Positions 1 through 64,000 of a DNA stretch of 64,000 nucleotides are shown in pieces. The stretch is taken from assembly GCA_003009755.1 (NCBI GenBank), contig PXUB01000017.1, positions 1 to 64,000 on the forward strand, given 5' to 3'. The notes beneath the pieces are model-generated. The model saw nothing but the letters and a program-made list of their open reading frames with translations, made no database searches and was not told the DNA's origin. Within the stretch, counting starts at the first letter, position 1; each line of letters opens with the position of its first letter. The translations under genes and the position numbers were made by a program. The DNA comes from Thermoplasmatales archaeon SW_10_69_26 (GTDB lineage: Archaea; Thermoplasmatota; SW-10-69-26).

Positions 1-220
1 TTGCGATCTGGTGCTTGTTCAGGCCGGGCGTGCGCGCGACGAGTTCGAGGATCGCTTGGCGGGTGTCGTCTCGGAGGAGGCACCGCTGGACCGCGTCCAG
101 CTCGTCGTGATTGGAGGGTTCATCGTCATCCGGTTGTGGGCTGCCGGGCCCCGAGCCCGGGCCACCGCCCGGCTGCGCCTGGAGGAGCGTAGGGGGCCGA
201 CGCCCACAGCCCGGACCCAT
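1..220 (-). CDS. Winged-HTH transcriptional regulator, partial (runs off the left edge; absent from the ORF track)
   Basis: Manual translation from ATG 220 gives ...DELDAVQRCLLRDDTRQAILELVARTPGLNKHQIA, paralogous to LLDHPLRRAIVDLLADRPGMNKNQIC in the gene at 2914-3483. Start is uncertain. Confidence 0.65.
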   Translation of the reverse strand, partial: MGPGCGRRPPTLLQAQPGGGPGSGPGSPQPDDDEPSNHDELDAVQRCLLRDDTRQAILELVARTPGLNKHQIA

Positions 221-343
221 CCAGCCAACGCGCAGCTCCCGACACCTCCAGGACGATGAGGGTCTGGCAGCTCATGGGCCTTATTTCGCCAATTCCCCCA
301 ACGCTCAACGTGGCCTTTGCCCGTCGCCTTGGGGACTCGTCTG

Positions 344-367
344 CACGCTGTTCGGGAAAATTGCACG
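344..367. promoter_or_regulatory. 24-bp operator-like motif, copy 1 (CACGCTGTTCGGGAAAATTGCACG)
   Basis: 22/24 identical to 784-807; intergenic. Confidence 0.55.
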
Positions 368-440
368 AAGGTGTCGGCACCCTTGGCTGCCGCCGCGCCG
401 CCCTCGGGACCGTGGGCCGGGGCGGTCGTACCGATCGCGA

Positions 441-638
441 TCAGTTCAGTCGCTCGATCTCACGCTGCAGGCGCTGGATCTTCGTGGTGAGCTCCTGCTC
501 GAGTTCGTAGACCTCGCGGCGCGTGTGCTCGAGTGCCTCCGCGAGCTCTTCTCGGGTGGCCTCGTCGGGATCGATCTCGACCGGTTGCTCGGTCTTGTCG
601 TCCCAGATCCAGGCAGCGCGCTTTAATGCTGAGTCCAT
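441..638 (-). CDS. Small acidic coiled-coil protein
   Basis: 65 aa, host-like codons, heptad-like C-terminus EALEHTRREVYELEQELTTKIQRLQREIERLN. Confidence 0.55.
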   Translation of the reverse strand: MDSALKRAAWIWDDKTEQPVEIDPDEATREELAEALEHTRREVYELEQELTTKIQRLQREIERLN

Positions 639-783
639 TCAGCCGCGGGTTGGTCTGCTCCCCCAAGAAGGTGCGGACACAACCGTGTCCGGCGGAACCG
701 TCCGAGGTCGCATCGAGGTCCAAGGATCCAGAGCCGAACCGACCTGACACGTGGGACTGAATGAGAGTTTGGTAAGAACTGCA

Positions 784-807
784 CACGCTGTTGGGGAAAA
801 TTGAACG
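784..807. promoter_or_regulatory. 24-bp operator-like motif, copy 2 (CACGCTGTTGGGGAAAATTGAACG)
   Basis: 22/24 identical to 344-367; followed by CGTTCCCCACGT (811-822), whose exact reverse complement is at 917-928. Confidence 0.55.
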
Positions 808-1021
808 GACCGTTCCCCACGTCTCTCACACCGTATTTGAACCCAGGAGGTCATCGGCATAAGGGCGTTGATTGATACCCAAGAGAGCCGTTACAGGCCC
901 GGAAAAGAGGGAGGAAACGTGGGGAACGCCGCCCAGGAAAATCACGCTAAGTCTGGGAACATTTGTGAAAACAAGGCCTATCTCGCCACCATGAGTTCAC
1001 GCCATCGGAGGAGAACTTCCG

Positions 1022-1246
1022 ATGGTTCACGAATCGACGACGAAGGTTGGCTCGGTGATCGTTGCGCTGGCGCTGTTGGGGATGGTTGGCTTGAGCGTTG
1101 CATCGCCAGCGCAGGCGGAGGAGCCGGCGAGTGTAGGCGAGGACAACGAGGCAGGTCCCTGCATCAAGGTGTACACGACTCCACCGGCCGTGGGAATCTC
1201 CCCCGAGAATTGCAAGCCCTCCGGGAACCTGACCGTTCCTGCATAG
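1022..1246 (+). CDS. Small secreted peptide precursor with two cysteines
   Basis: GGAGGAG RBS upstream; Sec signal ending AQA|EE; 42-aa mature part with C47 and C64. Confidence 0.75.
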   Translation: MVHESTTKVGSVIVALALLGMVGLSVASPAQAEEPASVGEDNEAGPCIKVYTTPPAVGISPENCKPSGNLTVPA

Positions 1247-1269
1247 GTCGGGTCCCCTCGGTCGTCCAT

Positions 1270-1323
1270 CGGCCCCGGGCACCGCCTCGAGCCCCTCGAA
1301 GGGCGTGGCGGTCTCCGGGGTCG
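1270..1323 (+). terminator. GC-rich intergenic stem-loop between peptide and receptor genes
   Basis: CGGCCCCGG/CCGGGGTCG, ACCGCC/GGCGGT and GCCC/GGGC nested pairings. Function (terminator or processing/stability) not established. Confidence 0.45.
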
Positions 1324-1364
1324 ACGCCCGCTCTAATCCCGTCCCCCCGCGGAGGATGGGGTCG

Positions 1365-2921
1365 ATGAGCACGCGTTCGAGCTTTCCGCTGGGTGCTCTC
1401 TGCCTTCTTCTCCTGCTTGCCCCCTCCGCTCAACCCGTGACCGGCTCCCCCCGGGAACTCGTCGTCGGCGGATCGATCGACGTGGCCGGCGAGGAGGAAC
1501 TCGCGGTCGAAGGCCCCGGAGCCGTGTACTACCACGGGCGTGAGGTGCCCGCCGCGATGACTCTAGAGGCCGACAGGATCGTCCTCGATTACGCCTGGGA
1601 GGAGGGACACCAGGCCGGACCGCCAGGCCAGGAGGGCTTCTACGAGACGAGCACCGACCACCACCGGGTATCGGAGGCTTTCACGAACGCTAGCCTCGAG
1701 GTCGGGAGCCCGGAAGATCGCCCCGAGGTCCTGGCCTATCCCGGCCATGGTACTCCACGCGTGCAGGCCTCCGGCACGGGGGACCAGTCTTTGACCTCGT
1801 TCGATGTCCCCTACCTCACTCGGATCGGGGTCCAGGAGGACGGGGAGTCGACCAACGACTCCCAGATGATCGGATTCTGGTACCAACCCCACCCGACCTG
1901 GTCTGCCGGGGTCGCAAGCGACGAAGCGGTCGTCGAGGGCGACTTCTCGCTGTTCGTGAACAACGTGACCGTGACGATCCGGGAAAACGGGGAACCCCGG
2001 TGGGAGAACTGGACGGGGTACCGGGAGGAGGACACCGGGCCCGCGGCCTCCGGCTTCGAACGGCATCTCCTCCGGGTCCACGTGACCAACGGCTCCCTCC
2101 GCCTGGCACAGAACGACGCTTTGACCGTCCTAGGTCCACAGCTGGAGGCCCAGGCGTCCGGTGTGGTCTCGGCAGCAACCGCCTCGGGGCAGGTCGAGGT
2201 CGCAGACCAGGTCTTCGCGTTCCAAGACGACGCCCTCCGCCTCGAGGGACAGGGGATTTTCCACGTCGCCGAGAGGTCTCCATCCGTCGAGGAAGGTCTT
2301 CTCTTCGAGGTGGAGGAGGGCTCCCGGTTCGACGTCCAAGGCGGTCAACCCGTCGATGCGCGGACCGGGACCTCTCAGGGGGTCTCTGGCTGGCAGCTAT
2401 GGGCTCCCGTCTCGCTCCTTGGCCTCGCTGTGGCGGGCGGCGTCACCCACCGGGCCGGCTACACCACTCAGGTTCTCGACCGCTGGCGCTCCGACCGGTA
2501 CACTAAGTGGATGACCCGCGGGCGCGAGCTGGCCAACGCGGCCGACTACCACCAGGCGGCCACCTGCTTTCGCCGGGCCACCCGGGCCCAGCCGGTCAAG
2601 GGCGTGGCCTGGTACCACCTCGCGATCGCGCTGCTCGAGAACGGCCGCCCCTCGGAGGTGCTAGAGGTCGTCGACGAGGCCCGCCGGGGTGAGGCGGTCA
2701 TCGACGAGCTGGACTTCCTGGACCTCGAGGCCCAGGCCGCCAAGCGGGCCGGCGACCACGAACGTTGCCGGGAAGCTGTGGCCCGGCTGGCAGACGGCAG
2801 CGAGGCGATGGCCACTACCCTCGTTCGGGACCTGGGGTTGAGCGAGGAGGCGCTCGGGCACGAACTTGCCACCCGCCTGTCGTGGGAGGAGGACGAGGAG
2901 GCCCTGCCCGGCTATGTATGA
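1365..2921 (+). CDS. Single-pass membrane protein: signal peptide, beta-rich extracellular domain, TM helix, cytoplasmic TPR repeats
   Basis: GGAGG at 1351-1355; N-terminal LGALCLLLLLAPSAQP; TM WQLWAPVSLLGLAVAGGVT; TPR-like WMTRGRELANAADYHQAATCFRRATRAQPVKGVAWYHLAIALLENGRPSEV. Confidence 0.8.
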   Translation: MSTRSSFPLGALCLLLLLAPSAQPVTGSPRELVVGGSIDVAGEEELAVEGPGAVYYHGREVPAAMTLEADRIVLDYAWEEGHQAGPPGQEGFYETSTDHHRVSEAFTNASLEVGSPEDRPEVLAYPGHGTPRVQASGTGDQSLTSFDVPYLTRIGVQEDGESTNDSQMIGFWYQPHPTWSAGVASDEAVVEGDFSLFVNNVTVTIRENGEPRWENWTGYREEDTGPAASGFERHLLRVHVTNGSLRLAQNDALTVLGPQLEAQASGVVSAATASGQVEVADQVFAFQDDALRLEGQGIFHVAERSPSVEEGLLFEVEEGSRFDVQGGQPVDARTGTSQGVSGWQLWAPVSLLGLAVAGGVTHRAGYTTQVLDRWRSDRYTKWMTRGRELANAADYHQAATCFRRATRAQPVKGVAWYHLAIALLENGRPSEVLEVVDEARRGEAVIDELDFLDLEAQAAKRAGDHERCREAVARLADGSEAMATTLVRDLGLSEEALGHELATRLSWEEDEEALPGYV

Positions 2922-3483
2922 TGCGCCGGGGGAGAAAAACGGCGACGAGAAGGACGAAGAGGCCGACCGGATCCCGGACTCCGTCAAGGAGAACCTCCTC
3001 GATCACCCGCTGCGTCGGGCGATCGTTGATCTGCTGGCTGACCGGCCGGGGATGAACAAGAACCAGATCTGCGAGTAGCTGGACATGGATGGCCACCACG
3101 TGGACCACCATCTCGACCAGCTCGAGAACCGGGGCCGGCTCGTCGTCACCCGGGAGAGCGCCCAGGACAAGGAGGTGTTGTGCTTCCTGGCCGAGGACGA
3201 GGAGTTGTGGGAGGACGAGAACACGCGCATCCTGTTCGGTCGGCGTCAAAAGCGGGCCGTTGGGCTCCTGTTGGCCGACAAGCCGGGCGTGTCGACACGT
3301 GAGATCGCCGAGGAGCTGATGCTCTCGCCGGATACGGTCCGCTACCACCTGCGCACGCTGATGGCCCACGACCTCGTCGAACGCTACCCAAGCGGGCAGA
3401 CGAACCTCTACGAGCCTGCCGAGGCGCTGGTGCAGTGGGCTCGCGAGGTGGGAGAAGGGTTCGACCGGCCCTGGGAGGAGTGA
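2914..3483 (+). pseudogene. Archaeal double winged-HTH regulator interrupted by an in-frame TAG at 3076-3078
   Basis: ORFs 2866-3078 and 3085-3483 are in the same frame. First HTH RRAIVDLLADRPGMNKNQICE*LDMDGHHVDHHLDQLE; second PGVSTREIAEELMLSPDTVRYHLRTL. Start overlaps the upstream stop by 8 nt. Confidence 0.75.
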
Positions 3484-4110
3484 CCGAGGTGTCCGGACCG
3501 GTTCCAAGCACCTCGAAGCCCCCAGCCTCCGCTAAGGCTGCTATCCAGGTCGTCAGCTGAGCCCTAACGTAGTGGTACGTTCGAGCAGGTGGGCTCTACG
3601 GCGTGGCCGTTAACGTCGAGAGGCTCCGCGATTGCGGTCTTCTGGGCCTTGGGGTTCCGGCTCGGGCCCACGATAACAGACGAGATTCGCGACCCGATGG
3701 GCACGGACGTCACGATGCCGCGCATCCGCGGGGGTCCCGATGACCGATGGTAAAAACGGCGGTTCTACCCCCAAGATCCCTCATTGAAGTGGGCACGCGC
3801 TCGCCGGGATTCGCGGACGAGCCTGGTACAACCGTCGAACTCGTCCTCTCCGCAGACGGTCCACTATCGCCGGTCCCCGGACGAACCCAGCCGTCCTCAA
3901 CCCGGCCCACGTCGAACGCGCTGGAGGTCTTACCTCGCTGATCGGCTCGGTCGACCGCCAGATCCGAACGTCCGGCCTCGCTTCGTCGGTCTCGGCCGAA
4001 CGTTGGATCTCCAGACGGCGCCCCAAATGTCCAGCCGTCTGGAAACGCGCCCGCCGGGGCTCGCCGCGTGAGGTAGCAAGCTAATTGGGGGGTCAGCGAC
4101 TGCAGGGCGT

Positions 4111-4992
4111 GTGGACCGTCGTCTCGCGTTCGCGATCGGGCTCGCCATCGCCGCCCTGACGGTGGCCGGTTGCATCCAGGACCTCGAGCGACGACAGCTC
4201 GACACGGGCTGGCAGGCCGGGGTGTCGGTCGACGAGACCCCGGTGGCCGAGGTGGGCGGAGCCCCGGCGACGGTCGTCGTCGAGGGCGCCGTCGACGTGC
4301 CCGCGGACGTGGACATCACCCTGACAGGGTTCTCCGGCGAGCTCTCGCGCGAGAACGTCTCGATCCCGCTCGAAGCGATGCGGGTCAACGCGGACGAGGG
4401 CACGCGCAAGGTCGCCGACGCCGAAGGCGAGCTGTCCATCGAGGCCGGCGAGCAGCTGCGTGTCACATTCGTGCCCGGTGACGACGCCGACCGACGCGCC
4501 AACCCGACGCAGATCTGGAACGCCTCCCTCGAGGTCCAGTGGCGCTACAAGGCCGACGGAGAGTTCGACGCCGGCCGGCTGGAGGTCGAGCGCAACGTGA
4601 CGCCCGCCCCCGTCGGCGGCCTGGGCGTGGGGGTCGTCCAGCGCGCCGAGGGCGAGGTTCACGAGCTGGTGTTCGAGGCGATCGAGGTCGAGGACGTGCC
4701 GGCCAGCCTGAGCGTCGAGGTGCTGCAGGTCGGCGGCGGCAGCGTGGAGGCGATCGACACCGTGGACGCCGACGTCAACCGCTCGGACGGCACCGCCCGC
4801 CTGGGATTCGCCGAGCCGATCAGCGTGCCCGAGGGTTCCGGGTACCTCGTGTTCCGCCTCGACGGGCTCGCGGGGACGGCCAGCGCCGACCTGCGCGAGG
4901 CCGAGGACCCGATCCCCGCCACCGGGGCCGCCGTCGGCGTGGCCCTGCTCGCGGCCACTGCCTGGGTGGCCGGCAGCTCCCGACGGATCTGA
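4111..4992 (+). CDS. Surface lipoprotein with C-terminal sorting/anchor tail
   Basis: Lipobox LTVAGC; C-terminus IPATGAAVGVALLAATAWVAGSSRRI. Confidence 0.8.
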   Translation: MDRRLAFAIGLAIAALTVAGCIQDLERRQLDTGWQAGVSVDETPVAEVGGAPATVVVEGAVDVPADVDITLTGFSGELSRENVSIPLEAMRVNADEGTRKVADAEGELSIEAGEQLRVTFVPGDDADRRANPTQIWNASLEVQWRYKADGEFDAGRLEVERNVTPAPVGGLGVGVVQRAEGEVHELVFEAIEVEDVPASLSVEVLQVGGGSVEAIDTVDADVNRSDGTARLGFAEPISVPEGSGYLVFRLDGLAGTASADLREAEDPIPATGAAVGVALLAATAWVAGSSRRI

Positions 4993-5215
4993 TCGGGCCC
5001 CCGTCCGCCAGCCGTCCCAACCCCTAGGCTTTTGTAGGACCTAGGGGCCGCTGCCTCGTAGAGGATGATTGCTGCGGGGAGACCCGCGCAGCTGCTTCTC
5101 GCCCGAGGCTCGCATCGCAGCCCAGGCTGTCGCGCGACGAGCGATCGCAATGGGCCACGCAAGCGACAGCCGCCGCTGAGGACGCTGTCGCGATGACGAC
5201 CGGCCTCGGCGCGGC

Positions 5216-6616
5216 CTAATTCTCCTCGCGCTCGGTCATCGCGCGGACGTCGAGGGCTTCGTCGACCTCGTCCTCGTCCATCAGCCCCTCCTCGACGACG
5301 ACCTGGCGCACGGTCTTGCCCTCCCGGAAGGCCTGCTTGGCGACCTTGGAGGCCTTCTCGTACCCGATGTAGGGGTTGAGCGCGGTCACGATCGCCGTCG
5401 ACTGCTCCACGAAGGACTCGGCCTGCTCCTCGTTGGCCTCGATGCCGGCGACGCACTTCTCGTCGAAGATCCGGCTGACGTTGGCCAACAGCTCGATCGA
5501 CTCGAGCACGTTGCGGGCCATCAGCGGCATCATGGCGTTGAGGTCGAGCTGACCCCACTGGTTCCCCTGCGTGACGACCTGGTGGTTGCCGGCGACCTGG
5601 GCGCCGACCTGGACGACGCTCTCCGGGATCACCGGGTTGACCTTGCCGGGCATGATCGAGGAACCGGGCTGGACGGCCGGCAGATCGATCTCGCCGAGCC
5701 CGCAGCGGGGCCCCGAGCCCAGCAGGCGGATGTCGTTGGCGATCTTCATCAGGCTGGAGGCCAGCGCGTTGAGCGCGCCGGAGACGTGCGTGATCGCGTC
5801 CTTTTGCCCCTGCGCCTCGAAGTGGTTGGCGGCTTCGTAGACGTCGGTCCCGGCGATGTCGGACAGCTCCTCGGTGACGAGCTCGCCGAAGCCCTGGGGC
5901 GCGTTGAGGCCGGTGCCGACGGCGGTGCCGCCGATGGCGACCTCGCGCAGCTCGTCGATCGCCTGCACGACCCGGTCGCGACCGTTGGCGACGCTGGCGG
6001 CGTAGCCGCCGAACTCCAGGCCCAGGCGGGTCGGCGTGGCGTCCTGGAGGTGGGTGCGAGCGACCTTGACGACGTCGTCGAACTCCTCGGCCTTGGCCTC
6101 GAGCGTCTGGTGCAGCCCGTCGAGGGCCGGGACGAGGTCCTCCTCGACGGCGAGGATCGTGGCCAGGTGCAGCGCCGTCGGGATCGTGTCGTTGCTGGAC
6201 TGGCCGTGGTTGACGTGGTCGTTCGGGTGGACCTGCTTGGACCCGACCTCGGCCCCGAGGATCTGCGTGGCTCGGTTGGCGAGGACCTCGTTCGTGTTCA
6301 TGTTCGTCGAGGTCCCGGAGCCGGTCTGGAACACGTCGACGGGGAACTCGTCGTCGTGCTCGCCCTCGGCGACCTCCTCGGCCGCCTGTGCGATCGCCTC
6401 GGCTTTCTTGGCGTCGACCGTCTCGAGCTCGCGGTTCACGCGAGCGCAGGCGAGCTTCACCATGCCCATCGCGCGGACGAACCGCGCCGGCAGCGGGTCG
6501 CCGCTGACGGGGAAGTTGTCCACGGCTCGCTGGGTCTGGGCGCCGTACAGGGCGTCCGCGGGCACGCGGACCTCGCCCATCGTGTCCTCCTCGATCCGGA
6601 CGTCGTCGTCGGTCAT
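5216..6616 (-). CDS. fumC: Class II fumarate hydratase
   Basis: GSSIMPGKVNP signature, FQTGSGTSTNMN, HPNDHVN, RTHLQDATP. Confidence 0.95.
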   Translation of the reverse strand: MTDDDVRIEEDTMGEVRVPADALYGAQTQRAVDNFPVSGDPLPARFVRAMGMVKLACARVNRELETVDAKKAEAIAQAAEEVAEGEHDDEFPVDVFQTGSGTSTNMNTNEVLANRATQILGAEVGSKQVHPNDHVNHGQSSNDTIPTALHLATILAVEEDLVPALDGLHQTLEAKAEEFDDVVKVARTHLQDATPTRLGLEFGGYAASVANGRDRVVQAIDELREVAIGGTAVGTGLNAPQGFGELVTEELSDIAGTDVYEAANHFEAQGQKDAITHVSGALNALASSLMKIANDIRLLGSGPRCGLGEIDLPAVQPGSSIMPGKVNPVIPESVVQVGAQVAGNHQVVTQGNQWGQLDLNAMMPLMARNVLESIELLANVSRIFDEKCVAGIEANEEQAESFVEQSTAIVTALNPYIGYEKASKVAKQAFREGKTVRQVVVEEGLMDEDEVDEALDVRAMTEREEN

Positions 6617-6663
6617 CGGCGGGCGAGGAAGGGAGGGGCTCTTGGGTGTTGTGCCGGCAGGGG

Positions 6664-6780
6664 GAGGGCGTGGAGGGAGGAGAGCCCAGAGCGGGGGAAC
6701 CCAACCACAGAGGCCCAGAGGTAGAGAGGGTCCCCCAGAGGATGGGAAACCCAGAGGAGGGAAGAGTAGCGGGAGACGGG
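6664..6780 (+). repeat. CAGAG-rich repeat, copy A (purine-rich strand on +)
   Basis: ACCACAGAGGCCCAGAGG core; aligns with the reverse complements of 8360-8455 and 9278-9362. Confidence 0.7.
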
Positions 6781-6814
6781 GGACAGTTCAGGGGTCCGTC
6801 GACCGGGTGCGTCT

Positions 6815-8278
6815 TCACCGGAACGGGTGAGGGTGCGCAAGCGGTTCCTTCACCGGGTTCCACGGGACGCCCGCAGGCGCGGGCACGGCGACCTCCCCGC
6901 GCACCTCGGCTCGGTGCTGCACCGGATCGATCTCGATTGGGCCCGCGCTGGGTTCAAGCTGGGCGGCCGCTTCGGCCATCGCTCGAAGCTCGGCCGACAG
7001 GCGTGGATCCTCCTTGACGCCCGCTTCGCCGTCTGGCACGCCGCAGTCGACCGCGTCCGGCCCGGTCGCCGGCGGCTCGGTGAGCCACGAATCGATCCGC
7101 ACCTCGTTGCCCGCCGTCCACACGTTCTCCCCGTCGCCGGGGCCGCGGTACTCGTCCCCGTAGTCAGTGAGGTTGGGACCGCTGGCGTCCCCCCACCAGT
7201 TCCACCGAGCATCTGTATCGTGTGAGAACAGGCTGCGGTCGTTCCCGTGGATGCTATTGTTGTATACCTGGGCCGCCTCCGTTCGGATCCTCGCTCCGTC
7301 TTCACTTCCGAGGACCCGGTTGTGCGTGAACTCCAGGGACTCGGGCCAGAGGTCCAAGTTCCAGAACGTGGCGTTGGCGAACACGTTCCCCCGAATCTCC
7401 AGCTCACCAGCCTCATCGAGATCCACTCCGCTATCCCCTCGACGGAACTCGTTCCCGCACAGCTCTCCCTCCACGATTTGGGGTGCATCCCGTGCACCCA
7501 GGATGTTCCAGTCCCCCTCCTCAAATACGTTGTACGCCAGCGTGACGTTGTCGGCCTCGTTCTGGGGGATCAACCCGACGTTGTCGAACACTGATCGCTC
7601 GATCGACGCATCCGTCATGTTCGAGAAGGGGATCTGACGCCAGAACCGCAAGACATCGTCGGTTCCGAACGTCGAATCCGAGATCGTCATGTTCCTCGTA
7701 TTGACGAGCCAAGCAGGGTACTCCGCCCGGTCGATGCTGACGTTCCCTAACCTCACATTCCTATTCTCAAGGAGGTCCATCCCGAATTGGAAGCCGCCGA
7801 TCGGGGCTTCGCCCTCGTTGTCCGGTTCCAGCAACACCCGCTCCAAGGTCACGTTGGAGGAGTAGAACATCTTCACCCCGATGGTCGCTCCCTGGATCCA
7901 GGCGTCCTGGATCGTCACGTTGCTGGCGTTGGAGAGCTCCACGCCAGAGGCACCGACGTTGATCGGCTCCAATACGATGACGTTCTCGACGAGGACGTGC
8001 CGGCTGGTGTCCTCGAGGCGGATGCCGGCTCCCTCTGTGCGGAGGATCACCCAGTCGCTGATTACGTAGGGGTCCTCGGCCGTCCCGGAGCCCTCGCGGA
8101 CGGCGGGATGGTCGGTGAGCTCGTCGTCGCCCTGGATGATGATGCTGCCCGTCGGCTCGGGTCGCACTTCCGTGTCGGCTTCGATGTCCGCGATGCCGAT
8201 CGCTTCGACTGCCGGCACGGCGAGTATCGCCGTCACGAGCAGTGCGATCTGCAGCCTCACCGCGACGGGTGCCTCCAT
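6815..8278 (-). CDS. Secreted right-handed parallel beta-helix (NosD-like) protein
   Basis: Signal peptide, GSGTAEDPYVISDW motif, repeated N-V-T-I/L beta-helix rungs, DARWNWWG tail motif; TATA-like TTTAAC about 25 nt upstream. Confidence 0.85.
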   Translation of the reverse strand: MEAPVAVRLQIALLVTAILAVPAVEAIGIADIEADTEVRPEPTGSIIIQGDDELTDHPAVREGSGTAEDPYVISDWVILRTEGAGIRLEDTSRHVLVENVIVLEPINVGASGVELSNASNVTIQDAWIQGATIGVKMFYSSNVTLERVLLEPDNEGEAPIGGFQFGMDLLENRNVRLGNVSIDRAEYPAWLVNTRNMTISDSTFGTDDVLRFWRQIPFSNMTDASIERSVFDNVGLIPQNEADNVTLAYNVFEEGDWNILGARDAPQIVEGELCGNEFRRGDSGVDLDEAGELEIRGNVFANATFWNLDLWPESLEFTHNRVLGSEDGARIRTEAAQVYNNSIHGNDRSLFSHDTDARWNWWGDASGPNLTDYGDEYRGPGDGENVWTAGNEVRIDSWLTEPPATGPDAVDCGVPDGEAGVKEDPRLSAELRAMAEAAAQLEPSAGPIEIDPVQHRAEVRGEVAVPAPAGVPWNPVKEPLAHPHPFR

Positions 8279-8359
8279 CGATGATGGCGCCTGGCGGGTG
8301 TTAAACCCTGGCCACCCACGCGCGTGAACATTCCAGCCCTTCCCCCGCTGCTCCTCCCA

Positions 8360-8455
8360 CCGTTCTCCCGCTATATCCCCTGCTCTGTGGATCCTCTACG
8401 ACGCTCTGTGTCTCTGTGGGAGGGCTTTGCGTCCTCTGCCTTCTCCGCGCACTCT
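8360..8455 (-). repeat. CAGAG-rich repeat, copy B (inverted relative to A)
   Basis: CTCTGTGTCTCTGTGG core; CCGTTCTCCCGCTA complements TAGCGGGAGACGG of copy A. Confidence 0.65.
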
Positions 8456-8471
8456 TCCGTCCACAGCGTCG

Positions 8472-8837
8472 ATGGTGAACCGCCAGCCTCTTGGTCGCAG
8501 GCGCCGTTGCCGGCCCGTAGACGCCGACACCGCTGCGGCCATCGAGGACTTCAACCGGGCGGCCGCCCAGCGCTACGGGGATCGCCTCGACCAGGTGATC
8601 CTGTACGGGTCACACGCTCGGGGTGAGGCCCACGAAGGCTCGGACGTGGACCTGCTCTTGGTGCTCGAGGGCGATGTCCAGCCCGGTCGGGAGATCGACG
8701 CGTTGGCTGACCCGATCGGGGAGATCTTGACCGAGCACGGCGTCCTGTTGAGCGTCCTCCCGGTCTCGGTGGAGGACTACGAGACGCGGGAGAGCCCGTT
8801 GCTCATCAACGCCCGCCGGGACGGGGTTCCCGCATGA
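8472..8837 (+). CDS. Minimal nucleotidyltransferase (MNT antitoxin)
   Basis: LYGSHARGEAHEGSDVDLL motif (GS...DxD). Start is uncertain. Confidence 0.85.
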   Translation: MVNRQPLGRRRRCRPVDADTAAAIEDFNRAAAQRYGDRLDQVILYGSHARGEAHEGSDVDLLLVLEGDVQPGREIDALADPIGEILTEHGVLLSVLPVSVEDYETRESPLLINARRDGVPA

Positions 8838-9207
8838 GCGAGGTCCAGGCCCTGCTCTCGAAGGCTGACGCTACCTCGAGAGCGCCCGGCTGCTCCTCGA
8901 GTCGGGCGATCCGGACTCGTGCGTCTCGCGGGCCTACGCGATGTACTATGCGGCTGAAGCCGCGCTTCTCGAGCAGGGACGGACGTACGACACGCACAAG
9001 GGCCTGATCTCGGGGTTCGGTCAGCACCTCGTCCAGGAAGGCCCGTTCGCTCCGGATCTCGGTCGGGATCTGGCGTGGGCAAGCCAGAAGCGGGACATGG
9101 GGGACTACGATGCTCGCCCGGTCCCCGGCGAGGAGGCCGAGGAGGTCGCCGAGAGGGCGGAGACGTTCGTGGCCGCCATCCGTGAACACCTCGCGAACGA
9201 CGGGTGA
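8834..9207 (+). pseudogene. HEPN domain toxin, frameshifted
   Basis: ATGA overlap with MNT. MSEVQALLSKAD, then a frame change near 8868 to YLESARLLLESGDPDSCVSRAYAMYYAAEA...THKGLISGF...RDMGDY. Confidence 0.8.
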
Positions 9208-9277
9208 CTTCCCTCCGCCCAGCACCGGTTGGAACCCGCCACCCCCGACCTCTCCTCTCGGCCGTCAACTCGATCCG

Positions 9278-9362
9278 TTCCCGCCTCTGTGGGATCCTCT
9301 GCGTCTCTGTGCCTCTGTGGTCGGGTTCGCCGCTCTGCGCCCTCCGCTTCCTCCGCGCCCTC
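9278..9362 (-). repeat. CAGAG-rich repeat, copy C (inverted relative to A)
   Basis: CCTCTGCGTCTCTGTGCCTCTGTGG; reverse complement aligns to 6664-6748 at roughly three-quarters identity by eye. Confidence 0.7.
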
Positions 9363-9576
9363 TAGGCTTCCACGGCGTCGGGCCGGTGCACGTCCCAGAC
9401 CAAGCCGACCTTCTCGAGGGCGTCGATGACCCACTTGCCGGGGTCGACCTGCCACCAGTCGTGGCCGAGGTAGGCCGAGGTGGGGAAGGCGTGGTGGTTG
9501 TTGTGCCAGCCCTCGCCGAAGCCGAGCAGGGCCACGATCGGGTTGTTGCGGGCTTCGTCCTCGGTGTCGTAGGGGG
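9362..9576 (-). pseudogene. Orphan 3' end of an acyl-CoA/fatty acid desaturase
   Basis: Encodes PYDTEDEARNNPIVALLGFGEGWHNNHHAFPTSAYLGHDWWQVDPGKWVIDALEKVGLVWDVHRP, homologous to the C-terminus of 22444-23358; no 5' part. Confidence 0.85.
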
Positions 9577-9640
9577 GTGCCCCCGTCGTCTCGGCTGGGA
9601 GGCGTGAAGATTCTTCAAGCCGTCCGTCGGTTGGCCCACG

Positions 9641-10378
9641 ATGCCCGCACGCCTGGACGAGGTCGACAAGCGGATCCTCTACCACCTCGTTAAGGACGCC
9701 CGCAACACCAGCGCGCCCCAGATCGCCGAGGAGGTCAACGTGAGCTCGGCCACGATCCGGAACCGGATCGACCAGCTCGAGGATGAGGGCATCCTCGAAG
9801 GCTACCATGCCCGGATCGACTACGAGCGCGTGGAGGGCCGGTTGACCAACCTCTTCGTGTGCACCGTTCCCGTCGCCGAGCGCGAGCGCCTGGCCCAGCA
9901 GGTGCTCGACGTGCCCGGCGTCGTCCACGTCCGTGAGCTGATGACCGGCCAAGGGAATCTCCATATCAAAGGGGTCGGGGAGGACATGGGTGACGTCAGC
10001 CGCATCGGGCGCAAGCTGACGAACCTCGGTGTGGAGATCCAGGACGAGCACCTGGTCCAGCGCGAGCACCAGCGCCCCTACCGGTCCTTCGGGCCGGGAA
10101 GGGAGGTGGATCGAAGCGGAATCGCGGACTTCGTGAGCCTGGCTGGGGGGGCCGAGGTCCTCGAGGTGGCGGTGAAGGACGGCGCTCGCCTTGCAGGCCG
10201 GACGCTCAAGGAGGCCAACGCTGAGGGGCTGCTGGATCCCAGCGTCCTCGTGATCGGGATCGAACGCGGTGACGAGACGCTCACCCCGCGAGGCGACACG
10301 CAGGTCCGCGGGGACGACTTGGTCACGATCTTCTCGAGGCGCGGCATCGACGACGACATGCTCGCTGCTTTCGGCTGA
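9641..10378 (+). CDS. Lrp/AsnC family regulator with C-terminal TrkA-C (RCK_C) domain
   Basis: LDEVDKRILYHLVKDARNTSAPQIAEEVNVSSATIRNRIDQLE; C-terminal IERGDETLTPRGDTQVRGDDLVTIF. Confidence 0.9.
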   Translation: MPARLDEVDKRILYHLVKDARNTSAPQIAEEVNVSSATIRNRIDQLEDEGILEGYHARIDYERVEGRLTNLFVCTVPVAERERLAQQVLDVPGVVHVRELMTGQGNLHIKGVGEDMGDVSRIGRKLTNLGVEIQDEHLVQREHQRPYRSFGPGREVDRSGIADFVSLAGGAEVLEVAVKDGARLAGRTLKEANAEGLLDPSVLVIGIERGDETLTPRGDTQVRGDDLVTIFSRRGIDDDMLAAFG

Positions 10379-10386
10379 GGATGGCG

Positions 10387-11289
10387 CTAACTGAGCTGCC
10401 CCTCGTGGACCACGAAGCTCCAACCTGGAGCCTTCCGCCGGACACGCCTCGAGGTCGATCCGTAAACCAAGCGCTTCAACCGGCCCGTCGTAGGCGCCCC
10501 GACGACGAGGCTTCCATCATCTCGCCCCTGCCGAAGGAGCGCCTCGGCGACGTCGTCCTCCTCGAAGACCTCCGCCCGAATATCGACGTCCGCGTCCTGT
10601 AACACTGCGACCTCCTCCCGAAGGCGGGACAGCTCCTCGTCCCATTCCCCGCCGCCGGCCTCCGAGTCGATGACGTGCACCATCGAGGCCCGCAGATCCC
10701 AAGCCTTCCCGAGGACCCCAGCGAACCAGTGAACCGCCTCTCGGTGGGGTCCCCCCGCCAGCCCCGCGGTGACCCCGGAGGGCCGCTCGGAGACCGGAGG
10801 CGGGCTGTAAACCACCGAACGGGACCCAAGGGACGCCATGATCTCCTCGGCGACATCCTCGGGGATCGCGCCACCTGGGCTGGTCGGTTGCTGGCCCGGC
10901 AGCAGGACGAGACGCGCGTCGTGCTCCGCGGCACCCTGGACGACGAGCGAGGACAAACTGTGGCCAAGCCGCACGACTCCGTCGATCTGCTGGGTCCGAC
11001 CCTCGGCCCGATCGACCACCGCCTCGACCGCCTCCCGATGAGGTCCAACGATCTGGGGGTCCGAGTCGTCGAGTGGCGTCCCGTCGGGGACGACCGCAGG
11101 ACGTAGCAGCAACAGCTCGATGTCCAGCGCCTCCGCTATATCTAGCCCCAGCCGCAGATCGACCTCGAAGGACCGCTGTTCCGGGAACACCTGCAGGATC
11201 GGCCCCGCCGCGGGATCCTCGCCGTGGGCCCGAGCGGCATCGAAGAGCCGTTCCCGCAACGGCTCCAGGTCGTTGGCCACCTCGTTCAT
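10387..11289 (-). CDS. Universal stress protein (two USP-like domains)
   Basis: LVVGAPTTGRLKRLVYGSTSRRVRRKAP; GLAGGPH motif. Confidence 0.75.
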   Translation of the reverse strand: MNEVANDLEPLRERLFDAARAHGEDPAAGPILQVFPEQRSFEVDLRLGLDIAEALDIELLLLRPAVVPDGTPLDDSDPQIVGPHREAVEAVVDRAEGRTQQIDGVVRLGHSLSSLVVQGAAEHDARLVLLPGQQPTSPGGAIPEDVAEEIMASLGSRSVVYSPPPVSERPSGVTAGLAGGPHREAVHWFAGVLGKAWDLRASMVHVIDSEAGGGEWDEELSRLREEVAVLQDADVDIRAEVFEEDDVAEALLRQGRDDGSLVVGAPTTGRLKRLVYGSTSRRVRRKAPGWSFVVHEGQLS

Positions 11290-11636
11290 CGACTCACCTT
11301 CTCCGTCACGAAGAAAAGGGGGCTTCTCATTATCCTTCCGTTACTCTGACCCCTCACATTTTAGTGTATCAGTAGTTTCAGGGGGTGTCTGGTGAGAGCT
11401 GGGCTCTGAGGTGACCGCGAACTGACTCTCCCGCTGCCTTGGGGAATTACGCTGACGCTTGCCCTCTACCTCGCACTGCTGGTCTCCACCGGGCACGTCA
11501 GGCGCGTCGCCGGCGACCTCCAGGGACACCCCAGCCAACGCCACCCCACCCACGAGAGGACCACGGGGAGTCGGGTGCCTGAGAAGGAAAGCCCGACTTG
11601 TCGGGGAGACGAACCCGTCCCTGGGAGGTGCCCGCC

Positions 11637-13265
11637 GTGACGCGCTCCTCGAAGCGTCAGGCGGGCGGACGGCTCGCCACCCTGAAGACGGTCATCCGCG
11701 ACGTTGGCGCCCTCCAGATCCTCGTCGGCGCGCTGATGAGCCTACCCCTCCTCGTATCGTTACTCTATCGCGAGTGGTACAGCGCGCTTGCGTTCCTGGT
11801 CGGCGGAGCCCTCGCCTCGCTGATGGGGGCCCTGGCCTACGGGCTTTGCGAGAGCGCGCGCGAACCCACGAAGGCGGACTCGATGACGATCGCCGCCGCG
11901 GGATGGCTGACGACGGCCGTGTTCGGAGCTGTCCCGTTCGTTGTCGCCGCTTACGCGACCCCGCACTCCGTGCTCGCCGGATTCGTTCCGGCGGGCGCCG
12001 ACTACAGTTCGAGCCTGTTGAACTTCCGTGACCCGCTGCACGCGCTCTTCGAGAGCATGAGCGGCTACACGACGACGGGGTTGACGATGAGCGTGCACGA
12101 ACCGTCCGTCGGTCACGGCTTCCTGTGGTATCGATCCCAGATGCAGTGGGTTGGCGGCGCCGGCATGATCGTCCTCTCGCTGGCGATCTTGCGACAGCCC
12201 CACGGCCCCGCGGGCCGGTCGCTGTACCAGTCCGAGGCCCGCAGCACGCGACTTCGGCCCAGCATCGCGAGCACGGCACAGGCGATCTGGAAGATCTATC
12301 TGGGCCTGACGCTGCTCGTGGCCGTCTACCTGACCGGCGTGCTGCTCGTCGCCAACCCAGGCTACGGGCTCGAGAACACGGTCTTCGATGCCCTCAACCA
12401 TGCGATGACGGGCCAGTCCACGGGTGGATTCAGCACCCTGGACGACTCGATCGCCGGCTACGGTTCCTACCTGATCGAGATGCTCCACGTTCCGGCGATG
12501 GTGACGGGCGCCGTCGCGATCCCCGTCTACTACGCGGCCTCCACGAAACGGAGCCTCCGGCCGATCCTCGAGGACCCCCAGGTCCGCCTTCTCGCCGTCA
12601 GCTGCCTGGTCGGCGTCGCCATCCTCTCGTTGTTCCTCACCGGGTTCGTGGGCTTGCCCTACACCGGCGACCTCACCAGCTGGCTGGCGGACGTCCTCGG
12701 CGGCCAAGCCTTCCGAGACGGGGTCTTCCAGTACATCAGCGCAGCGACCACGACCGGGTGGCAGACCTCCGCCATCGGGGATTGGCCCCCCGGCGCGGTC
12801 TTGTTCATCGTGATCGGTGCCATGCTGGCCGGCGGTTCCGCAGGTGCCACCGTCGGCGGCATCAAGCTCAGCCGGATCTACGTCCTGTTTCGCGGGATCG
12901 CGGCGGAGATCACGGATATCTTCCTGCCCGAACACGCGCTCGAGAGCCTTCGGGTCGGCCAGATCCGCCTCTCCGAGGAAGAGGCCAACGTGGAGATCCG
13001 GGCCGCGGCCGTGTTCACGTTCCTCTACCTGATCGTGCTCGCCATCTCCCTGTTCGTGCTCCTCTGGGTCCTTCCCCCGCAGTACTCGTTGGCCGACGCC
13101 ATCTTCGAGGTCGCCACGGCCCAGGGCACCGTCGGCCTATCCGCGGGGATCACTGCCCCCTCGATGCCCACCACTGTCGAGGTCCTCTTCATCGTGCAGA
13201 TGTGGATGGGCCGATTGGAGATCATCCCCGTCCTCGTGTTCGTCCGGAACCTCGCCAGGAGCTGA
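11637..13265 (+). CDS. trkH: Trk potassium uptake membrane subunit
   Basis: FESMSGYTTTGLT, TGQSTGGFS, SAATTTGWQ and TAQGTVGLS pore loops; MWMGRLEI; GGAGGT RBS before GTG 11637. Confidence 0.93.
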   Translation: MTRSSKRQAGGRLATLKTVIRDVGALQILVGALMSLPLLVSLLYREWYSALAFLVGGALASLMGALAYGLCESAREPTKADSMTIAAAGWLTTAVFGAVPFVVAAYATPHSVLAGFVPAGADYSSSLLNFRDPLHALFESMSGYTTTGLTMSVHEPSVGHGFLWYRSQMQWVGGAGMIVLSLAILRQPHGPAGRSLYQSEARSTRLRPSIASTAQAIWKIYLGLTLLVAVYLTGVLLVANPGYGLENTVFDALNHAMTGQSTGGFSTLDDSIAGYGSYLIEMLHVPAMVTGAVAIPVYYAASTKRSLRPILEDPQVRLLAVSCLVGVAILSLFLTGFVGLPYTGDLTSWLADVLGGQAFRDGVFQYISAATTTGWQTSAIGDWPPGAVLFIVIGAMLAGGSAGATVGGIKLSRIYVLFRGIAAEITDIFLPEHALESLRVGQIRLSEEEANVEIRAAAVFTFLYLIVLAISLFVLLWVLPPQYSLADAIFEVATAQGTVGLSAGITAPSMPTTVEVLFIVQMWMGRLEIIPVLVFVRNLARS

Positions 13266-13338
13266 GAACGATGCCGAACGACGATCAAGCCCGCAACACC
13301 GCAAGCGAGAACGGCCAAGCGCATATCAGGGAGACGCC

Positions 13339-14037
13339 ATGTACCTGATCGTGGTCGGGGGTGGCCGAACGGCCAGAGCCATCCTGGAGCTCGCGATCCC
13401 GGACGGACACGACGTGGTCGCGATCGAGAAGGATCCCCAGCTCGCCGAGGAGCTGGAGGTCTACTACGACTGCATGGTGATCAACGCCGATGCGACATCG
13501 GCGGCGATCCTCGAGGAAGCCGGCGTCCGGGAGGCCGACGCGCTCATAGCCACGACCGCCGACGAGTCGGTGAACTTGATGGCCTGTATGTTCGCCAGGA
13601 AGTTCGGGGTGGACACGCTCGTCAGCTCCGTCACCGACCCCGAGCACATCGAGCTGTTCCGGGGGCTCGGCGTCGAGGTGACCGAGAGCCCCCACCGCTT
13701 GAATGGGCGCTACCTGTACCGGTCGGTCGACCGTCCCGCCGTCGAGGGAGTGATGGAGATCGCCGACACGGCGGAGATCCTCGAGATCGAGATCGAGGAG
13801 CAGGCGCCGATCGCGGGCCTCACGATCGACACGGCCAGCAAGAGGGGGTTCCTCACCGACCAATCCGTCGTGATCGCCGTGGTCCGCGACGGCGACCTCC
13901 ACATCCCGCGAGGGGATACCCGTCTGGACGCCGGAGACACGATCTCGCTGCTCAGACGACGCGGCCACTCCGCGGAGGCCGAGGCCGCCTTCACCGCCAA
14001 CGGCGGCACCGACACCGCGTCCGATACGACGAGCTGA
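13339..14037 (+). CDS. trkA: Trk potassium uptake NAD-binding subunit
   Basis: IVVGGGRTA Rossmann motif, DATSAAILEEAGVREAD, IPRGDTRLDAGD. Confidence 0.92.
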   Translation: MYLIVVGGGRTARAILELAIPDGHDVVAIEKDPQLAEELEVYYDCMVINADATSAAILEEAGVREADALIATTADESVNLMACMFARKFGVDTLVSSVTDPEHIELFRGLGVEVTESPHRLNGRYLYRSVDRPAVEGVMEIADTAEILEIEIEEQAPIAGLTIDTASKRGFLTDQSVVIAVVRDGDLHIPRGDTRLDAGDTISLLRRRGHSAEAEAAFTANGGTDTASDTTS

Positions 14038-14370
14038 CCGCTGGAGGTCTACGATCGGATCCAGGCCACCGGCAGCGAGCACTGGCTCGAGCGGGCGCCG
14101 GAGGGCGGCATGTTCGTGTGCGTGAAGTCCCGGCTCTCGGGGCGGATCTTCCGCTAACCGTTCGGCTACTACGACAGCATCGTGCGGCTGCTGCGCTGGG
14201 AGTACAAGCAAGAGCAGCGGGAGAAGCGCTGGGCGACGTTCGAGCGGCTGGGCGAGGACAGCCGCGCGAACCTCAGCGAGGACGCGATCTGCCCCGAGCC
14301 GCTCGACGAAGACGATGCGTGGGGCACCTACACCGGCAAGCCGCGCGTGGCGACGCCGGCGCGGGAGTAG
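14038..14370 (+). pseudogene. Startless gene remnant with in-frame TAA at 14155-14157
   Basis: Coding-like frame LEVYDRIQATGSEHWLERAPEGGMFVCVKSRLSGRIFR*PFGYYDSIVRLLRWEYKQEQREKRW begins immediately after the trkA stop. Confidence 0.5.
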
Positions 14371-14504
14371 GCGTGTGGCAGCGGTCGCGCTGTGGGGCGG
14401 GTGTCCCCGGCTACCCGTCCGCCGCCTACAGCCTTCCTCCGACCCCGGCTATCCGCTATCAAAGGCGGTAACGGTTAACCCCCGCGCTCGCTTCATGGTA
14501 CTCG

Positions 14505-15278
14505 ATGGCGCAGGTGGTGGTTGCGGACTCGAACGCGCTCCGAGCCCTACTGCACGCTTTCCCGGGCGGCGAGGAAGTGTTTCATCCTCTCCAGCTTCGA
14601 GCAGATGACCAGGGACTAACGATCGCTGCGACGCAGAAGGCCGGCTCCTTCATGGCGAAACTCGAAATTGATGGAAGCGGCCTGGAACGTCAGCCCGCGA
14701 CGACAGCGGAGATGAGTCTCCTCCCTGACCAGTTCAAGTCGGTTCTTCAACCAACAAAATCCCAGTCCTTCTCTCAGGGCGACATCCGCGCCACCTTCGA
14801 TCTAGACGGAAACCGGATGCGGGTGAAGCTGGAAAGTGATGAACATCCGAGGGTGATTCGCCGGACAATCACGGCCGCCTCAGGCGGAAAACTACATTTC
14901 GAGAACCTTCCAGGCTTCGATGACGCTGCCCAAGCCCCAGATTTGGACCCGGTCATCCTGAACGAAGCAAGTGATCTCTTCCTTGCCACCGATGATGTGG
15001 ATCGGGTCCACCTCGAGATCTCTGATGGAAGGTTGGAGTTCGAATCACGGCCCCGCCCAGAAGATGCCGAATGCTTCGAGGAGGGATTGACGACAGAGGG
15101 CGAAGGTTCGACCTTGATCCTGCCGAAGTTCCTGGATGACGCCTCCGCGATCGCGAAGAGGAACACGGGCGTCGGAATCGCGTCCAGCGAACTTCGCGTT
15201 ATCGAGCGAGGACCGGTCCGTTTCCGATATAATCTGACGTGCGGTTCAGCGACCTACTGGGTGGGGCCTTCTCTGTAG
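14505..15278 (+). CDS. Divergent PCNA (DNA sliding clamp)-like protein
   Basis: 257 aa. N-terminal LQLRADDQGLTIAATQKAGSFMAKLEIDGSGLE and C-terminal PVRFRYNLTCGSATYWVGPSL match the PCNA pattern (GL.I.A.D...V.M..L.L...F and P....Y......G.....LAP). TTAA box about 27 nt upstream. Confidence 0.7.
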   Translation: MAQVVVADSNALRALLHAFPGGEEVFHPLQLRADDQGLTIAATQKAGSFMAKLEIDGSGLERQPATTAEMSLLPDQFKSVLQPTKSQSFSQGDIRATFDLDGNRMRVKLESDEHPRVIRRTITAASGGKLHFENLPGFDDAAQAPDLDPVILNEASDLFLATDDVDRVHLEISDGRLEFESRPRPEDAECFEEGLTTEGEGSTLILPKFLDDASAIAKRNTGVGIASSELRVIERGPVRFRYNLTCGSATYWVGPSL

Positions 15279-16234
15279 CCGAGAGAGGCTTGGAACGTTT
15301 CGGGGATCTCGATCCCTTCCCCGTTTTCCCCGTGGAGTAGCTCGGGGAGAACCAGTTCGTTGATCCCATCGGGAGGGCCATCCCTGAGGGGGAGCTTATC
15401 CTCGATCCAGGAGATGGATTCGAGCTTCCCGAACCCCTCCACCCGTTCTGACTGGTGTAGATCAACGCCATCCGGCATGACCAGAACCAATGGGTCGAAC
15501 TGAGGGTTCACCACGTATGCCGATGCAAATACGCTCCGCCACTCGAAATACGAGGTCACATCTTCTTCAATCGTTCCAGAAACAGGATACTTTCTCCCGA
15601 AATAGGAGGTCCGGTCTATTTTGCTCGGATGGGGGAAGCAGAACCGAGGGTGACCTTTGGGGCCTCCGACGGTCAAGACCTCGCCATGCTCTTCGAGCTC
15701 GTTCACGTAGTTGAGAAGGCCGGAGTAGCTAATCCGGAAGGAGGCGTCCTTACGGAGTCGGTTGTGGAGCTTCTGGATGTATAGTCCGGGATTCTGCTCC
15801 ACGAACTCGGTGACCTTGGCCATGCGGGCTGTCTTCGTTTCCTGCGTCTGGGACGATATGTACTCTTCAAGGCCAGCCTCGACTTCGGCCCATTCGTCGT
15901 CTCGGGCTACACCTGGCTGGACCCGCTCTTGGAGCAAGCTACGGAGATCTCTGGAGGTCCGGTCGATGAGTTCGAATACCGCCTCGATGTCTCCCTCATC
16001 GATGTTTCGGCCCCGTTCAGTCTCGTTCTGAAGATGTTGAACGAGGCCTATCTCATCCTCTGGCCGCTCGGCTTCCTCAACGAACCGCAGGATGGGTTCC
16101 CAGCGCTCTGGTCCGACTCTCTGATCCTGGAAGGCATGTTTGGCGATAGAGAGGAGATGATGGCGGACGTTGGGAGCGTCCTCGGCGAGTTCGCTCGCCT
16201 TCAGGGGGGCGCGAAGATCATGCACTCTCTTCAC
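15254..16234 (-). CDS. Hypothetical protein with central winged HTH and possible C-terminal OB-like domain
   Basis: RMAKVTEFVEQNPGLYIQKLHNRLRKDASFRISYSGLLNYVNELEEHGEVLTVGG; start overlaps the upstream peptidase stop. Confidence 0.7.
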   Translation of the reverse strand: MKRVHDLRAPLKASELAEDAPNVRHHLLSIAKHAFQDQRVGPERWEPILRFVEEAERPEDEIGLVQHLQNETERGRNIDEGDIEAVFELIDRTSRDLRSLLQERVQPGVARDDEWAEVEAGLEEYISSQTQETKTARMAKVTEFVEQNPGLYIQKLHNRLRKDASFRISYSGLLNYVNELEEHGEVLTVGGPKGHPRFCFPHPSKIDRTSYFGRKYPVSGTIEEDVTSYFEWRSVFASAYVVNPQFDPLVLVMPDGVDLHQSERVEGFGKLESISWIEDKLPLRDGPPDGINELVLPELLHGENGEGIEIPETFQASLGYREGPTQ

Positions 16235-17129
16235 CTAGTATGTCGGCGGCCAGCTGGATGCGCGGCGAATCCGTACTTTCTCCATCTAGTACCCTATAAA
16301 CAACTCGGTGGGGTATTTTAGCGTTGTTGAGAGACTGTTCGAGGCTTTGCCCATCCTCCTTGGCTTTTCGGTATTCTTCATTCTCTCCAGGGGGGAGAGC
16401 TTCTAAGAGAGGTTTCAGGAAGCCTTGCACGTCCTCTGCGAAGTCACCCGACCAGAGACTATGGGCAATCTCGTGTAGCAGGGTTCCTCGAAATGCAAAA
16501 GACGGGTGCTCGGGGAACTTACGCCGAGTCTCATAGCCTTCGTCCGCCTTGAACCGAACGAGGTCTCTCGGGAACGCCGGTCCTCCACAGGAGAGCCCGA
16601 AGAGATCGGCGAGGGCTTCTCCTCGCCGCCTCATCTCGGCCAAGAGGCTCCAGGACTTGTCATAGACAGCCGACTGGCCGTGGGCTACCTCGTGAAAGAG
16701 CAGGCCCGGATATCCGCCGGGCTCCATAGGGTAGTCTACGCTGTCTAGGATGACGAGAGTGATGCTTCCCTCCCCTCGTCGAGGGTAAACCACCGGGCTG
16801 GATCGGGTCCCCGGTACAATCAGGACCTCGATTCTATCCTCAGTGCAAACCTCCTCAGCGGCCTCGATGCAGAGCTCCACGATCCGCTCGTCCGTGTTTA
16901 CGTGGCCATCATCGAGCTGGGAGGCGACCCTTGTCAGGTCCGAGGCTTGCCGCTTGAGAACCTGGACCTTCCTCTCGGGCATCCAGGCCTCAGCGGTTTC
17001 AATCTCTTCGCTGAGGTTTTCGTGCCAGCGGAGCAGATTGTCCAACGAGTAGGATTCAATCCAGCCATGGCCTTCGGCCTTATCCAAGATCGACGGAACG
17101 CGATGGAACCGCTGGGCCGCCTCGTCCAT
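16218..17129 (-). CDS. Zinc metallopeptidase-like protein (HEXXH)
   Basis: LLFHEVAH ... EALADLFG ... HPSFAFR, the gluzincin (M48/M78-like) arrangement; no signal peptide. Confidence 0.75.
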   Translation of the reverse strand: MDEAAQRFHRVPSILDKAEGHGWIESYSLDNLLRWHENLSEEIETAEAWMPERKVQVLKRQASDLTRVASQLDDGHVNTDERIVELCIEAAEEVCTEDRIEVLIVPGTRSSPVVYPRRGEGSITLVILDSVDYPMEPGGYPGLLFHEVAHGQSAVYDKSWSLLAEMRRRGEALADLFGLSCGGPAFPRDLVRFKADEGYETRRKFPEHPSFAFRGTLLHEIAHSLWSGDFAEDVQGFLKPLLEALPPGENEEYRKAKEDGQSLEQSLNNAKIPHRVVYRVLDGESTDSPRIQLAADILGEESA

Positions 17130-17456
17130 TTCCGTCGCCCCATAGGGTCAGGATCTCTCCCCTTACAAGTAGGTCGCTCTCTGCAGGGTGAAACTGGATC
17201 AGTCATGGCTCCGACGATCGTATCGGAGCAGGGCCTATGCTGGGTGAAGTAGACGAACAGGCCATGCCAGCCCGGGCGAAGCGAGGAGGCAGCCCAGGTC
17301 ACGATACGGAGTGATGAAGCAGAGGATAGACCGGTTACGGAAGCCGAGCGTTCAGTCCTTCCTCTCCTATCCGGCCGAGGCGCGTCAATGGGCACTGGTC
17401 GCAGGAGCCCGGGGGGACCGCTACGCGCATACCCCAGGACTCGGTCTACGGGTGGA

Positions 17457-17945
17457 ATGACTACCTTCGATCCCGAACAGATGAGCCGCCTCCGAGCCCG
17501 CCTCGAGGAGCTGCGCGCCTCGGACGAGATGCTGTGGACCGAGCGGGACTTCCAGCTGTTCTGCCGCTGGTTCAAGCGCCACAAGGAGGACATGATCGAC
17601 GGCAAGCTGAGACAGCTGAGGTTCATGGCGCGCCACGAGGATGCGCCGGTCGAGCTGCGGGAGACGAAGGACGAGGCTATCGACACGTTCCTGCGCTACG
17701 TCGTCCACCGCGAGCATGTCGAGGGCAAGACCCGCGCGGCGGTCGGTAACGACCACAAGGCGTTCCGCACGCTGGGCGATCTGGTCGGGATCGACCGCGA
17801 CAAGCTGCCCGTGGTCCCCACCGAACTGGGCGCTGGCCGGTCAAACCTCGCTCTGAACAAGATCAATCTCTTCCTCGGTAAGTCCGTAGAAGAGGTGCAC
17901 GATCTGATTGATCAGATCATCGGTCTTAGAGATCTGGATGTCTAG
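17457..17945 (+). pseudogene. N-terminal fragment of a tyrosine recombinase/integrase-like protein
   Basis: Helical SAM-like segment IDTFLRYVVHREHVEGKTRAAVGNDHKAFRTLGDLVG; no catalytic domain; after about 17840 the frame is antisense to the RM gene. Confidence 0.45.
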
Positions 17946-20900
17946 ACTTTCGACCTTCTCCTGCACCCGGACATATCTGTCGAGGTCATCTCCTACTTGG
18001 TCCAGTAAGGGGAGCCGTAGCTCCTTTAGGCGATCCAACAGGGAGTTCGTCTTAGTAGCACTCTCCCGGAAATCGGCTATTCCGCCACCTTCCTTCACGA
18101 TGGCTGGGACGACCGCTTGAACGAGGGCGTTCTCCCGGTCGTCCAAGTCCCTCAGAGTGAAGGCTTCGAGATATTCCGTTTCGGTATATCCCCACTGGTC
18201 GGTCTCTTGTTCCTCCTCGTCCTCCGGCTTGTAGCGGGCCGCGATTCGAACCCGGAGGACACCGTTCTCCTCTTTGATTTGAACATCTCCCACTCGGAGC
18301 TTGTCGAACTCGTCCGCAGTCGCCTCAAGGATATCTGAATCGTGCGTGGGTTGGAAGAGGCCGATATCCGGGAGCTTCGGCCCCTCAAAGGGTGGAGCGA
18401 AGTAATCCAGGGGTTTGAGTTCATAGCCCTCGCGCTCTTGGCGTAGGTCAGAGATGTGATTGGCGAGGGTTGAGAGAAAGTCGTGGACAACGTCGTCCCT
18501 ATCTGCCTCGAGCTCTTCGCTAACCCGAGCTCTGATCTCCTCGCCGTCTTGGTCCTCTCGACCCTCTAGGTAGGTCTCGTAGAGGGAGCTCAGTTCATCC
18601 GCTGCTTTCTCTCGTTCCGGTTCTGGAGTGGAGAACTCGATTTCTCGGATCGGTAGATCCTGGAAGTATTGCTTTGTACAGGTGATGTACCCTCCGCGGA
18701 ACACGTTGCTGTTCGCCTGAAGGCAGCGGAACAGCAGGTCCGAATTGATGACCGAGAGGATATAGCGGGGGTCGTAATGGTTGGACTCCTCAGAGTCGAA
18801 GGCGATTCCGAATCCACCGCTGGCCATCAGTACGTATTCCGACTGTGGCTTGGGGTAATCGGCGAACGATGGACCGTCGGCGAGCAGAGGAATCAGGATT
18901 TCTGCGCTGTCGTGGATCCTGAGGTTCCGCGGCGCGCTGTAATCGTACCACACAGAGTAGTCTGCGCGTTCCTCGAGTTCATCCCGATTCCTCTCCAAGT
19001 AGCTCCACGTCTCCGGATACCGGGATGTAAATTCCTCCTCCTGCAGGAGTTCATAGTCCTCGTCGTATACCCAGATGAACCGCTTCGAGTCGTCCCCGTC
19101 GAACAGGTAGTTGTCGAAGTCGGTTGAATGAATTGGCTGTCTCAGAGCGTCTGCTTCGAGCTGGAAGCTCTCTTCTACGTCTGATGAGCAAGAGACGAGT
19201 CCCTCACTGGCCTTCTCGACGTGGACTTGGAACACATCATCGCAACCTGAGCTGGTCCCGCGCCCGATGGCTTCTGCGATCTCACTGAGGGGGATCGACT
19301 TCTCCCAGACGGACTCCAACAATGACTCGATCTCTTCGGACTGGAAGGTCCAGGTGGCTGCGGAGAGGGACTCGTTTTCCCATGTGGCCTTGCGCCAATC
19401 AGTCTCCTCATAGGGTAGTCGCTTGACAGTTGAGGGGTCTCCACCATCTGCAAGCTTCCAGTAGGTGAATGGCTTTTCCCGTTCGGAGCCCGACAACAGA
19501 AGGATCGCTGTGTAGGTCGTGGCGGAGTCTGCGAACACCTGGGTTGAGCCGAAGTCTAAGATGCCTGCAACCTGGGAGTTCTGCGCCAGCCTCTCTCGCA
19601 GTGGCTCGCCATAGTCAACACGGAAAATCTTGTTGGGAAGAATGAAGCCAAATCGTCCAGATCCCCGTAGGAGATCTGTGCCTTTCTCCACGAAGATGAC
19701 GTAGATATCGTAGTTTCCTGTTGGTGTCTTGTAGGTCGCCCTATAGTAGTCTCGCTGCTTCTCCGGGATTCGCTGGATCTCTGCGTACGGCGGGTTTCCG
19801 ATGATGGCATCGAACCCTGGATCCTCCTGGCGACTCCCATCCTGCTCGTAGAAGGCAATCGGGAATTCTAGTTGCCAGTGGAAGAAATTCTCCTCTGCCG
19901 CGAGATCTTGTGCTTCCTGGTACCAATCCTTTTCCTGAATGGCAGCCCATGATCCATCCAATAGGGCCTCAGCCATCTGTTGGTAAGCATCGGACGGGAC
20001 CTGGAGCCCATAGGCCTCTGCCGTGTGGACGTTCGCCATTGACCGGAGGTAAGTGTAGAGGTCGTCCTCCCGGACCTCTCGGTAGACGGCCTCCATTTCC
20101 TTGATGTCCTCTATGCTCTCATTCTCGATTGAGAGCAGTTCCTCGAACCGATCCGTGACGTGTTCAAGCGAGCGTTGTCGAGCCTGGCTGAAGGATTGGC
20201 GGAGAGTGAGTTGGCCTCTTGGCGTTGAACCGTTCTCCGTGAGGACTTCCTCAATGTCGCTTCCGATCAGGGAATTCCCGGCCTTTAATCGGTGATCGAG
20301 GAACGCCAGGGGTTGTTCGGCGGCAAGGGTTCGAAGCCAGAGCGAAACCTTTGCGAGTTCAACGGCTAGCGGATTGAGATCGACGCCGTAGATGCAGCGT
20401 TGGGCCACCTGGCGGCGGGCCCAGTAGATGTCATGGCCTTCCTCAACCGTCTCGACCCCTTCGGATCTCGCCTGGGCTTCTCGGGTTCGAATGATCTCGC
20501 GTGCGAGGTAGTCGATGGCATTGGTCAGGAAGTGGCCGCTTCCCATGGCGGGATCGAGGATTCTCAGTTCGAAGATTGAATTCGCGAAATCCTCGGCAAA
20601 GCCCTCGGTGGAGGTCGCAGACTGTAGGACCTGAGACCTCACGTCCTCAACGATGGGACCCAAGGTGTTTTCGATGATGTGTTCGACGATGTATTCGGGA
20701 GTGTAGTACGAGCCTGTGGCCCTGCGGTCCCCCGAGTCCGTTGTGAGATACACTTCGCCCTCGGGGATATCCGGAGTCCTCTGGCCAGGATCAATCGGCT
20801 TGTACTCGCCGTCTTCCACGGCGAGAGGCTCTTCGGCAAAGTTCAGTTTGTACTCCAACAGCCGTTCGTAGATGCTCCCAAGGTGGCGGATGTCGAGCGA

Positions 20901-22157
20901 GGTATAATCAACGAAGACCTTCTGTCCGCCTTCGCCATTCTCTCGCGTCGTCAAGAGTTCGATGACTCGTGCGAGATGAGCATCCCCGATCTTGTGCTCT
21001 ACGAGGAAACGGACCTCTCGACTATCAGCCGGAGATGGATCCGTCCGAAACAGGCCTCCGTTGTATGGGGGGATGTGCAGGTCTTCCTCGGGAATACCCC
21101 GAGCTTGGCTGCCTTGATCGATGAGGGTGAAGAGCCTCTGGAGTCGATGCCAGAGGGTGTCTTCCCATTCATAGTAGCCAGGATCTGGTTTTTGGAGGTC
21201 TTCCGATATTTCCTGCTTCAGTTGGTTGAGGCTGTATTTCTCTCGGTAGATGCGGTTGCGGGTGTCCAGCAGGTCTCGACCTTCACTCTCTGCGTAGAGA
21301 ACGAAGATAAGACGGTAGAGGTAGATGAGGGAGCTATCGTGAATCAGCTCGAGGTCGTCTCTGTCGAGATCGTTCTCAGGATAGGAGAGGAACCCGCGAG
21401 CGAGGAGCTTGATTGCTTCATAGACGTTTTCTTGTAGATCCTCGCCAAGTTCTCTGGCAAAGACTGTGCTCTTATGGTAGACTCGGTCCAGGAAGCTGTT
21501 GCCCGTGGAATCCTCTACGAATGCCGCCTTTCTGAAGAAGAGGTAGAAGTACTTGAACGCCTCAGGGTCTCCTGCTTCGAGAAGAGTTGGTAGATTAACC
21601 TCGTAGAACGAGTCCAGCCGGTGACTGGTCTTGTCGTGGTAGAGCCTCCATTTCCTGCCGTTTGTGAGTATGCCCCAACTCGCTGAGGTTTCTTGGAGAT
21701 AGACGTGTATTTGGTGACCCGGATTCTCGAAATCTCGGCGGTGTTCTCCTTCAGTGTCCAGGGGTCGTCCCCATCGTTTCGCGTCTCCGACGGCAATGGC
21801 ATTGCGGTAGAAGTCGCCGCCCTGATCTCGGCGTTCATGGGCGTCATCTAGTGCTTCTTGACTTTCGAAGAAGGCATAGTCCGGGCGGCGTCGACCTCGA
21901 TAGACGCTTTCTTCTATTTCGAAGGAGAAACCGAGCAAATCGAGAACCGGATTAACGAACCGTTTCCGGAGCTGCAGCTCATTGAAGTTCTCAAGTCGGT
22001 CTTCACTGTCTCTGTACTCTTGAAGTAAATCGTGGAATGCGTCTTCGACATCCTCCTCTGGGACAGCGGACCACGCGTCTGACTCTGGGAGAGTGTCATC
22101 GAGGAAGTGATTCGAGAACAGTTCGCTGTTCTTCCAAGCTGTAAGGGCAGTCTGCAT
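17841..22157 (-). CDS. Type IIG restriction-modification enzyme (Eco57I-like fused REase-m6A MTase-TRD)
   Basis: RPDYAFF...GDAKRW nuclease, GSYYTP, motif I DPAMGSGHF, motif IV NPPY, TaqI_C-like TRD region. Confidence 0.92.
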   Translation of the reverse strand: MQTALTAWKNSELFSNHFLDDTLPESDAWSAVPEEDVEDAFHDLLQEYRDSEDRLENFNELQLRKRFVNPVLDLLGFSFEIEESVYRGRRRPDYAFFESQEALDDAHERRDQGGDFYRNAIAVGDAKRWGRPLDTEGEHRRDFENPGHQIHVYLQETSASWGILTNGRKWRLYHDKTSHRLDSFYEVNLPTLLEAGDPEAFKYFYLFFRKAAFVEDSTGNSFLDRVYHKSTVFARELGEDLQENVYEAIKLLARGFLSYPENDLDRDDLELIHDSSLIYLYRLIFVLYAESEGRDLLDTRNRIYREKYSLNQLKQEISEDLQKPDPGYYEWEDTLWHRLQRLFTLIDQGSQARGIPEEDLHIPPYNGGLFRTDPSPADSREVRFLVEHKIGDAHLARVIELLTTRENGEGGQKVFVDYTSLDIRHLGSIYERLLEYKLNFAEEPLAVEDGEYKPIDPGQRTPDIPEGEVYLTTDSGDRRATGSYYTPEYIVEHIIENTLGPIVEDVRSQVLQSATSTEGFAEDFANSIFELRILDPAMGSGHFLTNAIDYLAREIIRTREAQARSEGVETVEEGHDIYWARRQVAQRCIYGVDLNPLAVELAKVSLWLRTLAAEQPLAFLDHRLKAGNSLIGSDIEEVLTENGSTPRGQLTLRQSFSQARQRSLEHVTDRFEELLSIENESIEDIKEMEAVYREVREDDLYTYLRSMANVHTAEAYGLQVPSDAYQQMAEALLDGSWAAIQEKDWYQEAQDLAAEENFFHWQLEFPIAFYEQDGSRQEDPGFDAIIGNPPYAEIQRIPEKQRDYYRATYKTPTGNYDIYVIFVEKGTDLLRGSGRFGFILPNKIFRVDYGEPLRERLAQNSQVAGILDFGSTQVFADSATTYTAILLLSGSEREKPFTYWKLADGGDPSTVKRLPYEETDWRKATWENESLSAATWTFQSEEIESLLESVWEKSIPLSEIAEAIGRGTSSGCDDVFQVHVEKASEGLVSCSSDVEESFQLEADALRQPIHSTDFDNYLFDGDDSKRFIWVYDEDYELLQEEEFTSRYPETWSYLERNRDELEERADYSVWYDYSAPRNLRIHDSAEILIPLLADGPSFADYPKPQSEYVLMASGGFGIAFDSEESNHYDPRYILSVINSDLLFRCLQANSNVFRGGYITCTKQYFQDLPIREIEFSTPEPEREKAADELSSLYETYLEGREDQDGEEIRARVSEELEADRDDVVHDFLSTLANHISDLRQEREGYELKPLDYFAPPFEGPKLPDIGLFQPTHDSDILEATADEFDKLRVGDVQIKEENGVLRVRIAARYKPEDEEEQETDQWGYTETEYLEAFTLRDLDDRENALVQAVVPAIVKEGGGIADFRESATKTNSLLDRLKELRLPLLDQVGDDLDRYVRVQEKVESLDIQISKTDDLINQIVHLFYGLTEEEIDLVQSEV

Positions 22158-22443
22158 GTTGGGGGGACACCCTGTGTACCGAAGTCGCGCCCGAATGGAC
22201 AGCCCTCCTTCGGCACACTTCTGTTTTGTAGGGGGCCGACGGACTCGAAACGCCGCGCCCGGGATGATATAGGTTCTGGTTCCTACCTGTGGAACCGCCA
22301 AGCGTGAAGCTCGTTCTTCGGGAACCGGGACGAGGCTCCTGGCGAGGATCTTCCCACGCTCGGATCCACGGCAACCGGTGAGGCAGAATAGAAGGATGCC
22401 GCGACACCGCAGCGAGGGGACGAGCCTTCGACGGTTGTCCAGT

Positions 22444-23358
22444 CTAAGAGGCTGCGGTCTCGGCTGCGTCCGCGGCGGCGGTCGCCTCAGGTTCCTCGTC
22501 CTCGTGGGGGCGGTGGACGTTCCAGACGAGCCCCATCTTCTCGAGGATGCGGATCAGGGCGCGGCCGGGGTCCAGCTGCCACCAGGCGTGGCCGATCTCG
22601 GCGGAGGTGGGGTAGGCGTGGTGGTTGTTGTGCCAGCCCTCGCCGAAGCCGAGCAGCGCCACGATCGGGTTGTTGCGGGCTTCGTCCTCGGTGTCGTGCG
22701 GGCGGCGCCCGAACATGTGGGAGAGGCTGTTGACGCTCCAGGTGATGTGGTGGCCGACGAACACGCGCACGAAGCCGCCCCAGACGACACCGAGCCAGGC
22801 ACCCATCAGGGTGCCCTTGACGGCGAACGCGATCAGGCCCGGGATGAGCAGACCGATGGTGGCCATCAGCGCGAAGCGGTCGTCGATCCAGCGGACGATC
22901 GGATCCCCGCGCAGCTCCTCGTAGATCGGGCCCGAGCGGACGAAGCGGTCGCGGAACAGCCAGCCGAGGTGGGCGTGCCAGAAGCCCTCCAACGGGCTGT
23001 GGGGGTCGCCCTCCTCGTCGGCGTGAGCGTGGTGGCGCTTGTGCGTGGCGGCCCAGTCGGCGGCGCCGCCTTGGACGGCCATCGACCCGAAGGCGAGCAG
23101 CGTCGCCTTCACGGCCGGGTGCGCCTCGAAGGCGCCGTGGGTGAGCAGGCGGTGGTAACCCACGCTGATGCTGAGGCCGATCAGGCTCCAGCCGCCGACG
23201 AGCAGGCCCAGCTCAAGCCAGCCGATCCCGTTCCCCCAAAGATAGACGATCGCGTAGACCGTGAGCGCCAGCGGGATGACGACGAACGCGAGAGTGAGCG
23301 CCTTGTGCCACCAAGGATCGTCGTGGAATGGGAGAGGGTCGTCGGACACGTGAGCCAC
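22444..23358 (-). CDS. Acyl-CoA (delta-9-type) fatty acid desaturase
   Basis: Three His boxes HRLLTH, HKRHH and HNNHH; DPHSP motif; TM helices. Confidence 0.93.
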   Translation of the reverse strand: MAHVSDDPLPFHDDPWWHKALTLAFVVIPLALTVYAIVYLWGNGIGWLELGLLVGGWSLIGLSISVGYHRLLTHGAFEAHPAVKATLLAFGSMAVQGGAADWAATHKRHHAHADEEGDPHSPLEGFWHAHLGWLFRDRFVRSGPIYEELRGDPIVRWIDDRFALMATIGLLIPGLIAFAVKGTLMGAWLGVVWGGFVRVFVGHHITWSVNSLSHMFGRRPHDTEDEARNNPIVALLGFGEGWHNNHHAYPTSAEIGHAWWQLDPGRALIRILEKMGLVWNVHRPHEDEEPEATAAADAAETAAS

Positions 23359-23447
23359 CTGTGCTTTCGGTTCGAAACCAGGTTCCCTTGCGGGACCAGT
23401 TTTCGACGGGCAACCGCTATACGAGCGTCCATCCCTTAAGACCGTTC

Positions 23448-23963
23448 GTGAACGAGAGCAACCCTGGTGTCGGGCGCGAAAGCAACCTGCCGCCCGACCA
23501 CGACCGGGTCCCGCAGACCAACGCCGAGCTCGTGGACCGGCTCGAGTCGTTCCTCGACGACCTGGCCGAGGGCCATCGCGAGGTGATGGAGGAGGTCGTC
23601 ACCTGGATCAACGCGCACGCCGACCTCGACGACGAGATCGAGGCCAGCGTCGAGGTGCTCAGCCCCTTGTTCCAGCCGTGGAGCGTCGAGATCTGCTTCG
23701 TGTTGCGCATGCACGGCGTCCTGCGCTTCAACGAGCTCAAGCGCGCCCTCGACGGCATCGGATCCAAGACGCTCAGCCGGCGGCTGGACGAGCTCGAGGA
23801 CCAGGGCATCGTGGACCGGGAGGCCTACGCCGAGGTCCCCGTCCGGGTCGAGTACTCGCTGACGCCCAAGGGCGAGCGGATGGGCGACCTCATGCTGCCG
23901 GTCATCGCCCACCTGCGCCTGTCGCGTCTGCGCGAGGAGGGCCGGCTGCCTGAGGAGGACTGA
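23448..23963 (+). CDS. HxlR family winged-HTH regulator
   Basis: LRFNELKRALDGIGSKTLSRRLDELEDQGIVDREAYAEVPVRVEYSLTPKG. Start is uncertain. Confidence 0.9.
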   Translation: MNESNPGVGRESNLPPDHDRVPQTNAELVDRLESFLDDLAEGHREVMEEVVTWINAHADLDDEIEASVEVLSPLFQPWSVEICFVLRMHGVLRFNELKRALDGIGSKTLSRRLDELEDQGIVDREAYAEVPVRVEYSLTPKGERMGDLMLPVIAHLRLSRLREEGRLPEED

Positions 23964-23967
23964 GTTG

Positions 23968-24120
23968 GGAGGTGCACGCAGAGAAGCAGAGCGGCAGAGG
24001 CCAGCAGAGATGCCAGTGGGGGGACGATGGATCGAGGGGGAGAGCTGGCCGGAGAACGGCCGCGGGAGGGAACGGAGGGAGCAGACCCGCCTTCTGCGTC
24101 CGTTGGCTGCCGTCTCCCCG
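23968..24120 (+). repeat. Degenerate CAGAG-rich repeat, copy D
   Basis: CGCAGAGAAGCAGAGCGGCAGAGG ... GGAGAACGG, with partial complement CTTCTGCGTCC downstream; lies between convergent genes. Confidence 0.4.
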
Positions 24121-24127
24121 AGGAGGG

Positions 24128-25195
24128 CTAAGCCTCACCGGGCGTCGGCGGCTGCTCGTCGGGCTCGTCGTCGCCGGAGAGCACGCGCATGGTCTCGGCG
24201 CCGGCGAACCGCATCGCGATGACGCCGCCGACGACGATGTCGACGTAGTAGGTCGAGGCTCGCCACACAAGGACGAACGTGGCGGTCAAGCCCTCGGTGA
24301 ACGGCGTGAACACGCCCAGCACGCCCGCCTCGGCCAACCCGGACCCGCCCGGCAACAGCGGGATCGTGGTGAGCACGGAGACGAGGGCGGCGCCGAGCGC
24401 GACCGTGATGAAGGGGATCTGGTGTCCGAAGCCGACGTTCAGCAGGTAGTAGAGGACGCCGAACTCCAGCATCCAGGAGAGGATGGTGGCGACGACGGCA
24501 AACCCGAACCGGCTCGGTTTGCGGCCGAGCACGGTCGCCAGCGCCCGCCGCATGCGCGCCGTCTCGACGACGAGCCACTCCTTGGCGCGAGCGGTGCGGT
24601 CCTCGCCGACCAACCCCTCGACCAGGTCCAACACCGGGTGGGCGGCCCGCGGTTTGAACAAGATCAACAGCGGAACGAGGATCAGGCCGATCAGGAACAC
24701 GATGCTGACCGGGACGACCAGGGCCAGCAACGCGGAGCGGGGCAGCCGTGGGACCAGCTCGACGAAGGCCCACACCCCCAGCAGGATGAACAACAGGATG
24801 TCCAACCCGCGCTCGAGGAGCACGATCAGGCTGCCCTCGCGGGGCGGCATGTCCCGGCTGGTGAGGATGCCGAAGCGCACCGGCTCGCCGCCGAACCGGG
24901 CCGGCGTCACGGCGGCCGCGAACACCGAGGAGAACACCGCCTCGATGCAGACCCACGGGCTCTGCGTGTGACCGGAGCCGTCGGCGAGGGCGTACAGCCG
25001 GGCGGCCCACAGCAGCAGCGCTCCGGCGTGGAGGCCGATCGCGATCGCGAACACGGCCGGGTTCAGGCGGGACAGCGAGGCGATCAGCTCCTCGCGCTGC
25101 ACGCCGAACGAGAGGGCGAACACCGCCATCAGGGAGAGGACGCTGGCGACGATGGCGACGATCAGCAGCCGGCGAAGGCGCTTGTCAAGGGCCAT
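24128..25195 (-). CDS. Flippase-like (lysylphosphatidylglycerol synthase TM, UPF0104) membrane protein
   Basis: TPARFGGEPVR, LLERGLD, PGGSGLAE, LVWR motifs. Confidence 0.9.
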   Translation of the reverse strand: MALDKRLRRLLIVAIVASVLSLMAVFALSFGVQREELIASLSRLNPAVFAIAIGLHAGALLLWAARLYALADGSGHTQSPWVCIEAVFSSVFAAAVTPARFGGEPVRFGILTSRDMPPREGSLIVLLERGLDILLFILLGVWAFVELVPRLPRSALLALVVPVSIVFLIGLILVPLLILFKPRAAHPVLDLVEGLVGEDRTARAKEWLVVETARMRRALATVLGRKPSRFGFAVVATILSWMLEFGVLYYLLNVGFGHQIPFITVALGAALVSVLTTIPLLPGGSGLAEAGVLGVFTPFTEGLTATFVLVWRASTYYVDIVVGGVIAMRFAGAETMRVLSGDDEPDEQPPTPGEA

Positions 25196-25808
25196 CCGTG
25201 CCTCCCTCCAGGATCCGCATCGCCTTGGCGCCGCGTTGGAGCACGGTGACGTGACCCATCACGGCCACGACGGTCACGACCCAAGGCAGGAACTCGACGC
25301 CGACACCGAGCGCGTGCGCGATGCCTTGGAAGCCGGCGCCGAACCACAGGGCCAGCTGGCGTTCGGGGCGCTCGACGAGGTCGGCCCAGTCCCGGCCGGC
25401 AGGGCGCACCTCCTCGAAGGTGCGTGCCTTGGCGTAGGAGGTCGCCGCGGCACCGAGGAACCCGAGCAGGCACACGGCCCAGATCCAGGTGACGTCGTAG
25501 TACCAGCCGATGGCGGCGAAGGCGAAGGCGTCGGTGTAGCGATCGAGGACGCTGTCGAGGAACCCGCCCTGCGGGCTCGTCTGGTCGGTCAGGCGGGCCA
25601 CGAGCCCGTCGAAGAGGTCGAGGATGGCGCCGACGCCGGCCACGGCTGCACCCACGATGAGCTGTCCGCGGGCGACGAGCACGGCGCCGAACCCCGTGAT
25701 GATCAGACCGACGATCGACAGCGTGTTGGGCGACAGGCCCAGGGCCTGGAACACCCTGGCGATGGGGGTGGCGGCGCGGTCGATCGCGCCTCGGACCTTG
25801 CCGATCAC
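25185..25808 (-). CDS. CDP-alcohol phosphatidyltransferase (probable archaetidylinositol-phosphate synthase)
   Basis: DLFDGLVAR...GGFLDSVLDRYTD signature; adjacent to inositol-phosphate synthase. Confidence 0.9.
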   Translation of the reverse strand: MIGKVRGAIDRAATPIARVFQALGLSPNTLSIVGLIITGFGAVLVARGQLIVGAAVAGVGAILDLFDGLVARLTDQTSPQGGFLDSVLDRYTDAFAFAAIGWYYDVTWIWAVCLLGFLGAAATSYAKARTFEEVRPAGRDWADLVERPERQLALWFGAGFQGIAHALGVGVEFLPWVVTVVAVMGHVTVLQRGAKAMRILEGGTDGP

Positions 25809-25851
25809 CGCTTGCCACCCCTGAGCCGCCCGTGCATCCGATCGCCTCGGG

Positions 25852-26961
25852 TCAGTTCCCGTCGGCGGTCTCGGTCACGAAGGCTTGCATCCGTTCCAGG
25901 GCTTCCTCGTCGGTGCACTGGGCCGGCGGACGCTTGAAGAACAAGCTCGAGGGGCCCTCGATCGGGCCGGCTCGGCCCTCGTCGGCGGCGAGGGCCGCGC
26001 ATCGGATGGCGTCGGTGAGGATGCCGGCCGAGTTGGGCGAGTCCTCCACGGACAGGCGGGCCTCGAGCTCGACGGGGGCGCCGAGGAAGCCCTCGCCTTG
26101 CATCCGGATGAAGGCGACCTTGTTGTCGCCGAGGAAGGGCACGTAGTCGCTGGGCGCGATCTTGATGTCGTGTTCGTCCAGGGGCTCGTCGAGCTGGCTC
26201 TGCACGGCCTCGGTCTTCGAGGTCCGCTTGCTGTCCAGCCGCTCGACGTCCTGGAGGGTGAGGAAGTCGGTGTTGCCGCCGACGTTGAGTTGGTAGGTCT
26301 CGCCGACGTCCACGCCGCGGTTCTCGAACATGTTCGAGAGGACGCGGTGGGTGATCGTGGCCCCGACCTGGCTTTTCACGTCGTCGCCGAGGATCGGGAC
26401 GTCGGCGTCGGTGAACCGCTTGGCCCACGAGGGCTCGGAGGCGACGAAGACCGGGATGCCGTTCACGACGGCGACCTCGGCCTCGAGGGCGGCCTGCATC
26501 CACGTCTCGGTGGCTTGCTGGGAACCGACCGGGAGGAGGTTGACGAGCACGTCGACGTCGTGCTCGGCCAGCTTGGCGGCCGGGTCCACGGGGTCGCGGT
26601 CGGCGACGACGAAGGCGTCGTCCTCGTCGGCCTCGTCCATCCGCGGCGAGCGGCCGTCGGCCGGGGGTGCCATGTAGACGGGGGCCTCGACCTCGGGCGG
26701 CTCCTCGCGGACCTCGAGAGCGCAATTGGGATCGGCGAAGATCGCCTCGCCGACGTCGCGCCCGACCTTGCGCTCGTCGATGTCGAACCCGCACACCACG
26801 TCGAGGTCGCCGACGTGGTACCCGCCCAGGACGGGGTTCAGCAGGCCCGGGATGTCCGCGTCCGGCTCCACGTCGCGGTAGTGTTCGATGCCCTGGACGA
26901 GGGCCGAAGCGCAGTTCCCGACGCCGACGATCGCGACGTTGATTGATCCCACGTGAACCAC
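25852..26961 (-). CDS. ino1: Myo-inositol-1-phosphate synthase
   Basis: VGVGNCAS, GDDVKSQVGAT, QLNVGGNTDF, DSPNSAG. Confidence 0.95.
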   Translation of the reverse strand: MVHVGSINVAIVGVGNCASALVQGIEHYRDVEPDADIPGLLNPVLGGYHVGDLDVVCGFDIDERKVGRDVGEAIFADPNCALEVREEPPEVEAPVYMAPPADGRSPRMDEADEDDAFVVADRDPVDPAAKLAEHDVDVLVNLLPVGSQQATETWMQAALEAEVAVVNGIPVFVASEPSWAKRFTDADVPILGDDVKSQVGATITHRVLSNMFENRGVDVGETYQLNVGGNTDFLTLQDVERLDSKRTSKTEAVQSQLDEPLDEHDIKIAPSDYVPFLGDNKVAFIRMQGEGFLGAPVELEARLSVEDSPNSAGILTDAIRCAALAADEGRAGPIEGPSSLFFKRPPAQCTDEEALERMQAFVTETADGN

Positions 26962-27030
26962 CGCGCCCCCGGTCGATAGCCGGTCCGGGACCGCACCGCT
27001 CGATTCGTCTCCGCGATTTAATGCTTTGGA

Positions 27031-27275
27031 GCCCCTTTCGTTCTCGCGGGGCCCTGACGCCTGCGGAGGGGGAGACGAAGAACGATCCTCGGCAACGAAG
27101 CAACCCCCTCCGGAGCGGTACAGGCCCCGGCGGCGCCGACATTGGGCGCTGGGGACCTTCGCGCAGGGCTATCCCCGCTCGAGACGGCGCCGTCGCTGGC
27201 GAGTCGGCCTGGGACGAGAAAAGGGATGGCGAAAGCCTCGAGCCCTCGCGGCGTCTATGCCGTGAGAGGGGAACA
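27031..27275 (+). ncRNA. Candidate structured non-coding RNA, unknown family
   Basis: Multi-branched predicted pairing with GCAA and GAAA tetraloops; no credible ORF. No expression evidence. Confidence 0.35.
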
Positions 27276-27354
27276 CCCGCCCCGAGGAAGACCCGAACCC
27301 GCCGCGGACCGGGAGGGACCCGCTGGGCGCTCGACCAGCTGCGACGACGTCGCC

Positions 27355-28014
27355 TCACAGCCCGATCTTGTGCAGGGCGCGGGCGAACGTGCTCTGCACG
27401 CTGACCCAGACCGGGCTCGTCGAGCACTCGTGGGTGCCCTCCGCGAGGGCCTCGACGAGCTGGTCCGGGTCCGAGGCATCGAAGTCGGGCGTCAGGGTGA
27501 AGGCCGAGCCGAACTCGTTGGAGGTGTGGGCGTCCGAGCAGGCGCAGGTCACCAGCTCGCGCTCCTCGGCGAACTCCCTCGCCTTCCGGTTGGCGCCCTC
27601 CAGGCGGGTGCGGGCGTTGAACACCTCGACGATGTCGGGATCGATCTCCCAGGCCTTCCCCTCCAGGCCCTCCCGCATCGGGTCGAAGGGGTGCTCGAGC
27701 AGGACGAGCCCGCCCTGGGCGCGGATCTGCTCGATCGCCTCCTCGAGCGGGCATGGGCTCTCGATCGTCTCCTCGAGGTAGAGCCCGATGATCTCGCCGT
27801 CCGGCGTCGACAGCTCCTCGCCGACGATGACGTCCAGCTCGCGGTCGTGGTCCGCGATCCAGTCGTGGAAGGCCAACGCGCCCTCGGCCGTGTCGTGGTC
27901 GGTCGTGGCCAGCACGTCGATACCCGCCAGCTCGCACGCGTCCGCGATCGTCTCGAAGTCCATCCGGCAGTCCGGCGAGAAGCGGGAGTGGGAGTGCAGG
28001 TCGACGTGGGGCAT
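27355..28014 (-). CDS. PHP-domain metal-dependent phosphoesterase
   Basis: DLHSHSRFSPD, TDHD, GEE, HPFD, EVFNAR, SDAH. Confidence 0.92.
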   Translation of the reverse strand: MPHVDLHSHSRFSPDCRMDFETIADACELAGIDVLATTDHDTAEGALAFHDWIADHDRELDVIVGEELSTPDGEIIGLYLEETIESPCPLEEAIEQIRAQGGLVLLEHPFDPMREGLEGKAWEIDPDIVEVFNARTRLEGANRKAREFAEERELVTCACSDAHTSNEFGSAFTLTPDFDASDPDQLVEALAEGTHECSTSPVWVSVQSTFARALHKIGL

Positions 28015-28208
28015 CGCGGTCGCAAGCGTATCCTTGGTCGGGAACCGTTAGCGTTGCGGTTCAGACCCCTTCGACGCGCCCGTGGAGACGTATCCCTGCT
28101 GGTGCTCGCCCTCGACGGTAGCTTAGCCTCGGCTGAGGGACACGTGGGCCAAGCTGCGGTCAACCGATCGTCAACCCCGAGCCGACCGTGACGGGCTCCT
28201 GGAGGACC

Positions 28209-29462
28209 TCACTTGAACAGCAGCTTGAGGTAGAACCACCAGCTGGTGAGCTCCTCCTTCTTGTCCCGGTCGGCCAGCATGTCCGAGATCGTCTCGGCCA
28301 CGTGGGGGTTGTTGGCCGCGCGGGAGACGACGAAGTTGAGCAGCCACTTGTGCTGACCCATCTTCTGGAGGCGGTGGCTGGTCTTGAGCTCGTCCCAGGT
28401 TTCGTCCCGAAGCCGCTGTTCGTAGGGGGCGAGGTTCTCGCGGGTCGGTCCGCCGTTGTCGGAGACCTCGTCGTAGCGCTCGGCGGCCAGGTGGGCGCTC
28501 GTCATGCCGTTGCCGATGCCCTCGCCGGTGAACGGGTCGATGAGCGAGGCGGCGTCGCCGCAGAGCATCCAGCCGTTGCCGTGGACGGGCCGCTTCTTCG
28601 AGCCCAGCGGCAGGATCCAGCCGCGCTGGGAGCCCTCGACCTTCTCGGCGTCGGCGAAGCGGTCCTTGAACAGGCGGTGCTCGTAGGCCTTCTCGAGCAG
28701 GTCCTTGAGGTCCCGCTCGTGGCCGTCCTCCTTGATCTTGGACTCGAGCATGCCGACGCCGACGTTGGCGCGGCCGTCCTCGAGCGGGAAGATCCAGAAG
28801 TAGCCTGGGATCACGCTGTCGAGGAAGTGGATCTCGATGTCGTCGCCGAGGTCCTTGATGCCGTCCCAGTAGACGCGGATCGCGGCGACCCAGTGGTCGG
28901 GGTCGCGGTCGTAGGCACCGGTCTCGCGGGCCACCGGGCACAGCGCGCCGCCGGCCCCGATCACGAGGTCGGCGGTGTACTCGTCGCCGCTGGCCGTCTT
29001 GACGCCGGTGACCTTCTCGCCCTCCCAGAGGAGGTCGTTGATCGGCGTCTCCTCGTGGGCCTCGGCGCCGAACTTGCGCGCGGCCTGGAAGACGACGTTG
29101 TCGAAGACCTCGCGCCGGCAGACGTAGCCGGGCTTGGTGTAAGGCGAGGCGTCTTCGCCGCGCTTCTTCCGCCACTCGGCGGCCTTGTTCTCGGGGAAGT
29201 CGATCTGGATCTCGTCGCCCTTCGGGCTCGAGAACACGACCCCTCGGGCGGCCGAGTTGGGAGCCTCGTCGACCTGCCCGATGATGTCGAGCTTCTCCAG
29301 CATCCGGACGCTCTTCCCGGAGATCGCGTCGCCGCAAGGCTTGTCGCGCGGGAACGACTCCTTGTCGAAGAGACCCACGTCGTACCCCTTGCGTGAAAGG
29401 AAAGCTGCCGCCGAGGAGCCGCTGGGTCCTCCACCGACGACGATGACATCGTAGTCGGGCAC
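28209..29462 (-). CDS. Geranylgeranyl reductase family FAD oxidoreductase
   Basis: GGGPSG, FPRDKPCGD, GYFWIFP, GDAASLIDPFTGEGI. Confidence 0.92.
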   Translation of the reverse strand: MPDYDVIVVGGGPSGSSAAAFLSRKGYDVGLFDKESFPRDKPCGDAISGKSVRMLEKLDIIGQVDEAPNSAARGVVFSSPKGDEIQIDFPENKAAEWRKKRGEDASPYTKPGYVCRREVFDNVVFQAARKFGAEAHEETPINDLLWEGEKVTGVKTASGDEYTADLVIGAGGALCPVARETGAYDRDPDHWVAAIRVYWDGIKDLGDDIEIHFLDSVIPGYFWIFPLEDGRANVGVGMLESKIKEDGHERDLKDLLEKAYEHRLFKDRFADAEKVEGSQRGWILPLGSKKRPVHGNGWMLCGDAASLIDPFTGEGIGNGMTSAHLAAERYDEVSDNGGPTRENLAPYEQRLRDETWDELKTSHRLQKMGQHKWLLNFVVSRAANNPHVAETISDMLADRDKKEELTSWWFYLKLLFK

Positions 29463-29613
29463 GCGAGGCTGAAGTGTTCGCCTCTAAAAGAGCCTACCCC
29501 TGCGCGAGCCCGCGGGCGCCGACCTTGACCGGTGACTGACCTCGACGAACGACGAAAAAGACCGCGGCGGGGGCTTCGCCGTCGGGTCGCGCTGTAAGGG
29601 AGAAACCGGGGGG

Positions 29614-29738
29614 GGGGCCACCAAGTACGCGGGGGGACGCCAGGGCACAAAGGGGAGCAGCTGCCGTGACAAGGCCGCCCGGCGGCGAGTCACAGGCCCT
29701 TCGTGGCCTTGGCGATTCTTCGTGTCCTTCGCGGCCCC
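29614..29738 (+). repeat. Long imperfect inverted repeat (CACGAAG/CTTCGTG type)
   Basis: Arm 29614-29654 pairs with arm 29697-29738, with several G.U-compatible differences. Confidence 0.55.
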
Positions 29739-29805
29739 TGCTTAACCAGACAGCCCGCCGTCGGGTGGCCCCTAGGCCTATCCCTCCGTGTGCCATCGGC
29801 CCACT

Positions 29806-30105
29806 GTGTCCCGGACGGAGACGGCTGAGGCTCCCGACGCGATCGACCGCCTCACGGCGATCCCGAACGTGGGCCCGGCGACCGCCGAGGACCTGCTCGC
29901 GCTCGGGATCACGAGCGTCGGAGACCTCGAGGGCCGCGACCCCGAGGACCTGTTCGAGGCGCTGTGCTCGCAGGACGGCCGCCGCCACGACCCCTGCACG
30001 CGCGACGTGTTCGCCGCCGCCATCGCCTACGCCGACGACGGCGACGAGCGCCCGTGGTGGCACCACACCCGGCAGCGCAAGGACGACGACGTGGACGACG
30101 GGTAG
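29806..30105 (+). CDS. Helix-hairpin-helix protein (Cdd1/mitomycin-resistance-like)
   Basis: LTAIPNVGPATAEDL, DPC..DVF, PWW motifs. Confidence 0.85.
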   Translation: MSRTETAEAPDAIDRLTAIPNVGPATAEDLLALGITSVGDLEGRDPEDLFEALCSQDGRRHDPCTRDVFAAAIAYADDGDERPWWHHTRQRKDDDVDDG

Positions 30106-30153
30106 GGGCCACAACCGCTTTCTGAGGGGACCGGCACTCCCCACGATGACGCG

Positions 30154-30702
30154 ATGCCGAGGGCCGACCGCGAGGAGATCCAGCAGGCGCTCGCCGAGGC
30201 CGCCGACCAGCTCGAGGAGGACCTGCGCGAGGTCTTCGGCTTCGAGCAGGTTCAAGCCCACCGCCAGACCGCCCCCGAACCGAGCCTGGTGGTCACCGGG
30301 CCGGAGGGGCGCTTCGAGCTCGCCTGGCCCCCCGCCGACGGCCTGACCGAGGCCGAAGGCCGCCTGGGCGCCCACGCCCGCATCGCCTTCGAGCTGTGGC
30401 TGGCCTCCCACCGCCCCGAGGCGTTCTTCGAGGGCTACCGGCCCGTCTCGGAGGACTACCGCGACATCGTGTTCTCGGCGCTGAAGGCCTACATCGACGA
30501 CTCGCTGGGCGAGAACCCCTACTACGCACCGCTCACCTTCGTCCAGCGCGGCCCGGTCGTGCTCGTCTACGGCGACGACGAGTACGCCTTGATCGCTGAC
30601 GACGGCAGCCACGAGGGCTCGGGCATCCTCCGCTGGAAGGTCAAGCGCCTGGCCGCCTTCGCCCTCACCGACGCCGACGCCGAACGCCTCGAGGCCGACT
30701 AG
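30154..30702 (+). CDS. Hypothetical protein
   Basis: 182 aa acidic ORF with host codon usage. Confidence 0.75.
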   Translation: MPRADREEIQQALAEAADQLEEDLREVFGFEQVQAHRQTAPEPSLVVTGPEGRFELAWPPADGLTEAEGRLGAHARIAFELWLASHRPEAFFEGYRPVSEDYRDIVFSALKAYIDDSLGENPYYAPLTFVQRGPVVLVYGDDEYALIADDGSHEGSGILRWKVKRLAAFALTDADAERLEAD

Positions 30703-31019
30703 GTCTCCAGTCGAATCACAGGAGGCAACCATCGGGGCCCGGGCGCAAGGCTCGAGGGCCTCCGGGGCATGATCCAAGCCCCGGGCTGTGACCAGACCAC
30801 TCATGGCCGCAACCCGGCGGAGCCCCACTCCCGCGCCCACGGCCCCTGCGAGAAGTGCGGGCCCTCTTCTCCTCGATGAAGACGGGTACCCCGACCGTGT
30901 GCCCCAACGGCGGGCACACCGAGGGCTGCTCGGACGAGCTCCAGGTGCTCCAGGCGAAGGCGCCCGTTGCCTCCACGCCTGCCACATCGCTTAATAGGGG
31001 TCGCGTGCCACTTTGGCTC

Positions 31020-31160
31020 ATGGCGACGATCGCCTCCCCGCTGTCGGCTGTGTGCCCCGCGTGCGGCTTGACCGACACCTCCGCGAGCACCAGCGGCCCC
31101 ACGCTGTGCTCGAACTGCGGCCACCGCGACCCAGCCGCGTGGGCCGAGCGGGACAACTAG
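31020..31160 (+). CDS. Small CPxCG zinc-finger protein (46 aa)
   Basis: CPACG...CSNCGH; CTTAATAG box about 25 nt upstream of ATG. Confidence 0.65.
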   Translation: MATIASPLSAVCPACGLTDTSASTSGPTLCSNCGHRDPAAWAERDN

Positions 31161-31249
31161 AAGCCCAGCGCCTGCTGGGCCCGGCCGTCGGTGACCAGCT
31201 CGGCACCACGGCGTCTCGGGGCTCGGACGTTGCCGTGGGCTGGCAACGG

Positions 31250-31867
31250 TTACGCGCGCTCGAGCACCGCGTACGCGAACGATTGGGTGTCGCCCCAGGG
31301 CGTCTCGTGCGCTTCCCGGCGCTCGTGGACGAGCCGGAAGGACTCACCCAGTTCGGCGCTGAGCGCCTCGGCGTCGTAGCGGCGGACCGGCAACCCGCTG
31401 CACCGCTCGGGGCCTTCGGGAGAGAACGTCGCCACGATCGCCGTTCCCTCGGGCGAGAGCAGCTGATCGAGCCGCTCGGCGTAGCGGGCCCGATCCTCGG
31501 CGTCGGTCAGGAAGTGGAACACCGCCCGGTCGTGCCAGAGATCGATGCCCGGCTCGAACTCGGCCTCCAGCACGTCGCCGACGAGCCAGTCCACGCCGTC
31601 GGCGCGATCGCCGAGCCGCTCGCGGGCCCGAGCCAGCGCAGGCTCGGCGATGTCGAGCACGGTCACGTTGCTGTAGCCGTCGTCGAGCAGGCGGTCGACC
31701 AGGCGGGAGGCCCCGCCCCCGACGTCGACGATGCGGGCCGCCTTCGAGAGATCGAGGCCGGCGATCAGTGCCAGCGAGACGGCCGGCTCGGGCTGGAACC
31801 AGCTGACCTCGTCGGGCGCGGTGTCGGCCCACACGTCTCGCCAGTGGGCTCGGGTCTGCTCGCTCAT
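31250..31867 (-). CDS. Class I SAM-dependent methyltransferase
   Basis: VSWFQ, DVGGGAS, WHDRAVFHFL, GPERCSGL. Confidence 0.9.
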   Translation of the reverse strand: MSEQTRAHWRDVWADTAPDEVSWFQPEPAVSLALIAGLDLSKAARIVDVGGGASRLVDRLLDDGYSNVTVLDIAEPALARARERLGDRADGVDWLVGDVLEAEFEPGIDLWHDRAVFHFLTDAEDRARYAERLDQLLSPEGTAIVATFSPEGPERCSGLPVRRYDAEALSAELGESFRLVHERREAHETPWGDTQSFAYAVLERA

Positions 31868-31935
31868 CGTCTTGGGGCTCGCTGGGGTGAGGGCGGCGCG
31901 GGGTGTTGAACCCCGCTGTGGAGGCCGGCCGTCGC

Positions 31936-33372
31936 CTACTTCGCGGACCCGGCGGAGGCTTCCTCGGGGTACAGACCCCACTCGGGCTCGAGCGTGTACA
32001 CGCCGGTGTACATGTCGCCGAGCACGACGCGGCCCTCGTCGGTCCACTGCGGGCCCCAGACGAGCGGGACGGCGCCGTGGTCGAGCACGGCGACCCCGGG
32101 CGGGACGGAGGGGGCGTAGGGCTCGTGCGGCTGGTAGAAGCCCAGCGTCTCGGGGTTCTCCTGGCGCTCCTCCGTCGAGACGTCGAAGGCCCACATGCCG
32201 CCGTGGTACCAGGCCGAGATGACCTGGCCCGTCGGCGTGATGTCCACGTTGTGGGCGCTGTAGCGGTAGCTCGTGTAGGGGGGCTGGGTCTCGATCGGGA
32301 GCTGCCAGGTGGCCAGCTTCTCGGGGTTGGCGGGGTCGGTCACGTCGATGACGTACAGCTTCTGACGCTCGGCACCGCCGACGTCGCCCGTGCTGGACAG
32401 GCGCTCGCCGCCGCCGATCGCGATCACGCGCCCGTCGATCACGCTGTTGGCGACGGTCTGCTCGTGCCAGCCGACCACGTCGTCCATCGACTGCACGATG
32501 GGCGAGGGGGTCGACGGGTCGTTGATGTCGTAGATCGCCATCGAGGTGCCGTCCTCGGGCGAGCCGGTGTACAGCAGCCAGTCCTCCGTGACCGGATGCT
32601 TGTGGACGTACACGTCGTGCGTGCCCTTCACCGTCGCGACTTTGGTCAGCCGCTCGCCCTCGGGGGCGTCGGGCTGGAACTCGAGGATCTCGACCTCGTT
32701 GGTGAAGATGTAGATCGTGCCGTCGATCGTCTTCGTCCACAGGTTGTGGGTGGCTTGCGTGGCCAGCTGGGCGACGGGCTCGGGGTTCTCGGGGTCGGAG
32801 ATGTTGTAGACGCTGACGACGTTCTCCGTGCTTGTCGGCAGGTGGGGGGTAACCGCGTCCTCTTGGCAGTCGCCCATCACGGTGTGCGTGGGGGAGAATA
32901 CGGCGCTAGCTTGGCATCCGACGGCCAGGTAGTTGCCATCCTCCGTGATGCGGGTGTCGAAGTCGGCGCCGGTGGACGTCGTGTACGACAGCGGCTCGGG
33001 GTCCGAGGGGTCGGAGATGTCGACCAGCGTCGCGCCCAGCGGACCGTCGGCGGACGAGATGGCCGCCAGGTCCCCTTGGACGTCGACCTCGCCCCAGCCG
33101 CCCTGGTAGGTGGTCGGGTAGAAGCCTTGGAAGTTCTCGTGGCCGGCGAGCTCGAACCCATGCGTGTTCGAGTGCAGCTCGGGAGCCTGGTGGGCGTGGT
33201 CGGTGTCGATCGCGCCCACGAAGTCGCGGTCCGGTGCCGGCGGCACGAAGCTCTCGGATGTCTCGTTCTCGATGTCCTCGGATTGCTCCTCGATGTCCCC
33301 CGCGTCCAACGCTCCGATGCAGCCGGTGAAGGCCGCGGTCACGAGGAGCAACGCGATCAGTGGTGCCCGCAT
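31936..33372 (-). CDS. LVIVD-repeat beta-propeller lipoprotein
   Basis: Lipobox AFTGC; repeated DISDPSDP, NISDPENP, DVTDPANP; WYHGG. Confidence 0.85.
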   Translation of the reverse strand: MRAPLIALLLVTAAFTGCIGALDAGDIEEQSEDIENETSESFVPPAPDRDFVGAIDTDHAHQAPELHSNTHGFELAGHENFQGFYPTTYQGGWGEVDVQGDLAAISSADGPLGATLVDISDPSDPEPLSYTTSTGADFDTRITEDGNYLAVGCQASAVFSPTHTVMGDCQEDAVTPHLPTSTENVVSVYNISDPENPEPVAQLATQATHNLWTKTIDGTIYIFTNEVEILEFQPDAPEGERLTKVATVKGTHDVYVHKHPVTEDWLLYTGSPEDGTSMAIYDINDPSTPSPIVQSMDDVVGWHEQTVANSVIDGRVIAIGGGERLSSTGDVGGAERQKLYVIDVTDPANPEKLATWQLPIETQPPYTSYRYSAHNVDITPTGQVISAWYHGGMWAFDVSTEERQENPETLGFYQPHEPYAPSVPPGVAVLDHGAVPLVWGPQWTDEGRVVLGDMYTGVYTLEPEWGLYPEEASAGSAK

Positions 33373-33562
33373 CGTCTCGCCTCACCACCGAGGGAACCTG
33401 CCAACGCATGAGCGTTTCGGCCCGCGCGTGGGCCAGCGCGGCCGTCAGCCGTCCAGTCGTGACCCCAGAGCCCGCACCTCCGAGCCGGGCGAACTCGCAG
33501 CGGCCCGAAGGCCGTCGTCGCGATCCGAGCGTCCGACCCGGAGCGGCCATCGTCCGGTCGGG

Positions 33563-33745
33563 GACGCTCGGCGGCGTACTCGCTCGTGTGGTTTGGGTGG
33601 GGTCTGTGAGGCTGGGGGCGGGGTTCTCGTCTTGTGATTCGAGACCGGCGTCTCTCCGTGCTTGGGCTTGCCGGTCTCGAACTTCGCAGGCCGCCTCGCT
33701 CGTCTTCTGCGATGTCCGCGACGCTCGGCGGCGTACTCGCTCGTG
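33563..33745. repeat. 26-bp perfect direct repeat flanking a hairpin-rich spacer
   Basis: GACGCTCGGCGGCGTACTCGCTCGTG at 33563-33588 and 33720-33745; internal 12-bp stem TTCGAGACCGGC/GCCGGTCTCGAA. Confidence 0.75.
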
Positions 33746-33759
33746 ACCAGCGAAGCTGG

Positions 33760-34230
33760 TCACTCGCCCCACACGTGCACCGCGACCGTCCGCTCGCGAG
33801 GCTCGTTGTCGAGCTCGACGAAGACGATCTGCTCCCAGGTCCCCAACCGCAGCCGGCCGTTCTGCACGGGCGCAGTGATCTCGGGCCCGATGAAGGCCGC
33901 GCGGACGTGCGAGTGGCCGTTGCCGTCCTGCCAGCGGCGCTGGTGGCCGTAGTCCATGCGCTTGGCGGCCGACTGGCCGTCCGCCGTCGTCGGCGCCGCG
34001 TCCCCGTGGCGCGGGAACAAGCGATCGAGCGCCTCCGGCAGGTCCTCCTCGGCGAGCCCGGGCTCGTGCTCGAGCGTCGTGATCGCCGACGTGCTCGAGA
34101 GCGTGTGCACGAGCACCTGGCCGAGCTCGACGCCGTCGGCCTGCACGATCTCGTCGACGTCCTCAGTGAGGTCGATCACGTCGACCTCGCCGTCCGTGGA
34201 GAAGGTCAGGTCCTTCGCGTGCTGGGGCAC
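33760..34230 (-). CDS. yjbQ: YjbQ/UPF0047 family protein
   Basis: DGNGHSHVRA, LGTWEQIVFVELD. Confidence 0.9.
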   Translation of the reverse strand: MPQHAKDLTFSTDGEVDVIDLTEDVDEIVQADGVELGQVLVHTLSSTSAITTLEHEPGLAEEDLPEALDRLFPRHGDAAPTTADGQSAAKRMDYGHQRRWQDGNGHSHVRAAFIGPEITAPVQNGRLRLGTWEQIVFVELDNEPRERTVAVHVWGE

Positions 34231-34360
34231 GCGGACCGAGAGCGCTGCCCGTTGACAGGCTTTGCGTCGTTGCCTCGACCCGCACGCTGAAGGAGGCGTT
34301 CTTGCCGCAACCCGAACCCGCAACCCCCTCCCCACCTCATGCCGGCTCGGTGCGATCCCC

Positions 34361-35200
34361 GTGACCGAGTACGCCAACCCCGATCGCCTGGTGACCGTGG
34401 ACGAGCTCGACGAGCGACGCGGCGACGACGACGTCGCCGTGCTCGAGGTGGACGTCGACACGACCCTCTACGAGAAAGGCCACGTCCCCGAGGCCGTCGG
34501 CTGGAGCTGGACCGAGGACCTCAACCACCCCGTCCGCCGAGACATCGTCTCCGCCGAGAGCTTCGAGACGCTCGCCCAGCAGGCCGGCATCGACGACGAC
34601 ACGACCGTCCTGCTCTACGGCGACAACCACAACTGGTTCGCCGCGTTCGCGCTGTGGGTGTTCGAGGTCTACGGCCACGACGACGTCGCGCTCGTCGATG
34701 GCGGCCGCGACGCGATCACGCGCTCCCACATCGAGCTCACCACCGAGACGCCCGAGCCCGCCGAGGGCAGCTTCACCGTCACCGAAACCCGCGAAGAGCT
34801 CCGCGCCACGCGCGACGAGGTGCTCGCAGCCGTCGACGAGGGCCGCGAGAACTTCATCGACGTCCGCTCCAGCGAGGAGTTCAGCGGCGAGCTGGTCGCC
34901 CCGCCCGACCTCGACGAGACCGCCCAGCGCGGCGGTCACATCCCTGGAGCCACGAACGTCACGTGGTCCGAGGCCGTCGACCGCGATGGCACGTTTCGGC
35001 CCCGCGAGGAGCTCGAGCAGCTCTACGGTCCCGTGCTCGACCAGGAGGGCACGATCGCCTACTGCCGGATCGGCGAGCGCTCGGCCCACTCGTGGTTCGT
35101 CCTCCGCCACCTGCTCGGCGACGACGAGGCGCGCAACTACGACGGCAGCTGGACCGAGTACGGGAACCTCATCGGAGTCCCTGTGGAGACCGGGGAGTGA
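34361..35200 (+). CDS. Thiosulfate sulfurtransferase (tandem rhodanese)
   Basis: GHVPEA, GGHIPGA, active loop CRIGER, YDGSWTEY. Confidence 0.95.
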   Translation: MTEYANPDRLVTVDELDERRGDDDVAVLEVDVDTTLYEKGHVPEAVGWSWTEDLNHPVRRDIVSAESFETLAQQAGIDDDTTVLLYGDNHNWFAAFALWVFEVYGHDDVALVDGGRDAITRSHIELTTETPEPAEGSFTVTETREELRATRDEVLAAVDEGRENFIDVRSSEEFSGELVAPPDLDETAQRGGHIPGATNVTWSEAVDRDGTFRPREELEQLYGPVLDQEGTIAYCRIGERSAHSWFVLRHLLGDDEARNYDGSWTEYGNLIGVPVETGE

Positions 35201-35320
35201 GGGACTCCGATGAGAGGACGGATCTCCGATCCGTCCGGATCGCGAGCATCGCTCGCCGACGGCGATCGTGCGGCGCGATGCTCGCGCCCGATCGGCGTCC
35301 CTGTGGAGACGGGGGAGTAG
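35171..35320 (+). repeat. Duplicated gene 3' end (30 bp) around a 90-bp hairpin insert
   Basis: 35171-35200 vs 35291-35320 is 26/30 identical; both encode IGVPVETGE-stop. Confidence 0.8.
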
Positions 35321-35411
35321 GGGCCCGATCGGCGACCCGACAAGGCAACCCTAGCGATCCTCCGCCCCGTCGGCCCGACAGCCGGCGGGGCCCTGCCTCG
35401 TCCCTCGACTC

Positions 35412-36341
35412 TCAGCGTCGACCCGATCGCGCGCCGAGGGCCGTCGTGGCCAGGCCCGCGAGGGCCGCGGCCAGCCCGATCGATCCCGCGCCCGGCCCCG
35501 GCACCGTCGCCTCGTCGGGCGGGTGCGTCGGCACGGCGCCGCGGGCCCGATCGGCGTGACAGCCCCAGTCGTCGACGCGCGCCACCTCGTCTCCGGTCCG
35601 CTCGATCTGGACGTTGCGGCAGTGTACGAAGGCGACGTGCTCGTCCCCGCCTTGCTCGCCCTCGAAGAGGATCCGGACGTGGCTGGCGACGAACACCGTC
35701 GTCCGCTCGCCCTCGCTCAACGGGAACGCGAAGACGTGGTGGGCCCGAGCCTGGCCCTCCTCGGCCCGCGCTTGCCCCTCCTCGCCGCCCAGCGAGTGCC
35801 GCAGCTCGAAGGCGCCCAACCGCATCCAGGCCGCCCCTCGGTTCACCGTGTAGTTCGCCTCGACCGTCTCGGGTCCGGTCACCGCGAAGCTCGTGCCCGT
35901 GGCCGCGCGAGGCGGCGGGACCGCGGCCTCCGGCGCGTTCCCGGCTAATCCGCGCCCGGGCGCCGAGTAGGCGTAGACGCAGCAGGCCGCCTCCTTCACC
36001 AGCTCGTCGGGCGCCGCGAGCTGGGCCTTCCAGAAACCGCGACCGTCGACGGCGAGTTCCCAGGTGCGCGTCGCCGACTCGCCGGCCTCGAGCGAGAGGT
36101 TCCATCGCTCGCTGCCCGCGGGTCGGGCGTGGTCGGGGACCTCGAGCCGGAAGGTGGCGTCCATGTCGCGGTTGGCCACCACCTCGACGGCGACGTCGAC
36201 GGTGGACCCGGTGCGGGGTTCGCCCTCGAGCGCCAGCGAGCCGGTCCAGGTAGGCTGCGCCCCGTGGGCGTCGACCGTCGGCGCTGGCAGCCCGAGCGCC
36301 AGCAGACCCGCGACCAGGAACGCCGCGCCGAGCCCTCGCAC
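35412..36341 (-). CDS. Secreted Ig-like surface protein with C-terminal sorting tail
   Basis: Signal peptide; C-terminus VPGPGAGSIGLAAALAGLATTALGARSGRR. Confidence 0.8.
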   Translation of the reverse strand: MRGLGAAFLVAGLLALGLPAPTVDAHGAQPTWTGSLALEGEPRTGSTVDVAVEVVANRDMDATFRLEVPDHARPAGSERWNLSLEAGESATRTWELAVDGRGFWKAQLAAPDELVKEAACCVYAYSAPGRGLAGNAPEAAVPPPRAATGTSFAVTGPETVEANYTVNRGAAWMRLGAFELRHSLGGEEGQARAEEGQARAHHVFAFPLSEGERTTVFVASHVRILFEGEQGGDEHVAFVHCRNVQIERTGDEVARVDDWGCHADRARGAVPTHPPDEATVPGPGAGSIGLAAALAGLATTALGARSGRR

Positions 36342-36504
36342 GGCGCGAGGTCCGCCTGCGAGGGGTTAAACCTTGTCGAAACGACGTCGAACGACGACCG
36401 GCGCTCGCTCTCGCCCAGCCTGCGGGCTGCAAGCGCCGCTCACCCGAGCCAAGCCCCCGCCGTGGTACGCAAGCGTTTTGTGCCTGGGCGTCGTGCCCTG
36501 CCCG

Positions 36505-37851
36505 ATGGCTGGTAGGGCGCGCTTCGGCTCGAAGCTGGGACTGATCTTGTCCGGTGTCGGTTCCGCCGTCGGACTGGGCAACATCTGGCGGTTCCCGCAG
36601 GTCACCAGCAGCGAGGGAGGAGCCGCGTTCCTGTTCATCTACCTCCCCCTCGTCGCGTTCCTCAGCTTCCCGCTGATCCTCGCCGAGATGTCGCTCGGCC
36701 AGAAGGGGCAAGGCTCCCCGTTCCGGACCGTCAAGAACGTAGCCGGCGACAAGTGGGGCTGGGTCGGTGGCTTCCTGATCTTAGCCACCGTCCTGTTCAT
36801 GAGCTACTACACGATCATCGGCGGTCTCACGCTGAAGTACGCGATCTTCGGGGCCTTCCAGGACGCACTCACCAACCCTGAACCGTTCCTGGCCGCCTCC
36901 AACGAAGGGCCAAGCGCCCTGCTGATGCACGGCGTGTTCACCGCCATCGGCGTCGGCATCATCGCCTACGGCGTCTCCGACGGCCTGGAGAAGGCGAACA
37001 AGATCATGATGCCCGCCCTCTTCGTGATCGTCATCGCGCTGGCGATCTACGCCGTCTTCCAGGACGGGGCCGGGGCAGGCATCGACTACTACCTGTCGCC
37101 GGACTTCAGCGCGATCGGGTTGAACACGATCCAGGTCGCGATCGGGCAGGCGTTCTTCTCGACGAGCGTCGGGTTCGGCATCATGCTGACCTTCGGCAGC
37201 TACATGGAGTCCGGCCAGAGCTTGATCCGCTCGGCCGGCACGATCGCCGTGATGGACACCTTCGTGGCGTTCACGGCCGGCCTGATGATCTTCCCGCTCG
37301 TCTTCTCCCAGGGTCTGGCCGACCAGGTGATCGGCACCGAGTCGTTGACGGACGCGTTGTACCTGACGATGCCCACGGCCTTCGGCCAGATCAGCACGGG
37401 CCTGGTCGGGTACGTCTTCCTCATCGGCTTCTTCGGCATGGTCACGATGGGCGCGCTGTCCTCCTCGATCTCCGGGCTCGAGGTCATCACGAGCTTCATG
37501 GAGGAGCAGTGGGACATCTCCCGCTGGAAGGGCGCGCTGCTGGCCGCCGAGCTCACCTTCGGGCTCGGCATCGTCTCGGCCCTCAACTCGACGATGCTGG
37601 GCAACGTCGACACGATCGTCGGCAACGTGATGCTCGTCGGCGGCGGCTTGCTCGTCGCGATCCTCTACGGGTTCGCCATCGACGAACCCGTCAAGACGCT
37701 GCTCGGCGGTGAGGAGGATCCCGGCGTCTGGGAGGAGCGCATCACCCGCTACGTGAGCTACATCCTCCGCTACGTGATCCCGCTGGCTCTGGCCGCGATC
37801 CTCATCGGCAACATCCCGGGCACGATCGACTCGCTGACGTGGCCCTTCTGA
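36505..37851 (+). CDS. Sodium:neurotransmitter symporter (SNF) family transporter
   Basis: GSAVGLGNIWRFP, GGAAFL, QAFFS, multiple TM helices. Confidence 0.95.
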   Translation: MAGRARFGSKLGLILSGVGSAVGLGNIWRFPQVTSSEGGAAFLFIYLPLVAFLSFPLILAEMSLGQKGQGSPFRTVKNVAGDKWGWVGGFLILATVLFMSYYTIIGGLTLKYAIFGAFQDALTNPEPFLAASNEGPSALLMHGVFTAIGVGIIAYGVSDGLEKANKIMMPALFVIVIALAIYAVFQDGAGAGIDYYLSPDFSAIGLNTIQVAIGQAFFSTSVGFGIMLTFGSYMESGQSLIRSAGTIAVMDTFVAFTAGLMIFPLVFSQGLADQVIGTESLTDALYLTMPTAFGQISTGLVGYVFLIGFFGMVTMGALSSSISGLEVITSFMEEQWDISRWKGALLAAELTFGLGIVSALNSTMLGNVDTIVGNVMLVGGGLLVAILYGFAIDEPVKTLLGGEEDPGVWEERITRYVSYILRYVIPLALAAILIGNIPGTIDSLTWPF

Positions 37852-37869
37852 CCGGTCGACAACGGCGGG

Positions 37870-38061
37870 CTAGGACCCGCCGGCTTCCTCTTGCACCAGA
37901 GGCCGGTGCCGCAACCACAGGTACCGGCACGTGTCCGACTCGTCGAGGTGCTTGAGGAACGAGGGGCCGGGATCGGGCAGCATCTCGCCGCAGAACTCGC
38001 ACTCGTGGTCGTCGTAGGCGGCCTGGATCCGCTCCTCCTCGGACAGCTCCTCGTCGGCCAC
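37870..38061 (-). CDS. Small zinc-finger protein
   Basis: CEFCG...HLDESDTC; acidic, 63 aa. Confidence 0.7.
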   Translation of the reverse strand: MADEELSEEERIQAAYDDHECEFCGEMLPDPGPSFLKHLDESDTCRYLWLRHRPLVQEEAGGS

Positions 38062-38152
38062 GCACCGTCGGGTAGACCCGCCGTGACTTCAGCGTTTCGT
38101 CGCGCGCCGAAGATGGACGCATTCCTAAGGGGAGCCAGGGGTGGCTGTCTCG

Positions 38153-38620
38153 ATGGCTGACGTCGCGCATCTCACCGCTCGCTTCCTGCACGTCGGCGCC
38201 GCCCTCCTGTGGGTCGGCTACCTGGCCTTCCTCGCCTGGGCCGTGATCCCCGCCGCCCGCCACGGGGGCGCCCACGGCGCCAACGTCGGCCCGATCGTCG
38301 AGCGCATCCGGCCGTTCACGTTCCTGGGTCCCCTCGTGCTCGCGTTCGGGCTCTGGCTCGTCACCGCCTCCGGGCACGCCTACGGTGAACTGCTGCAACC
38401 GGGCTGGGGCCACGCGATCACCGGCGGCATCGTCCTCTCGATCGCGATGATGGGCCTCGAGCACGGGCTCGTCGCGCCTCGGCTGCGCGATGCCCACACC
38501 GGGCCCACCGAGGAGCGCGAGGACCACCTGGCCAAGGCCTCCACCGGCGCCCAGGTCGCGGCCGTGCTCGGCCTGCTGGCCGCCTTCCTGATGGTCCTGG
38601 CGCTGCTGGGGGGCCTCTAG
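38153..38620 (+). CDS. CopD-like four-TM membrane protein
   Basis: FLHVGAALLWVG first helix; four hydrophobic segments. Confidence 0.75.
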   Translation: MADVAHLTARFLHVGAALLWVGYLAFLAWAVIPAARHGGAHGANVGPIVERIRPFTFLGPLVLAFGLWLVTASGHAYGELLQPGWGHAITGGIVLSIAMMGLEHGLVAPRLRDAHTGPTEEREDHLAKASTGAQVAAVLGLLAAFLMVLALLGGL

Positions 38621-38643
38621 GGAGTCCCCGGCGGTCCTGGGCT

Positions 38644-40116
38644 CTACCTTGCGGCGGCGGGCGCGGGGTCGGCCTCGCCGTCGCCGGGCGTCGGGCCCGT
38701 GTAGTCGTACACGTAGAGCCCGCTGCCGCGCTCGGTGACCCAGATCTGGTCCTCGTGCCAGGTCGCCCGGAAGATGTTCGGGATGTAGCCCTCGGGGTCG
38801 AAGTTCGGCTTCTTCCACCAGTAGTCGCCGTCGAACAGCTCGCCGGGGCCGCCGGTGCGCTCGTTGAAGGCCACGTGCTCGGGGTTGGCCGGGTCCGAGG
38901 TGTCCAGCACCCACACGCCGGCGTGGTAGTGGCCGACGGCGGCCAACGGTTGATCGGGGTGCGGCGAGACGACGTGGGGTGACATCAGGTACTGGCCGGG
39001 GATCGTGACGTTGCCTGGCAGCTGCCAGGAGCCGACCTGCTCGAAGTTGGCCGGATCCGTCAGGTCGTAGGAGCGGACCACGCCCGACCCGTTGTCGAGC
39101 TGGCCGATCTCCGGCGCGCTGTACCCGAACACCTGCTGACCGCGAGCGTTCGGCTCGGGCCGGAACTGGTGGATCGACAGCTCCTCGCTGGGCGCCCACT
39201 GGCGGACCTTGTCCTGCTCGACGGGCGCGGCCGGATCGGAGACGTCGACCGTGATCGCTCCGCCGTCCCACCAGCTGGCGTACATCGTGAGGTCGCCCGT
39301 GACCGGGTGCTCCTCGATGAACGTGTCGTGGGGGAACGAGGAGACGTTCTGCTGCTGGTAGGTGTCGGTGTGCCGGTACTCGGTCACCTTGGCGAGGTGG
39401 GCGCCGGCGGGGGTCTCCACGAGGCGCGCGATCCCGACGTAGTTGCCGGCCGGGTCGCTCCCGAACGGCTGCCCGGTGTAGAAGACCCACGTCTCGCCGT
39501 CGACCGTCTCCAGCTCGATGTTGTGCGTGCCCAGCAGGTCGACGGGGAACCGGCTGACGAGCTCGGGGTTCGATCGGTCGCTGACGTCGACCACGTGGAT
39601 GCAGACCTGGCAGTCGCCGGCTCCCTCGTCGGCCGGCGGGATCGTCTGCACGTTCATGAGGACGTAGTCGCCGCTCGGGCTCCAGACCGCCTCCTGGATG
39701 CCGCTGCCGGCGATCCGGTAGGTGCCGATCGTCTCCATGGTCTGGGGGTCGGAGACGTCGACGATGTTGAACCCGCCCTCGTCGTCGCCGTCGACGGCGA
39801 CGACGGCCAGCTCCTCGCCGTCCTCCTCGTGGAACTGGAAGTCGGCGAAGCCGTTGCCGTCCTCGCCCACGTCGACGCCCAGATCGCTGTAGGCCACGAT
39901 CTCCAGGTTGTGGCTCTGGTTGTGGACGGCCGGGTCGGTGTGGTCGTGGAACATCTCGATCGGTTCGCCGATCTCGTCCTGGATCGCGTCGTGATCGAGC
40001 TGCTCGCCGGCCGACTGGGCCTCGGTGGTCTCCTCGTCTTTCGCCATCCCGATGCAACCAGCCACAGCCAGCAACGAGACCAGTCCGGCCATGGCAAGGA
40101 GTCGCGTGCCTCGCAT
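38644..40116 (-). CDS. LVIVD-repeat beta-propeller lipoprotein
   Basis: Lipobox VAGC; DVSDP repeats; WWDGG, HYHAG. Confidence 0.85.
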   Translation of the reverse strand: MRGTRLLAMAGLVSLLAVAGCIGMAKDEETTEAQSAGEQLDHDAIQDEIGEPIEMFHDHTDPAVHNQSHNLEIVAYSDLGVDVGEDGNGFADFQFHEEDGEELAVVAVDGDDEGGFNIVDVSDPQTMETIGTYRIAGSGIQEAVWSPSGDYVLMNVQTIPPADEGAGDCQVCIHVVDVSDRSNPELVSRFPVDLLGTHNIELETVDGETWVFYTGQPFGSDPAGNYVGIARLVETPAGAHLAKVTEYRHTDTYQQQNVSSFPHDTFIEEHPVTGDLTMYASWWDGGAITVDVSDPAAPVEQDKVRQWAPSEELSIHQFRPEPNARGQQVFGYSAPEIGQLDNGSGVVRSYDLTDPANFEQVGSWQLPGNVTIPGQYLMSPHVVSPHPDQPLAAVGHYHAGVWVLDTSDPANPEHVAFNERTGGPGELFDGDYWWKKPNFDPEGYIPNIFRATWHEDQIWVTERGSGLYVYDYTGPTPGDGEADPAPAAAR

Positions 40117-40278
40117 CGCGCCGAGCAGAGCGCTTCCCCTCCTTAAGCCTCGGGCCCCAACCGTTGGTCGGACCGCGCCGGCCGGCCCGCCCCGTGCCCA
40201 TCTGTGCCCATCGGTCTCGAGGCGACGGCCGCCAGGCGTCGGCGAAACCCCTTAGACGGGCTCGACCCTGACCCGAGC

Positions 40279-41202
40279 GTGCCCGCCGACCGCATCGTGT
40301 CCCTCGTCCCAGCCGCGAGCGAGATCCTATTCGCGATCGGCGCCGGGGGCAAGGTCCAGGCCGTCTCCCACGCGTGCGATCACCCGCCCGAGGCGGCCCA
40401 GCGGCCCGCCGCCTCGCGCACCCGGCTCGATGCCGAGGGGTCCAGCCGGGCGATCGACGAGGACGTGCGCGAGGCCGTCGACGAGGGCGAGGCCACGTTC
40501 GAGGTGCTCGGCGAGGTCCTCCACCACGCCCAGCCCGATCTCGTCGTCACGCAGGAGGCTTGCGACGTCTGCGGCATCACGCCCGTCGACGTCCGCGCCA
40601 AGCTGGCGCGCTTCGAGCCCGGCGAGGGCCCCGAGCTGATGGGGTTGCACCCGCACACGCTGGCCGACGTGCTCGACCAGATCCGCCAGCTGGGTGAGGC
40701 CACCGGCACCGCCGAGGCCGCCCAGCGCCTGGTCGGGGCCCTCGAGCAGCGCATCGAGGCGGTCGAGGCCTTCGCCAGCGACCGCGAGCGGCCCACGGTG
40801 GCGGTGCTCGATTGGATCGATCCGCCGATGGCCGCCGGCCACTGGATCCCCGGCATGGTGGAGGCGGCCGGCGGGGACCCGGTGCTGCTCGACGACGCCA
40901 GCCCCTCGACCTACGTCGAGTGGGACGACGTCGAGGCGGCCGACCCCGACGTCCTGTTGTCGATCCCGTGCGGGTTCGACGCTCGCCGCGCCCTCGCCGA
41001 GGCCGAGGCCGTCGTCGAGCCCGACGACCGTCTGCCGGGCCTGCCCCGCGAGCGCGTCGTCGCGCTGGACGCCGGCGCCTACACCTCGCGTCCGGGTCCG
41101 CGTCTCGTGGACGGCCTCGAGCAGATCGCCTGCGCGCTGCACGGGCCCGCGGCCCGGCAGCGGTGGCCCGAGCAGGCGACCCGCGTCCAGCGGTTGGGCT
41201 AA
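40279..41202 (+). CDS. Cobalamin/iron-siderophore binding protein (BtuF-like, no signal peptide)
   Basis: RIVSLVPAASEIL, SHACDHP, TQEACDVC, AGHWIP, SRPGPRLVDG. Confidence 0.85.
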   Translation: MPADRIVSLVPAASEILFAIGAGGKVQAVSHACDHPPEAAQRPAASRTRLDAEGSSRAIDEDVREAVDEGEATFEVLGEVLHHAQPDLVVTQEACDVCGITPVDVRAKLARFEPGEGPELMGLHPHTLADVLDQIRQLGEATGTAEAAQRLVGALEQRIEAVEAFASDRERPTVAVLDWIDPPMAAGHWIPGMVEAAGGDPVLLDDASPSTYVEWDDVEAADPDVLLSIPCGFDARRALAEAEAVVEPDDRLPGLPRERVVALDAGAYTSRPGPRLVDGLEQIACALHGPAARQRWPEQATRVQRLG

Positions 41203-41203
41203 C

Positions 41204-42922
41204 TCAGCGAGCCTCGCGACGGGCGAGCGCGGCACCGACCCCCGCGACGGCGAGGCCGGCGAGCACGCCCGGGCCCGGCGCGTTCTTGACGGGGTCGACG
41301 CCCATCGTCTCGCCGGGCGGGGGGCCCAGCTCGCCGGGGCCGCCGGTGAAGACCCCCTCGCCGCTGGAGGAGCCCTGCCACTCGGCCGCTTCGTCGCTCT
41401 CGCCGCCGCCGTCCGTGGCCCTCTCGTGGGCGTACGTGCGGTAACAGCAGCGATCGTCGGCCGGCTGGCCGGGCGTCAGCTGGACCGTGATCCGCTCGTC
41501 GCCGTCGACCTGCACGTTCGTCGCGTTGGCGTAGTAGCCGTCGGCGCGGACGCGCACCGTGTAGTAGCCCTCGTCCACGTCCACCTGGAAGGAGCCGTCC
41601 TCGCCGGTCGCGGCCTGGCCCCACTCGCCGGTCTCCTCGTTGCGGATCTGCAGCTGGGCGTCGGGCACGGCCTCGCCGGTCGAGGCGTTCACGACCCAGC
41701 CGTCGAGGCGTGCGTCGGGCTGGGGCTCGGGCTGCAGGCCGCGGTCGAGCGCGACCGTCTGGCCGGCCTCGGTCTGGATCGTCGTCTCGATCGGCAGGTA
41801 GGCCGTCGAGCGCTCGCGGCGGTTGTCGCAGACCTCGGTCCGGTTCGCGCCGTTCCCGTCGTCCTCCTCGGTCCCCTCGTCCGCGGGTTGACAGGGGACG
41901 TGGTAGGTCTCGTCGGCGCGGATCTGGACGAGGGCGTAGCCGGGCTCGATCGAGAGCTTAAAGCGCCCGTCCTCGTCGGTGCGCGTCCGGTTGTCGGTGC
42001 CCCACTTCAGGTTCTCGACCCGGATCTCGGCGGCCTCGATCGGCTCGCCCGTGTCCTGGTCGACGATCGCGCCCTCGACGCTGACGGAGCGCGGCGGGAA
42101 CGGGGTCAGGCTCGCGTCGGCGCGAGCCGATGCGCCCTCGGGGGCCTCGACGCTCGTGCGAGCGTTCAGGTGGCCGTCGGCGCGCACGAAGATCCGGTAG
42201 TGGCCGTCGGGGACGCGGACCTCGTAGTCGCCCTGCGGTCCGGTCTCGGCGCGGACGTGGCGGTCGCTTCGCGGGTGGTAGGTGATCTCGACCGTGCCCT
42301 CGTCGGTCTCGACCTCGCGAGAGCTCGATCTATCGCCGGCGGCGCGAGCGTCCTCGGGGTGCTGCTCGCAGTCCCAGGCGTCCTCGCAGCCCTCGGGGAC
42401 GGGGCTGATCTGGACGTAGGCGTCCCCGATCGGGTCGCCGTCCTCGCTGGTGACGGTCCCGTGGACGCGGGCCAGGTCCTGGGACACCGGCTCCATCGGG
42501 ATGTCGAGGCGGGTGTCGTTCCGGACGGAGAACTCGGCGTGGGCTCGCTGGTAGCTCTCGTCGTCGATGCGCAGGTCGACGTGGCCCTCGGAGACGTTCA
42601 CGCTGTAGCGGCCCTCGTCGTCGGTCGCGGCGGAGAGGGAGTCGCGGCCGTGGTGCCGCTCGTCGCCGTCCCGCGTCTCCCAGACGTTGTGGATCCGCAG
42701 CTCGAGGCCGGCCACGGGCTCGCCGGAGCTTGCGTTCGTGACCTGGCCCTCGAGGGTCAGGTTGCGGGGCCCTTGCTTGGATTCCTCGCGAGCGACGGCC
42801 GTGGGCTCGGCCTCGCTGGCCAACGTGGTCGTCGACCCGACGACGACGGCGACGCCGGCCGTCAAGAGCGAGATCGCGATCAACAGGGGGAGGCGGGACG
42901 GTGCACGAGTCATGGTTCGCAT
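41204..42922 (-). CDS. Surface protein with carboxypeptidase-regulatory-like repeats and C-terminal sorting tail
   Basis: Repeats of G.V.NASTGE.V...TDEDG.F; C-terminus APGPGVLAGLAVAGVGAALARREAR. Confidence 0.85.
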   Translation of the reverse strand: MRTMTRAPSRLPLLIAISLLTAGVAVVVGSTTTLASEAEPTAVAREESKQGPRNLTLEGQVTNASSGEPVAGLELRIHNVWETRDGDERHHGRDSLSAATDDEGRYSVNVSEGHVDLRIDDESYQRAHAEFSVRNDTRLDIPMEPVSQDLARVHGTVTSEDGDPIGDAYVQISPVPEGCEDAWDCEQHPEDARAAGDRSSSREVETDEGTVEITYHPRSDRHVRAETGPQGDYEVRVPDGHYRIFVRADGHLNARTSVEAPEGASARADASLTPFPPRSVSVEGAIVDQDTGEPIEAAEIRVENLKWGTDNRTRTDEDGRFKLSIEPGYALVQIRADETYHVPCQPADEGTEEDDGNGANRTEVCDNRRERSTAYLPIETTIQTEAGQTVALDRGLQPEPQPDARLDGWVVNASTGEAVPDAQLQIRNEETGEWGQAATGEDGSFQVDVDEGYYTVRVRADGYYANATNVQVDGDERITVQLTPGQPADDRCCYRTYAHERATDGGGESDEAAEWQGSSSGEGVFTGGPGELGPPPGETMGVDPVKNAPGPGVLAGLAVAGVGAALARREAR

Positions 42923-43007
42923 CCAGGGATGGAGGGCCGCTGGTACTTAGGGTGACGCCAACGGTTCGGCGCCCGCCGAACCACCGTTCGCTGGGCCCGA
43001 ACGGACC

Positions 43008-43886
43008 TCAGCTTCGCGGCGTCCTCTGGACGAAGTCGACGATCTTCGCCGCCAGCTCCTCGCCGGCGTCCTCCTGGATGAAGTGGCCTGCACCGTCGAT
43101 CCAGTCGAGATCGGCGTCGAGCAGCTCGCTCATCGGCTCGGCGCCGGGCGCCATGATCGGGTCCTGCTCGGCGAACACGCAGTAGGTGTCGGCCTCGAGG
43201 TCCGCCAACCGCGTGCGGGTCTCGCGGATCGGGTCGGCGGCCGGGGCGTCGGGCGAGCGGGGCACGAGGTCGGGCAGCCGGCGCGCGCCGGCCTTGTGCT
43301 CCTCGCTCGGGAACGGGGCATCGTAGGCGGCCACGACCTCGTCGGGGAGATCGGTCACGCAGGCGCGCTGGACGAGGAAACCGGCGGGTACGTCGGGGGT
43401 GCGCTGGACGAAGTCGTGGAACTCGTGCCAGGGCTCGGGCAGCGGTTGGCTGCCGTCGGGCAGGAACGTGTTGGCCGCCACCAGCCGCTGGAAGCGATCG
43501 GGCAGGCGCGTGGCGGCGTGGAAGCCGAAGGGGCCGCCCCAGTCCTGGCCGACGAGCGTGACGTCGTCGAGGTCGAGCGCCTCGACGAACCGCGTCACGG
43601 TGCGGGCGTGCATGTCGTAGGTGTGCGCGTCGTCGGCCGGCTTGCTCGAGGCGCCGAAGCCGACGAGGTCGGGGACGAGGACCCGGCCGGCCTCGATCAG
43701 CGTGGGCACCATCTTGCGATACAGGTAGCTCCACGTGGGTACGCCGTGAAGCAACAGGAAGGTCTCGGGGCCCTCGCCCTCGTCGAGGTAGGCCATCTCG
43801 TGGCCCTCGACCTCGATCGTGTCCTGCTCGTAGGGGAAGCCCGAGAGGTCGCAAAGGCGGCCGAGGTCGGTCTCTGGGACGGTCAT
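43008..43886 (-). CDS. Haloalkane dehalogenase (alpha/beta hydrolase)
   Basis: HGVPTWSYLYR, nucleophile QDWGG, GHFIQED. Confidence 0.9.
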   Translation of the reverse strand: MTVPETDLGRLCDLSGFPYEQDTIEVEGHEMAYLDEGEGPETFLLLHGVPTWSYLYRKMVPTLIEAGRVLVPDLVGFGASSKPADDAHTYDMHARTVTRFVEALDLDDVTLVGQDWGGPFGFHAATRLPDRFQRLVAANTFLPDGSQPLPEPWHEFHDFVQRTPDVPAGFLVQRACVTDLPDEVVAAYDAPFPSEEHKAGARRLPDLVPRSPDAPAADPIRETRTRLADLEADTYCVFAEQDPIMAPGAEPMSELLDADLDWIDGAGHFIQEDAGEELAAKIVDFVQRTPRS

Positions 43887-43939
43887 CGCCCGCCAAGCGT
43901 GGGCCGGTTACTCAAGGGTTCGCCGCGCGGAAGGTGCGG

Positions 43940-44212
43940 TCAGAGGTAGCGGGGGATCTCGTCCTCGTACGCGCCGAAGTAGCGCTCGATGACGGGCAGC
44001 TCGAACGCCGAGAGGATCTGCTCCTTGGGTTCCCGGTCGAGCAGGAACCGGAAGCTGGCCTCGACGAGGTGGTCGGGCTCGACGGCGGGGGCCAGGCGCT
44101 CGTGGTCCTCGCGGGACAGCTTGACCTCGTGCTGGCTGGCGCTGTTGGCCTCCTCGACCCGCACCTCGAACACCATCGGGTCCCCGTCGTCGAGCTGCTT
44201 CACCTCGATCAT
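43940..44212 (-). CDS. Conserved small hypothetical protein
   Basis: LVEASFRFLLDREPKEQILSAFELPVIERYF; host codon usage. Confidence 0.75.
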   Translation of the reverse strand: MIEVKQLDDGDPMVFEVRVEEANSASQHEVKLSREDHERLAPAVEPDHLVEASFRFLLDREPKEQILSAFELPVIERYFGAYEDEIPRYL

Positions 44213-44322
44213 CGCGGTAGCGGATACGGTGGGGAAGGGAAAAGCCGTCGCTCGACGGTCGTCGCCGTCGTTTCGACGACAGACCAACAACCTTGATGGT
44301 TGCTGAACCCAACCACCCGTCG

Positions 44323-44901
44323 ATGCTCTGGAACCGATCGACCGCCCGAGCGGGGGCGACCCGGGCGCTCGCGTTGACGATCGCCGGTCTCGCTGCGTTG
44401 CTCGTCGTGGCGGCTGCGCCGACCGGGGCGCAGGCGCAGTCCGACACGGTGAAGATCGACCCCGGGCAACACGCGGCGGTCGAGATCGACTTCCGCGACG
44501 GCCCGACGAAGGACGTCAGCTACCAGGTGACGGTCCAGGAAGGCCCCAACGTCGACGTGCTGTTCCTCGACAACGCCAACTACCAGAAGTACACGGACGG
44601 CGAGTCCTTCGAGTACATCGGCGAGTGGTCGGACCTCGACACCGGCGACACGGACGCGTCGTTCCGACTCGAGCGCCACGGGACGTGGTGGCTCGTCCTC
44701 GACCACACGGATCGGCCCGACGACGGAGCCTCGCCGGCGACGATCGGGGCCGAGTCCGTGACGGCCCGCTACTCCCTGTCGACGGAGACGAACGTCACCG
44801 ACCAGGCGCGCGACCGCGCCAACCAGCTGCCGGCACCGGGCGCGAGCGCGGCGGTGGGCCTGTTGGGCACGGTGGCGCTGCTCGCCGCCCGCGAGCGGTG
44901 A
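44323..44901 (+). CDS. Secreted surface protein with C-terminal sorting tail
   Basis: Signal ending AQA; C-terminus LPAPGASAAVGLLGTVALLAARER. Confidence 0.8.
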   Translation: MLWNRSTARAGATRALALTIAGLAALLVVAAAPTGAQAQSDTVKIDPGQHAAVEIDFRDGPTKDVSYQVTVQEGPNVDVLFLDNANYQKYTDGESFEYIGEWSDLDTGDTDASFRLERHGTWWLVLDHTDRPDDGASPATIGAESVTARYSLSTETNVTDQARDRANQLPAPGASAAVGLLGTVALLAARER

Positions 44902-45114
44902 CGCGGGGGTCCATCGCGGCCCCCGCGGGGGCGGCGCCGATCAGCTGATCTCCTGCCGTCGCCCTCGAGGTCGCGGTCCCCGCGGCGGGACTCGATCTCC
45001 TCGTCGACGGCCTCGAGGTGGCGGGTTTCGACGCGCGCCGCCTCGACGGCGGCCTCGTCCTCGGGGTCGCCCTCGGGCCCGACGTTCGCGGTAGGGACAG
45101 CCGCTGATGCGGGC

Positions 45115-46128
45115 CTAGGCGGTCGTGTCCGGGGCTGCGACGTCGTGGTTGATCGCGATCTCGGCGATGTTGGCCGCGTACGCCGCCGTGCGGCCGATCG
45201 ACTCGACGACGAAGGCGATGTGCACCGCCGCCTGGGAGCCGAAGTCGGTCCCGCGCTTGAGCAGCTGAGCCTGCTCGTCCTGGAACTCGTTGGCCTCCTG
45301 GATCACCCGGTCGGCGGTCTCGGGGTCGTGGTGGCGGAACGTGTCCACGGCATCCTCGAAGAGGCTGGTCGACCGCCGCCAGGCCTGAGCGATCTCGCCG
45401 AGGAGCTCGTCGGCCTCACCGTCCCGCGGGATCTCCATCGCTTCCCCGGCGACCCGGTTGGCGTGGTCGGCGGTCCGCTCGCACAGCCGGGCGACCAGCA
45501 GGAAGTTGTGAGCTTCGCCGGGCGACAGCTCCATCTTCGAGGCGTAGCTGACGTCGCGCAACAGCGCGTGGAACTGCTTGTTGATCAGCCAGAACAGGCG
45601 GTCGACCTCGTCGTCCCGGTCCCGCACGGAGGTGCGCTTGCGGTCGTCGGGTGTCGTCAGCAGGTCGTCGGCGTCCTGCTGCATCGCCTGGGTCAGCATC
45701 TGCAACCGGCGCAGCGCCTTGTCGACGTGGAAGTCCTTCGGGTCCAGGAAGTCCTGCACCGTCACCGAGCCCATGTCCTCCTCGATGATCTCGAGCCCCA
45801 TGATGCGGTCCTTGGCGCGCTGGACGGCGTCCCGGGCCTCGGGAGAGATCTCGTCCACGGACGTCACGGTGATCGCGTCGAAGCCGTTCAGGTAGGCCGA
45901 GATGACCTGGCGGAACAGCGACTCGGTGTCGGCGCCGTCCGCGCTGAGGTGGTAGGTCTGGATCTCCCGATCGCCCTTCGCGTGCGGGTGCACGGCCATC
46001 GACCCATCCGGTTGCTCGGCACATCCGACGACGTCCCCCGCCTGGAGGTCGGCTTTCTCGGCCCACGTCTTGGGCAGGGTGACGGTCAACGAGGAGCCGC
46101 CGGTCAACTGGACTTTGCGGAGCTCCAT
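45115..46128 (-). CDS. Archaeal phosphate uptake regulator (AbrB + PhoU domains)
   Basis: MELRKVQLTGGSSLTVTLPKTW; RDDEVDRLF; ERTADHA. Confidence 0.93.
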   Translation of the reverse strand: MELRKVQLTGGSSLTVTLPKTWAEKADLQAGDVVGCAEQPDGSMAVHPHAKGDREIQTYHLSADGADTESLFRQVISAYLNGFDAITVTSVDEISPEARDAVQRAKDRIMGLEIIEEDMGSVTVQDFLDPKDFHVDKALRRLQMLTQAMQQDADDLLTTPDDRKRTSVRDRDDEVDRLFWLINKQFHALLRDVSYASKMELSPGEAHNFLLVARLCERTADHANRVAGEAMEIPRDGEADELLGEIAQAWRRSTSLFEDAVDTFRHHDPETADRVIQEANEFQDEQAQLLKRGTDFGSQAAVHIAFVVESIGRTAAYAANIAEIAINHDVAAPDTTA

Positions 46129-46156
46129 CTTAACCTCACGATTGGACCCCCTGGCA

Positions 46157-46209
46157 TATAGAGTTTCTCTATACTCTCCATACGGATACTTACTGGTTAG
46201 AGTTTCTAA
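46157..46209. promoter_or_regulatory. Putative phosphate-regulon operator in the divergent promoter
   Basis: Palindrome TATAGAG-ttt-CTCTATA (46157-46173); TAGAGTTTCT repeated at 46159 and 46198. Confidence 0.5.
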
Positions 46210-46269
46210 GGGCAACGGGTATCCCCAGGGTGGGTCTCACGCCGACAGAACCGAAACGAGTGTCTCATC

Positions 46270-47304
46270 ATGGTCAACGAACCGCTCTCCGATCGTCTTC
46301 GCGCTCCGCTCGCCATCGCTGTGGGACTCTTGATGCTCGGCAGCCTGTTCGCCGGATGCATCACGTCCGACTCCGGTGGCGGTCAGGCCAACCTCAAGCA
46401 GACCGGCTCCTCGACCGTTCACCCGCTCGCCCAAGCCTGGGCCCAAGAGTTCACGGAGGCAGAGATCGCCGTGAGCGGTGGCGGATCCAGCCACGGTCGC
46501 AACGCCATCCTCACCGGCAACGCTCACCTCGGTGACGCCTCCAGCAAGATGGGGCCCGGCGACTATGACAAGGTCGGGTGCGACGTCTCCCAAGACGAGA
46601 TCGACGCCGCGCAAAGCGGCCCACACCCCTGGAAGTACCCGAGCTGCAACGGCGTAACCCCGACCGAGTGGGTCGTCGCCTGGGACGTGCTCGTCGTCGT
46701 CGTGAACCCGAACAACGACTGGGCTGATGAGCTCAGCTACGAGCAGCTCCGGCAGATCTTCACGACCGAGAACACGGCCGAGAAGTGGAGCGAGGTCGAG
46801 GGCCTCGAGGACGCACCGGACGAGAAGATCGAGATCCACGCCCCCGACGCCGCCTCCGGCACGTACGAGTTCTTCTTCGAGGAGGTCGCCGGCCACACCG
46901 ACAAGTCCCTGCTCGCCGAGGGCAGCGACCGCTACCACGGCTCCGCCAACGACAACGTGATCCTGAACAAGATCACGGAGAACGAGAACGCGATCGGCTA
47001 CTTCGGGCTCGCCTACTACGTCCAGAACGAGGACAAGATCGACACCGTAGCCATCTCCGAGGAGGGCGAGGATTTCGTGGAACCCAGCTTCGAGACGGCC
47101 AGCGAGTACCCGGTCACGCGCCCGCTGCACATCTACACCGACGGCGTCCCCAGCGGTGACGACGCCACCTCCCAGGCCGTCAAGGACTACATGTGCTTCG
47201 CGATGAGCGAGGAGGGCCAGTCGATCGTCCCCGACGTCGGCTACGTCAAGGAGTCCGACTTCGACCCCGAGTCGCACTCGAACCAGCAGAGCAAGGTCTG
47301 CTGA
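46270..47304 (+). CDS. pstS: Phosphate ABC transporter substrate-binding lipoprotein
   Basis: Lipobox FAGC; GSSTV, SGTYEFF, AIGYFG, YPVTRPL. Confidence 0.93.
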   Translation: MVNEPLSDRLRAPLAIAVGLLMLGSLFAGCITSDSGGGQANLKQTGSSTVHPLAQAWAQEFTEAEIAVSGGGSSHGRNAILTGNAHLGDASSKMGPGDYDKVGCDVSQDEIDAAQSGPHPWKYPSCNGVTPTEWVVAWDVLVVVVNPNNDWADELSYEQLRQIFTTENTAEKWSEVEGLEDAPDEKIEIHAPDAASGTYEFFFEEVAGHTDKSLLAEGSDRYHGSANDNVILNKITENENAIGYFGLAYYVQNEDKIDTVAISEEGEDFVEPSFETASEYPVTRPLHIYTDGVPSGDDATSQAVKDYMCFAMSEEGQSIVPDVGYVKESDFDPESHSNQQSKVC

Positions 47305-47359
47305 CAGCCGGTAAAGCCAAAACAAACCGCTCTATACAGCCCGTCGACGGAGCATCGCG

Positions 47360-48730
47360 ATGGAGGAGAACCGGGGCCTCGGCAAGCTCGCCAGCACAGC
47401 GGACGATGCGGTCGTCGCGGCCAAGCGCCGCGAACGCATCGTCCGCGTCCTCCTCTTCGCGGCTGCGAGCGTCGCGCTCGTCGTGACCGGCGCGATCATC
47501 TGGACGCTCGTCGACGGCACGATCCGCTTCTTCGGTGCCTCCGGAACGAGCTTGAGCGCGTTCTTTGGCAACCCGCAGTGGGGCGGCATCGCGACCGTCT
47601 TGGGGCTGTCCGCTCTCGGCCTACTCGCTGCCGAGGCCTTCCTCTGGGGCGGATCGAACGTGCTGGGTGGGGTGACCCGCGCCCAACCGCCCTCCCTGCG
47701 TCGGCGGCTCCGCACCCGCCTCGTGGCGCGATGGAGCATCATCGCAACGACACCGATCGCGTACGCGATCAACCGCGAGTTCTTCCTGCCGCTGTTCCCG
47801 TCGAACCCCGTCGTCGCGGTTGCGGTCCCCACGGTTCCCACGCTGGGGTACGTCTGGCTGGCGGGGCAACTGGCCAGCGAGGACGTCCTGCCGACCCGAG
47901 ATCTCCCCGGACCCGGCGACTGGCCGCGCGCGATCGGGCTCACCGCGGCCGCGATCGTGTTCGCGGCCGTCGTGACCACGTACGACCTGTCGACGAGCAC
48001 GTTCCTGGGCTCGGTCCAGTGGGCGGGCGTCGCGGGCGAGTTCAGCATCTGGTCGCTGGTGTCCGGCACCGTTCTCATAGCGATCGGCGCCCTGATCCTG
48101 GCGGGCCCGGTGGGCGTCGGTGCCGCCCTGTACCTGGCCGAGTTCGCCGACGAGCGCGTGCGGGCGATCGGGAAACCGATCGTCGAGGTTCTCGCCGGCG
48201 TGCCCAGCATCGTGTACGGGTTCTTCGCGCTGTTCACGATCAGCCCGTTCATGCAGGAGCACTTCGGCGCGATGACGTACAACGCCGGGAGCGCGATCCT
48301 CGTCGTCTCCGTCATGGTGCTCCCGATCGTCGTCTCGCTCAGCGAGGACGCGATCTCGAGCGTGCCAGGCCACCTGCGCGACGCCTCGCTCGCGATGGGC
48401 GCCACCGAGTGGGAGACCAGCCTGAACGTGATCCTCCCCGCCGCACGCTCGGGCGTGTTCGCCAGCTTGTTCCTCGGCCTGGCCCGGGCCCTGGGCGAGA
48501 CGATGGCCGTCCTACTGGCCGCGGGCAGCATCGCCCGCTGGCACCTCGACCCCTTGATGGAGGTGCAGACGATGACGACCTACATCGCCCGCGTCTCCAC
48601 CGGAGACATCCCGCCCGGGCCGGCCACGGATGCCGCGTTCGCGGTCGGCCTGGTGCTCTTCGTGATCACGTACACCGTCAACCTCGGCGGTCAGGAGATC
48701 CTGGACCGCATGGGGGTGGATGAAGTTTGA
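47360..48730 (+). CDS. pstC: Phosphate ABC transporter permease
   Basis: [21 protein letters not shown]...[18 protein letters not shown]. Confidence 0.92.
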
Positions 48731-49623
48731 ACGCGGAGGACCTCGGCGAGGAGCTGCGCAAGGGATCGGGCGAACTCTCCCGCCGGCGCAAGACGGCGCT
48801 CATCGGACGCGCCGTCACGGGCCTCTGCCTGGCGATCGCCGTGGTCTTCCTGGGGCTGCTCATCTTCGACGTTCTGCGACGGGGCCTGCCCCAACTGGAT
48901 TGGCAGTTCCTCACCACGGACGTGAAGGGGTTCAACCCCGAGACCGGCGGCGTCCGGAACGCGATCGTCGGCAGCGTGTACCTGATCTTGATCACGATGG
49001 CCGTCGCCGTCCCCCTCGGTGTGGCTACGGCCGTGTACCTCGAAGAGTTCGCCAAGGACAACGCGATCACCACGGGGCTCCAGCGCCTCGTCGAGAACCT
49101 CGCTGGTGTGCCCAGCATCGTGTTCGGCCTGCTCGGGCTGGCGTTCTTCGCTCGACTGATGGATTTCGGCACGAGCCTGATCTCCGGCGGCCTCACGCTG
49201 GGCCTGCTCGTGCTGCCGATCGTCGTCGTCTCGACCCAAGAAGCCCTGTCTGCGGTGCCCGACGAGTTCCGCAACGGCGCTCGCGCGATGGGAGCCACGG
49301 AGTGGCAGGTGGTGAAGGACCACGTGCTCCCCGCGGCGCTGCCTGGCATCATGACCGGATCGATCCTCTCCCTCTCGCGCGCGATCGGCGAGACGGCTCC
49401 GATCCTCTTCGTCGTCTCCTCGTTCATCCGCGGTGTCCCGACCGCGCTCACCGACGGGTTCCTCGCGCTCCCCTACCAGATCTTCTACTGGGCACAATTG
49501 CCCAGTCAGGAGGTCCAGCAGATGGCGGCCAGCGCGATCATCGTCCTCATGGCCCTGTTGCTCACGATGAACGGTGTCGCCGTCGCTATCCGACAGTGGT
49601 CGTTGTCCCGGAGGCAATGGTAA
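48727..49623 (+). CDS. pstA: Phosphate ABC transporter permease
   Basis: [23 protein letters not shown]. Confidence 0.93.
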
Positions 49624-50372
49624 TGTCGAACATCACGGTCGAAGATCTCAACGTCTGGTACGGCGACGATCACGCCCTCAAGAACATCAACATGGAGATC
49701 CCAGAGGGGGAAGTCACCGCGCTCATCGGTGCCAGCGGTTGCGGGAAATCCACGTTCCTGCGCTGCTTCAACCGGATGAACGACGAGATCGGCGTCGCCC
49801 GCGTCGAGGGCTCGATCCGCTGGAAGGGCGTCGACCTCAACGGCGAGGACGTCGACCCCGTCGCGCTGCGACGACGCGTCGGGATGGTCTTCCAAAAGCC
49901 CAACCCGTTCCCGAAGACCGTCTACGACAACATCGCGTACGGCGTGTCGCTGAACGGGCGCGGCGACGACGACATGGACCAGATCGTCGAGACGAGCCTC
50001 GAGCAGGCCAACCTCTGGGACGAGGTCGAGGACCGGCTCGACAAGAACGCGCTCACGCTCTCCGGCGGTCAGCAACAGCGGCTCTGCATCGCGCGCGCGG
50101 TGGCCGTGAAGCCCGACGTCATCCTGATGGACGAGCCCGCCAGCGCGCTCGACCCCGTGTCCACGCAGAAGATCGAGAACCTGATCGAGGAGCTGCGGGA
50201 GGAGTACACGGTCGTCGTCGTGACGCACAACATGCAGCAGGCCGCGCGGATCAGCGACAAGACCGCTCACCTCCACCTCGGCGAGCTCGTCGAGTTCGAC
50301 AACACCGACAAGATCTTCGAGAACCCCGAGGAAGAGCTCACCGAGGCCTACATCACAGGCCGCTTCGGTTGA
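49623..50372 (+). CDS. pstB: Phosphate ABC transporter ATPase
   Basis: [44 protein letters not shown]. Confidence 0.96.
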
Positions 50373-50429
50373 CCGACACACCTATACCCTGGCCGTTTCG
50401 ATCCAACAACGCGACGAGGAACGCCCCAC

Positions 50430-51086
50430 ATGGCTCGCGACACCTTCGACAAGCAGCTCGGCGATCTGAAGGCCCAGGTCATGGAGATGGCCGACCTGGC
50501 CAAGTGGATGTTCGAGACCGGCGTCCAGAGCCTCATCGATCTCTCCGACGACACCGCCGACGAGGTCTTGGAGAAGCGCCACCGCCTGGCCGAGCTCGAC
50601 GAGCAGATCGAGGAGGACGCGCTCAAGCTCGTCGCCCGCCAGCAACCGATGGCCAAGGACATGCGCGCCATCGGCGCCGCGCTCAAGCTGATCACCTACA
50701 TCAACCGCATCGGGCGCTACGGCAAGGACATCGCCCAGATCACCACGCAGTGGGACTCGGAAACCCACTACTCCGACCTCGTCAACCTACCCCGCATGGT
50801 CGAGCTCGTGCACAACGGGCTCAACCACGTGCTCCGCTGCTACCACGAGGAGGAGGACATCGACCTCGAGCAGCTCGTCGAGTGGGAGGACGAGATCGAC
50901 GCGCTGCGCTGGAGCGTCTTCCGCGAGTGCCTGACCTACATGGCCCAGGACCCCGAGCACATCGAGGAGTACGCCTACTACATGATGATCGCGCGCTACC
51001 TGGAGCGCTGCGGGGACAACGTCTGCAAGATGGCCGAGAAGATCCACTACATGGTCGAAGGCGAGCACCTCGCCATCGACACCTAA
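50430..51086 (+). CDS. phoU: Phosphate signalling protein PhoU
   Basis: ARQQPMAKDMR, YLERCGD; follows pstB. Confidence 0.93.
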   Translation: MARDTFDKQLGDLKAQVMEMADLAKWMFETGVQSLIDLSDDTADEVLEKRHRLAELDEQIEEDALKLVARQQPMAKDMRAIGAALKLITYINRIGRYGKDIAQITTQWDSETHYSDLVNLPRMVELVHNGLNHVLRCYHEEEDIDLEQLVEWEDEIDALRWSVFRECLTYMAQDPEHIEEYAYYMMIARYLERCGDNVCKMAEKIHYMVEGEHLAIDT

Positions 51087-51393
51087 GTCGGGAGCTCGCA
51101 CCCTGCAGAGCCCTCCGCGCGTTGCCTCACATCTGTAACCATCTCTCCCGAGCCTACCCAGCCAACCCTTTCCCCCGTCCCGTCCGTGAGTCCCGATGCC
51201 GGTGGCCCCGGGGACCGCCGGCCACCTCCATTCTCCCCCCCTCCCGGCCCCCACGGGCCGGGCTCCCTCCCACTGGGCGGCCAGCGACCCGTCTCGGGGG
51301 GGTCTGCGGGACCCGATCCTCTGGGGGTCTCGGTAGGCCTCCGGAGACTCCTCCAGCAACCCCCAAGCCCGGTCCACCCGTGGCCGAGCCTGC

Positions 51394-52608
51394 ATGGAAC
51401 CCAACACCCTGCCCGCCTGGCTGTTGCTCGCCTCCGCCAGCCTGCTGCTCACCGTCCCCGCGGCCGGGGCCGAGGACTACCCCTTCGGCTCCTACGTGGA
51501 CACCGGCGACACCGACCACGTCCCCGCCGCCGAGGCCGTCGAGGACGTCCGGCTTTGCATCATCGACGAGGACGGCAGCGACCACTGGACCGAAGGCGAA
51601 CCCCTGGTGCTCAGCTTCGACGGCGCCTGCGACCGCGTCAGCTACGAGGACCGTTGCCTGATCTGCCTGGACGACAAGGGTCCGGGCGCCGAGATCGAGA
51701 TGGCCGACCCCGAACACGACCGCTTCCTCACCGCCGTCGACGACCACAACCTCACCTACGTCGACATGGCCAACGAGAATGGGGTCGACCCCGACAACCC
51801 CACTTACATCGATCTCCGCAACCCCCAGGCCGAGCGCGTCGACCCCGGCGACCTGCGGCTCACGTCCTGGAAGGACCACGAGGCGTTGACGACGGTCGAG
51901 CCCGGTGACGCCGACGCCGGCGTCGCGGTCTCCCACATCACCGGCGACCCCTGGGATTTCAACGCCACTGACGCGCTGCTCGAGCAGGGCGACGGCTTCT
52001 ACCTCAACACCGACGGCGGCACGCCCGGCGCGGACTTCGACCACGTGCCCGGCGACGCCATCCGGCTCGACGACGCCGTCACGGATCCCGCCCGCGCCCT
52101 GATCGAGGACGCCATGGCCGAGATGGGAACCGAGACCGGCGAACCCAACATCACGGCCGGCCAGCTCGCGATCGAGCCCACCGAGGCTAGCCCCGGCGAG
52201 CTCATCCGCATCCACGTAACCGCGGCCAACCACGGCCAGGCGGCCGGCGCCGGAACCATCGACACCGCCCTCGACGGAGAGGTCTTCGACGTCCGGGGTA
52301 CGCCGACCCTCGAGCCCGGCCAACAGGCCAAGCTCGTGATCCCCCTGCCCGCTCCCGACGCCGAGGGCGAGGTAACCGTCTCCGTCGGCAGCCTCCAGGA
52401 GACGCTCGCGATCGAACCCGCGGAGACCGAGGCGGGCCAGGCCGACGCGGAGCCGGAGACCGACGAGGTCGAGGCCCAGGACGCCAGCACCGAGGAGCCC
52501 GTCGAGGAGCCGCCCGAGCAGGCCAGCGTCCCCGCGCTCCCCCTGGCCGGCCTGCTGGCCGCGATCGGGTTCGCCCACGCGATCGCACCCTCGCGGGAGG
52601 CCCGTTGA
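51394..52608 (+). CDS. Secreted acidic surface protein with CARDB-like domain and C-terminal anchor
   Basis: Signal peptide; DxDG-type acidic motifs; VTAANHGQAAG...LEPGQ; tail VPALPLAGLLAAIGFAHAIAPSREAR. Confidence 0.8.
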   Translation: MEPNTLPAWLLLASASLLLTVPAAGAEDYPFGSYVDTGDTDHVPAAEAVEDVRLCIIDEDGSDHWTEGEPLVLSFDGACDRVSYEDRCLICLDDKGPGAEIEMADPEHDRFLTAVDDHNLTYVDMANENGVDPDNPTYIDLRNPQAERVDPGDLRLTSWKDHEALTTVEPGDADAGVAVSHITGDPWDFNATDALLEQGDGFYLNTDGGTPGADFDHVPGDAIRLDDAVTDPARALIEDAMAEMGTETGEPNITAGQLAIEPTEASPGELIRIHVTAANHGQAAGAGTIDTALDGEVFDVRGTPTLEPGQQAKLVIPLPAPDAEGEVTVSVGSLQETLAIEPAETEAGQADAEPETDEVEAQDASTEEPVEEPPEQASVPALPLAGLLAAIGFAHAIAPSREAR

Positions 52609-53057
52609 TGGCCGAGGGCCCGATGCAGATCGCCTTCGTCTGCGTTCGGAACGCCGGGCGCAGCCAGCTCGCGCTTAGCTACACCCAGCGCCGCCTCCAA
52701 CGCAGCGGCCTCGACGACGCCGTGAGCCTCGTCACGGGCGGCACCTACCCCGCCGACGAGATCCACACCGGCGTCCACGAGGTCCTCGAAGCGGAAGGCT
52801 TCGAGCTCGAGGGCCGCACGCCTCGCCAGATCACCGAGGCCGAGCTGCTCGCCAGCGACATCATCGTGACCATGGGCTGCGAGGACCTCGAGCTGCCCGA
52901 CGACCTCGAGGCCGACGTCCACGCCTGGGAGCTGCCCGACCCCGCCGGCGAACCCCCGCGACACGTTCTCGAGATCGCCGAGGAGGTCGACGACCGCGTG
53001 CGGGATCTGCTGGCGGATCTCGAGCCCCGCCTCGAACGCCAGCCCGAGCGCCCCTGA
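52608..53057 (+). CDS. arsC: Low-molecular-weight phosphatase / arsenate reductase family
   Basis: CVRNAGRSQ (CX5R), TMGC, WELPDP. Confidence 0.85.
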   Translation: MAEGPMQIAFVCVRNAGRSQLALSYTQRRLQRSGLDDAVSLVTGGTYPADEIHTGVHEVLEAEGFELEGRTPRQITEAELLASDIIVTMGCEDLELPDDLEADVHAWELPDPAGEPPRHVLEIAEEVDDRVRDLLADLEPRLERQPERP

Positions 53058-53199
53058 CGCGATCTCGCCAGAGGGGGAATCCACCCCTGGGGGTCCCCCC
53101 GCTGCTTGCCTCCGACCTGGACCCCCTCCTGGCGAACCGTAAGGAGGTCTCCACAGATTCCGCTGGGAACCCCTATCCAGGGTCGAAGATACGTACCCG

Positions 53200-53883
53200 G
53201 TGGAGATGAGAACGACACCGAACACGGAACGGACGGGTCGGGTGGCCGAGCCCACACGGGGCTGGGGCCCGACCCACAGCGGGTCGGACCTCGACCAGGG
53301 CCAAGAGCTGGCCATCGCCGTCGACGTCGACGGCGTCCTCTTCGACCACATCCCCTACGTGCTGCGCGGCTTCCGCGATGCCCACGGCATCGATTTGGCC
53401 GACGAGGGGCTGCGGTACTGGGACTTCTTCCAGTACCAGGCCGTCCGCGAGGCCGGCCTCACCGAGGAGTGCGTGCGCAGCGTGCTCGACCGCATCGAGA
53501 CCGACCCCGCGCTCCACGAACGAGGTCCCCGCGACCCGTTCGCGGCCCGCGTCATGGACGCCTGGAAACAGGCCGGCCACCGGGTCGACGTCGTCACCGC
53601 CCGCGGCGAGATCTCCCGCGAGGTGACCCGCCGATTCCTGCGCACGAACGAGATCCCCTACGACGAGCTCGTCATGGAAGCCGAGACGAAGACCGGCTGG
53701 GACCTGCTCGTCGACGACGCGGCCCACAACGTGCTCGCGGCGGCCGACGACGGCTCCACCGCGCTGCTCATGGATCAGCCCTACAACCGCGACGTCGACG
53801 CCCAGGGCAACCCCCACCGCGTCCACGACTGGGTCGAGGTCGCCCGCCTGCTCGAACCGGCGGCGCCCAGCCCGACGCCATGA
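53200..53883 (+). CDS. HAD-family 5'(3')-nucleotidase-like protein
   Basis: DVDGVL, VTAR, LVDD, PYN motifs. Start is uncertain. Confidence 0.85.
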   Translation: MEMRTTPNTERTGRVAEPTRGWGPTHSGSDLDQGQELAIAVDVDGVLFDHIPYVLRGFRDAHGIDLADEGLRYWDFFQYQAVREAGLTEECVRSVLDRIETDPALHERGPRDPFAARVMDAWKQAGHRVDVVTARGEISREVTRRFLRTNEIPYDELVMEAETKTGWDLLVDDAAHNVLAAADDGSTALLMDQPYNRDVDAQGNPHRVHDWVEVARLLEPAAPSPTP

Positions 53884-54173
53884 GCCTCGTCGCCGCAACC
53901 GGCGCCTGCCTGCTGGCCGCCGCCACGCTGCCCCAGGCCGTGCGCCTGCTGCGTACCCGCGAGGCCGAGGACTTCAGCTGGGCGTTCAGCACGCTGAACT
54001 TCGCCGGCCTGGCCCTGCTCGCGGTCCGCAGCTTCGTGATCGGGGAGTGGGCCTTCCTCGCCGTGAACACGGTCACGACTCTCTTCTGGGGCCTGGTCCT
54101 CCTCGTCAAGCTGGACACGCCGTTCCCCAGCAGGCCGGACGCCCCGTTGAGGCCGACTCCCCGATCCCGTTGA
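53880..54173 (+). CDS. PQ-loop (SemiSWEET-like) small membrane protein
   Basis: ATGA overlap; LPQAVRLLRTREAEDFS; three TM helices. Confidence 0.75.
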   Translation: MSLVAATGACLLAAATLPQAVRLLRTREAEDFSWAFSTLNFAGLALLAVRSFVIGEWAFLAVNTVTTLFWGLVLLVKLDTPFPSRPDAPLRPTPRSR

Positions 54174-54460
54174 CCGTCCCGGTCTCGAACACCGCCGGCC
54201 GCCCCCGGGTTGCCCTGCTCGCGCACCGCCTCCACGACGCGGTCGGCGTCGTAGCGAACCCGGTGGATCCGCGTCCCCAGCTCCTCCCCCAACGTCAGCT
54301 CCACGTGAATGGGCCGCGTGTCCCCGTCGTCGGGCAACCCCGTCGTCCCCGCGTTCACCACGTGGACGCCATCGATCTCGCGGTGGAAGGGCAGGTGGGT
54401 GTGCCCGCACGAGCACGTCCGGCTGGACGCCGTCGAGCTTGCGCTCAGCGGCCGATCGAG
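54170..54460 (-). pseudogene. Truncated, frameshifted metallophosphoesterase (YfcE-like)
   Basis: CGHTHLPFHREIDGVHVVNAGTTGLPDDGD; the upstream ERKLDGVQPDVLV is in another frame; N-terminal motifs absent. Confidence 0.7.
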
Positions 54461-54610
54461 CCGTTCAGCGTGCGCGAACGCCGGCTGGCGTCCGCGGAGC
54501 TGGCCACGTGACGCGTTCCCGACACAGACGACGGACAGGCCCGAGGGCTCCCCGCCGGCCACGAGCCGGGCGAACCGGCCCGGTGCCCACCCGGTTCGGG
54601 GCGGTCGGCG

Positions 54611-55408
54611 TCACGTCCGGCCGCGATCGCCGCCTTCCCCGACGATGCGGACGAACTTGGCGAGGCTCGGATCCTCGACGCGGTGGCGGTCGCCCTCGCG
54701 GTCGAGCAGCAACGCGCCGTCGCTGTCGATGCCGACGGCCTCGCCCTCGTACACCATGTGGCCCGCATCGATGCGGACCTCGGCGCCCTTCTGCGTCCAC
54801 GAGGCCTCGAACGAGCGCACGAGCTCGGCCGGCTCGTGCACCAACCGACGGGCCCGGGCGAGGCTCTCGGCGACCGTGTCGCCCAGCTCCTCCAGGCCGA
54901 TCTGCTCGTTCGCGATCGCGTGCAGCGCCACCGCCTCGTCGCGCACGTCCTCGGGCAGCTCGGCGATCGGGTTGTTGACGTTGATGCCGATCCCGATGGC
55001 CGCTTGCTCGACGTCGTGGCCGTCGACCTGACCCTCGACGAGCACGCCGCCGAGCTTGTCGCCGTCGACGACGAGATCGTTGGGCCACTTGAGGCCGGGC
55101 TCGATCCCGGTGTGCCGGCGGATGCCCTCGCGGACGCCCAAGGCGCCCGCCAGCGTCAACCGCGCCGCCGAGCAGGCGTCCAGCTGGGGCTCCCACAGCG
55201 TCGACAGCCACAGCCCGCCGCGCGGGGCGTGCCAGCTCCCCGTGCCGCCGCGGGAGCCGGTCTGCTCGCGGGCGACGACGATGGTGTGCTCCTCGGCCCC
55301 CTTGCCGCCGAGCCGCATGACGACATCGTTGGTCGAGGCCAACTTGTCGAACCGGAGGGTCTCGGGGATCGAGCTGGGCCCGTCGGGGTCCACGAGCCGG
55401 TATCCCAT
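54611..55408 (-). CDS. birA: Biotin-protein ligase
   Basis: STND, GGLWLS, KWPNDL, KLGGVLVE, GIGINV, GIDSDGALL. Confidence 0.88.
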   Translation of the reverse strand: MGYRLVDPDGPSSIPETLRFDKLASTNDVVMRLGGKGAEEHTIVVAREQTGSRGGTGSWHAPRGGLWLSTLWEPQLDACSAARLTLAGALGVREGIRRHTGIEPGLKWPNDLVVDGDKLGGVLVEGQVDGHDVEQAAIGIGINVNNPIAELPEDVRDEAVALHAIANEQIGLEELGDTVAESLARARRLVHEPAELVRSFEASWTQKGAEVRIDAGHMVYEGEAVGIDSDGALLLDREGDRHRVEDPSLAKFVRIVGEGGDRGRT

Positions 55409-55558
55409 CCCGGGCTCTTGAGCGTTGCTGATTCCCGCTGTCGGGGTCGGCCCCAGCGGCCGGTCCGAGGACGATCGGTCCCCCGTCGAACCGTGCGGGG
55501 GTAGCCTCTTGACCGAGCAAGGATTCAGGGGAGGCCACGGGGTCTTCGGGGTATCCTC

Positions 55559-56770
55559 ATGCGGATCCTGCACACCGCCGACTGGCACCTCGGGCGTCGC
55601 CTGAACCGCGCCAGCCGCCTCGCCGAGCAGCGCGAGCTCTTGCACGATCTCGTCGAGCACACCGACCGCCTGGACCCGGACGCGGTGGTCGTGGCCGGCG
55701 ACGTGTACGACGTGTTCACGCCCGGCGCCGACGCCGAACGCCTGTACTACCGCACCGTGCAGCGCCTGGCCGACGACGGCACCCGCCCGGTCCTGGTCGT
55801 CGCCGGCAACCACGACAGCCCGGCCCGGCTCACGGCGCCGCGCGCCCTGCTCGAGGACCACGGCGTGTTCGTGTACGGCGACCCGCACGACCCCGACGAC
55901 GTCCCGCAGGCCCGCGACCACGAGGGCTTCACGATCCACGACGCCGGCCCCGGCTGGTTGGACGTCGAGACCGACGGCGGCCGCGGGACCTTCCACCTGC
56001 TCAGCTTCCCCTCCCGGTCCCGTCTGCCCTCCGACGTCGACGAGGAGGACGCCTCGGCGACCGAGATCGTCGACACCCTCGGCGATCGCGTCCCCACCGG
56101 CCCGGGCGCCCGCTACCTCGTCGGCCACCTCTACGTCGGCGAGGGCCACGACGTCGCGGAGGACACCGACGACTACGTCGGCGGCGCCTACGCCGTCCAT
56201 CCCGACGCCCTGGAGACCTACGACGCCGCCTTCCTCGGTCACCTGCACCGGCCCTTCGGCTCCGGCAACTGGCGCTACGCCGGCGCCCCGATGGCCTTCG
56301 ACTTCGACGACCCGGCCACGGAGCGCGGCGCCTGGCTGTACGAGGACGGGGTCGGCGAGACGGTGCCCTTGGCCGGCGACCGCGGACTGACCGAGCACCG
56401 CCTGGCCAGCTTCGATCAGGCGCTGGCGCTCGCCGAGGACGACGAGGACGGCTGGGTCCGGCTCGTCTTCGAACGCGGCACCGTGATCGAACGCAACCAG
56501 CGCAAGCGCCTGCGCGAGGCCTTCGGCGACCGGCTCGTCAACATCCGGTTCAGTGAACCCGACGACGACGCGCTCGCCACCTCGGCCACCGTCGAGCTCG
56601 GCGACCTCGATCCCGAGCAAGCCTTCCGCGACTACGTCGAGGACCGGGAGGGCAAAGGGCCCGACGACGAGCTCGTCGACATGTTCCTCGAGGTGCTCGA
56701 CGGGCCCCAGACGCCCGACGACGAGCCCGAGGCCGAGACGGGGCAAGCCACGCTGGAGGTCGACGGATGA
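55559..56770 (+). CDS. sbcD: SbcD/Mre11 nuclease
   Basis: HTADWHLG, AGDVYD, GNHDS, LGHLH. Confidence 0.92.
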   Translation: MRILHTADWHLGRRLNRASRLAEQRELLHDLVEHTDRLDPDAVVVAGDVYDVFTPGADAERLYYRTVQRLADDGTRPVLVVAGNHDSPARLTAPRALLEDHGVFVYGDPHDPDDVPQARDHEGFTIHDAGPGWLDVETDGGRGTFHLLSFPSRSRLPSDVDEEDASATEIVDTLGDRVPTGPGARYLVGHLYVGEGHDVAEDTDDYVGGAYAVHPDALETYDAAFLGHLHRPFGSGNWRYAGAPMAFDFDDPATERGAWLYEDGVGETVPLAGDRGLTEHRLASFDQALALAEDDEDGWVRLVFERGTVIERNQRKRLREAFGDRLVNIRFSEPDDDALATSATVELGDLDPEQAFRDYVEDREGKGPDDELVDMFLEVLDGPQTPDDEPEAETGQATLEVDG

Positions 56771-59676
56771 TCCCGATCGAGCTCGAGATCGGCGGCCTGC
56801 ACAGCTACCGTGACACGGTCACGGTCGACTTCGACGAGGCCGTCGAGGACGGCCTCTTCGGCATCTTCGGCCCGACCGGATCCGGCAAGTCCACGCTGCT
56901 CGACGCGATGACGCTGGCGCTGTACGACCGCGTCGACCGGCTCGGCGGCCGCGAGAAGACGCCGATGATGAACGTCGACGCCGACGAGCTCACCGTCACC
57001 TACACCTTCGAGCTCGGCGGCACCACCTACCAGGCCCACCGCCGCTGGGTCCGCTCGGGCGACGGTGCCCAGCAACGCGACGCCGAGCTGCGCAACCTCG
57101 ACCGCCAGGAGACGATCGCCAGCCAAGCCCGCGAGATGACGGCCGCCGTCGAACAGCGCCTCGGCATGGACTTCGAGCAGTTCACCCGCGCCGTGTTCCT
57201 CCCCCAGGGCAAGTTCGCCCGCTTCCTCGACGACAACCCCAAGAAACGCCTCGAACTGCTGGAGGAGATCTTCGGCCTCGACCGCTACGGCGACCAGCTC
57301 CGCCAGCGCGCCCGCGACAAGCGCGAACAGCTCCAACAGGAGCACGACCGCATCCAAGGCAGCCTCGAGGGCGAGATGAGCGAGGTCACCGAGGACGCCG
57401 TCGAGACCCTCGCCCAGCGGACCGGCGAGGCCAAGCAGACGATCGAGGACCTGACCGAGCGCGAACGCGCCCTCGCCGAGGACGCCCAGCGGGCCCGCAA
57501 GCTGCTCGACACGCTCGAGGATCTCGAGCAGGCCCGAGACCAACGGGCCCAGCTAGCCGAGCGCGCCGACGACATCGAGACCAAGCGCAAGCGCCTGGCC
57601 CGCGCCGAGGACGCCCACGACCCCTACCGCACCCTGCAGGACCTCGAGGACGCCCGCGACAAGCTCGCCGGGACCCGGTCCCAGCTCGAGGCGCTCGAGG
57701 CCGACCGCGAGGACGCCCAGACCCAGCTCGAGGAAGCCTGCCAGGCGCGCGAGGATGGCAGCGACGAGCTCGACACCCGCGAAGCCGAGCTCGACGAGGC
57801 CCGCACCCGTCTGGAGGCCCTGGCCACCGACGCCGACCGCCTCGACGACCTGCGCGAGGACCGACGCCGAGCCCAGCGGACCCTCGACGAGCTCGACGAG
57901 GCGACCCCACCGCCCGAGAGCCTCGACGAGGACGACCTCCAAGCCGCCCTCGACACGATCCAGGCCGGCCAACGCGCCGGGGACCGCCGCGCACGCCACG
58001 AACGCGACCGTCGGGACGCGCTGGAGGCCCGCGGCGAGGCCCGCTGCGAGCTGGCCGAGATCGACGAGACCACCGACGAGCTGGCCGCCGAAGCCGACGA
58101 GGTCGCCGAGGAGCTCGCCGAGGCCGAACAGACGCTCGAGGACGCCCGCGTGCAGGACCGCGCGGCCGTGCTCGGCGCCCACCTCGCCGAGGACCAGCCC
58201 TGCCCGGTGTGCGGCTGTGAGGAACACCCCGACCCCGTCGAGGAGCCCGAGACCCCGATCGCCGACCTCGAGGACCGGTGCCAGCAGCTCACCGATCGAA
58301 GCGAGGAGATCGACCGCGAGCGCACGCGCCTCACCGAACGCCGCCAGCAGGCCGCCGACCGGCTCGCCCAGGCCCGCGAGGACGCCCGCCAGGCCCGCCA
58401 AGCCCTCGCCCAGGCCCGCGAGCAGGTCGACGACCAGCGCCAGCGGCTCCCCGAGGCCCTCGCCGAGGAACCCTGGAAGCGAGCCCGCGAGACCGTGAAG
58501 GCCTGGCGCAGCGGCCTCGAGGCCCAGGCCGCCGAGGCGACCATCGAGGAGATCGGCGAGAGCCTCGAGACGGCCCGCGCGCGCTTCGCCCTCGTCCGGG
58601 ACGTGCTCGACCTCGACGCCCGCGAGCCCACCGAGGACAACCTCGAGGTAGCCCGCGAGGAGCTCGAGCAGGCCGTCGCGAGCCTGGAGGAGGGCCGCGA
58701 GCAGCTCGACGCCCAGGTCGAGGAGGCCGAGGACGCCGTCGACGAGATCGAGGACGAGCTCGGCCAGGTGCGCGGCCGATGCTCGACGCTCGCCGAGCAG
58801 ACCCAGACCCTCGAAGAACGGCTCGCCGAGCAGCTCGCCGACACCCCCTTCGAGGACGCCGACGAGCTGGCGGGGGCCCACAAACCCGCCGCCGTCCGCC
58901 ACCGCCTGGAGGACGAGATCGAGAGCTTCGAGGAGAAGCGCCGCCAGGTCCAGGCGACGATCGACCAGCTCGAGGACCGAGCCGACGGCACCGACCTCGA
59001 CGCCGAGGACGCCGACGACCTCATCGACGAGCACGAGCAGGTCGAAGCCCAGCTCGGCCAGGCGCGCGAACACCACGGCAAGCTCAGCGAGCGCCTGGAG
59101 ACCCAGCGCAAGCGCCTCGAGCGCAAGCGCGAGCTGACCGAGCAGCTCGACGCCACCGAGGAGAAGCTGACCCGCGCCCAGAGGCTCACCCACCTGCTCG
59201 GCGCCCGACGCTTCATCGAGTACCTCGCCCGCAGCCGGTTCGACACCGTGCTCGAGCAAGCCTCCCAGCGGCTGGCGCAGATCTCCGGCGGCCAGTACCG
59301 GCTCGAGGGTACGCCCAGCGACATCCACGTCGTCGACCTCATGGCCGGCGGCGAGGACCGCGATCTGCGCACCCTCTCCGGCGGCGAGACGTTCATGGTC
59401 TCCCTGTCGCTGGCGTTGGCCCTCTCCGACGCCATCCAGCACCAGCGCGGCGGCGGCTACCCGCCGATCGAGTTCTTCTTCCTCGACGAGGGGTTCGGCT
59501 CCCTGGACGGCGACCGGCTCGACCAGGTGATGCGGATGCTGCACGAACTCGTCGACCAGGACGTGCGCGTGGGCCTGATCACGCACGTCGAGGAAGCCCA
59601 ACGCTACGTGCCCCGCAAGGTGCTCGTCGAGGAAGCCACCGAGGAGCACGGCAGCTCGGTCACGGTGACGACGTGA
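56767..59676 (+). CDS. sbcC: SbcC/Rad50 SMC-like ATPase
   Basis: GPTGSGKS, LPQGKF, CPVC zinc hook, LSGGE, FFLDEGFGSLD. Confidence 0.93.
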   Translation: MIPIELEIGGLHSYRDTVTVDFDEAVEDGLFGIFGPTGSGKSTLLDAMTLALYDRVDRLGGREKTPMMNVDADELTVTYTFELGGTTYQAHRRWVRSGDGAQQRDAELRNLDRQETIASQAREMTAAVEQRLGMDFEQFTRAVFLPQGKFARFLDDNPKKRLELLEEIFGLDRYGDQLRQRARDKREQLQQEHDRIQGSLEGEMSEVTEDAVETLAQRTGEAKQTIEDLTERERALAEDAQRARKLLDTLEDLEQARDQRAQLAERADDIETKRKRLARAEDAHDPYRTLQDLEDARDKLAGTRSQLEALEADREDAQTQLEEACQAREDGSDELDTREAELDEARTRLEALATDADRLDDLREDRRRAQRTLDELDEATPPPESLDEDDLQAALDTIQAGQRAGDRRARHERDRRDALEARGEARCELAEIDETTDELAAEADEVAEELAEAEQTLEDARVQDRAAVLGAHLAEDQPCPVCGCEEHPDPVEEPETPIADLEDRCQQLTDRSEEIDRERTRLTERRQQAADRLAQAREDARQARQALAQAREQVDDQRQRLPEALAEEPWKRARETVKAWRSGLEAQAAEATIEEIGESLETARARFALVRDVLDLDAREPTEDNLEVAREELEQAVASLEEGREQLDAQVEEAEDAVDEIEDELGQVRGRCSTLAEQTQTLEERLAEQLADTPFEDADELAGAHKPAAVRHRLEDEIESFEEKRRQVQATIDQLEDRADGTDLDAEDADDLIDEHEQVEAQLGQAREHHGKLSERLETQRKRLERKRELTEQLDATEEKLTRAQRLTHLLGARRFIEYLARSRFDTVLEQASQRLAQISGGQYRLEGTPSDIHVVDLMAGGEDRDLRTLSGGETFMVSLSLALALSDAIQHQRGGGYPPIEFFFLDEGFGSLDGDRLDQVMRMLHELVDQDVRVGLITHVEEAQRYVPRKVLVEEATEEHGSSVTVTT

Positions 59677-59680
59677 GGAG

Positions 59681-60106
59681 GTGATCGAGCTGGCCCTGAC
59701 CGTCCCCGAAGAGCTCGCCTGGATCGCGGCCGGCCTGGTGGCGCTGGGCTGGCTGGGCCTGTACCTCGCCTGGCGCAGCCGACGCGAGATCAAGGCCCAG
59801 CTGCGCGAGGCGCGCTCGGCCAAGCGCTCGCAGTCGGTCCGCTACGGCCAGATGAGCGAGGAGTTCGCGCCCTGGATGGCCGAGTGGCCCTTCGACCCGG
59901 AGGGCTTCCGCTCGCTGGGCGGTCCGATCGACGGCGTGCAGTTCACCGACGAGGCCGTCTACCTGGTCGAGATCAAGGCCGCCGACAGCCGCCTGTCCGC
60001 CGACCAGCGCGAGGTGCGCGAGCTCGTGCGCGAGGGTCGCGTCGGCTGGCTCACCTTCCGCGTCGGCGACGAGCACCCCGTCGCCTACGAGGAGCCGTGG
60101 CGCTGA
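59681..60106 (+). CDS. Membrane-anchored Holliday-junction-resolvase-like endonuclease
   Basis: N-terminal TM; SQSVRYGQMSEEFAP, LGGPIDGVQF...EIK (PD-(D/E)xK). Confidence 0.85.
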   Translation: MIELALTVPEELAWIAAGLVALGWLGLYLAWRSRREIKAQLREARSAKRSQSVRYGQMSEEFAPWMAEWPFDPEGFRSLGGPIDGVQFTDEAVYLVEIKAADSRLSADQREVRELVREGRVGWLTFRVGDEHPVAYEEPWR

Positions 60107-60236
60107 GGGTGGGAGCCCGAGCCTTGCCGGAGCTCTCCGGGCCACCTCACTTGGGAACGAGCGGACCTGCTCAGCCGCGGTCCCCCGAAAGGACGGTGGC
60201 AACATCCCCGAACCCATACAGTCGACAGAACCCCGG

Positions 60237-61733
60237 ATGTCCGAGGTGGCGACCCCCGCGGGCGTCGAAGCCGCGGACCGGAGCCTCCTCGTCGTCTCGA
60301 ACCGACAACCGTACCGCCACGGCCACGGCGACGACGATCTCGACGTCGATCGCCCCGCCGGCGGCCTCACCGCGGGCCTGGACCCCGTCATGCAGGAGCT
60401 GGGCGGCACGTGGATCGCCTGGGGAGACGGCGACGCCGACGCCGACGTCGTGGACGAGGACGGCCGCATCGAGGTCCCGCCCGAGGACCCCAGCTACACG
60501 CTGAAACGCGTCTGGCTGAGCGAGGACCAGGTGGACGGCTACTACTACGGGTTCAGCAACCAGGTGCTGTGGCCGGTCTGCCACTCGGCCCTGACCGAGG
60601 TCCGCTGCGAGCCCGCGTACTGGACCAGCTACCAGGAAGCCAACCAGCAGTTCGCGGCCGCCGTCCTCGACCAAGCTGCCGAGGGCGACACGATCTGGGT
60701 CCAGGACTACCACCTGGCGCTCGTCCCCGCCCTGATCGCCGACCGCCTGTCGCCCACGACCGAGTTGTTCCACTTCTGGCACATCCCCTGGCCCTCCTGG
60801 GACACCTTCCGCGCCTGCCCCTACGGGCCCGCGCTGCTGCGAGGCCTGCTCGGCAACGACGTGATCGGGTTCCACACCCAACGCTACTGCCGCAACTTCC
60901 TCGAGTGCGTCGAGACCGCGTTGTCGGACGCCTCCGTCGACCGGCGCTCGGACCAGATCCGCTACCGCGGCCGCCTCACCCGTGTCAAGGCGATGCCGAT
61001 GGGCGCCCCCGTCGACCGCGTCGTCGAGCAGGCCAACTCGCAGACGGGCCGCACCTTCGGGCGATCGTTCCGCGAAACGCATGGCATCGACGCCGACACC
61101 CAGCTCGTGCTCGGCGTCGACCGCCTGGACTACATGAAAGGCATCCCGCAGCGCATCCGGGCGCTCGAGCGCGTGTGGGAGACCCGCCCCGAGCGCCGCG
61201 GCGAGGTCACCTACGTCCAGAAGGGAAGCGAAAGCCGCTCCCGCATCCCCGCCTACCGGCGCCTGCAGGCCGAGGTCGAACGCCGGGTCGAGGCCGTCAA
61301 CGAACGCTTCGGCACCGACGACTGGACACCGATCGAGTACACGACACGCATGCTGTCCCAGGAGGAGCTGTACGGCCTCTACCGCGAGGCCGACGTCGGG
61401 CTCGTGACCTCCCTGCGCGACGGCATGAACCTCACCGCCCAGGAGTTCGCCGCCGCCCAGACCGACGCCGACGGCGTGCTGGTGCTCAGCGACCAGGCCG
61501 GCGTGCACGCCATCCTGGGCGACCAGGCGCTGACGATCAACCCCAACGAGATCGAGGACGTCGCCGCCACGATCGTCCAGGCCCTCGACATGGGGCCCGA
61601 GGAGCGCCACGAGCGCATGCAGCGCATCCGCGAGCGTCTGGCCTCGCGCGACCTCACGTCCTGGATGGAGCGCTGCCTGCAAGCCGACCGCCCCCGCCCG
61701 GCCCAGAGGAGAGAGATCCGTGACGACGCCTAG
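60237..61733 (+). CDS. otsA: Trehalose-6-phosphate synthase
   Basis: VSNRQP, GGL, YYGFSNQVLWP, QDYHL, GVDRLDYMKGI, DGMNL. Confidence 0.95.
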   Translation: MSEVATPAGVEAADRSLLVVSNRQPYRHGHGDDDLDVDRPAGGLTAGLDPVMQELGGTWIAWGDGDADADVVDEDGRIEVPPEDPSYTLKRVWLSEDQVDGYYYGFSNQVLWPVCHSALTEVRCEPAYWTSYQEANQQFAAAVLDQAAEGDTIWVQDYHLALVPALIADRLSPTTELFHFWHIPWPSWDTFRACPYGPALLRGLLGNDVIGFHTQRYCRNFLECVETALSDASVDRRSDQIRYRGRLTRVKAMPMGAPVDRVVEQANSQTGRTFGRSFRETHGIDADTQLVLGVDRLDYMKGIPQRIRALERVWETRPERRGEVTYVQKGSESRSRIPAYRRLQAEVERRVEAVNERFGTDDWTPIEYTTRMLSQEELYGLYREADVGLVTSLRDGMNLTAQEFAAAQTDADGVLVLSDQAGVHAILGDQALTINPNEIEDVAATIVQALDMGPEERHERMQRIRERLASRDLTSWMERCLQADRPRPAQRREIRDDA

Positions 61734-62577
61734 GCCCCGCCCCATCGACGACCGAGGACCGATCACCGACCGCCTCTCCGACGTCGAGGGCCTCCTCGTC
61801 GGCACCGACTTCGACGGGACCCTGTCCCCGATCGTCGACGACCCCGACGACGCGCTGCCCTCCGCCGACGCCAAGCGGGCCCTGCGGCGCCTGGCGGCCC
61901 ACCCGGCGACCGTCGTCGCCCTCGTCAGCGGCCGATCGCTGTCCGATCTGCGCCCGCGGGTCGGGCTCGCCGACGTCATCTACGTCGGCAACCACGGCCT
62001 CGAGATCGATCGCGGCGGCCCGCCCCGCGTCCATCCCGAAGCGCGCGACCGACGCCGCCTCGTCCACCGAGCCTGTCGGACGGTCCGCGAGGCTCTCGGT
62101 CACACCCCCGTCCGCGTGGAGGGCAAGGGCCTCACCGCAACCGTGCACCTCCGCGAGGCCGAGGACCGGGTCCGCGAGCGCGCGCTTGGCCTGCTCGAGG
62201 ACTGCGTGGAGGCCTTCGATCACGAGCTGTGGCTGTCGTCCGCCGAGGCCGCCATCGAGATCCGACCCGCCGTCGACTGGGACAAAGGGGACGCGCTGCG
62301 GAACCTCGCCGACGACGCCCCCGAGGGATGGACGACCCTGTACCTCGGCGACGAGGAGACCGACGAGGACGCCTTCGAAGCGCTGGGCCCCGGCGAGGTC
62401 GGTATCCACGTCGGGAACGATCCCGACACCGCTGCCGGCTACCGGCTCCCCGAGCAGGCCCAGGTCGGCCCGTTCCTCGACGCGCTCGCCGAGGAGGTCC
62501 ACGGCGAGGACGCCTCCATCGGGGCCCCCTCTCGGGGCATCCCGGTCCAACCGCCCAGCCCCACCGATCGCGCTTAG
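61720..62577 (+). CDS. otsB: Trehalose-6-phosphate phosphatase
   Basis: DFDGTL, VSGR, GNHGLE, WDKG, GDEETDEDAF. Confidence 0.94.
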   Translation: MTTPRPRPIDDRGPITDRLSDVEGLLVGTDFDGTLSPIVDDPDDALPSADAKRALRRLAAHPATVVALVSGRSLSDLRPRVGLADVIYVGNHGLEIDRGGPPRVHPEARDRRRLVHRACRTVREALGHTPVRVEGKGLTATVHLREAEDRVRERALGLLEDCVEAFDHELWLSSAEAAIEIRPAVDWDKGDALRNLADDAPEGWTTLYLGDEETDEDAFEALGPGEVGIHVGNDPDTAAGYRLPEQAQVGPFLDALAEEVHGEDASIGAPSRGIPVQPPSPTDRA

Positions 62578-63113
62578 CCGATCGGGATGTCGTCCGGCCC
62601 GGCCTCGGGCTTGGCGTTCTTCGTCGAGTAGGTCGCCCGCCCGGTCGCCACGAGCTTGCCCACCTCGTCCAGCTGTTCGGGGTCCACCTGGTCCGGCTCC
62701 GTGATCCCGGCGTCCTCCGGCAGCTGGAGCACGTCCACGTCCACGAAAGCGATCGTGGATCCGGCGTTCACGATCTCGGCCGCCGCCACCGTGTTCCGCT
62801 GCAGCGCCGGTCGCACGTAGTCGATGCGCAGATCGATCGTCGGCGTCGGCGCGTTCGTCAGGGTGAACGTCGCCGCGCCGCCGGCCAGGTCGATCAACCC
62901 GGCCAGGATGCCGCCGTGGATGCTGGGGATCTTCGGGTTGCCGACGAGCTCCTCACGGTAGGGAAGCCAGATCGTGGCCTCGCCCGGCTCCACGTCGACG
63001 ACGCGGAGATCCATCCAGTCGTGGAAGTTCGGGACCCGGATCAGGTCCTCCAGCGTCTCGATGTCCCAGGAGGGCCCGTCCTCGTCGGCCTCGGTCGACC
63101 GGTCCGCGGACAC
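62574..63113 (-). CDS. PaaI family thioesterase
   Basis: HGGILAGLID, TIDLRIDYVRP. Confidence 0.88.
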   Translation of the reverse strand: MSADRSTEADEDGPSWDIETLEDLIRVPNFHDWMDLRVVDVEPGEATIWLPYREELVGNPKIPSIHGGILAGLIDLAGGAATFTLTNAPTPTIDLRIDYVRPALQRNTVAAAEIVNAGSTIAFVDVDVLQLPEDAGITEPDQVDPEQLDEVGKLVATGRATYSTKNAKPEAGPDDIPIG

Positions 63114-63150
63114 GACGGCCCAGCAGGCCGCGGCGTGAAAAGCCGACCGG

Positions 63151-63999
63151 TCACGGCTCGTCGGCGTCCGCCAGCCGGACCCGCACCGTCAAGATGCGCC
63201 GGTTGGCGACCTCCTCCAGCGTGAACGTCACGTCCTCGTGCTCGATCGTCTCGCCGGCTCGCCCCGGGCGGCCCAGCTCGTGGAACAGGAACCCGCCCAG
63301 CGTCTCGTACCCGGCGTCGTCGGGCAGATCGAGCTCCAGCTCGTCGTTCACCCGCTCGATGTCGGTGCGCGCGTCGAAGATCGCCTCCGCCTCGTCGACC
63401 CACTCGACCGTCTCGGCGGCCGGGTCGTACTCGTCGAAGATGTCGCCCACGATCTCCTCGAGGATGTCCTCCAACGTCACGAGGCCCGCGGTCCCGCCGA
63501 ACTCGTCGTGCACGATCGCCATGTGGATCCGCCGGGTCTTCATCTCCCGCAGGATCTCGTCCAACGGCGTCGTCTCGGGCACGAACAGCGTCTCCTTCAT
63601 GACCGAGTCCGCCGAGGCTTTCGGCTGGTCCTGCACGGCGTCGAGCACGTCCTTGCCGTAGACGACGCCGACGATGTTGTCCAGATCCTCGCGGAACACC
63701 GGCAGCCGCGAGTACCCGGTGTCGGTGACGAGCTGGGCGACCTCCTCCACCGGGGCGCTGGCCTCGATCGCGACGACGTCGGTGCGCGGTGCCATCACGT
63801 CGCCGACCTGCTCGTCGCCGAAATCCAGCACCGCCTCGATCATCTCGATCTCGGCCGCGGCGAGCACGTCCTGGCGGCGACCGGCCCGCAACATGCCGCG
63901 GATCTCCGGCTCGTCGAGGAACACGCGCTTGGGCGCCAGATCGCCCGGCTCGGTCAGCTCGGACAGCGCCTCGATCAGCCCCACGGCCGGCGCCAGCAC
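63151..63999 (-). CDS. Hemolysin/CorC-type CBS-domain protein, partial (5' end beyond the window)
   Basis: VMAPRTD, YSRLPV, DEFGGTAGLVTLEDILEEIVGDIFDEYD, YETLGG. Confidence 0.92.
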   Translation of the reverse strand: MLAPAVGLIEALSELTEPGDLAPKRVFLDEPEIRGMLRAGRRQDVLAAAEIEMIEAVLDFGDEQVGDVMAPRTDVVAIEASAPVEEVAQLVTDTGYSRLPVFREDLDNIVGVVYGKDVLDAVQDQPKASADSVMKETLFVPETTPLDEILREMKTRRIHMAIVHDEFGGTAGLVTLEDILEEIVGDIFDEYDPAAETVEWVDEAEAIFDARTDIERVNDELELDLPDDAGYETLGGFLFHELGRPGRAGETIEHEDVTFTLEEVANRRILTVRVRLADADEP

Positions 64000-64000
64000 G

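What the first reader, a model, noticed from the sequence alone, without database searches (positions are those of the whole stretch)
1022..3483. Candidate archaeal peptide-signalling system: secreted Cys-loop peptide + TPR membrane receptor + double wHTH
Seen: three co-oriented genes. The first is a 74-aa prepeptide (mature ~42 aa, C47-C64 loop) with a strong RBS, followed by a stem-loop. The second is a single-pass protein with a large ectodomain and cytoplasmic TPRs. The third is a tandem wHTH regulator overlapping the receptor stop. Established: TPRs mediate protein and peptide binding, and bacterial peptide quorum sensing pairs a small exported peptide with a receptor and regulator. Inference: a ligand-receptor-regulator module with no kinase, where the TPR tail holds or releases the wHTH. 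I do not recognise this architecture as a described archaeal system.
Basis: partly seen in the sequence, partly recalled or inferred. Interest (0 to 1): 0.82.

Follow-up and report, generated by a model that had tools for sequence, protein, structure and literature searches.

The report
Kinase-free archaeal ligand-receptor-regulator cassette
A salt-loving archaeon carries a conserved three-gene set (a small secreted disulfide-loop protein, a single-pass membrane sensor and a DNA-binding regulator) that looks like an undescribed way for archaea to signal across the membrane, though the regulator copy here has a premature stop codon.

Summary
The three co-oriented genes are real. P (1022-1246) is a 74-aa secreted protein with a C47-C64 loop. 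R (1356/1365-2921) has a signal peptide, a 315-aa all-beta ectodomain, one TM helix and cytoplasmic TPRs. W (2914-3483) is a tandem ArsR-type wHTH. TAG is an ordinary stop in this genome, and 94-96% identical orthologues carry Glu there.

The cassette is conserved. In the organism's family, P lies upstream of R in 11 of 16 assessable loci, and W lies downstream in 10 of 14. In sister families the same ectodomain and TM are fused to the tandem wHTH, usually with a divergent Cys-loop gene beside them. Between strains, mature P (24-66% identity) and the R ectodomain (39-51%) diverge, while the P leader (84-97%), TPR (61-95%) and W (94-96%) stay conserved.

The ectodomain matches no solved or viral fold. 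The best reading is a kinase-free transmembrane relay in which R controls W and P is its extracellular partner. It resembles SdpC-SdpI-SdpR in logic but not in ancestry. No binding was shown.

The parts
2..220 (-). N-terminal part of a second W-like wHTH gene. It is divergent from P and cut off by the contig end.
   Evidence: The ORF runs off the window start. It shows 48% identity over 31 aa to wHTH1 of W, E 7e-07.
639..1021 (.). Lower-GC intergenic region upstream of P, the putative promoter/operator. It holds inverted repeats at 811-825/914-928 and 746-755/816-825.
   Evidence: GC is 0.57-0.58 here against about 0.67 in the flanks. ACGTGGGGAAC occurs 3 times in the genome, 2 of them here. 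A regulatory function is inferred and was not tested.
1022..1246 (+). P: a 74-aa secreted Cys-loop protein. The leader is 1022-1117, the mature 42 aa is 1118-1243, the C47-C64 loop is 1160-1213, and an N-L-T sequon lies at residues 70-72. The stop codon is TAG.
   Evidence: The 14-member family alignment has invariant C47 and C64 and near-invariant P55 and V57. Orthologues of 62-79% identity occur in other metagenomes.
1269..1324 (+). Predicted RNA hairpin between P and R.
   Evidence: z = -2.0, and 8 of 200 shuffles fold as well. It is seen in this locus only. In other loci P and R abut or overlap, with gaps of -24 to +14 nt.
1356..2921 (+). R: a single-pass sensor. The likely start is ATG 1365. 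The signal segment runs to about 1445, the ectodomain is 1446-2390, the TM is 2400-2468, the TPR region is about 2481-2879, and the acidic tail ending PGYV-COOH is 2883-2918.
   Evidence: The invariant ectodomain motifs LFVNNVT and WxNWTG both contain N-x-T sequons.
2914..3483 (+). W: a tandem ArsR-type wHTH regulator. wHTH1 is about 2998-3177 and wHTH2 about 3226-3423. The conserved tail GFDRPWEE is 3457-3480. As assembled the gene is broken.
   Evidence: Intact 189-aa orthologues are P0019 (96% identity) and P0180 (94%).
3076..3078 (+). In-frame TAG at codon 55 of W. Orthologues have Glu there, so a GAG-to-TAG change is inferred.
   Evidence: One search shows the stop. No tRNA with a CUA anticodon was found. 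PylS and PylD are far below their cutoffs. TAG ends 316 of 1169 confident ORFs. Orthologues carry E at this position. Checking the codon against reads failed because the tool was unreachable.
3085..3483 (+). A 132-aa ORF left after the TAG. It contains the wing of wHTH1, an intact wHTH2 and the C-terminal tail. The public record calls this ORF a gene.
   Evidence: Cluster member P0183 (132 aa) lies on an 83,148-bp contig, the length of the window's own contig.

Best explanation
This is a self-contained, kinase-free transmembrane signalling cassette of halophilic Thermoplasmatota.

P is exported by the Sec pathway, closes a C47-C64 disulfide loop, and is probably N-glycosylated. It is the extracellular partner, either ligand or co-sensor, of the beta-rich ectodomain of R.

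R passes the signal through a single TM helix to a cytoplasmic TPR domain. That domain holds or releases the tandem-wHTH regulator W at the membrane. Free W then acts on DNA, most likely on the cassette's own promoter region.

In sister lineages the relay is shorter, because the same ectodomain and TM are fused directly to the tandem wHTH.

What is shown: the gene anatomy, the conserved synteny, the fusions, the mosaic conservation, and the absence of a kinase.

What is inferred: P-ectodomain binding, TPR-W docking (perhaps through the tails FDRPWEE-COOH of W and PGYV-COOH of R), and the DNA targets.

In this genome the downstream W carries a nonsense codon. This copy may be crippled, or it may rely on the second, divergent W-like gene at 2-220.
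For: Synteny within the family, among distinct loci:
- P is co-oriented directly upstream of R in 11 of 16 assessable loci. Seven of those 11 P sequences were in the set the HMM was built from (its eighth seed is the divergent P of L026). Those eight seeds were first found by tblastn or a signal-peptide filter. Four (L007, L013, L017, L020) are independent HMM finds.
- L022 adds one more by motif only, and L026 adds one in divergent orientation. L005, L006b and L009 have none.
- W is co-oriented downstream in 10 of 14 loci. It is adjacent in another orientation in 2 and absent in 2.
- The out-of-class genome G190 has a complete P (74 aa)-R-W cassette.

Fusions:
- The ectodomain and TM are fused to a wHTH regulator in L041, L046, L056, L059, L060, L051 and L026. 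The tandem domains were confirmed by Pfam in the 3 fusions scanned, and L026 is cut off by the contig end inside its first wHTH.
- 18 of the 150 best representatives are fused and 90 of 150 are TPR-type.
- 6 of 7 fused loci have a divergent ORF with a signal peptide and a Cys loop within 206 nt of the receptor's 5' end. The chance expectation is 0.059 per site in G000.

Mosaic conservation between strains:
- P leader 84-97% identity against mature P 24-66%.
- R ectodomain 39-51% against TPR 61-95%.
- One 40,288-bp contig class carries a P with leader 97% and mature part 39%, an R with ectodomain 44%, TM 85% and TPR 95%, and a W at 94%.

Tail motifs specific to the split form:
- The [GSAT][YF][VATI]-COOH tail occurs in 61 of 90 TPR-type receptors, 0 of 18 fused ones and 6 of 42 others.
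- F183, R185 and W187 of the W tail are invariant.
- The TPR fold resembles the CHIP/SGT/Hop-type TPRs that bind C-terminal peptides.

Other points:
- No other gene family is shared among the 7 neighbourhoods compared.
- The cassettes are multi-copy, with 20 matches in G003.
- There is a mechanistic precedent. SdpC acts on membrane protein SdpI, which sequesters the ArsR-type autorepressor SdpR (a passage of PMC2910880).
Against: - No physical interaction has been shown or predicted.
- W is interrupted by TAG in this window. Another strain has the W N-terminal half replaced by unrelated sequence (P0027), so this W orthologue is dispensable or decaying in some strains.
- A subfamily (L005, L006, L009, including the genome's own C22 paralogue) has R and W without P, so P is not obligatory.
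- 9 of the 14 P-family members are 129-182 aa, and 8 of them align an FN3-like domain. These are proteins rather than pheromone-like peptides.
- Faster divergence of exposed parts is also expected under viral or antagonist pressure.
- The mirror-tree test on 8 cassettes is weak: r = 0.27 with Mantel p = 0.11, and partial r = 0.38 with p = 0.049.
- The loci come from few, related MAGs and from paralogues, so the counts are not independent.
- That P0006, P0014 and P0180 lie together rests only on an equal longest-contig length.
Confidence: 0.5

Rival explanations
1. R and W form a one-signal sensor-regulator pair for some environmental cue such as an ion, a surface polymer or envelope stress. 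P is not a signal. It is a constitutive accessory subunit of the ectodomain, comparable in role to ToxS for ToxR, that stabilises or tunes the sensor.
For: - P is tightly operonic with R, with gaps of -24 to +14 nt in other loci.
- Many P members carry an FN3-like domain typical of structural surface proteins.
- Some R-W pairs work without P.
- G000 has at least 7 other TM-tethered tandem-wHTH proteins with unrelated ectodomains. This suggests a general sensor architecture rather than a peptide-specific one.
Against: - An almost invariant leader next to a strongly diverging mature part (97% against 39%) is unusual for a structural subunit. I recall it as typical of secreted signals or toxins.
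- A strong SD sequence and a hairpin after P would allow an excess of P over R.
- In fused-type loci P is a separate, divergent transcription unit.
Confidence: 0.22
2. This is an antagonism or recognition cassette. P is a secreted disulfide toxin or identity tag. R is its immunity protein or receptor, and it also signals. W is the autorepressor. That would make the cassette a true functional analogue of SdpC-SdpI-SdpR. Alternatively, the exposed block is hypervariable because viruses use it as a receptor.
For: - The exposed block is hypervariable while the cytoplasmic parts are conserved.
- There are many diversified paralogous cassettes per genome.
- W scores weakly against the SdpR model, 40.6 bits.
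- The SdpCIR logic is documented.
- The cassette turns up in an out-of-class genome, which suggests horizontal transfer.
Against: - R is single-pass with a large ectodomain and is unrelated to the polytopic SdpI.
- W is below the SdpR cutoff of 100 bits.
- The only PADLOC matches are to generic wHTH domains.
- No exporter, protease or modification gene is conserved nearby.
- Mature P is acidic, whereas membrane-active peptides are usually cationic. This last point is my own reading and rests on no test.
Confidence: 0.13
3. The three genes are merely neighbours with no joint function, or the locus in this genome is a decaying remnant.
For: - There is a nonsense codon in W.
- A degraded R copy occurs in G003 (L023, several frames, 1 TGA).
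- P0027 has a replaced N-terminal half.
Against: - The recurrent synteny, the fusions and the conserved tails exclude chance adjacency for the family.
- P and R are intact and have coding-like GC3 of 0.74 and 0.83.
- Near-identical strains have an intact W.
- The TAG may be an assembly error, and this could not be checked.
Confidence: 0.07

Closest known systems
SdpC-SdpI-SdpR three-protein pathway of Bacillus subtilis (passage of PMC2910880 read; Ellermeier 2006 is cited there but was not read)
   Same: It has a secreted protein ligand, a membrane receptor without a kinase, and an ArsR-family wHTH autorepressor that is controlled by sequestration at the membrane. I recall, from no call, that mature SdpC is about 42 aa with one disulfide.
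   Different: SdpI is polytopic (3-12 TMS) with no large ectodomain and no TPR. R is single-pass with a 315-aa beta-rich ectodomain and TPRs. W is a tandem wHTH and scores 40.6 bits against the SdpR model, whose cutoff is 100. There is no homology between P and SdpC. The hosts are from different domains of life.
ToxR/ToxS and CadC-type membrane-bound one-component regulators of bacteria (recalled)
   Same: The fused relatives are single-pass proteins that join an extracytoplasmic sensor domain to a DNA-binding domain. A small co-transcribed exported partner is present, ToxS in one case and P in the other.
   Different: The topology is reversed: here the sensor is N-terminal and outside, and the DNA-binding domain is C-terminal. 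The DNA-binding domain is a tandem ArsR-type wHTH rather than an OmpR-type one. In the window's form the regulator is a separate protein and a TPR takes its place.
Transmembrane anti-sigma / ECF sigma pairs such as FecR-FecI and RsgI-SigI (recalled)
   Same: A single-pass membrane protein has an outside sensor and a cytoplasmic domain that holds a transcription factor. The pairs are adjacent, co-transcribed and expanded in many copies per genome.
   Different: Archaea have no sigma factors. The factor held here would be a wHTH regulator. The holding domain is a TPR rather than an anti-sigma domain. No regulated-proteolysis genes are conserved nearby.
RRNPP/Rgg peptide quorum sensing (Rap, NprR, PlcR, PrgX); PMC7425212 seen in a search listing and abstract only
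   Same: It uses a Sec-exported small propeptide together with a TPR protein and an HTH regulator, and a genome can hold many paralogous peptide-receptor pairs.
   Different: RRNPP receptors are soluble cytoplasmic TPR proteins, usually fused to the HTH, that bind re-imported peptides. Here the TPR is tethered behind a large ectodomain, the HTH is on another protein, and no Opp-type importer is linked.
agr and com pherotype loci of Firmicutes (recalled)
   Same: A contiguous hypervariable block, made of the mature signal and the receptor's sensor domain, is flanked by conserved leader and cytoplasmic parts.
   Different: Those receptors are histidine kinases, whereas no kinase or response regulator is present here. 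Discrete allele classes have not yet been demonstrated here.
ArnR/ArnR1 membrane-bound transcription factors of Sulfolobus (passage of PMC13286277)
   Same: They are archaeal transcription factors anchored in the membrane.
   Different: ArnR has an N-terminal HTH and C-terminal TM segments, no large ectodomain and no secreted partner, and it is controlled by phosphorylation.

Membership tests
ArsR/SmtB-type winged HTH (W) | Scores above the curated cutoffs of the HTH_20, HTH_5 and NF033788 models. | tested here: met
   HTH_20 scores 52.9 bits (cutoff 27) and HTH_5 scores 51.6 (cutoff 22), each with two stretches. NF033788 scores 56.8 (cutoff 55). The TAG was read as X for these searches.
PF24266 HTH_HVO_0163_N (haloarchaeal HVO_0163-like wHTH) | Score above the gathering cutoff. 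| tested here: met
   W scores 49.9 bits against a cutoff of 31. The model is also met by the fused relatives L041 (49.3), L046 (37.4) and L056 (39.0). The one paper that mentions HVO_0163 was seen only in a search listing, so no described function was seen.
SdpR autorepressor family (NF033789) | Score above the curated cutoff of 100 bits. | tested here: not met
   W scores 40.6 bits. This reflects generic ArsR-like similarity only.
SdpI immunity/signal protein family | A polytopic membrane protein (3-12 TMS) with the SdpI motifs. | tested here: not met
   R has a signal segment plus one TM helix. The Pfam scan returned TPR families only.
TPR repeat proteins (cytoplasmic part of R) | A match to a TPR sequence model and a helical-repeat fold. 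| tested here: met
   TPR_14 scores 24.3 against a cutoff of 23.5, while TPR_16 (30.1 against 32.7) and TPR_2 (26.7 against 27) fall just under. Foldseek gives probability 1.0 and TM-score (target) 0.52-0.81 to CHIP, SGT, RPAP3 and designed TPRs. Carboxylate-clamp residues were not examined.
RRNPP peptide receptors | A soluble cytoplasmic TPR receptor, usually fused to an HTH, that binds an imported peptide. | tested here: not met
   The TPR follows a TM helix and a 315-aa ectodomain. The HTH is on a separate gene. No importer is conserved nearby.
Two-component or histidine-kinase peptide sensing (Agr/Com type) | HisKA/HATPase_c domains in the receptor and a receiver domain in the regulator. 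| tested here: not met
   The Pfam scan of R and W at E <= 0.1 shows none.
ToxR-like one-component membrane regulators | An N-terminal cytoplasmic OmpR-type wHTH, one TM segment and a C-terminal periplasmic domain. | tested here: not met
   The fused relatives have the opposite order (ectodomain, TM, C-terminal tandem ArsR-type wHTH).
Pyrrolysine (TAG) decoding | tRNA-Pyl (CUA), PylS and PylBCD are present, and TAG is rare as a stop. | tested here: not met
   No tRNA with a CUA anticodon was found among the aragorn predictions. PylS scores 38.1 bits against 178 and PylD 19.8 against 150. TAG ends 316 of 1169 ORFs.
Fibronectin type III-like domain (C-terminal part of the long P forms, absent from the window's P) | Sequence or fold similarity to FN3. 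| tested here: inconclusive
   There is no Pfam hit at E <= 0.01. The profile finds PDB chains at E 1.2e-4 to 0.36, including the chitinase A1 domain 1k85 at E 0.24. I recall 1k85 as FnIII-like. The same part of the profile hits repeats in large surface proteins in many genomes.
Known fold for the R ectodomain | A structural match in PDB or BFVD. | tested here: not met

The most novel reading that the evidence does not exclude
The cassette would be the first protein/peptide-based cell-to-cell signalling system of Archaea, organised in pherotypes. A hypervariable block (mature glycosylated disulfide-loop P plus the R ectodomain) would set signal-receptor specificity between strains. An almost invariant leader, TPR and tandem-wHTH would form the common output path. 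The output would work by tail-mediated capture of the regulator on a membrane TPR, a relay type not described in any domain of life.
Probability: 0.2. Interest if true: 0.9.

Novelty: new variant of a known kind. Interest (0 to 1): 0.68.

Why it matters
As far as I recall, signal transduction across the archaeal membrane is known mainly from histidine kinases, chemoreceptors and a few membrane-bound regulators, and no ribosomally made secreted signal with a cognate receptor has been established in archaea. The searches found none for this system.

This cassette offers a compact, testable candidate of three genes with no kinase. A natural experiment is already present in relatives, in the fused and split forms. 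Natural allele diversity could be used to test specificity.

It also adds three things:
- a confidently modelled ectodomain fold with no match in PDB or BFVD;
- a family of membrane-tethered tandem-wHTH regulators that is expanded in halophilic Thermoplasmatota;
- a possible new use of TPR domains as membrane docks for transcription factors.

Tried and rejected
**Complex prediction.** Complex prediction on the ectodomain (A3) with mature P (A5, residues 33-74) gave no verdict (score 0.00, mark 0.32; the controls were not run). This says nothing for or against binding. TPR:W could not be tried because the cap is one job.

**Read evidence.** Read laying on window:1000-3500 with runs X1-X4 was unreachable at every attempt. 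The TAG and the expected mosaic coverage are therefore unchecked. No RNA holder was listed, and six halite-metagenome runs from 3 studies hold part of the stretch. This is not used as evidence.

**TAG as a sense codon.** Pyrrolysine decoding or suppression was rejected.

**Wider context searches.**
- Two metagenome-contig scans found nothing.
- The first genome-contig request failed because the alignment was too diverse. It was repeated with A2 and gave 2 loci: one Thermoplasmatales MAG and one weak Myxococcota match (30% over 99 aa, E 1e-5) that I did not pursue.

**Shared operator motif.** No 7-mer is present in more than 4 of the 13 regions upstream of P. No Rfam family and no tRNA lies in the locus. 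No bacterial-type promoter or terminator was found.

**Mirror-tree co-variation of P against the ectodomain.** The result on 8 cassettes is inconclusive.

**Conserved target genes.** None is shared among the 7 neighbourhoods compared.

**Supplements.** No supplementary files were consulted. None appeared to bear on the claims.
Full report
**Anatomy**

The window is the first 64 kb of contig C17 of a 2.8-Mb, 95%-complete archaeal MAG. The region 1022-3483 holds three co-oriented ORFs.

P (1022-1246, 74 aa) has a hydrophobic leader ending AQA|EE, so the mature part would be 42 aa. It has two cysteines, C47 and C64. GGAGGAG lies 8 nt before the ATG.

R has a signal-like N-terminus, an ectodomain (residues 31-345), one TM helix (349-371) and a helical C-terminal domain. 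It ends in an acidic tail...WEEDEEALPGYV. Pfam sees only TPR models in R. TPR_14 is just above its cutoff, and TPR_16 and TPR_2 are just below theirs. GGAGG at 1351-1355 favours ATG 1365 as the start.

W starts at ATG 2914, inside the last codons of R (ATGTATGA). It contains two ArsR-type winged-helix domains.

The hairpin between P and R (1269-1324) is predicted, but it is only marginally more stable than shuffled sequence (z = -2.0).

**The missed stop**

The W frame contains TAG at 3076-3078, codon 55, in the recognition-helix region of wHTH1. This genome does not read TAG as an amino acid:
- aragorn finds no tRNA with a CUA anticodon;
- PylS and PylD models score far below their cutoffs;
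- TAG ends 316 of 1169 confident ORFs, and it also ends P itself.

Intact 189-aa orthologues from other metagenomes are 96% (P0019) and 94% (P0180) identical and have Glu at this position. The stop is therefore a one-base GAG-to-TAG change or an assembly error. I could not check reads because the tool was unreachable in nine attempts.

Another strain has the N-terminal half of this W replaced by unrelated sequence (P0027).

A second W-like gene starts at 220 on the minus strand, divergent from P, and runs off the contig end.

**Organism and distribution**

The nearest named record is an 'uncultured Thermoplasmatales archaeon' MAG. Runs that hold the stretch are labelled halite metagenomes, which fits the acidic proteins.

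The ectodomain family is narrow. It was found in:
- 5 of 6 genomes of the order, with a single protein query;
- 17 of 21 genomes of the class, with the full-length profile, whose weaker matches are to the TPR part only;
- 19 of 401 sampled genomes of the phylum, of which 16 are in the class;
- 185 of 1.84 billion representative proteins at E <= 0.001, of which 82 are at E <= 1e-30.

It is multi-copy, with 20 matches in G003, 5 in G001 and 3 in G000.

**Is the trio conserved?**

I dropped duplicate loci (L010, L029, L034, L036-L039, L052-L055, L057, L062, L063) and TPR-only matches (L011, L015, L027, L028). I also set aside the degraded copy L023.

For P, 16 receptor loci of the family have the ectodomain N-terminus and upstream DNA.
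- A signal-peptide/Cys-loop gene lies directly upstream on the same strand in 11: L002, L003, L004, L007, L008, L012, L013, L017, L019, L020 and L021.
- Seven of these 11 P sequences seeded the HMM (its eighth seed is the divergent P of L026). The eight seeds were found beforehand by tblastn or by a hydrophobic-leader filter.
- L007, L013, L017 and L020 are independent HMM finds.
- L022 has one by motif only (E = 1).
- L026 has one in divergent orientation.
- L005, L006b and L009 (the genome's own paralogue on C22) have none.

For W, 14 loci have the receptor C-terminus and downstream DNA.
- A tandem wHTH gene follows on the same strand in 10.
- It is adjacent in another orientation in 2 (L013, L017).
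- It is absent within about 1.4 kb in 2 (L014, L016).

A genome outside the class, G190, has the complete trio with a 74-aa P.

With the P profile, matches that include the Cys-loop part occur only in G000, G001, G003 and G190: 14 of the 150 listed matches. All other listed matches cover only the C-terminal FN3-like part, in large surface proteins.

Apart from R and W, no other gene family is shared among the 7 neighbourhoods compared.

**Fusions**

In sister families, the homologous ectodomain and TM helix are followed in the same ORF by the tandem wHTH. This is seen in L041, L046, L056, L059, L060 and L051, and Pfam confirmed the tandem domains in the 3 proteins scanned. One locus of the same family, L026, carries the ectodomain and TM followed by a wHTH that is cut off by the contig end.

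Among the 150 best representatives:
- 90 carry the TPR-type tail domain;
- 18 carry a fused tandem wHTH;
- 42 carry neither by my HMMs.

This is the classic domain-fusion argument that R and W act in one pathway.

In 6 of 7 fused loci, a small ORF with a leader and a Cys loop lies divergently within 206 nt of the receptor's 5' end. A random point of G000 has such an ORF that close with probability 0.059. The control comes from a different genome, and the loci are related to one another.

G000 also encodes at least 7 other proteins with TM segments followed by a tandem wHTH. Membrane-tethered tandem wHTH regulators are therefore a general device in this organism.

**Mosaic conservation**

Between close orthologues:

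| Part | Identity |
|---|---|
| P leader | 84-97% |
| Mature P | 24-66% |
| R ectodomain | 39-51% |
| R TPR domain | 61-95% |

One set of proteins shares a longest contig of 40,288 bp, so adjacency is inferred and not proven. It shows leader 97%, mature P 39%, ectodomain 44%, TM 85%, TPR 95% and W 94%.

The variable parts are contiguous in the DNA (about 1118-2390) and are flanked by conserved parts. By recall, this resembles the hypervariable block of agr/com pherotype loci. It would also fit pressure from viruses or antagonists.

All 5 close short-P orthologues keep an N-x-S/T sequon a few residues after the second Cys, although the surrounding residues differ. The two invariant ectodomain motifs, LFVNNVT and WxNWTG, also contain sequons. 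N-glycosylation is inferred from this.

**Tails**

The receptor C-terminus [GSAT][YF][VATI]-COOH, typically L-[DP]-G-Y-[VA], is present in 61 of 90 TPR-type representatives, 0 of 18 fused ones and 6 of 42 others. It is kept in loci where it does not overlap the W start (L006, L024, L025).

Free W proteins end in a conserved G-F-[DE]-R-P-W-x-x, with F183, R185 and W187 invariant among 10 orthologues. The C-termini of the fused forms do not show this motif.

The helical domain of R superposes on CHIP, SGT, RPAP3 and Hop-like TPRs, which were solved with C-terminal peptides bound. I infer that one or both tails dock in the TPR groove. This was not tested.

**Ectodomain**

AF2 gives a confident all-beta model with very long strands (pLDDT 89, pTM 0.85). 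Nothing credible matches it:
- Foldseek PDB, top 50 listed matches TM <= 0.13;
- BFVD, 0 matches at E <= 0.001;
- PDB sequence profile, best E 0.11;
- ESM Atlas, scores <= 0.84.

**What P is**

Five of the 14 family members are short (74-88 aa). Nine are 129-182 aa, and eight of them align a C-terminal domain with weak FN3-like matches. 'Secreted Cys-loop protein' is therefore a safer name than 'peptide'. The one complex job, on P with the ectodomain, returned no verdict.

**Comparison with known systems**

No kinase, receiver, protease or transporter belongs to the cassette.

The closest described logic is SdpC-SdpI-SdpR. There an extracellular protein acts on a membrane protein, which then sequesters an ArsR-type autorepressor (passage of PMC2910880). 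R is unrelated to SdpI, and W does not reach the SdpR cutoff.

The fused relatives work like ToxR/CadC-type regulators, but with inverted topology. The split form resembles anti-sigma/sigma pairs. RRNPP systems share the TPR and the exported propeptide, but their receptors are soluble. ArnR/ArnR1 are the known archaeal membrane-bound regulators (passage of PMC13286277), and they are built differently.

The searches found no description of this cassette. Of those papers, only the passages named above were read. The others were seen as listings or abstract starts.

**Verdict**

All binding steps remain inference, and P may be a co-sensor or an antagonism factor rather than a pheromone. I rate it a new variant of a known kind of relay (membrane control of a transcription factor without a kinase), built from parts not described before.

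Noticed in passing
window 441-638 (-): A 65-aa acidic, coiled-coil-like ORF lies between the divergent W-like gene and P. Its composition looks coding (GC3 0.80, GC2 0.36). tblastn found no homologue in any fetched locus or elsewhere in the genome.
   Followed up: partly
G000 contig C43:53544-54326 (+) and C9:35894-36364 (-), outside the window: These are secreted proteins made of several repeats of a Cys loop of the form C-x-x-V-Y-x-E-x-x-A-G-P-x-T-V-x-x-x-C. The loop is reminiscent of P's loop. They score only E 1.6 and 3.8 with the P HMM, so any relationship is unproven.
   Followed up: partly
G000: C15:135-1208, C23:36390-37577, C19:41579-42952, C25:81620-83179, C30:13385-14149, C25:79343-80386, C19:76956-79454: At least seven further proteins have predicted TM segments followed by a tandem wHTH of the W type. 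This suggests an expanded family of membrane-tethered regulators with different outside domains.
   Followed up: partly
protein P0027 (165 aa, metagenome): This W orthologue is 96% identical in wHTH2 and the tail, but its N-terminal half is replaced by unrelated sequence. It is a second, independent loss of wHTH1 in this orthologue group.
   Followed up: no
L069 = G190:C33: A complete P-R-W cassette with strong similarity (E 5e-54) occurs in a genome of another class of the phylum, while most of the phylum lacks the family. Horizontal transfer among halophiles is possible.
   Followed up: no
L023/L029 = G003:C123: A receptor copy is split over several frames and contains a TGA. It appears to be a decaying paralogue.
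   Followed up: no
window 4111-4992 (+): A 293-aa ORF has a lipobox-like N-terminus (LTVAGC) and a C-terminal hydrophobic segment. It has no Pfam family and is not conserved next to other cassettes.
   Followed up: partly
window 6815-8278 (-) and 5216-6616 (-): The first encodes a secreted right-handed beta-helix/NosD-like protein (Pfam Beta_helix 45.4 bits, NosD 33.9 bits). The second is a 466-aa ORF whose sequence I read as a class II fumarase. That reading is by eye and recall and was not scanned.
   Followed up: partly
R receptors L008 (677 aa) and L017 (685 aa), G001: Two receptors keep an internal ...SYV/...TFV motif, followed by an extra helical extension of about 90-150 aa. It looks as if a second TPR-like module was added after the usual C-terminus.
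   Followed up: no

Follow-up and report, generated by a model that had tools for sequence, protein, structure and literature searches.

The window analyzed here is a stretch of 64,000 nucleotides from Thermoplasmatales archaeon SW_10_69_26 (contig PXUB01000017.1). A low-GC island with approximate borders at 14400–22330 was found between trkH/trkA and a gene encoding a fatty-acid desaturase; the GC content was 0.53–0.61 inside the island and 0.65–0.73 outside. It held a gene encoding a PCNA-like protein (14505–15278, plus strand), the genes of proteins B (15254–16234, minus strand) and C (16218–17129, minus strand), and a gene of a type IIG restriction-modification (R-M)/DrmMI-like enzyme (17841–22301, minus strand). 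The region had initially been annotated as a defence-type island, which was confirmed only in part, as far as the low-GC island of about 8 kb with these genes is concerned. No att-like repeat flanking the island was found. Its insertion site was not definable by synteny with relatives: this comparison was uninformative because the closest TrkA homologue in the family was only 46% identical. Rfam gave no matches at E ≤ 0.1 in positions 13800–23000.

The R-M enzyme (1486 aa) contained an Eco57I-type N6-adenine methyltransferase domain (Pfam Eco57I, 2.4e-40; N6_Mtase and MmeI_Mtase were also matched) and was recognized by the PADLOC models DrmMI (4e-106) and REase_MTase_IIG (4e-76); as a PglX/DrmMI-like protein it scored 99 bits vs. 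a cut-off of 500. Its gene was located upstream of C on the same strand, with 710 nt between them, and is a neighbour of the three-gene cassette described below, not counted as a member.

The PCNA-like gene starts with ATG and encodes a protein of 257 aa (protein A) with a pI of 4.7 and a two-domain clamp fold. As had been noted initially, its GC content was lower (0.584) than that of the flanks (0.673 and 0.697), and its end overlapped that of the convergent gene, encoding protein B, by 25 nt (15254–15278). The GC3 value was 0.65 vs. 0.89–0.91 in trkH/trkA. The sole TATA-like candidate was an AT-richer stretch, GGTAACGGTTAAC, at 14467–14479 (−38 to −26 from the ATG), a position that would fit a leaderless archaeal promoter. 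The homologues were 18–27% identical and were encoded on contigs with GC contents of 0.30–0.69; such homologues and the confident fold exclude an open reading frame arisen by chance. Neither the alignment of the PCNA-like family nor that of C had a conserved stretch of 7–10 residues, and word-indexed protein searches gave few matches (1, 3, and 2). When contigs were compared, positions 13000–18160 were present with 0 differences on a single contig of the probable source run; short pieces of contigs from a run of another study matched B at 98–99.6% identity and part of the PCNA-like gene at 93%.

Pfam, NCBIfam, and PADLOC failed to recognize the PCNA-like protein, and no PCNA match was obtained at E ≤ 1 (Pfam PCNA_N PF00705, PCNA_C PF02747). 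PHROGs returned only phrog_947, a "processivity factor", with an E value of 0.026; phmmer against the PDB gave no match, and BLASTP against the host’s own PCNA gave an E value of 0.12. Among 12 family members, none was above the threshold of the Pfam PCNA models (one had an E value of 0.22 with PCNA_N).

The clamp fold, for which a Foldseek and profile check had been proposed, was recovered by several approaches. AF2 modelled the protein from a 12-row family alignment with a pLDDT of 91.8, a pTM of 0.90, and a repeated helix–strand pattern; from the single sequence, the pLDDT was 35. Foldseek against the PDB gave at least 500 matches at E ≤ 0.001 with the best value of 2e-15, and among the matches listed, all were PCNA or sliding clamps; the TMq value was 0.80 to 5a6d_A and 3lx1 at 16% identity. 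The ESM Atlas model (pTM 0.84), which counts as one source of evidence, had TM values of 0.80–0.83 over 233–241 residues to 10/10 listed PCNA-type clusters. The results of AF2, Foldseek, and the Atlas agree with two topologically repeated beta-alpha-beta-beta-beta domains joined by an interdomain connector loop. The family profile had 84 matches at E ≤ 10 against PDB sequences, the 60 listed all being PCNA, sliding clamp, or Rad9; the top per-chain values among the matches listed were 2.4e-7 (3aix_A) and 1e-6 (6qh1_A, residues 1–254). Finally, when the family was aligned by hhalign with canonical PCNAs of the same class (18 sequences), the probability was 98.2% and the E value 4.3e-14 over 232 columns with 14% identity. 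It is practically certain that the protein has the PCNA fold, and it is a genuine but extremely diverged copy of PCNA.

The PCNA-like length and terminal patterns reported initially were confirmed by the same hhalign alignment, which paired residues 8–257 of the window protein with residues 8–245 of the host PCNA, i.e., nearly end to end. The substitutions proposed at conserved positions were found there as well: AATQKAGSFMAKL pairs with AVDAAHVAMIDL, and YWVGPSL pairs with YLLAPRIES at the C-terminus. In the family as a whole, the canonical motifs LVDEAK, AVDxxHVAM, and LLAPRIES are replaced, as are the residues that are invariant in canonical PCNAs at the aligned positions of the PIP-box pocket. 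The interdomain connector is apparently a few residues longer than in canonical PCNA and carries its own conserved LPxF, with F138 present in at least 90% of sequences. The family consensus retains the basic framework of the motif at the C-terminus of PCNA (Y-x-[LV]-x-P-x-I). The four inner helices contain 4 Lys and Arg residues in the window protein, 1–8 in the family, and 6–8 in canonical PCNAs; good conservation is limited to the Arg/Lys of helix A1. The C-terminal motif framework and the inner-helix basic residues that have been kept would be compatible with an ordinary clamp function.

A canonical PCNA was encoded on another contig of the host genome (G000:C1:64618), confirming that the PCNA-like gene is an extra copy. 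The PCNA_N model found exactly one canonical PCNA in this genome and one in each of two other genomes carrying the PCNA-like gene (G237 and G049), and it never matched the PCNA-like gene itself. Since both a clamp fold and a separate canonical PCNA were found, neither of the two outcomes that the initial annotation had named as counting against it (no clamp fold, sole PCNA of the genome) was observed. On the other hand, the haloarchaeal (Haloferax-type) host implied there was not supported: the genome belongs to a class of 21 species within Thermoplasmatota. This host looks halophilic, judging from the pI of its canonical PCNA (4.4) and from the run labels (halite metagenome).

Protein B (326 aa) is encoded convergently with the PCNA-like gene. 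It consists of a poorly conserved N-terminal third, a highly conserved putative winged-helix core (approximately residues 149–203), and a C-terminal domain. The core has the pattern PGxY...SY...TxGGPQG..YCFPxP; the alignment of 11 B sequences has 18 invariant columns. Matches to winged helix-turn-helix (wHTH) models of Pfam were all sub-threshold: FUR in 4/11 sequences (best 6.4e-4), HTH_24 in 4/11, TFA2_Winged_2 in 3/11, and HTH_11 in 3/11. The Atlas model of B was poor (pTM 0.33), with TM values of 0.26–0.34 to archaeal wHTH clusters, and the B profile had no match in the PDB. From these sub-threshold matches, B may weakly be assigned to winged-helix proteins.

Protein C consists of 303 aa, and the stop codon of its gene overlaps the start of B by 17 nt. 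The other C sequences shared 16–27% identity with that of the window; H146-E147-x-x-H150 ... E171-x-x-x-D175 as well as E89, H208, P209, R214, and W226 were invariant in 10 sequences. C is a new family with a gluzincin-type zinc-peptidase signature (HExxH...ExxxD). At the motif level, it aligned with HEMGH...EAIGD of ACE (E 0.079). No Pfam family was found for C; because it belongs to no known peptidase family, its putative peptidase activity is read from the motif. An assignment to SprT-like proteins was rejected: hhalign against 12 SprT-like sequences gave 3.6%, with only 13 columns aligned around HExxH. None of the three cassette proteins matched a model of Pfam, NCBIfam, PADLOC, or PHROGs. 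The C-terminal tails of C (...IQLAADILG in the window, ...KLNARYF in L028, ...SLNAFF in L036) and those of B, considered as candidate clamp-binding peptides, did not fit a canonical PIP box.

The initial annotation had suspected a link between the clamp gene and the convergent peptidase–wHTH pair, and the neighbourhoods of the homologues bore this out as the strongest result of the analysis. Profile searches of six-frame ORFs recovered the cassette in 12/12 loci in the same order, as far as the contigs reach: C, then B, facing the PCNA-like gene. All three genes were present in nine loci, and the other three end at a contig edge exactly where the missing gene is expected. B adjoined the PCNA-like gene in 11/11 loci with room for it (3′–3′ overlap of 0–34 nt), and C and B overlapped by 1–70 nt or were 2 nt apart in 10/10 loci. 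There was one PCNA-like gene per locus; a fourth conserved gene, upstream of C or beside the clamp gene, was not found in the loci. The linkage holds from both sides because two loci (G237 and G049) were discovered through the PCNA-like profile and nine through B. The families comprised 20 PCNA-like, 11 B, and 10 C sequences; independent observations number about six, since five metagenome loci are closely related to one another. The PCNA-like gene, B, and C almost certainly form an obligatory three-gene cassette.

The cassette occurs rarely and patchily within lineages, and its GC content is lower than that of its high-GC hosts. With the PCNA-like profile, the gene was detected in 1/21 genomes of the class and in 3/401 of the phylum sample; the B profile was positive in 1/197 genomes of the class of G237 (1/13 of its genus) and in 1/4 of the class of G049. 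The gene is thus far from being present in essentially every genome of its lineage, as a core replication gene would be. In three high-GC hosts, the GC content of the module vs. the rest of the locus was 0.58 vs. 0.68, 0.615 vs. 0.687, and 0.53 vs. 0.687. In locus L024, the 3′ part of a tRNA-Arg gene was repeated 4754 nt downstream, and the low-GC stretch bracketed in this way, an islet of about 4.75 kb, carried the cassette. We consider it very probable that the cassette is a mobile accessory element.

This distribution bears on whether the protein could be a clamp of the organism’s own DNA-damage checkpoint or repair machinery, either 9-1-1-like or a specialized PCNA paralogue. Human Rad9 was matched by the family profile with E values similar to those of PCNA (1.9e-6 to 6.4e-6, residues 16–174), and heteromeric and specialized clamps exist in Crenarchaeota and eukaryotes, according to PMC3914693. 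A host repair gene is, however, difficult to reconcile with the sporadic occurrence (1/21, 3/401, and 1/13 within a genus), with the foreign GC and GC3 values and island or tRNA-islet contexts, and with a single gene in place of the three paralogues of the 9-1-1 heterotrimer; such a role is highly improbable.

The genomic contexts of the cassette were diverse. In L029 and L033, the order BrxL-BrxA-BrxB-BrxC-PglX was followed directly by C-B-(PCNA-like). An OLD/GajA gene (Gabija) was located after the cassette in L032, L033, and L034, and L032 additionally contained genes for Cas4, Cas10, and a RAMP protein (type III CRISPR genes). The neighbours in L024 and L036 were of the housekeeping type: PdxS, M28 peptidase, rhomboid, SRP19, PmbA/TldD, and BNR surface proteins. 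Defence genes flanked the cassette in only 2/6 sequence lineages, namely in the window and in the L029 group; the contexts compared were those of loci other than L028 and L035. The PglX of L029 and L033 was half-length; no PglZ was encoded within these contigs, nor in other L029-type contigs as far as they reach, nor in the host genome of the window. The methyltransferase domain of the window R-M enzyme was homologous to that of the L029-type PglX directly upstream of C (24% identity, E 6e-18). The possibility that C and B are the lost C-terminal half of this half-length PglX was rejected: the B and C profiles missed the full-length window enzyme, and BLAST connected only the methyltransferase domains of PglX and the window enzyme.

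The initial annotation had left two possibilities for the protein: a private clamp of a mobile element or a repurposed one (decoy, sensor, or dominant-negative subunit). As a private replication clamp comparable to the "shell" PCNAs such as TKV3 PCNA2, it would act as a processivity clamp for a plasmid or provirus polymerase, B and C being regulators of the element. Additional PCNA copies carried by integrated elements and viruses of archaea are documented in PMC3914693. Locus L025, where an Orc1/Cdc6 gene lies divergent to the PCNA-like gene and a tyrosine integrase is encoded 3 kb away, looks as a private replication module is expected to; the tRNA islet of L024, the low GC of the cassette in three high-GC hosts, the intact two-domain fold, and the remaining basic residues of the inner helices also agree with it. 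However, replication genes were found beside the cassette in only 1/6 lineages, and no polymerase, MCM, or primase genes were present in the 12 loci. Neither of its invariant partners, one peptidase-like and the other a winged-helix protein, is a replication protein, and the whole island in the window and in L024 is little more than the cassette (plus the R-M enzyme in the window). The viral contig collection contained no relative, within scans that reach fairly close relatives only: 66 stretches matched the B patterns with 0 confirmed, and 0 were confirmed for three PCNA-like proteins (P0002, P0003, and P0008). To our knowledge, element-borne PCNAs are recognizable by the Pfam PCNA models, and these saw none of the 12 PCNA-like family members above threshold. 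A private replication clamp is therefore unlikely. Because replication genes occur in 1/6 lineages only and two non-replication partners are constant, the choice leans to the repurposed clamp, and the PCNA-like protein is probably not a replicative clamp.

Interaction within the cassette was addressed by structure prediction. For the complex of B and C with the PCNA-like protein as partner, the runs gave 0.68, 0.44, and 0.42, with the median of 0.44 classed as weak support; the controls, including the one in which B alone was replaced, had 0.00 as the best of three. The score mark was reached by 116/157 solved complexes and 2/215 mismatches, of which 18/157 solved complexes and both passing mismatches were at ≤ 0.60; this calibration is only rough for our prediction because custom alignments and three chains were used. 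Contact agreement between the runs was at least 69%, with a partner pLDDT of at least 84, and the result gives no interface. Direct binding of the PCNA-like protein to B appears possible from these models, with chances slightly short of even. Nothing in the prediction points to C itself touching the clamp, since the contact disappeared once B was exchanged.

The switches ImmA/ImmR, IrrE/DdrO, CapP/CapH, and BlaR1/BlaI are defined by the translational coupling of a metallopeptidase gene to a (w)HTH gene. By analogy, the cassette could be an abortive-infection or addiction module in which a protease–repressor switch keeps a toxic clamp in check: B would act as a repressor or antitoxin, C as a signal-activated metalloprotease destroying B, and the clamp, once released, as a decoy or dominant-negative effector poisoning both virus and host replication. 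The overlapping or abutting C and B genes in 10/10 loci have the layout of such switches, and a self-contained cassette amid housekeeping genes (L024, L036) fits an effector with its own control. With convergent 3′ ends that overlap in 11/11 loci, B and the clamp gene could interfere with each other by antisense or transcriptional effects, and the weak contact predicted for the PCNA-like protein requires B, as expected of a toxin–antitoxin pair. Against this, C falls outside the M78 (ImmA/IrrE) peptidases: it had no Pfam match, and hhalign of its alignment with 12 M78 sequences of the phylum gave 9.9% over 38 columns. B, with about 330 aa, has the winged-helix core as its most conserved part across hosts with GC contents of 0.30–0.69, a pattern not usually seen in operator-specific repressors. 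As the canonical PIP-pocket residues are replaced, there is no obvious support for a decoy for PIP-box proteins. We regard such a switch as improbable.

The explanation we consider the best, and on balance likely, is a horizontally mobile conflict module with a repurposed clamp fold. The constant company of B and C suggests that the clamp was co-opted for genetic conflict and has ceased to take part in the replication of the chromosome. A defence or conflict role of the cassette has, in our estimate, an even chance; antiviral or anti-plasmid defence is the most likely role, otherwise maintenance of the element. In the conflict module, the PCNA-like protein would serve as a platform or sensor on DNA, possibly located at primer–template junctions or DNA ends, the sites of clamp loading. 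It would bind the winged-helix protein B and, via B, position or switch on the zinc peptidase C, which would then cut B or a DNA-bound or viral protein. A more specific proposal, which we make tentatively and with low expectation, is a new archaeal immune or conflict system in which the clamp would recognize replicating foreign DNA or be loaded on it (at primer–template junctions or free ends), recruit B as an adaptor, and unleash the gluzincin protease C to destroy a DNA-bound viral protein or to cleave B and trigger a response; in some lineages, it could be the sensing or regulatory arm of BREX or type IIG R-M.

PCNA ranks among the best-conserved replication proteins of archaea and eukaryotes; in the present case, its fold persists at about 14% identity to canonical PCNAs in a gene moving horizontally with two non-replication partners. 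We failed to find in the full-text literature a description of a PCNA-like gene tied to BREX, defence islands, or a metallopeptidase and winged-helix pair. Archaeal genomes appear poor in known defence systems, according to the abstract of PMC12988326. Should the cassette prove to be a defence or addiction module, it would represent a new sensing principle, with a clamp as pattern receptor or decoy, and a testable case of a core replication fold recruited into genetic conflict; a clamp-based sensor, if true, would be the first in prokaryotic immunity. For BREX biology, which is mechanistically still obscure, the position of the cassette immediately behind pglX of a BREX gene row offers a concrete lead. 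Even if it is merely an odd private clamp of small integrative elements, the protein marks the outer limit of PCNA sequence divergence.

Compared with archaeal PCNA (5a6d, 3lx1, 3hi8), the PCNA-like protein has the same length, two-domain beta-alpha-beta clamp fold, and an end-to-end profile alignment, while being only 10–16% identical to solved PCNAs by Foldseek and 14% by profile. Unlike archaeal PCNA genes, its gene is sporadic, horizontally acquired, and always accompanied by B and C. "Shell" PCNA copies, such as TKV3 PCNA2 of Thermococcus kodakarensis, are carried by integrated elements and viruses of archaea (PMC3914693). Like the cassette gene, they are extra PCNA-fold genes in foreign DNA, by implication dispensable for the host; however, they are ordinary PCNAs accompanying replication genes, whereas the present family is far more diverged and has B and C as companions.

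With ImmA/ImmR, IrrE/DdrO, CapP/CapH, and BlaR1/BlaI, the cassette shares an HExxH gene translationally coupled to a winged-helix gene. In contrast to these metalloprotease/repressor switches, B is three times the size of their repressors, and the obligatory PCNA-fold third partner has no counterpart there. SPRTN/Wss1, a metalloprotease recruited to PCNA for removing DNA–protein crosslinks, is comparable in concept, in that a zinc protease would cooperate with a DNA-bound clamp; C, however, is not SprT-like, and its presumed third ligand is Glu (HExxH...ExxxD).

No cassette protein matches any BREX, DISARM, or R-M model, the cassettes of L024, L025, and L036 are without a methyltransferase, and of the BREX type 1 set (brxA, brxB, brxC, pglX, pglZ, brxL) the window has only the PglX/DrmMI-like enzyme. 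In two independent lineages, that of the window and that of L029, L030, L032, and L033, the gene directly upstream of C encodes an Eco57I-type methyltransferase, as in BREX and type IIG R-M, and has the same orientation as C. CapP/CapH sit beside CBASS operons, and the C–B pair of the L029-type lineage, directly downstream of pglX in the BREX gene row and on the same strand, resembles this arrangement.

The PCNA-like gene (14505–15278, + strand, ATG start) was called as an ORF encoding a protein of 257 aa. Taken alone, this protein matched no Pfam, NCBIfam, or PADLOC family and nothing in the PDB by phmmer; a single faint match was obtained in PHROGs ("processivity factor", E 0.026), BLASTP against the host's own PCNA gave E 0.12, and single-sequence AF2 yielded no usable model (pLDDT 35). 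Exhaustive phmmer search of 1.84 billion representative proteins retrieved 11 relatives at E ≤ 0.001: one fragment with 93% identity and ten proteins with 24–29% identity over the matched stretches. The alignment built from these relatives was used for AF2 and for profile search. The resulting model (pLDDT 91.8, pTM 0.90) displayed the repeated helix–strand pattern of a two-domain clamp. With this model, Foldseek found at least 500 PDB matches at E ≤ 0.001 (best E 2e-15); all those listed were PCNA or sliding clamps, including Thermococcus PCNAs 5a6d and 3lx1 (TM 0.80, 16% identity). The ESM Atlas model of the exact sequence (pTM 0.84) had TM values of 0.80–0.83 with ten PCNA-type clusters. 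Among the 60 PDB matches listed for the profile, exclusively PCNA, sliding clamp, and Rad9 proteins were present (3aix_A, 2.4e-7; 6qh1_A, 1e-6 over residues 1–254; Haloferax PCNA 3hi8, 4e-4). Finally, hhalign aligned 20 PCNA-like sequences almost end to end with canonical PCNAs of the host's class (18 sequences; 98.2%, E 4.3e-14, 232 columns, 14% identity). Thus, these results confirm the PCNA fold and the high divergence proposed in the initial annotation, and both of its motif correspondences were reproduced in the hhalign alignment. In this alignment, residues invariant in canonical PCNAs were replaced in the PCNA-like family, and a new conserved LPxF was found in its interdomain connector.

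The Pfam PCNA_N model detected exactly one gene of the host, which lies on a different contig (G000:C1:64618-64878, 57 bits). This canonical PCNA and those of the other class members form a tight family (74% mean column identity). The clamp-like protein of the window is therefore additional to the replicative PCNA and not the only PCNA of the genome. The two other genomes carrying a PCNA-like gene, G237 and G049, also encoded one canonical PCNA each, located away from it. The haloarchaeal host implied earlier had to be abandoned: the class comprises 21 species genomes of Thermoplasmatota. The host nevertheless looks halophilic, since its canonical PCNA is acidic (pI 4.4, net charge −25, versus −9 to −14 in class members outside its family) and the metagenome runs containing the window DNA are labeled as halite metagenome. 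The host PCNA and the full-length PCNAs of two family relatives had pI values of 4.4–4.5 and net charges of −20 to −25; most other PCNAs of the class had −9 to −14, with one exception (L014, −24). These acidic proteins suggest a salt-in halophilic lineage within Thermoplasmatota. The net charge of the PCNA-like protein was −15, and that of its relatives elsewhere ranged from −11 to +4.

Convergent with the PCNA-like gene and overlapping its end by 25 nt lies gene B (15254–16234, − strand, 326 aa), preceded on the same strand by gene C (16218–17129, 303 aa), which overlaps the start of B by 17 nt. Upstream of C, a type IIG restriction–modification or DrmMI-like enzyme of 1486 aa was encoded (17841–22301, − strand; Pfam Eco57I, 2.4e-40; PADLOC DrmMI, 4e-106, and REase_MTase_IIG, 4e-76). 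The three-gene cassette and this enzyme make up an island bordered by host genes: trkH/trkA on one side, and fatty-acid desaturase and HxlR regulator genes on the other. The lower G+C content noticed initially was evident here: the PCNA-like gene (GC 0.584) occupies the left edge of a stretch of about 8 kb with GC of 0.53–0.61 versus 0.65–0.73 around it, and its GC3 was 0.65, with 0.89–0.91 in the neighboring trkH and trkA. A candidate TATA-like box, GGTAACGGTTAAC, was recognized by reading (positions −38 to −26 relative to the ATG). Two fatty-acid-desaturase-like ORFs (9362–10423 and 22444–23358, both − strand) flank the trk genes together with the island. C and the type IIG enzyme are separated by a gap of 710 nt (from 17130) with a GC of 0.644, above that of the island genes. 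A candidate ORF of 185 aa (17388–17945, + strand) overlaps the 3′ end of the enzyme gene by 105 nt on the opposite strand; it had no family match in Pfam, NCBIfam, PADLOC, or PHROGs and no counterpart beside other cassettes, and may be genuine, a gene remnant, or spurious.

The PCNA-like profile detected 3 of the 401 genomes of a phylum sample at E ≤ 1e-12, namely the host, G237, and G049, the host being the only one among the 21 genomes of its class. In G237 and G049, the PCNA-like gene was likewise followed by convergent B and then C homologues. With the B alignment as bait, 33 pattern matches in species-representative genomes led to two confirmed loci, the same two, and 373 matches in a metagenome collection led to nine confirmed new ones. 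Profile search of all six-frame ORFs found B in 12 of the 12 loci, with the PCNA-like gene and C detected in 11 and 10 of them, respectively; each absence (L035, L031, and L034) coincided with a contig end. The order C, B, facing PCNA-like gene was retained in all 12 loci within contig reach, which bears out the proposed link of the clamp gene to a convergent peptidase–winged-helix pair. The 3′ overlap of B with the clamp gene was 0–34 nt (11/11 loci), and C and B overlapped by 1–70 nt or were separated by a 2-nt gap (10/10). No fourth conserved gene was found among the neighbors upstream of C or beside the clamp gene. The PCNA-like gene is thus locked into a three-gene cassette with peptidase-like and winged-helix-like proteins. 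The counts rest on few sequences, with seven further family members (P0002–P0008) outside the 12 loci, and alignments inspected by eye distinguished about six lineages (the window; L024; L036; L025 with L035; L028; L029–L034). Because the L029–L034 sequences are close, the independent observations number about six rather than twelve.

The cassette shows the behavior of horizontally mobile accessory DNA and turns up repeatedly in islands. Its occurrence was sporadic in the genomes searched: besides the PCNA-like profile counts above, the B profile detected a single carrier among 197 genomes of the class of G237 (1 of 13 within the genus of G237) and 1 among the 4 genomes of the class of G049. 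In the three high-GC hosts, the cassette was 7–16 GC points below its surroundings. Searches of limited reach in a viral contig collection, with B patterns and PCNA-like proteins, revealed no relative. A metagenome run of another study (X2) contained short contigs covering window positions 14604–16249, with 98–99.6% identity to B and only 93% to part of the PCNA-like gene, in agreement with the 93% identical fragment P0001. This very small observation hints that, among closely related strains, evolution may be quicker in the clamp gene than in B.

Protein C had no Pfam family. Ten C sequences, with 16–27% identity to that of the window, shared the invariant residues H146-E147-x-x-H150, E171-x-x-x-D175, E89, H208-P209, R214, and W226; HExxH followed by ExxxD about 20 residues later is the gluzincin signature. 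The sole similarity in the PDB was to HEMGH...EAIGD of angiotensin-converting enzyme, which was not significant (E 0.079). Profile–profile comparison with alignments built from proteins of the same phylum gave 9.9% over 38 columns for M78 (ImmA/IrrE) and 3.6% over 13 columns for SprT-like proteins; by these values, C is a new family with a putative zinc-peptidase-like active site, neither M78 nor SprT-like. Protein B consists of a weakly conserved N-terminal third, a very strongly conserved core (residues 149–203, PGxY...SY...L...TxGGPQG..YCFPxP), and a C-terminal domain. All sub-threshold matches of its members were to winged-helix families (FUR, 4/11; HTH_24, 4/11; TFA2_Winged_2, 3/11; HTH_11, 3/11), and a poor-quality Atlas model leaned the same way; B is therefore a probable rather than a proven winged helix.

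Regarding the genomic context, a row of BrxL-BrxA-BrxB-BrxC and a 639-aa PglX directly preceding C, B, and the clamp gene was found in L029 and L033, and the BrxC-PglX part was visible before the contig end in L030 and L032. This BREX type 1-like row (L029, 23–8920; L033, 1–8843) has an unusual order. Its PglX of 636–639 aa, roughly half as long as usual, stops after the methyltransferase domain; no PglZ was found within the L029 and L033 contigs, and the cassette occupies the place where pglZ normally comes after pglX. The first gene of the cassette overlaps or abuts the pglX end in this lineage, an arrangement suggesting that cassette and BREX genes may be co-transcribed. An OLD/GajA gene was located downstream in L032, L033, and L034, and L032 also encoded Cas4, Cas10, and a RAMP protein. 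The OLD/GajA-like gene of L032 is split into two ORFs (329 and 352 aa) right after the clamp gene, and with Cas4, Cas10 carrying an HD domain, and the RAMP protein it forms a dense defense island (6577–8603 and 9408–15429). The window type IIG enzyme and the L029-type PglX have the methyltransferase domain alone in common (24% identity, E 6e-18); a gene for an Eco57I-type methyltransferase, placed directly before C and in the same orientation, thus recurs in two independent lineages.

Other contexts differed. In L024, tRNA-Arg(CCT) (8852–8928) lies 870 nt upstream of the cassette, and its 3′ end is partially duplicated 4754 nt downstream (13642–13695; 54 nt at 70%, with an exact core of 16 nt). 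The two bracket a low-GC stretch (0.58–0.63 versus about 0.70) containing the cassette. The arrangement resembles a small tRNA-integrated islet, in which no integrase was recognized. The neighbors in L036 were housekeeping genes (BNR/Ig surface proteins, PmbA/TldD, SRP19). L025 contained a tyrosine integrase (5682–6728) and an Orc1/Cdc6-like AAA+ gene (8582–9736) divergent from the clamp gene; the 120-nt AT-rich spacer between the latter two could be an origin, and a gene for TPR plus Ras/Roc-like small GTPase (4589–5569) lies near the cassette. The Orc1/Cdc6 neighbor, together with the clamp features retained in the PCNA-like protein, supports the explanation that the latter may be a private clamp of small integrative elements. 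Because replicon genes accompany the cassette in this one lineage alone, its constant partners are not replication proteins, it lies directly behind a defense methyltransferase gene in two lineages, and LPxF has appeared while canonical invariant residues were replaced, we infer that the clamp fold was repurposed for a conflict function.

Complex prediction for B, C, and the PCNA-like protein, each given as a family alignment, yielded ipSAE values of 0.68, 0.44, and 0.42 (median 0.44), classed as "weak support"; the runs agreed in at least 69% of contacts, with pLDDT of the PCNA-like partner of at least 84. All three controls, in which this partner (twice) or B (once) was exchanged, gave 0.00. 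In the calibration of the mark applied, 116 out of 157 solved complexes passed, as did 2 out of 215 mismatched pairs; just 18 of the 157 solved complexes, and both passing mismatches, did so with scores of 0.60 or below. This calibration is approximate for our own alignments and three chains, and the output names no interface. The prediction makes contact between the clamp-like protein and B modestly more likely, and no more than that.

In the mechanism we consider most likely, the PCNA-like protein would act as a DNA-bound platform or sensor that binds B and, via B, positions or activates the putative protease C. The substrate of C would then be either B itself (switch logic) or a target bound to DNA (tether logic). 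Alternatively, the PCNA-like protein may be a toxic effector in an addiction module under protease control. Switch logic is known from ImmA/ImmR and CapP/CapH, and tether logic from SPRTN on PCNA; both comparisons are analogies, and C falls outside the M78 and SprT-like families by profile comparison. Full-text searches of the literature revealed no paper tying a PCNA-like gene to BREX, defense islands, or a metallopeptidase and winged-helix pair; none was returned with "PCNA-like" together with "BREX", and a 2026 survey of immune systems in archaea (PMC12988326) was listed with 0 occurrences of "PCNA". It is a real, although less likely, possibility that the cassette represents a clamp-based defense system of a categorically new type. 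The closest described kind are the extra "shell" PCNA copies on integrated elements (PMC3914693), from which the PCNA-like family differs in its greater divergence and its obligatory partners.
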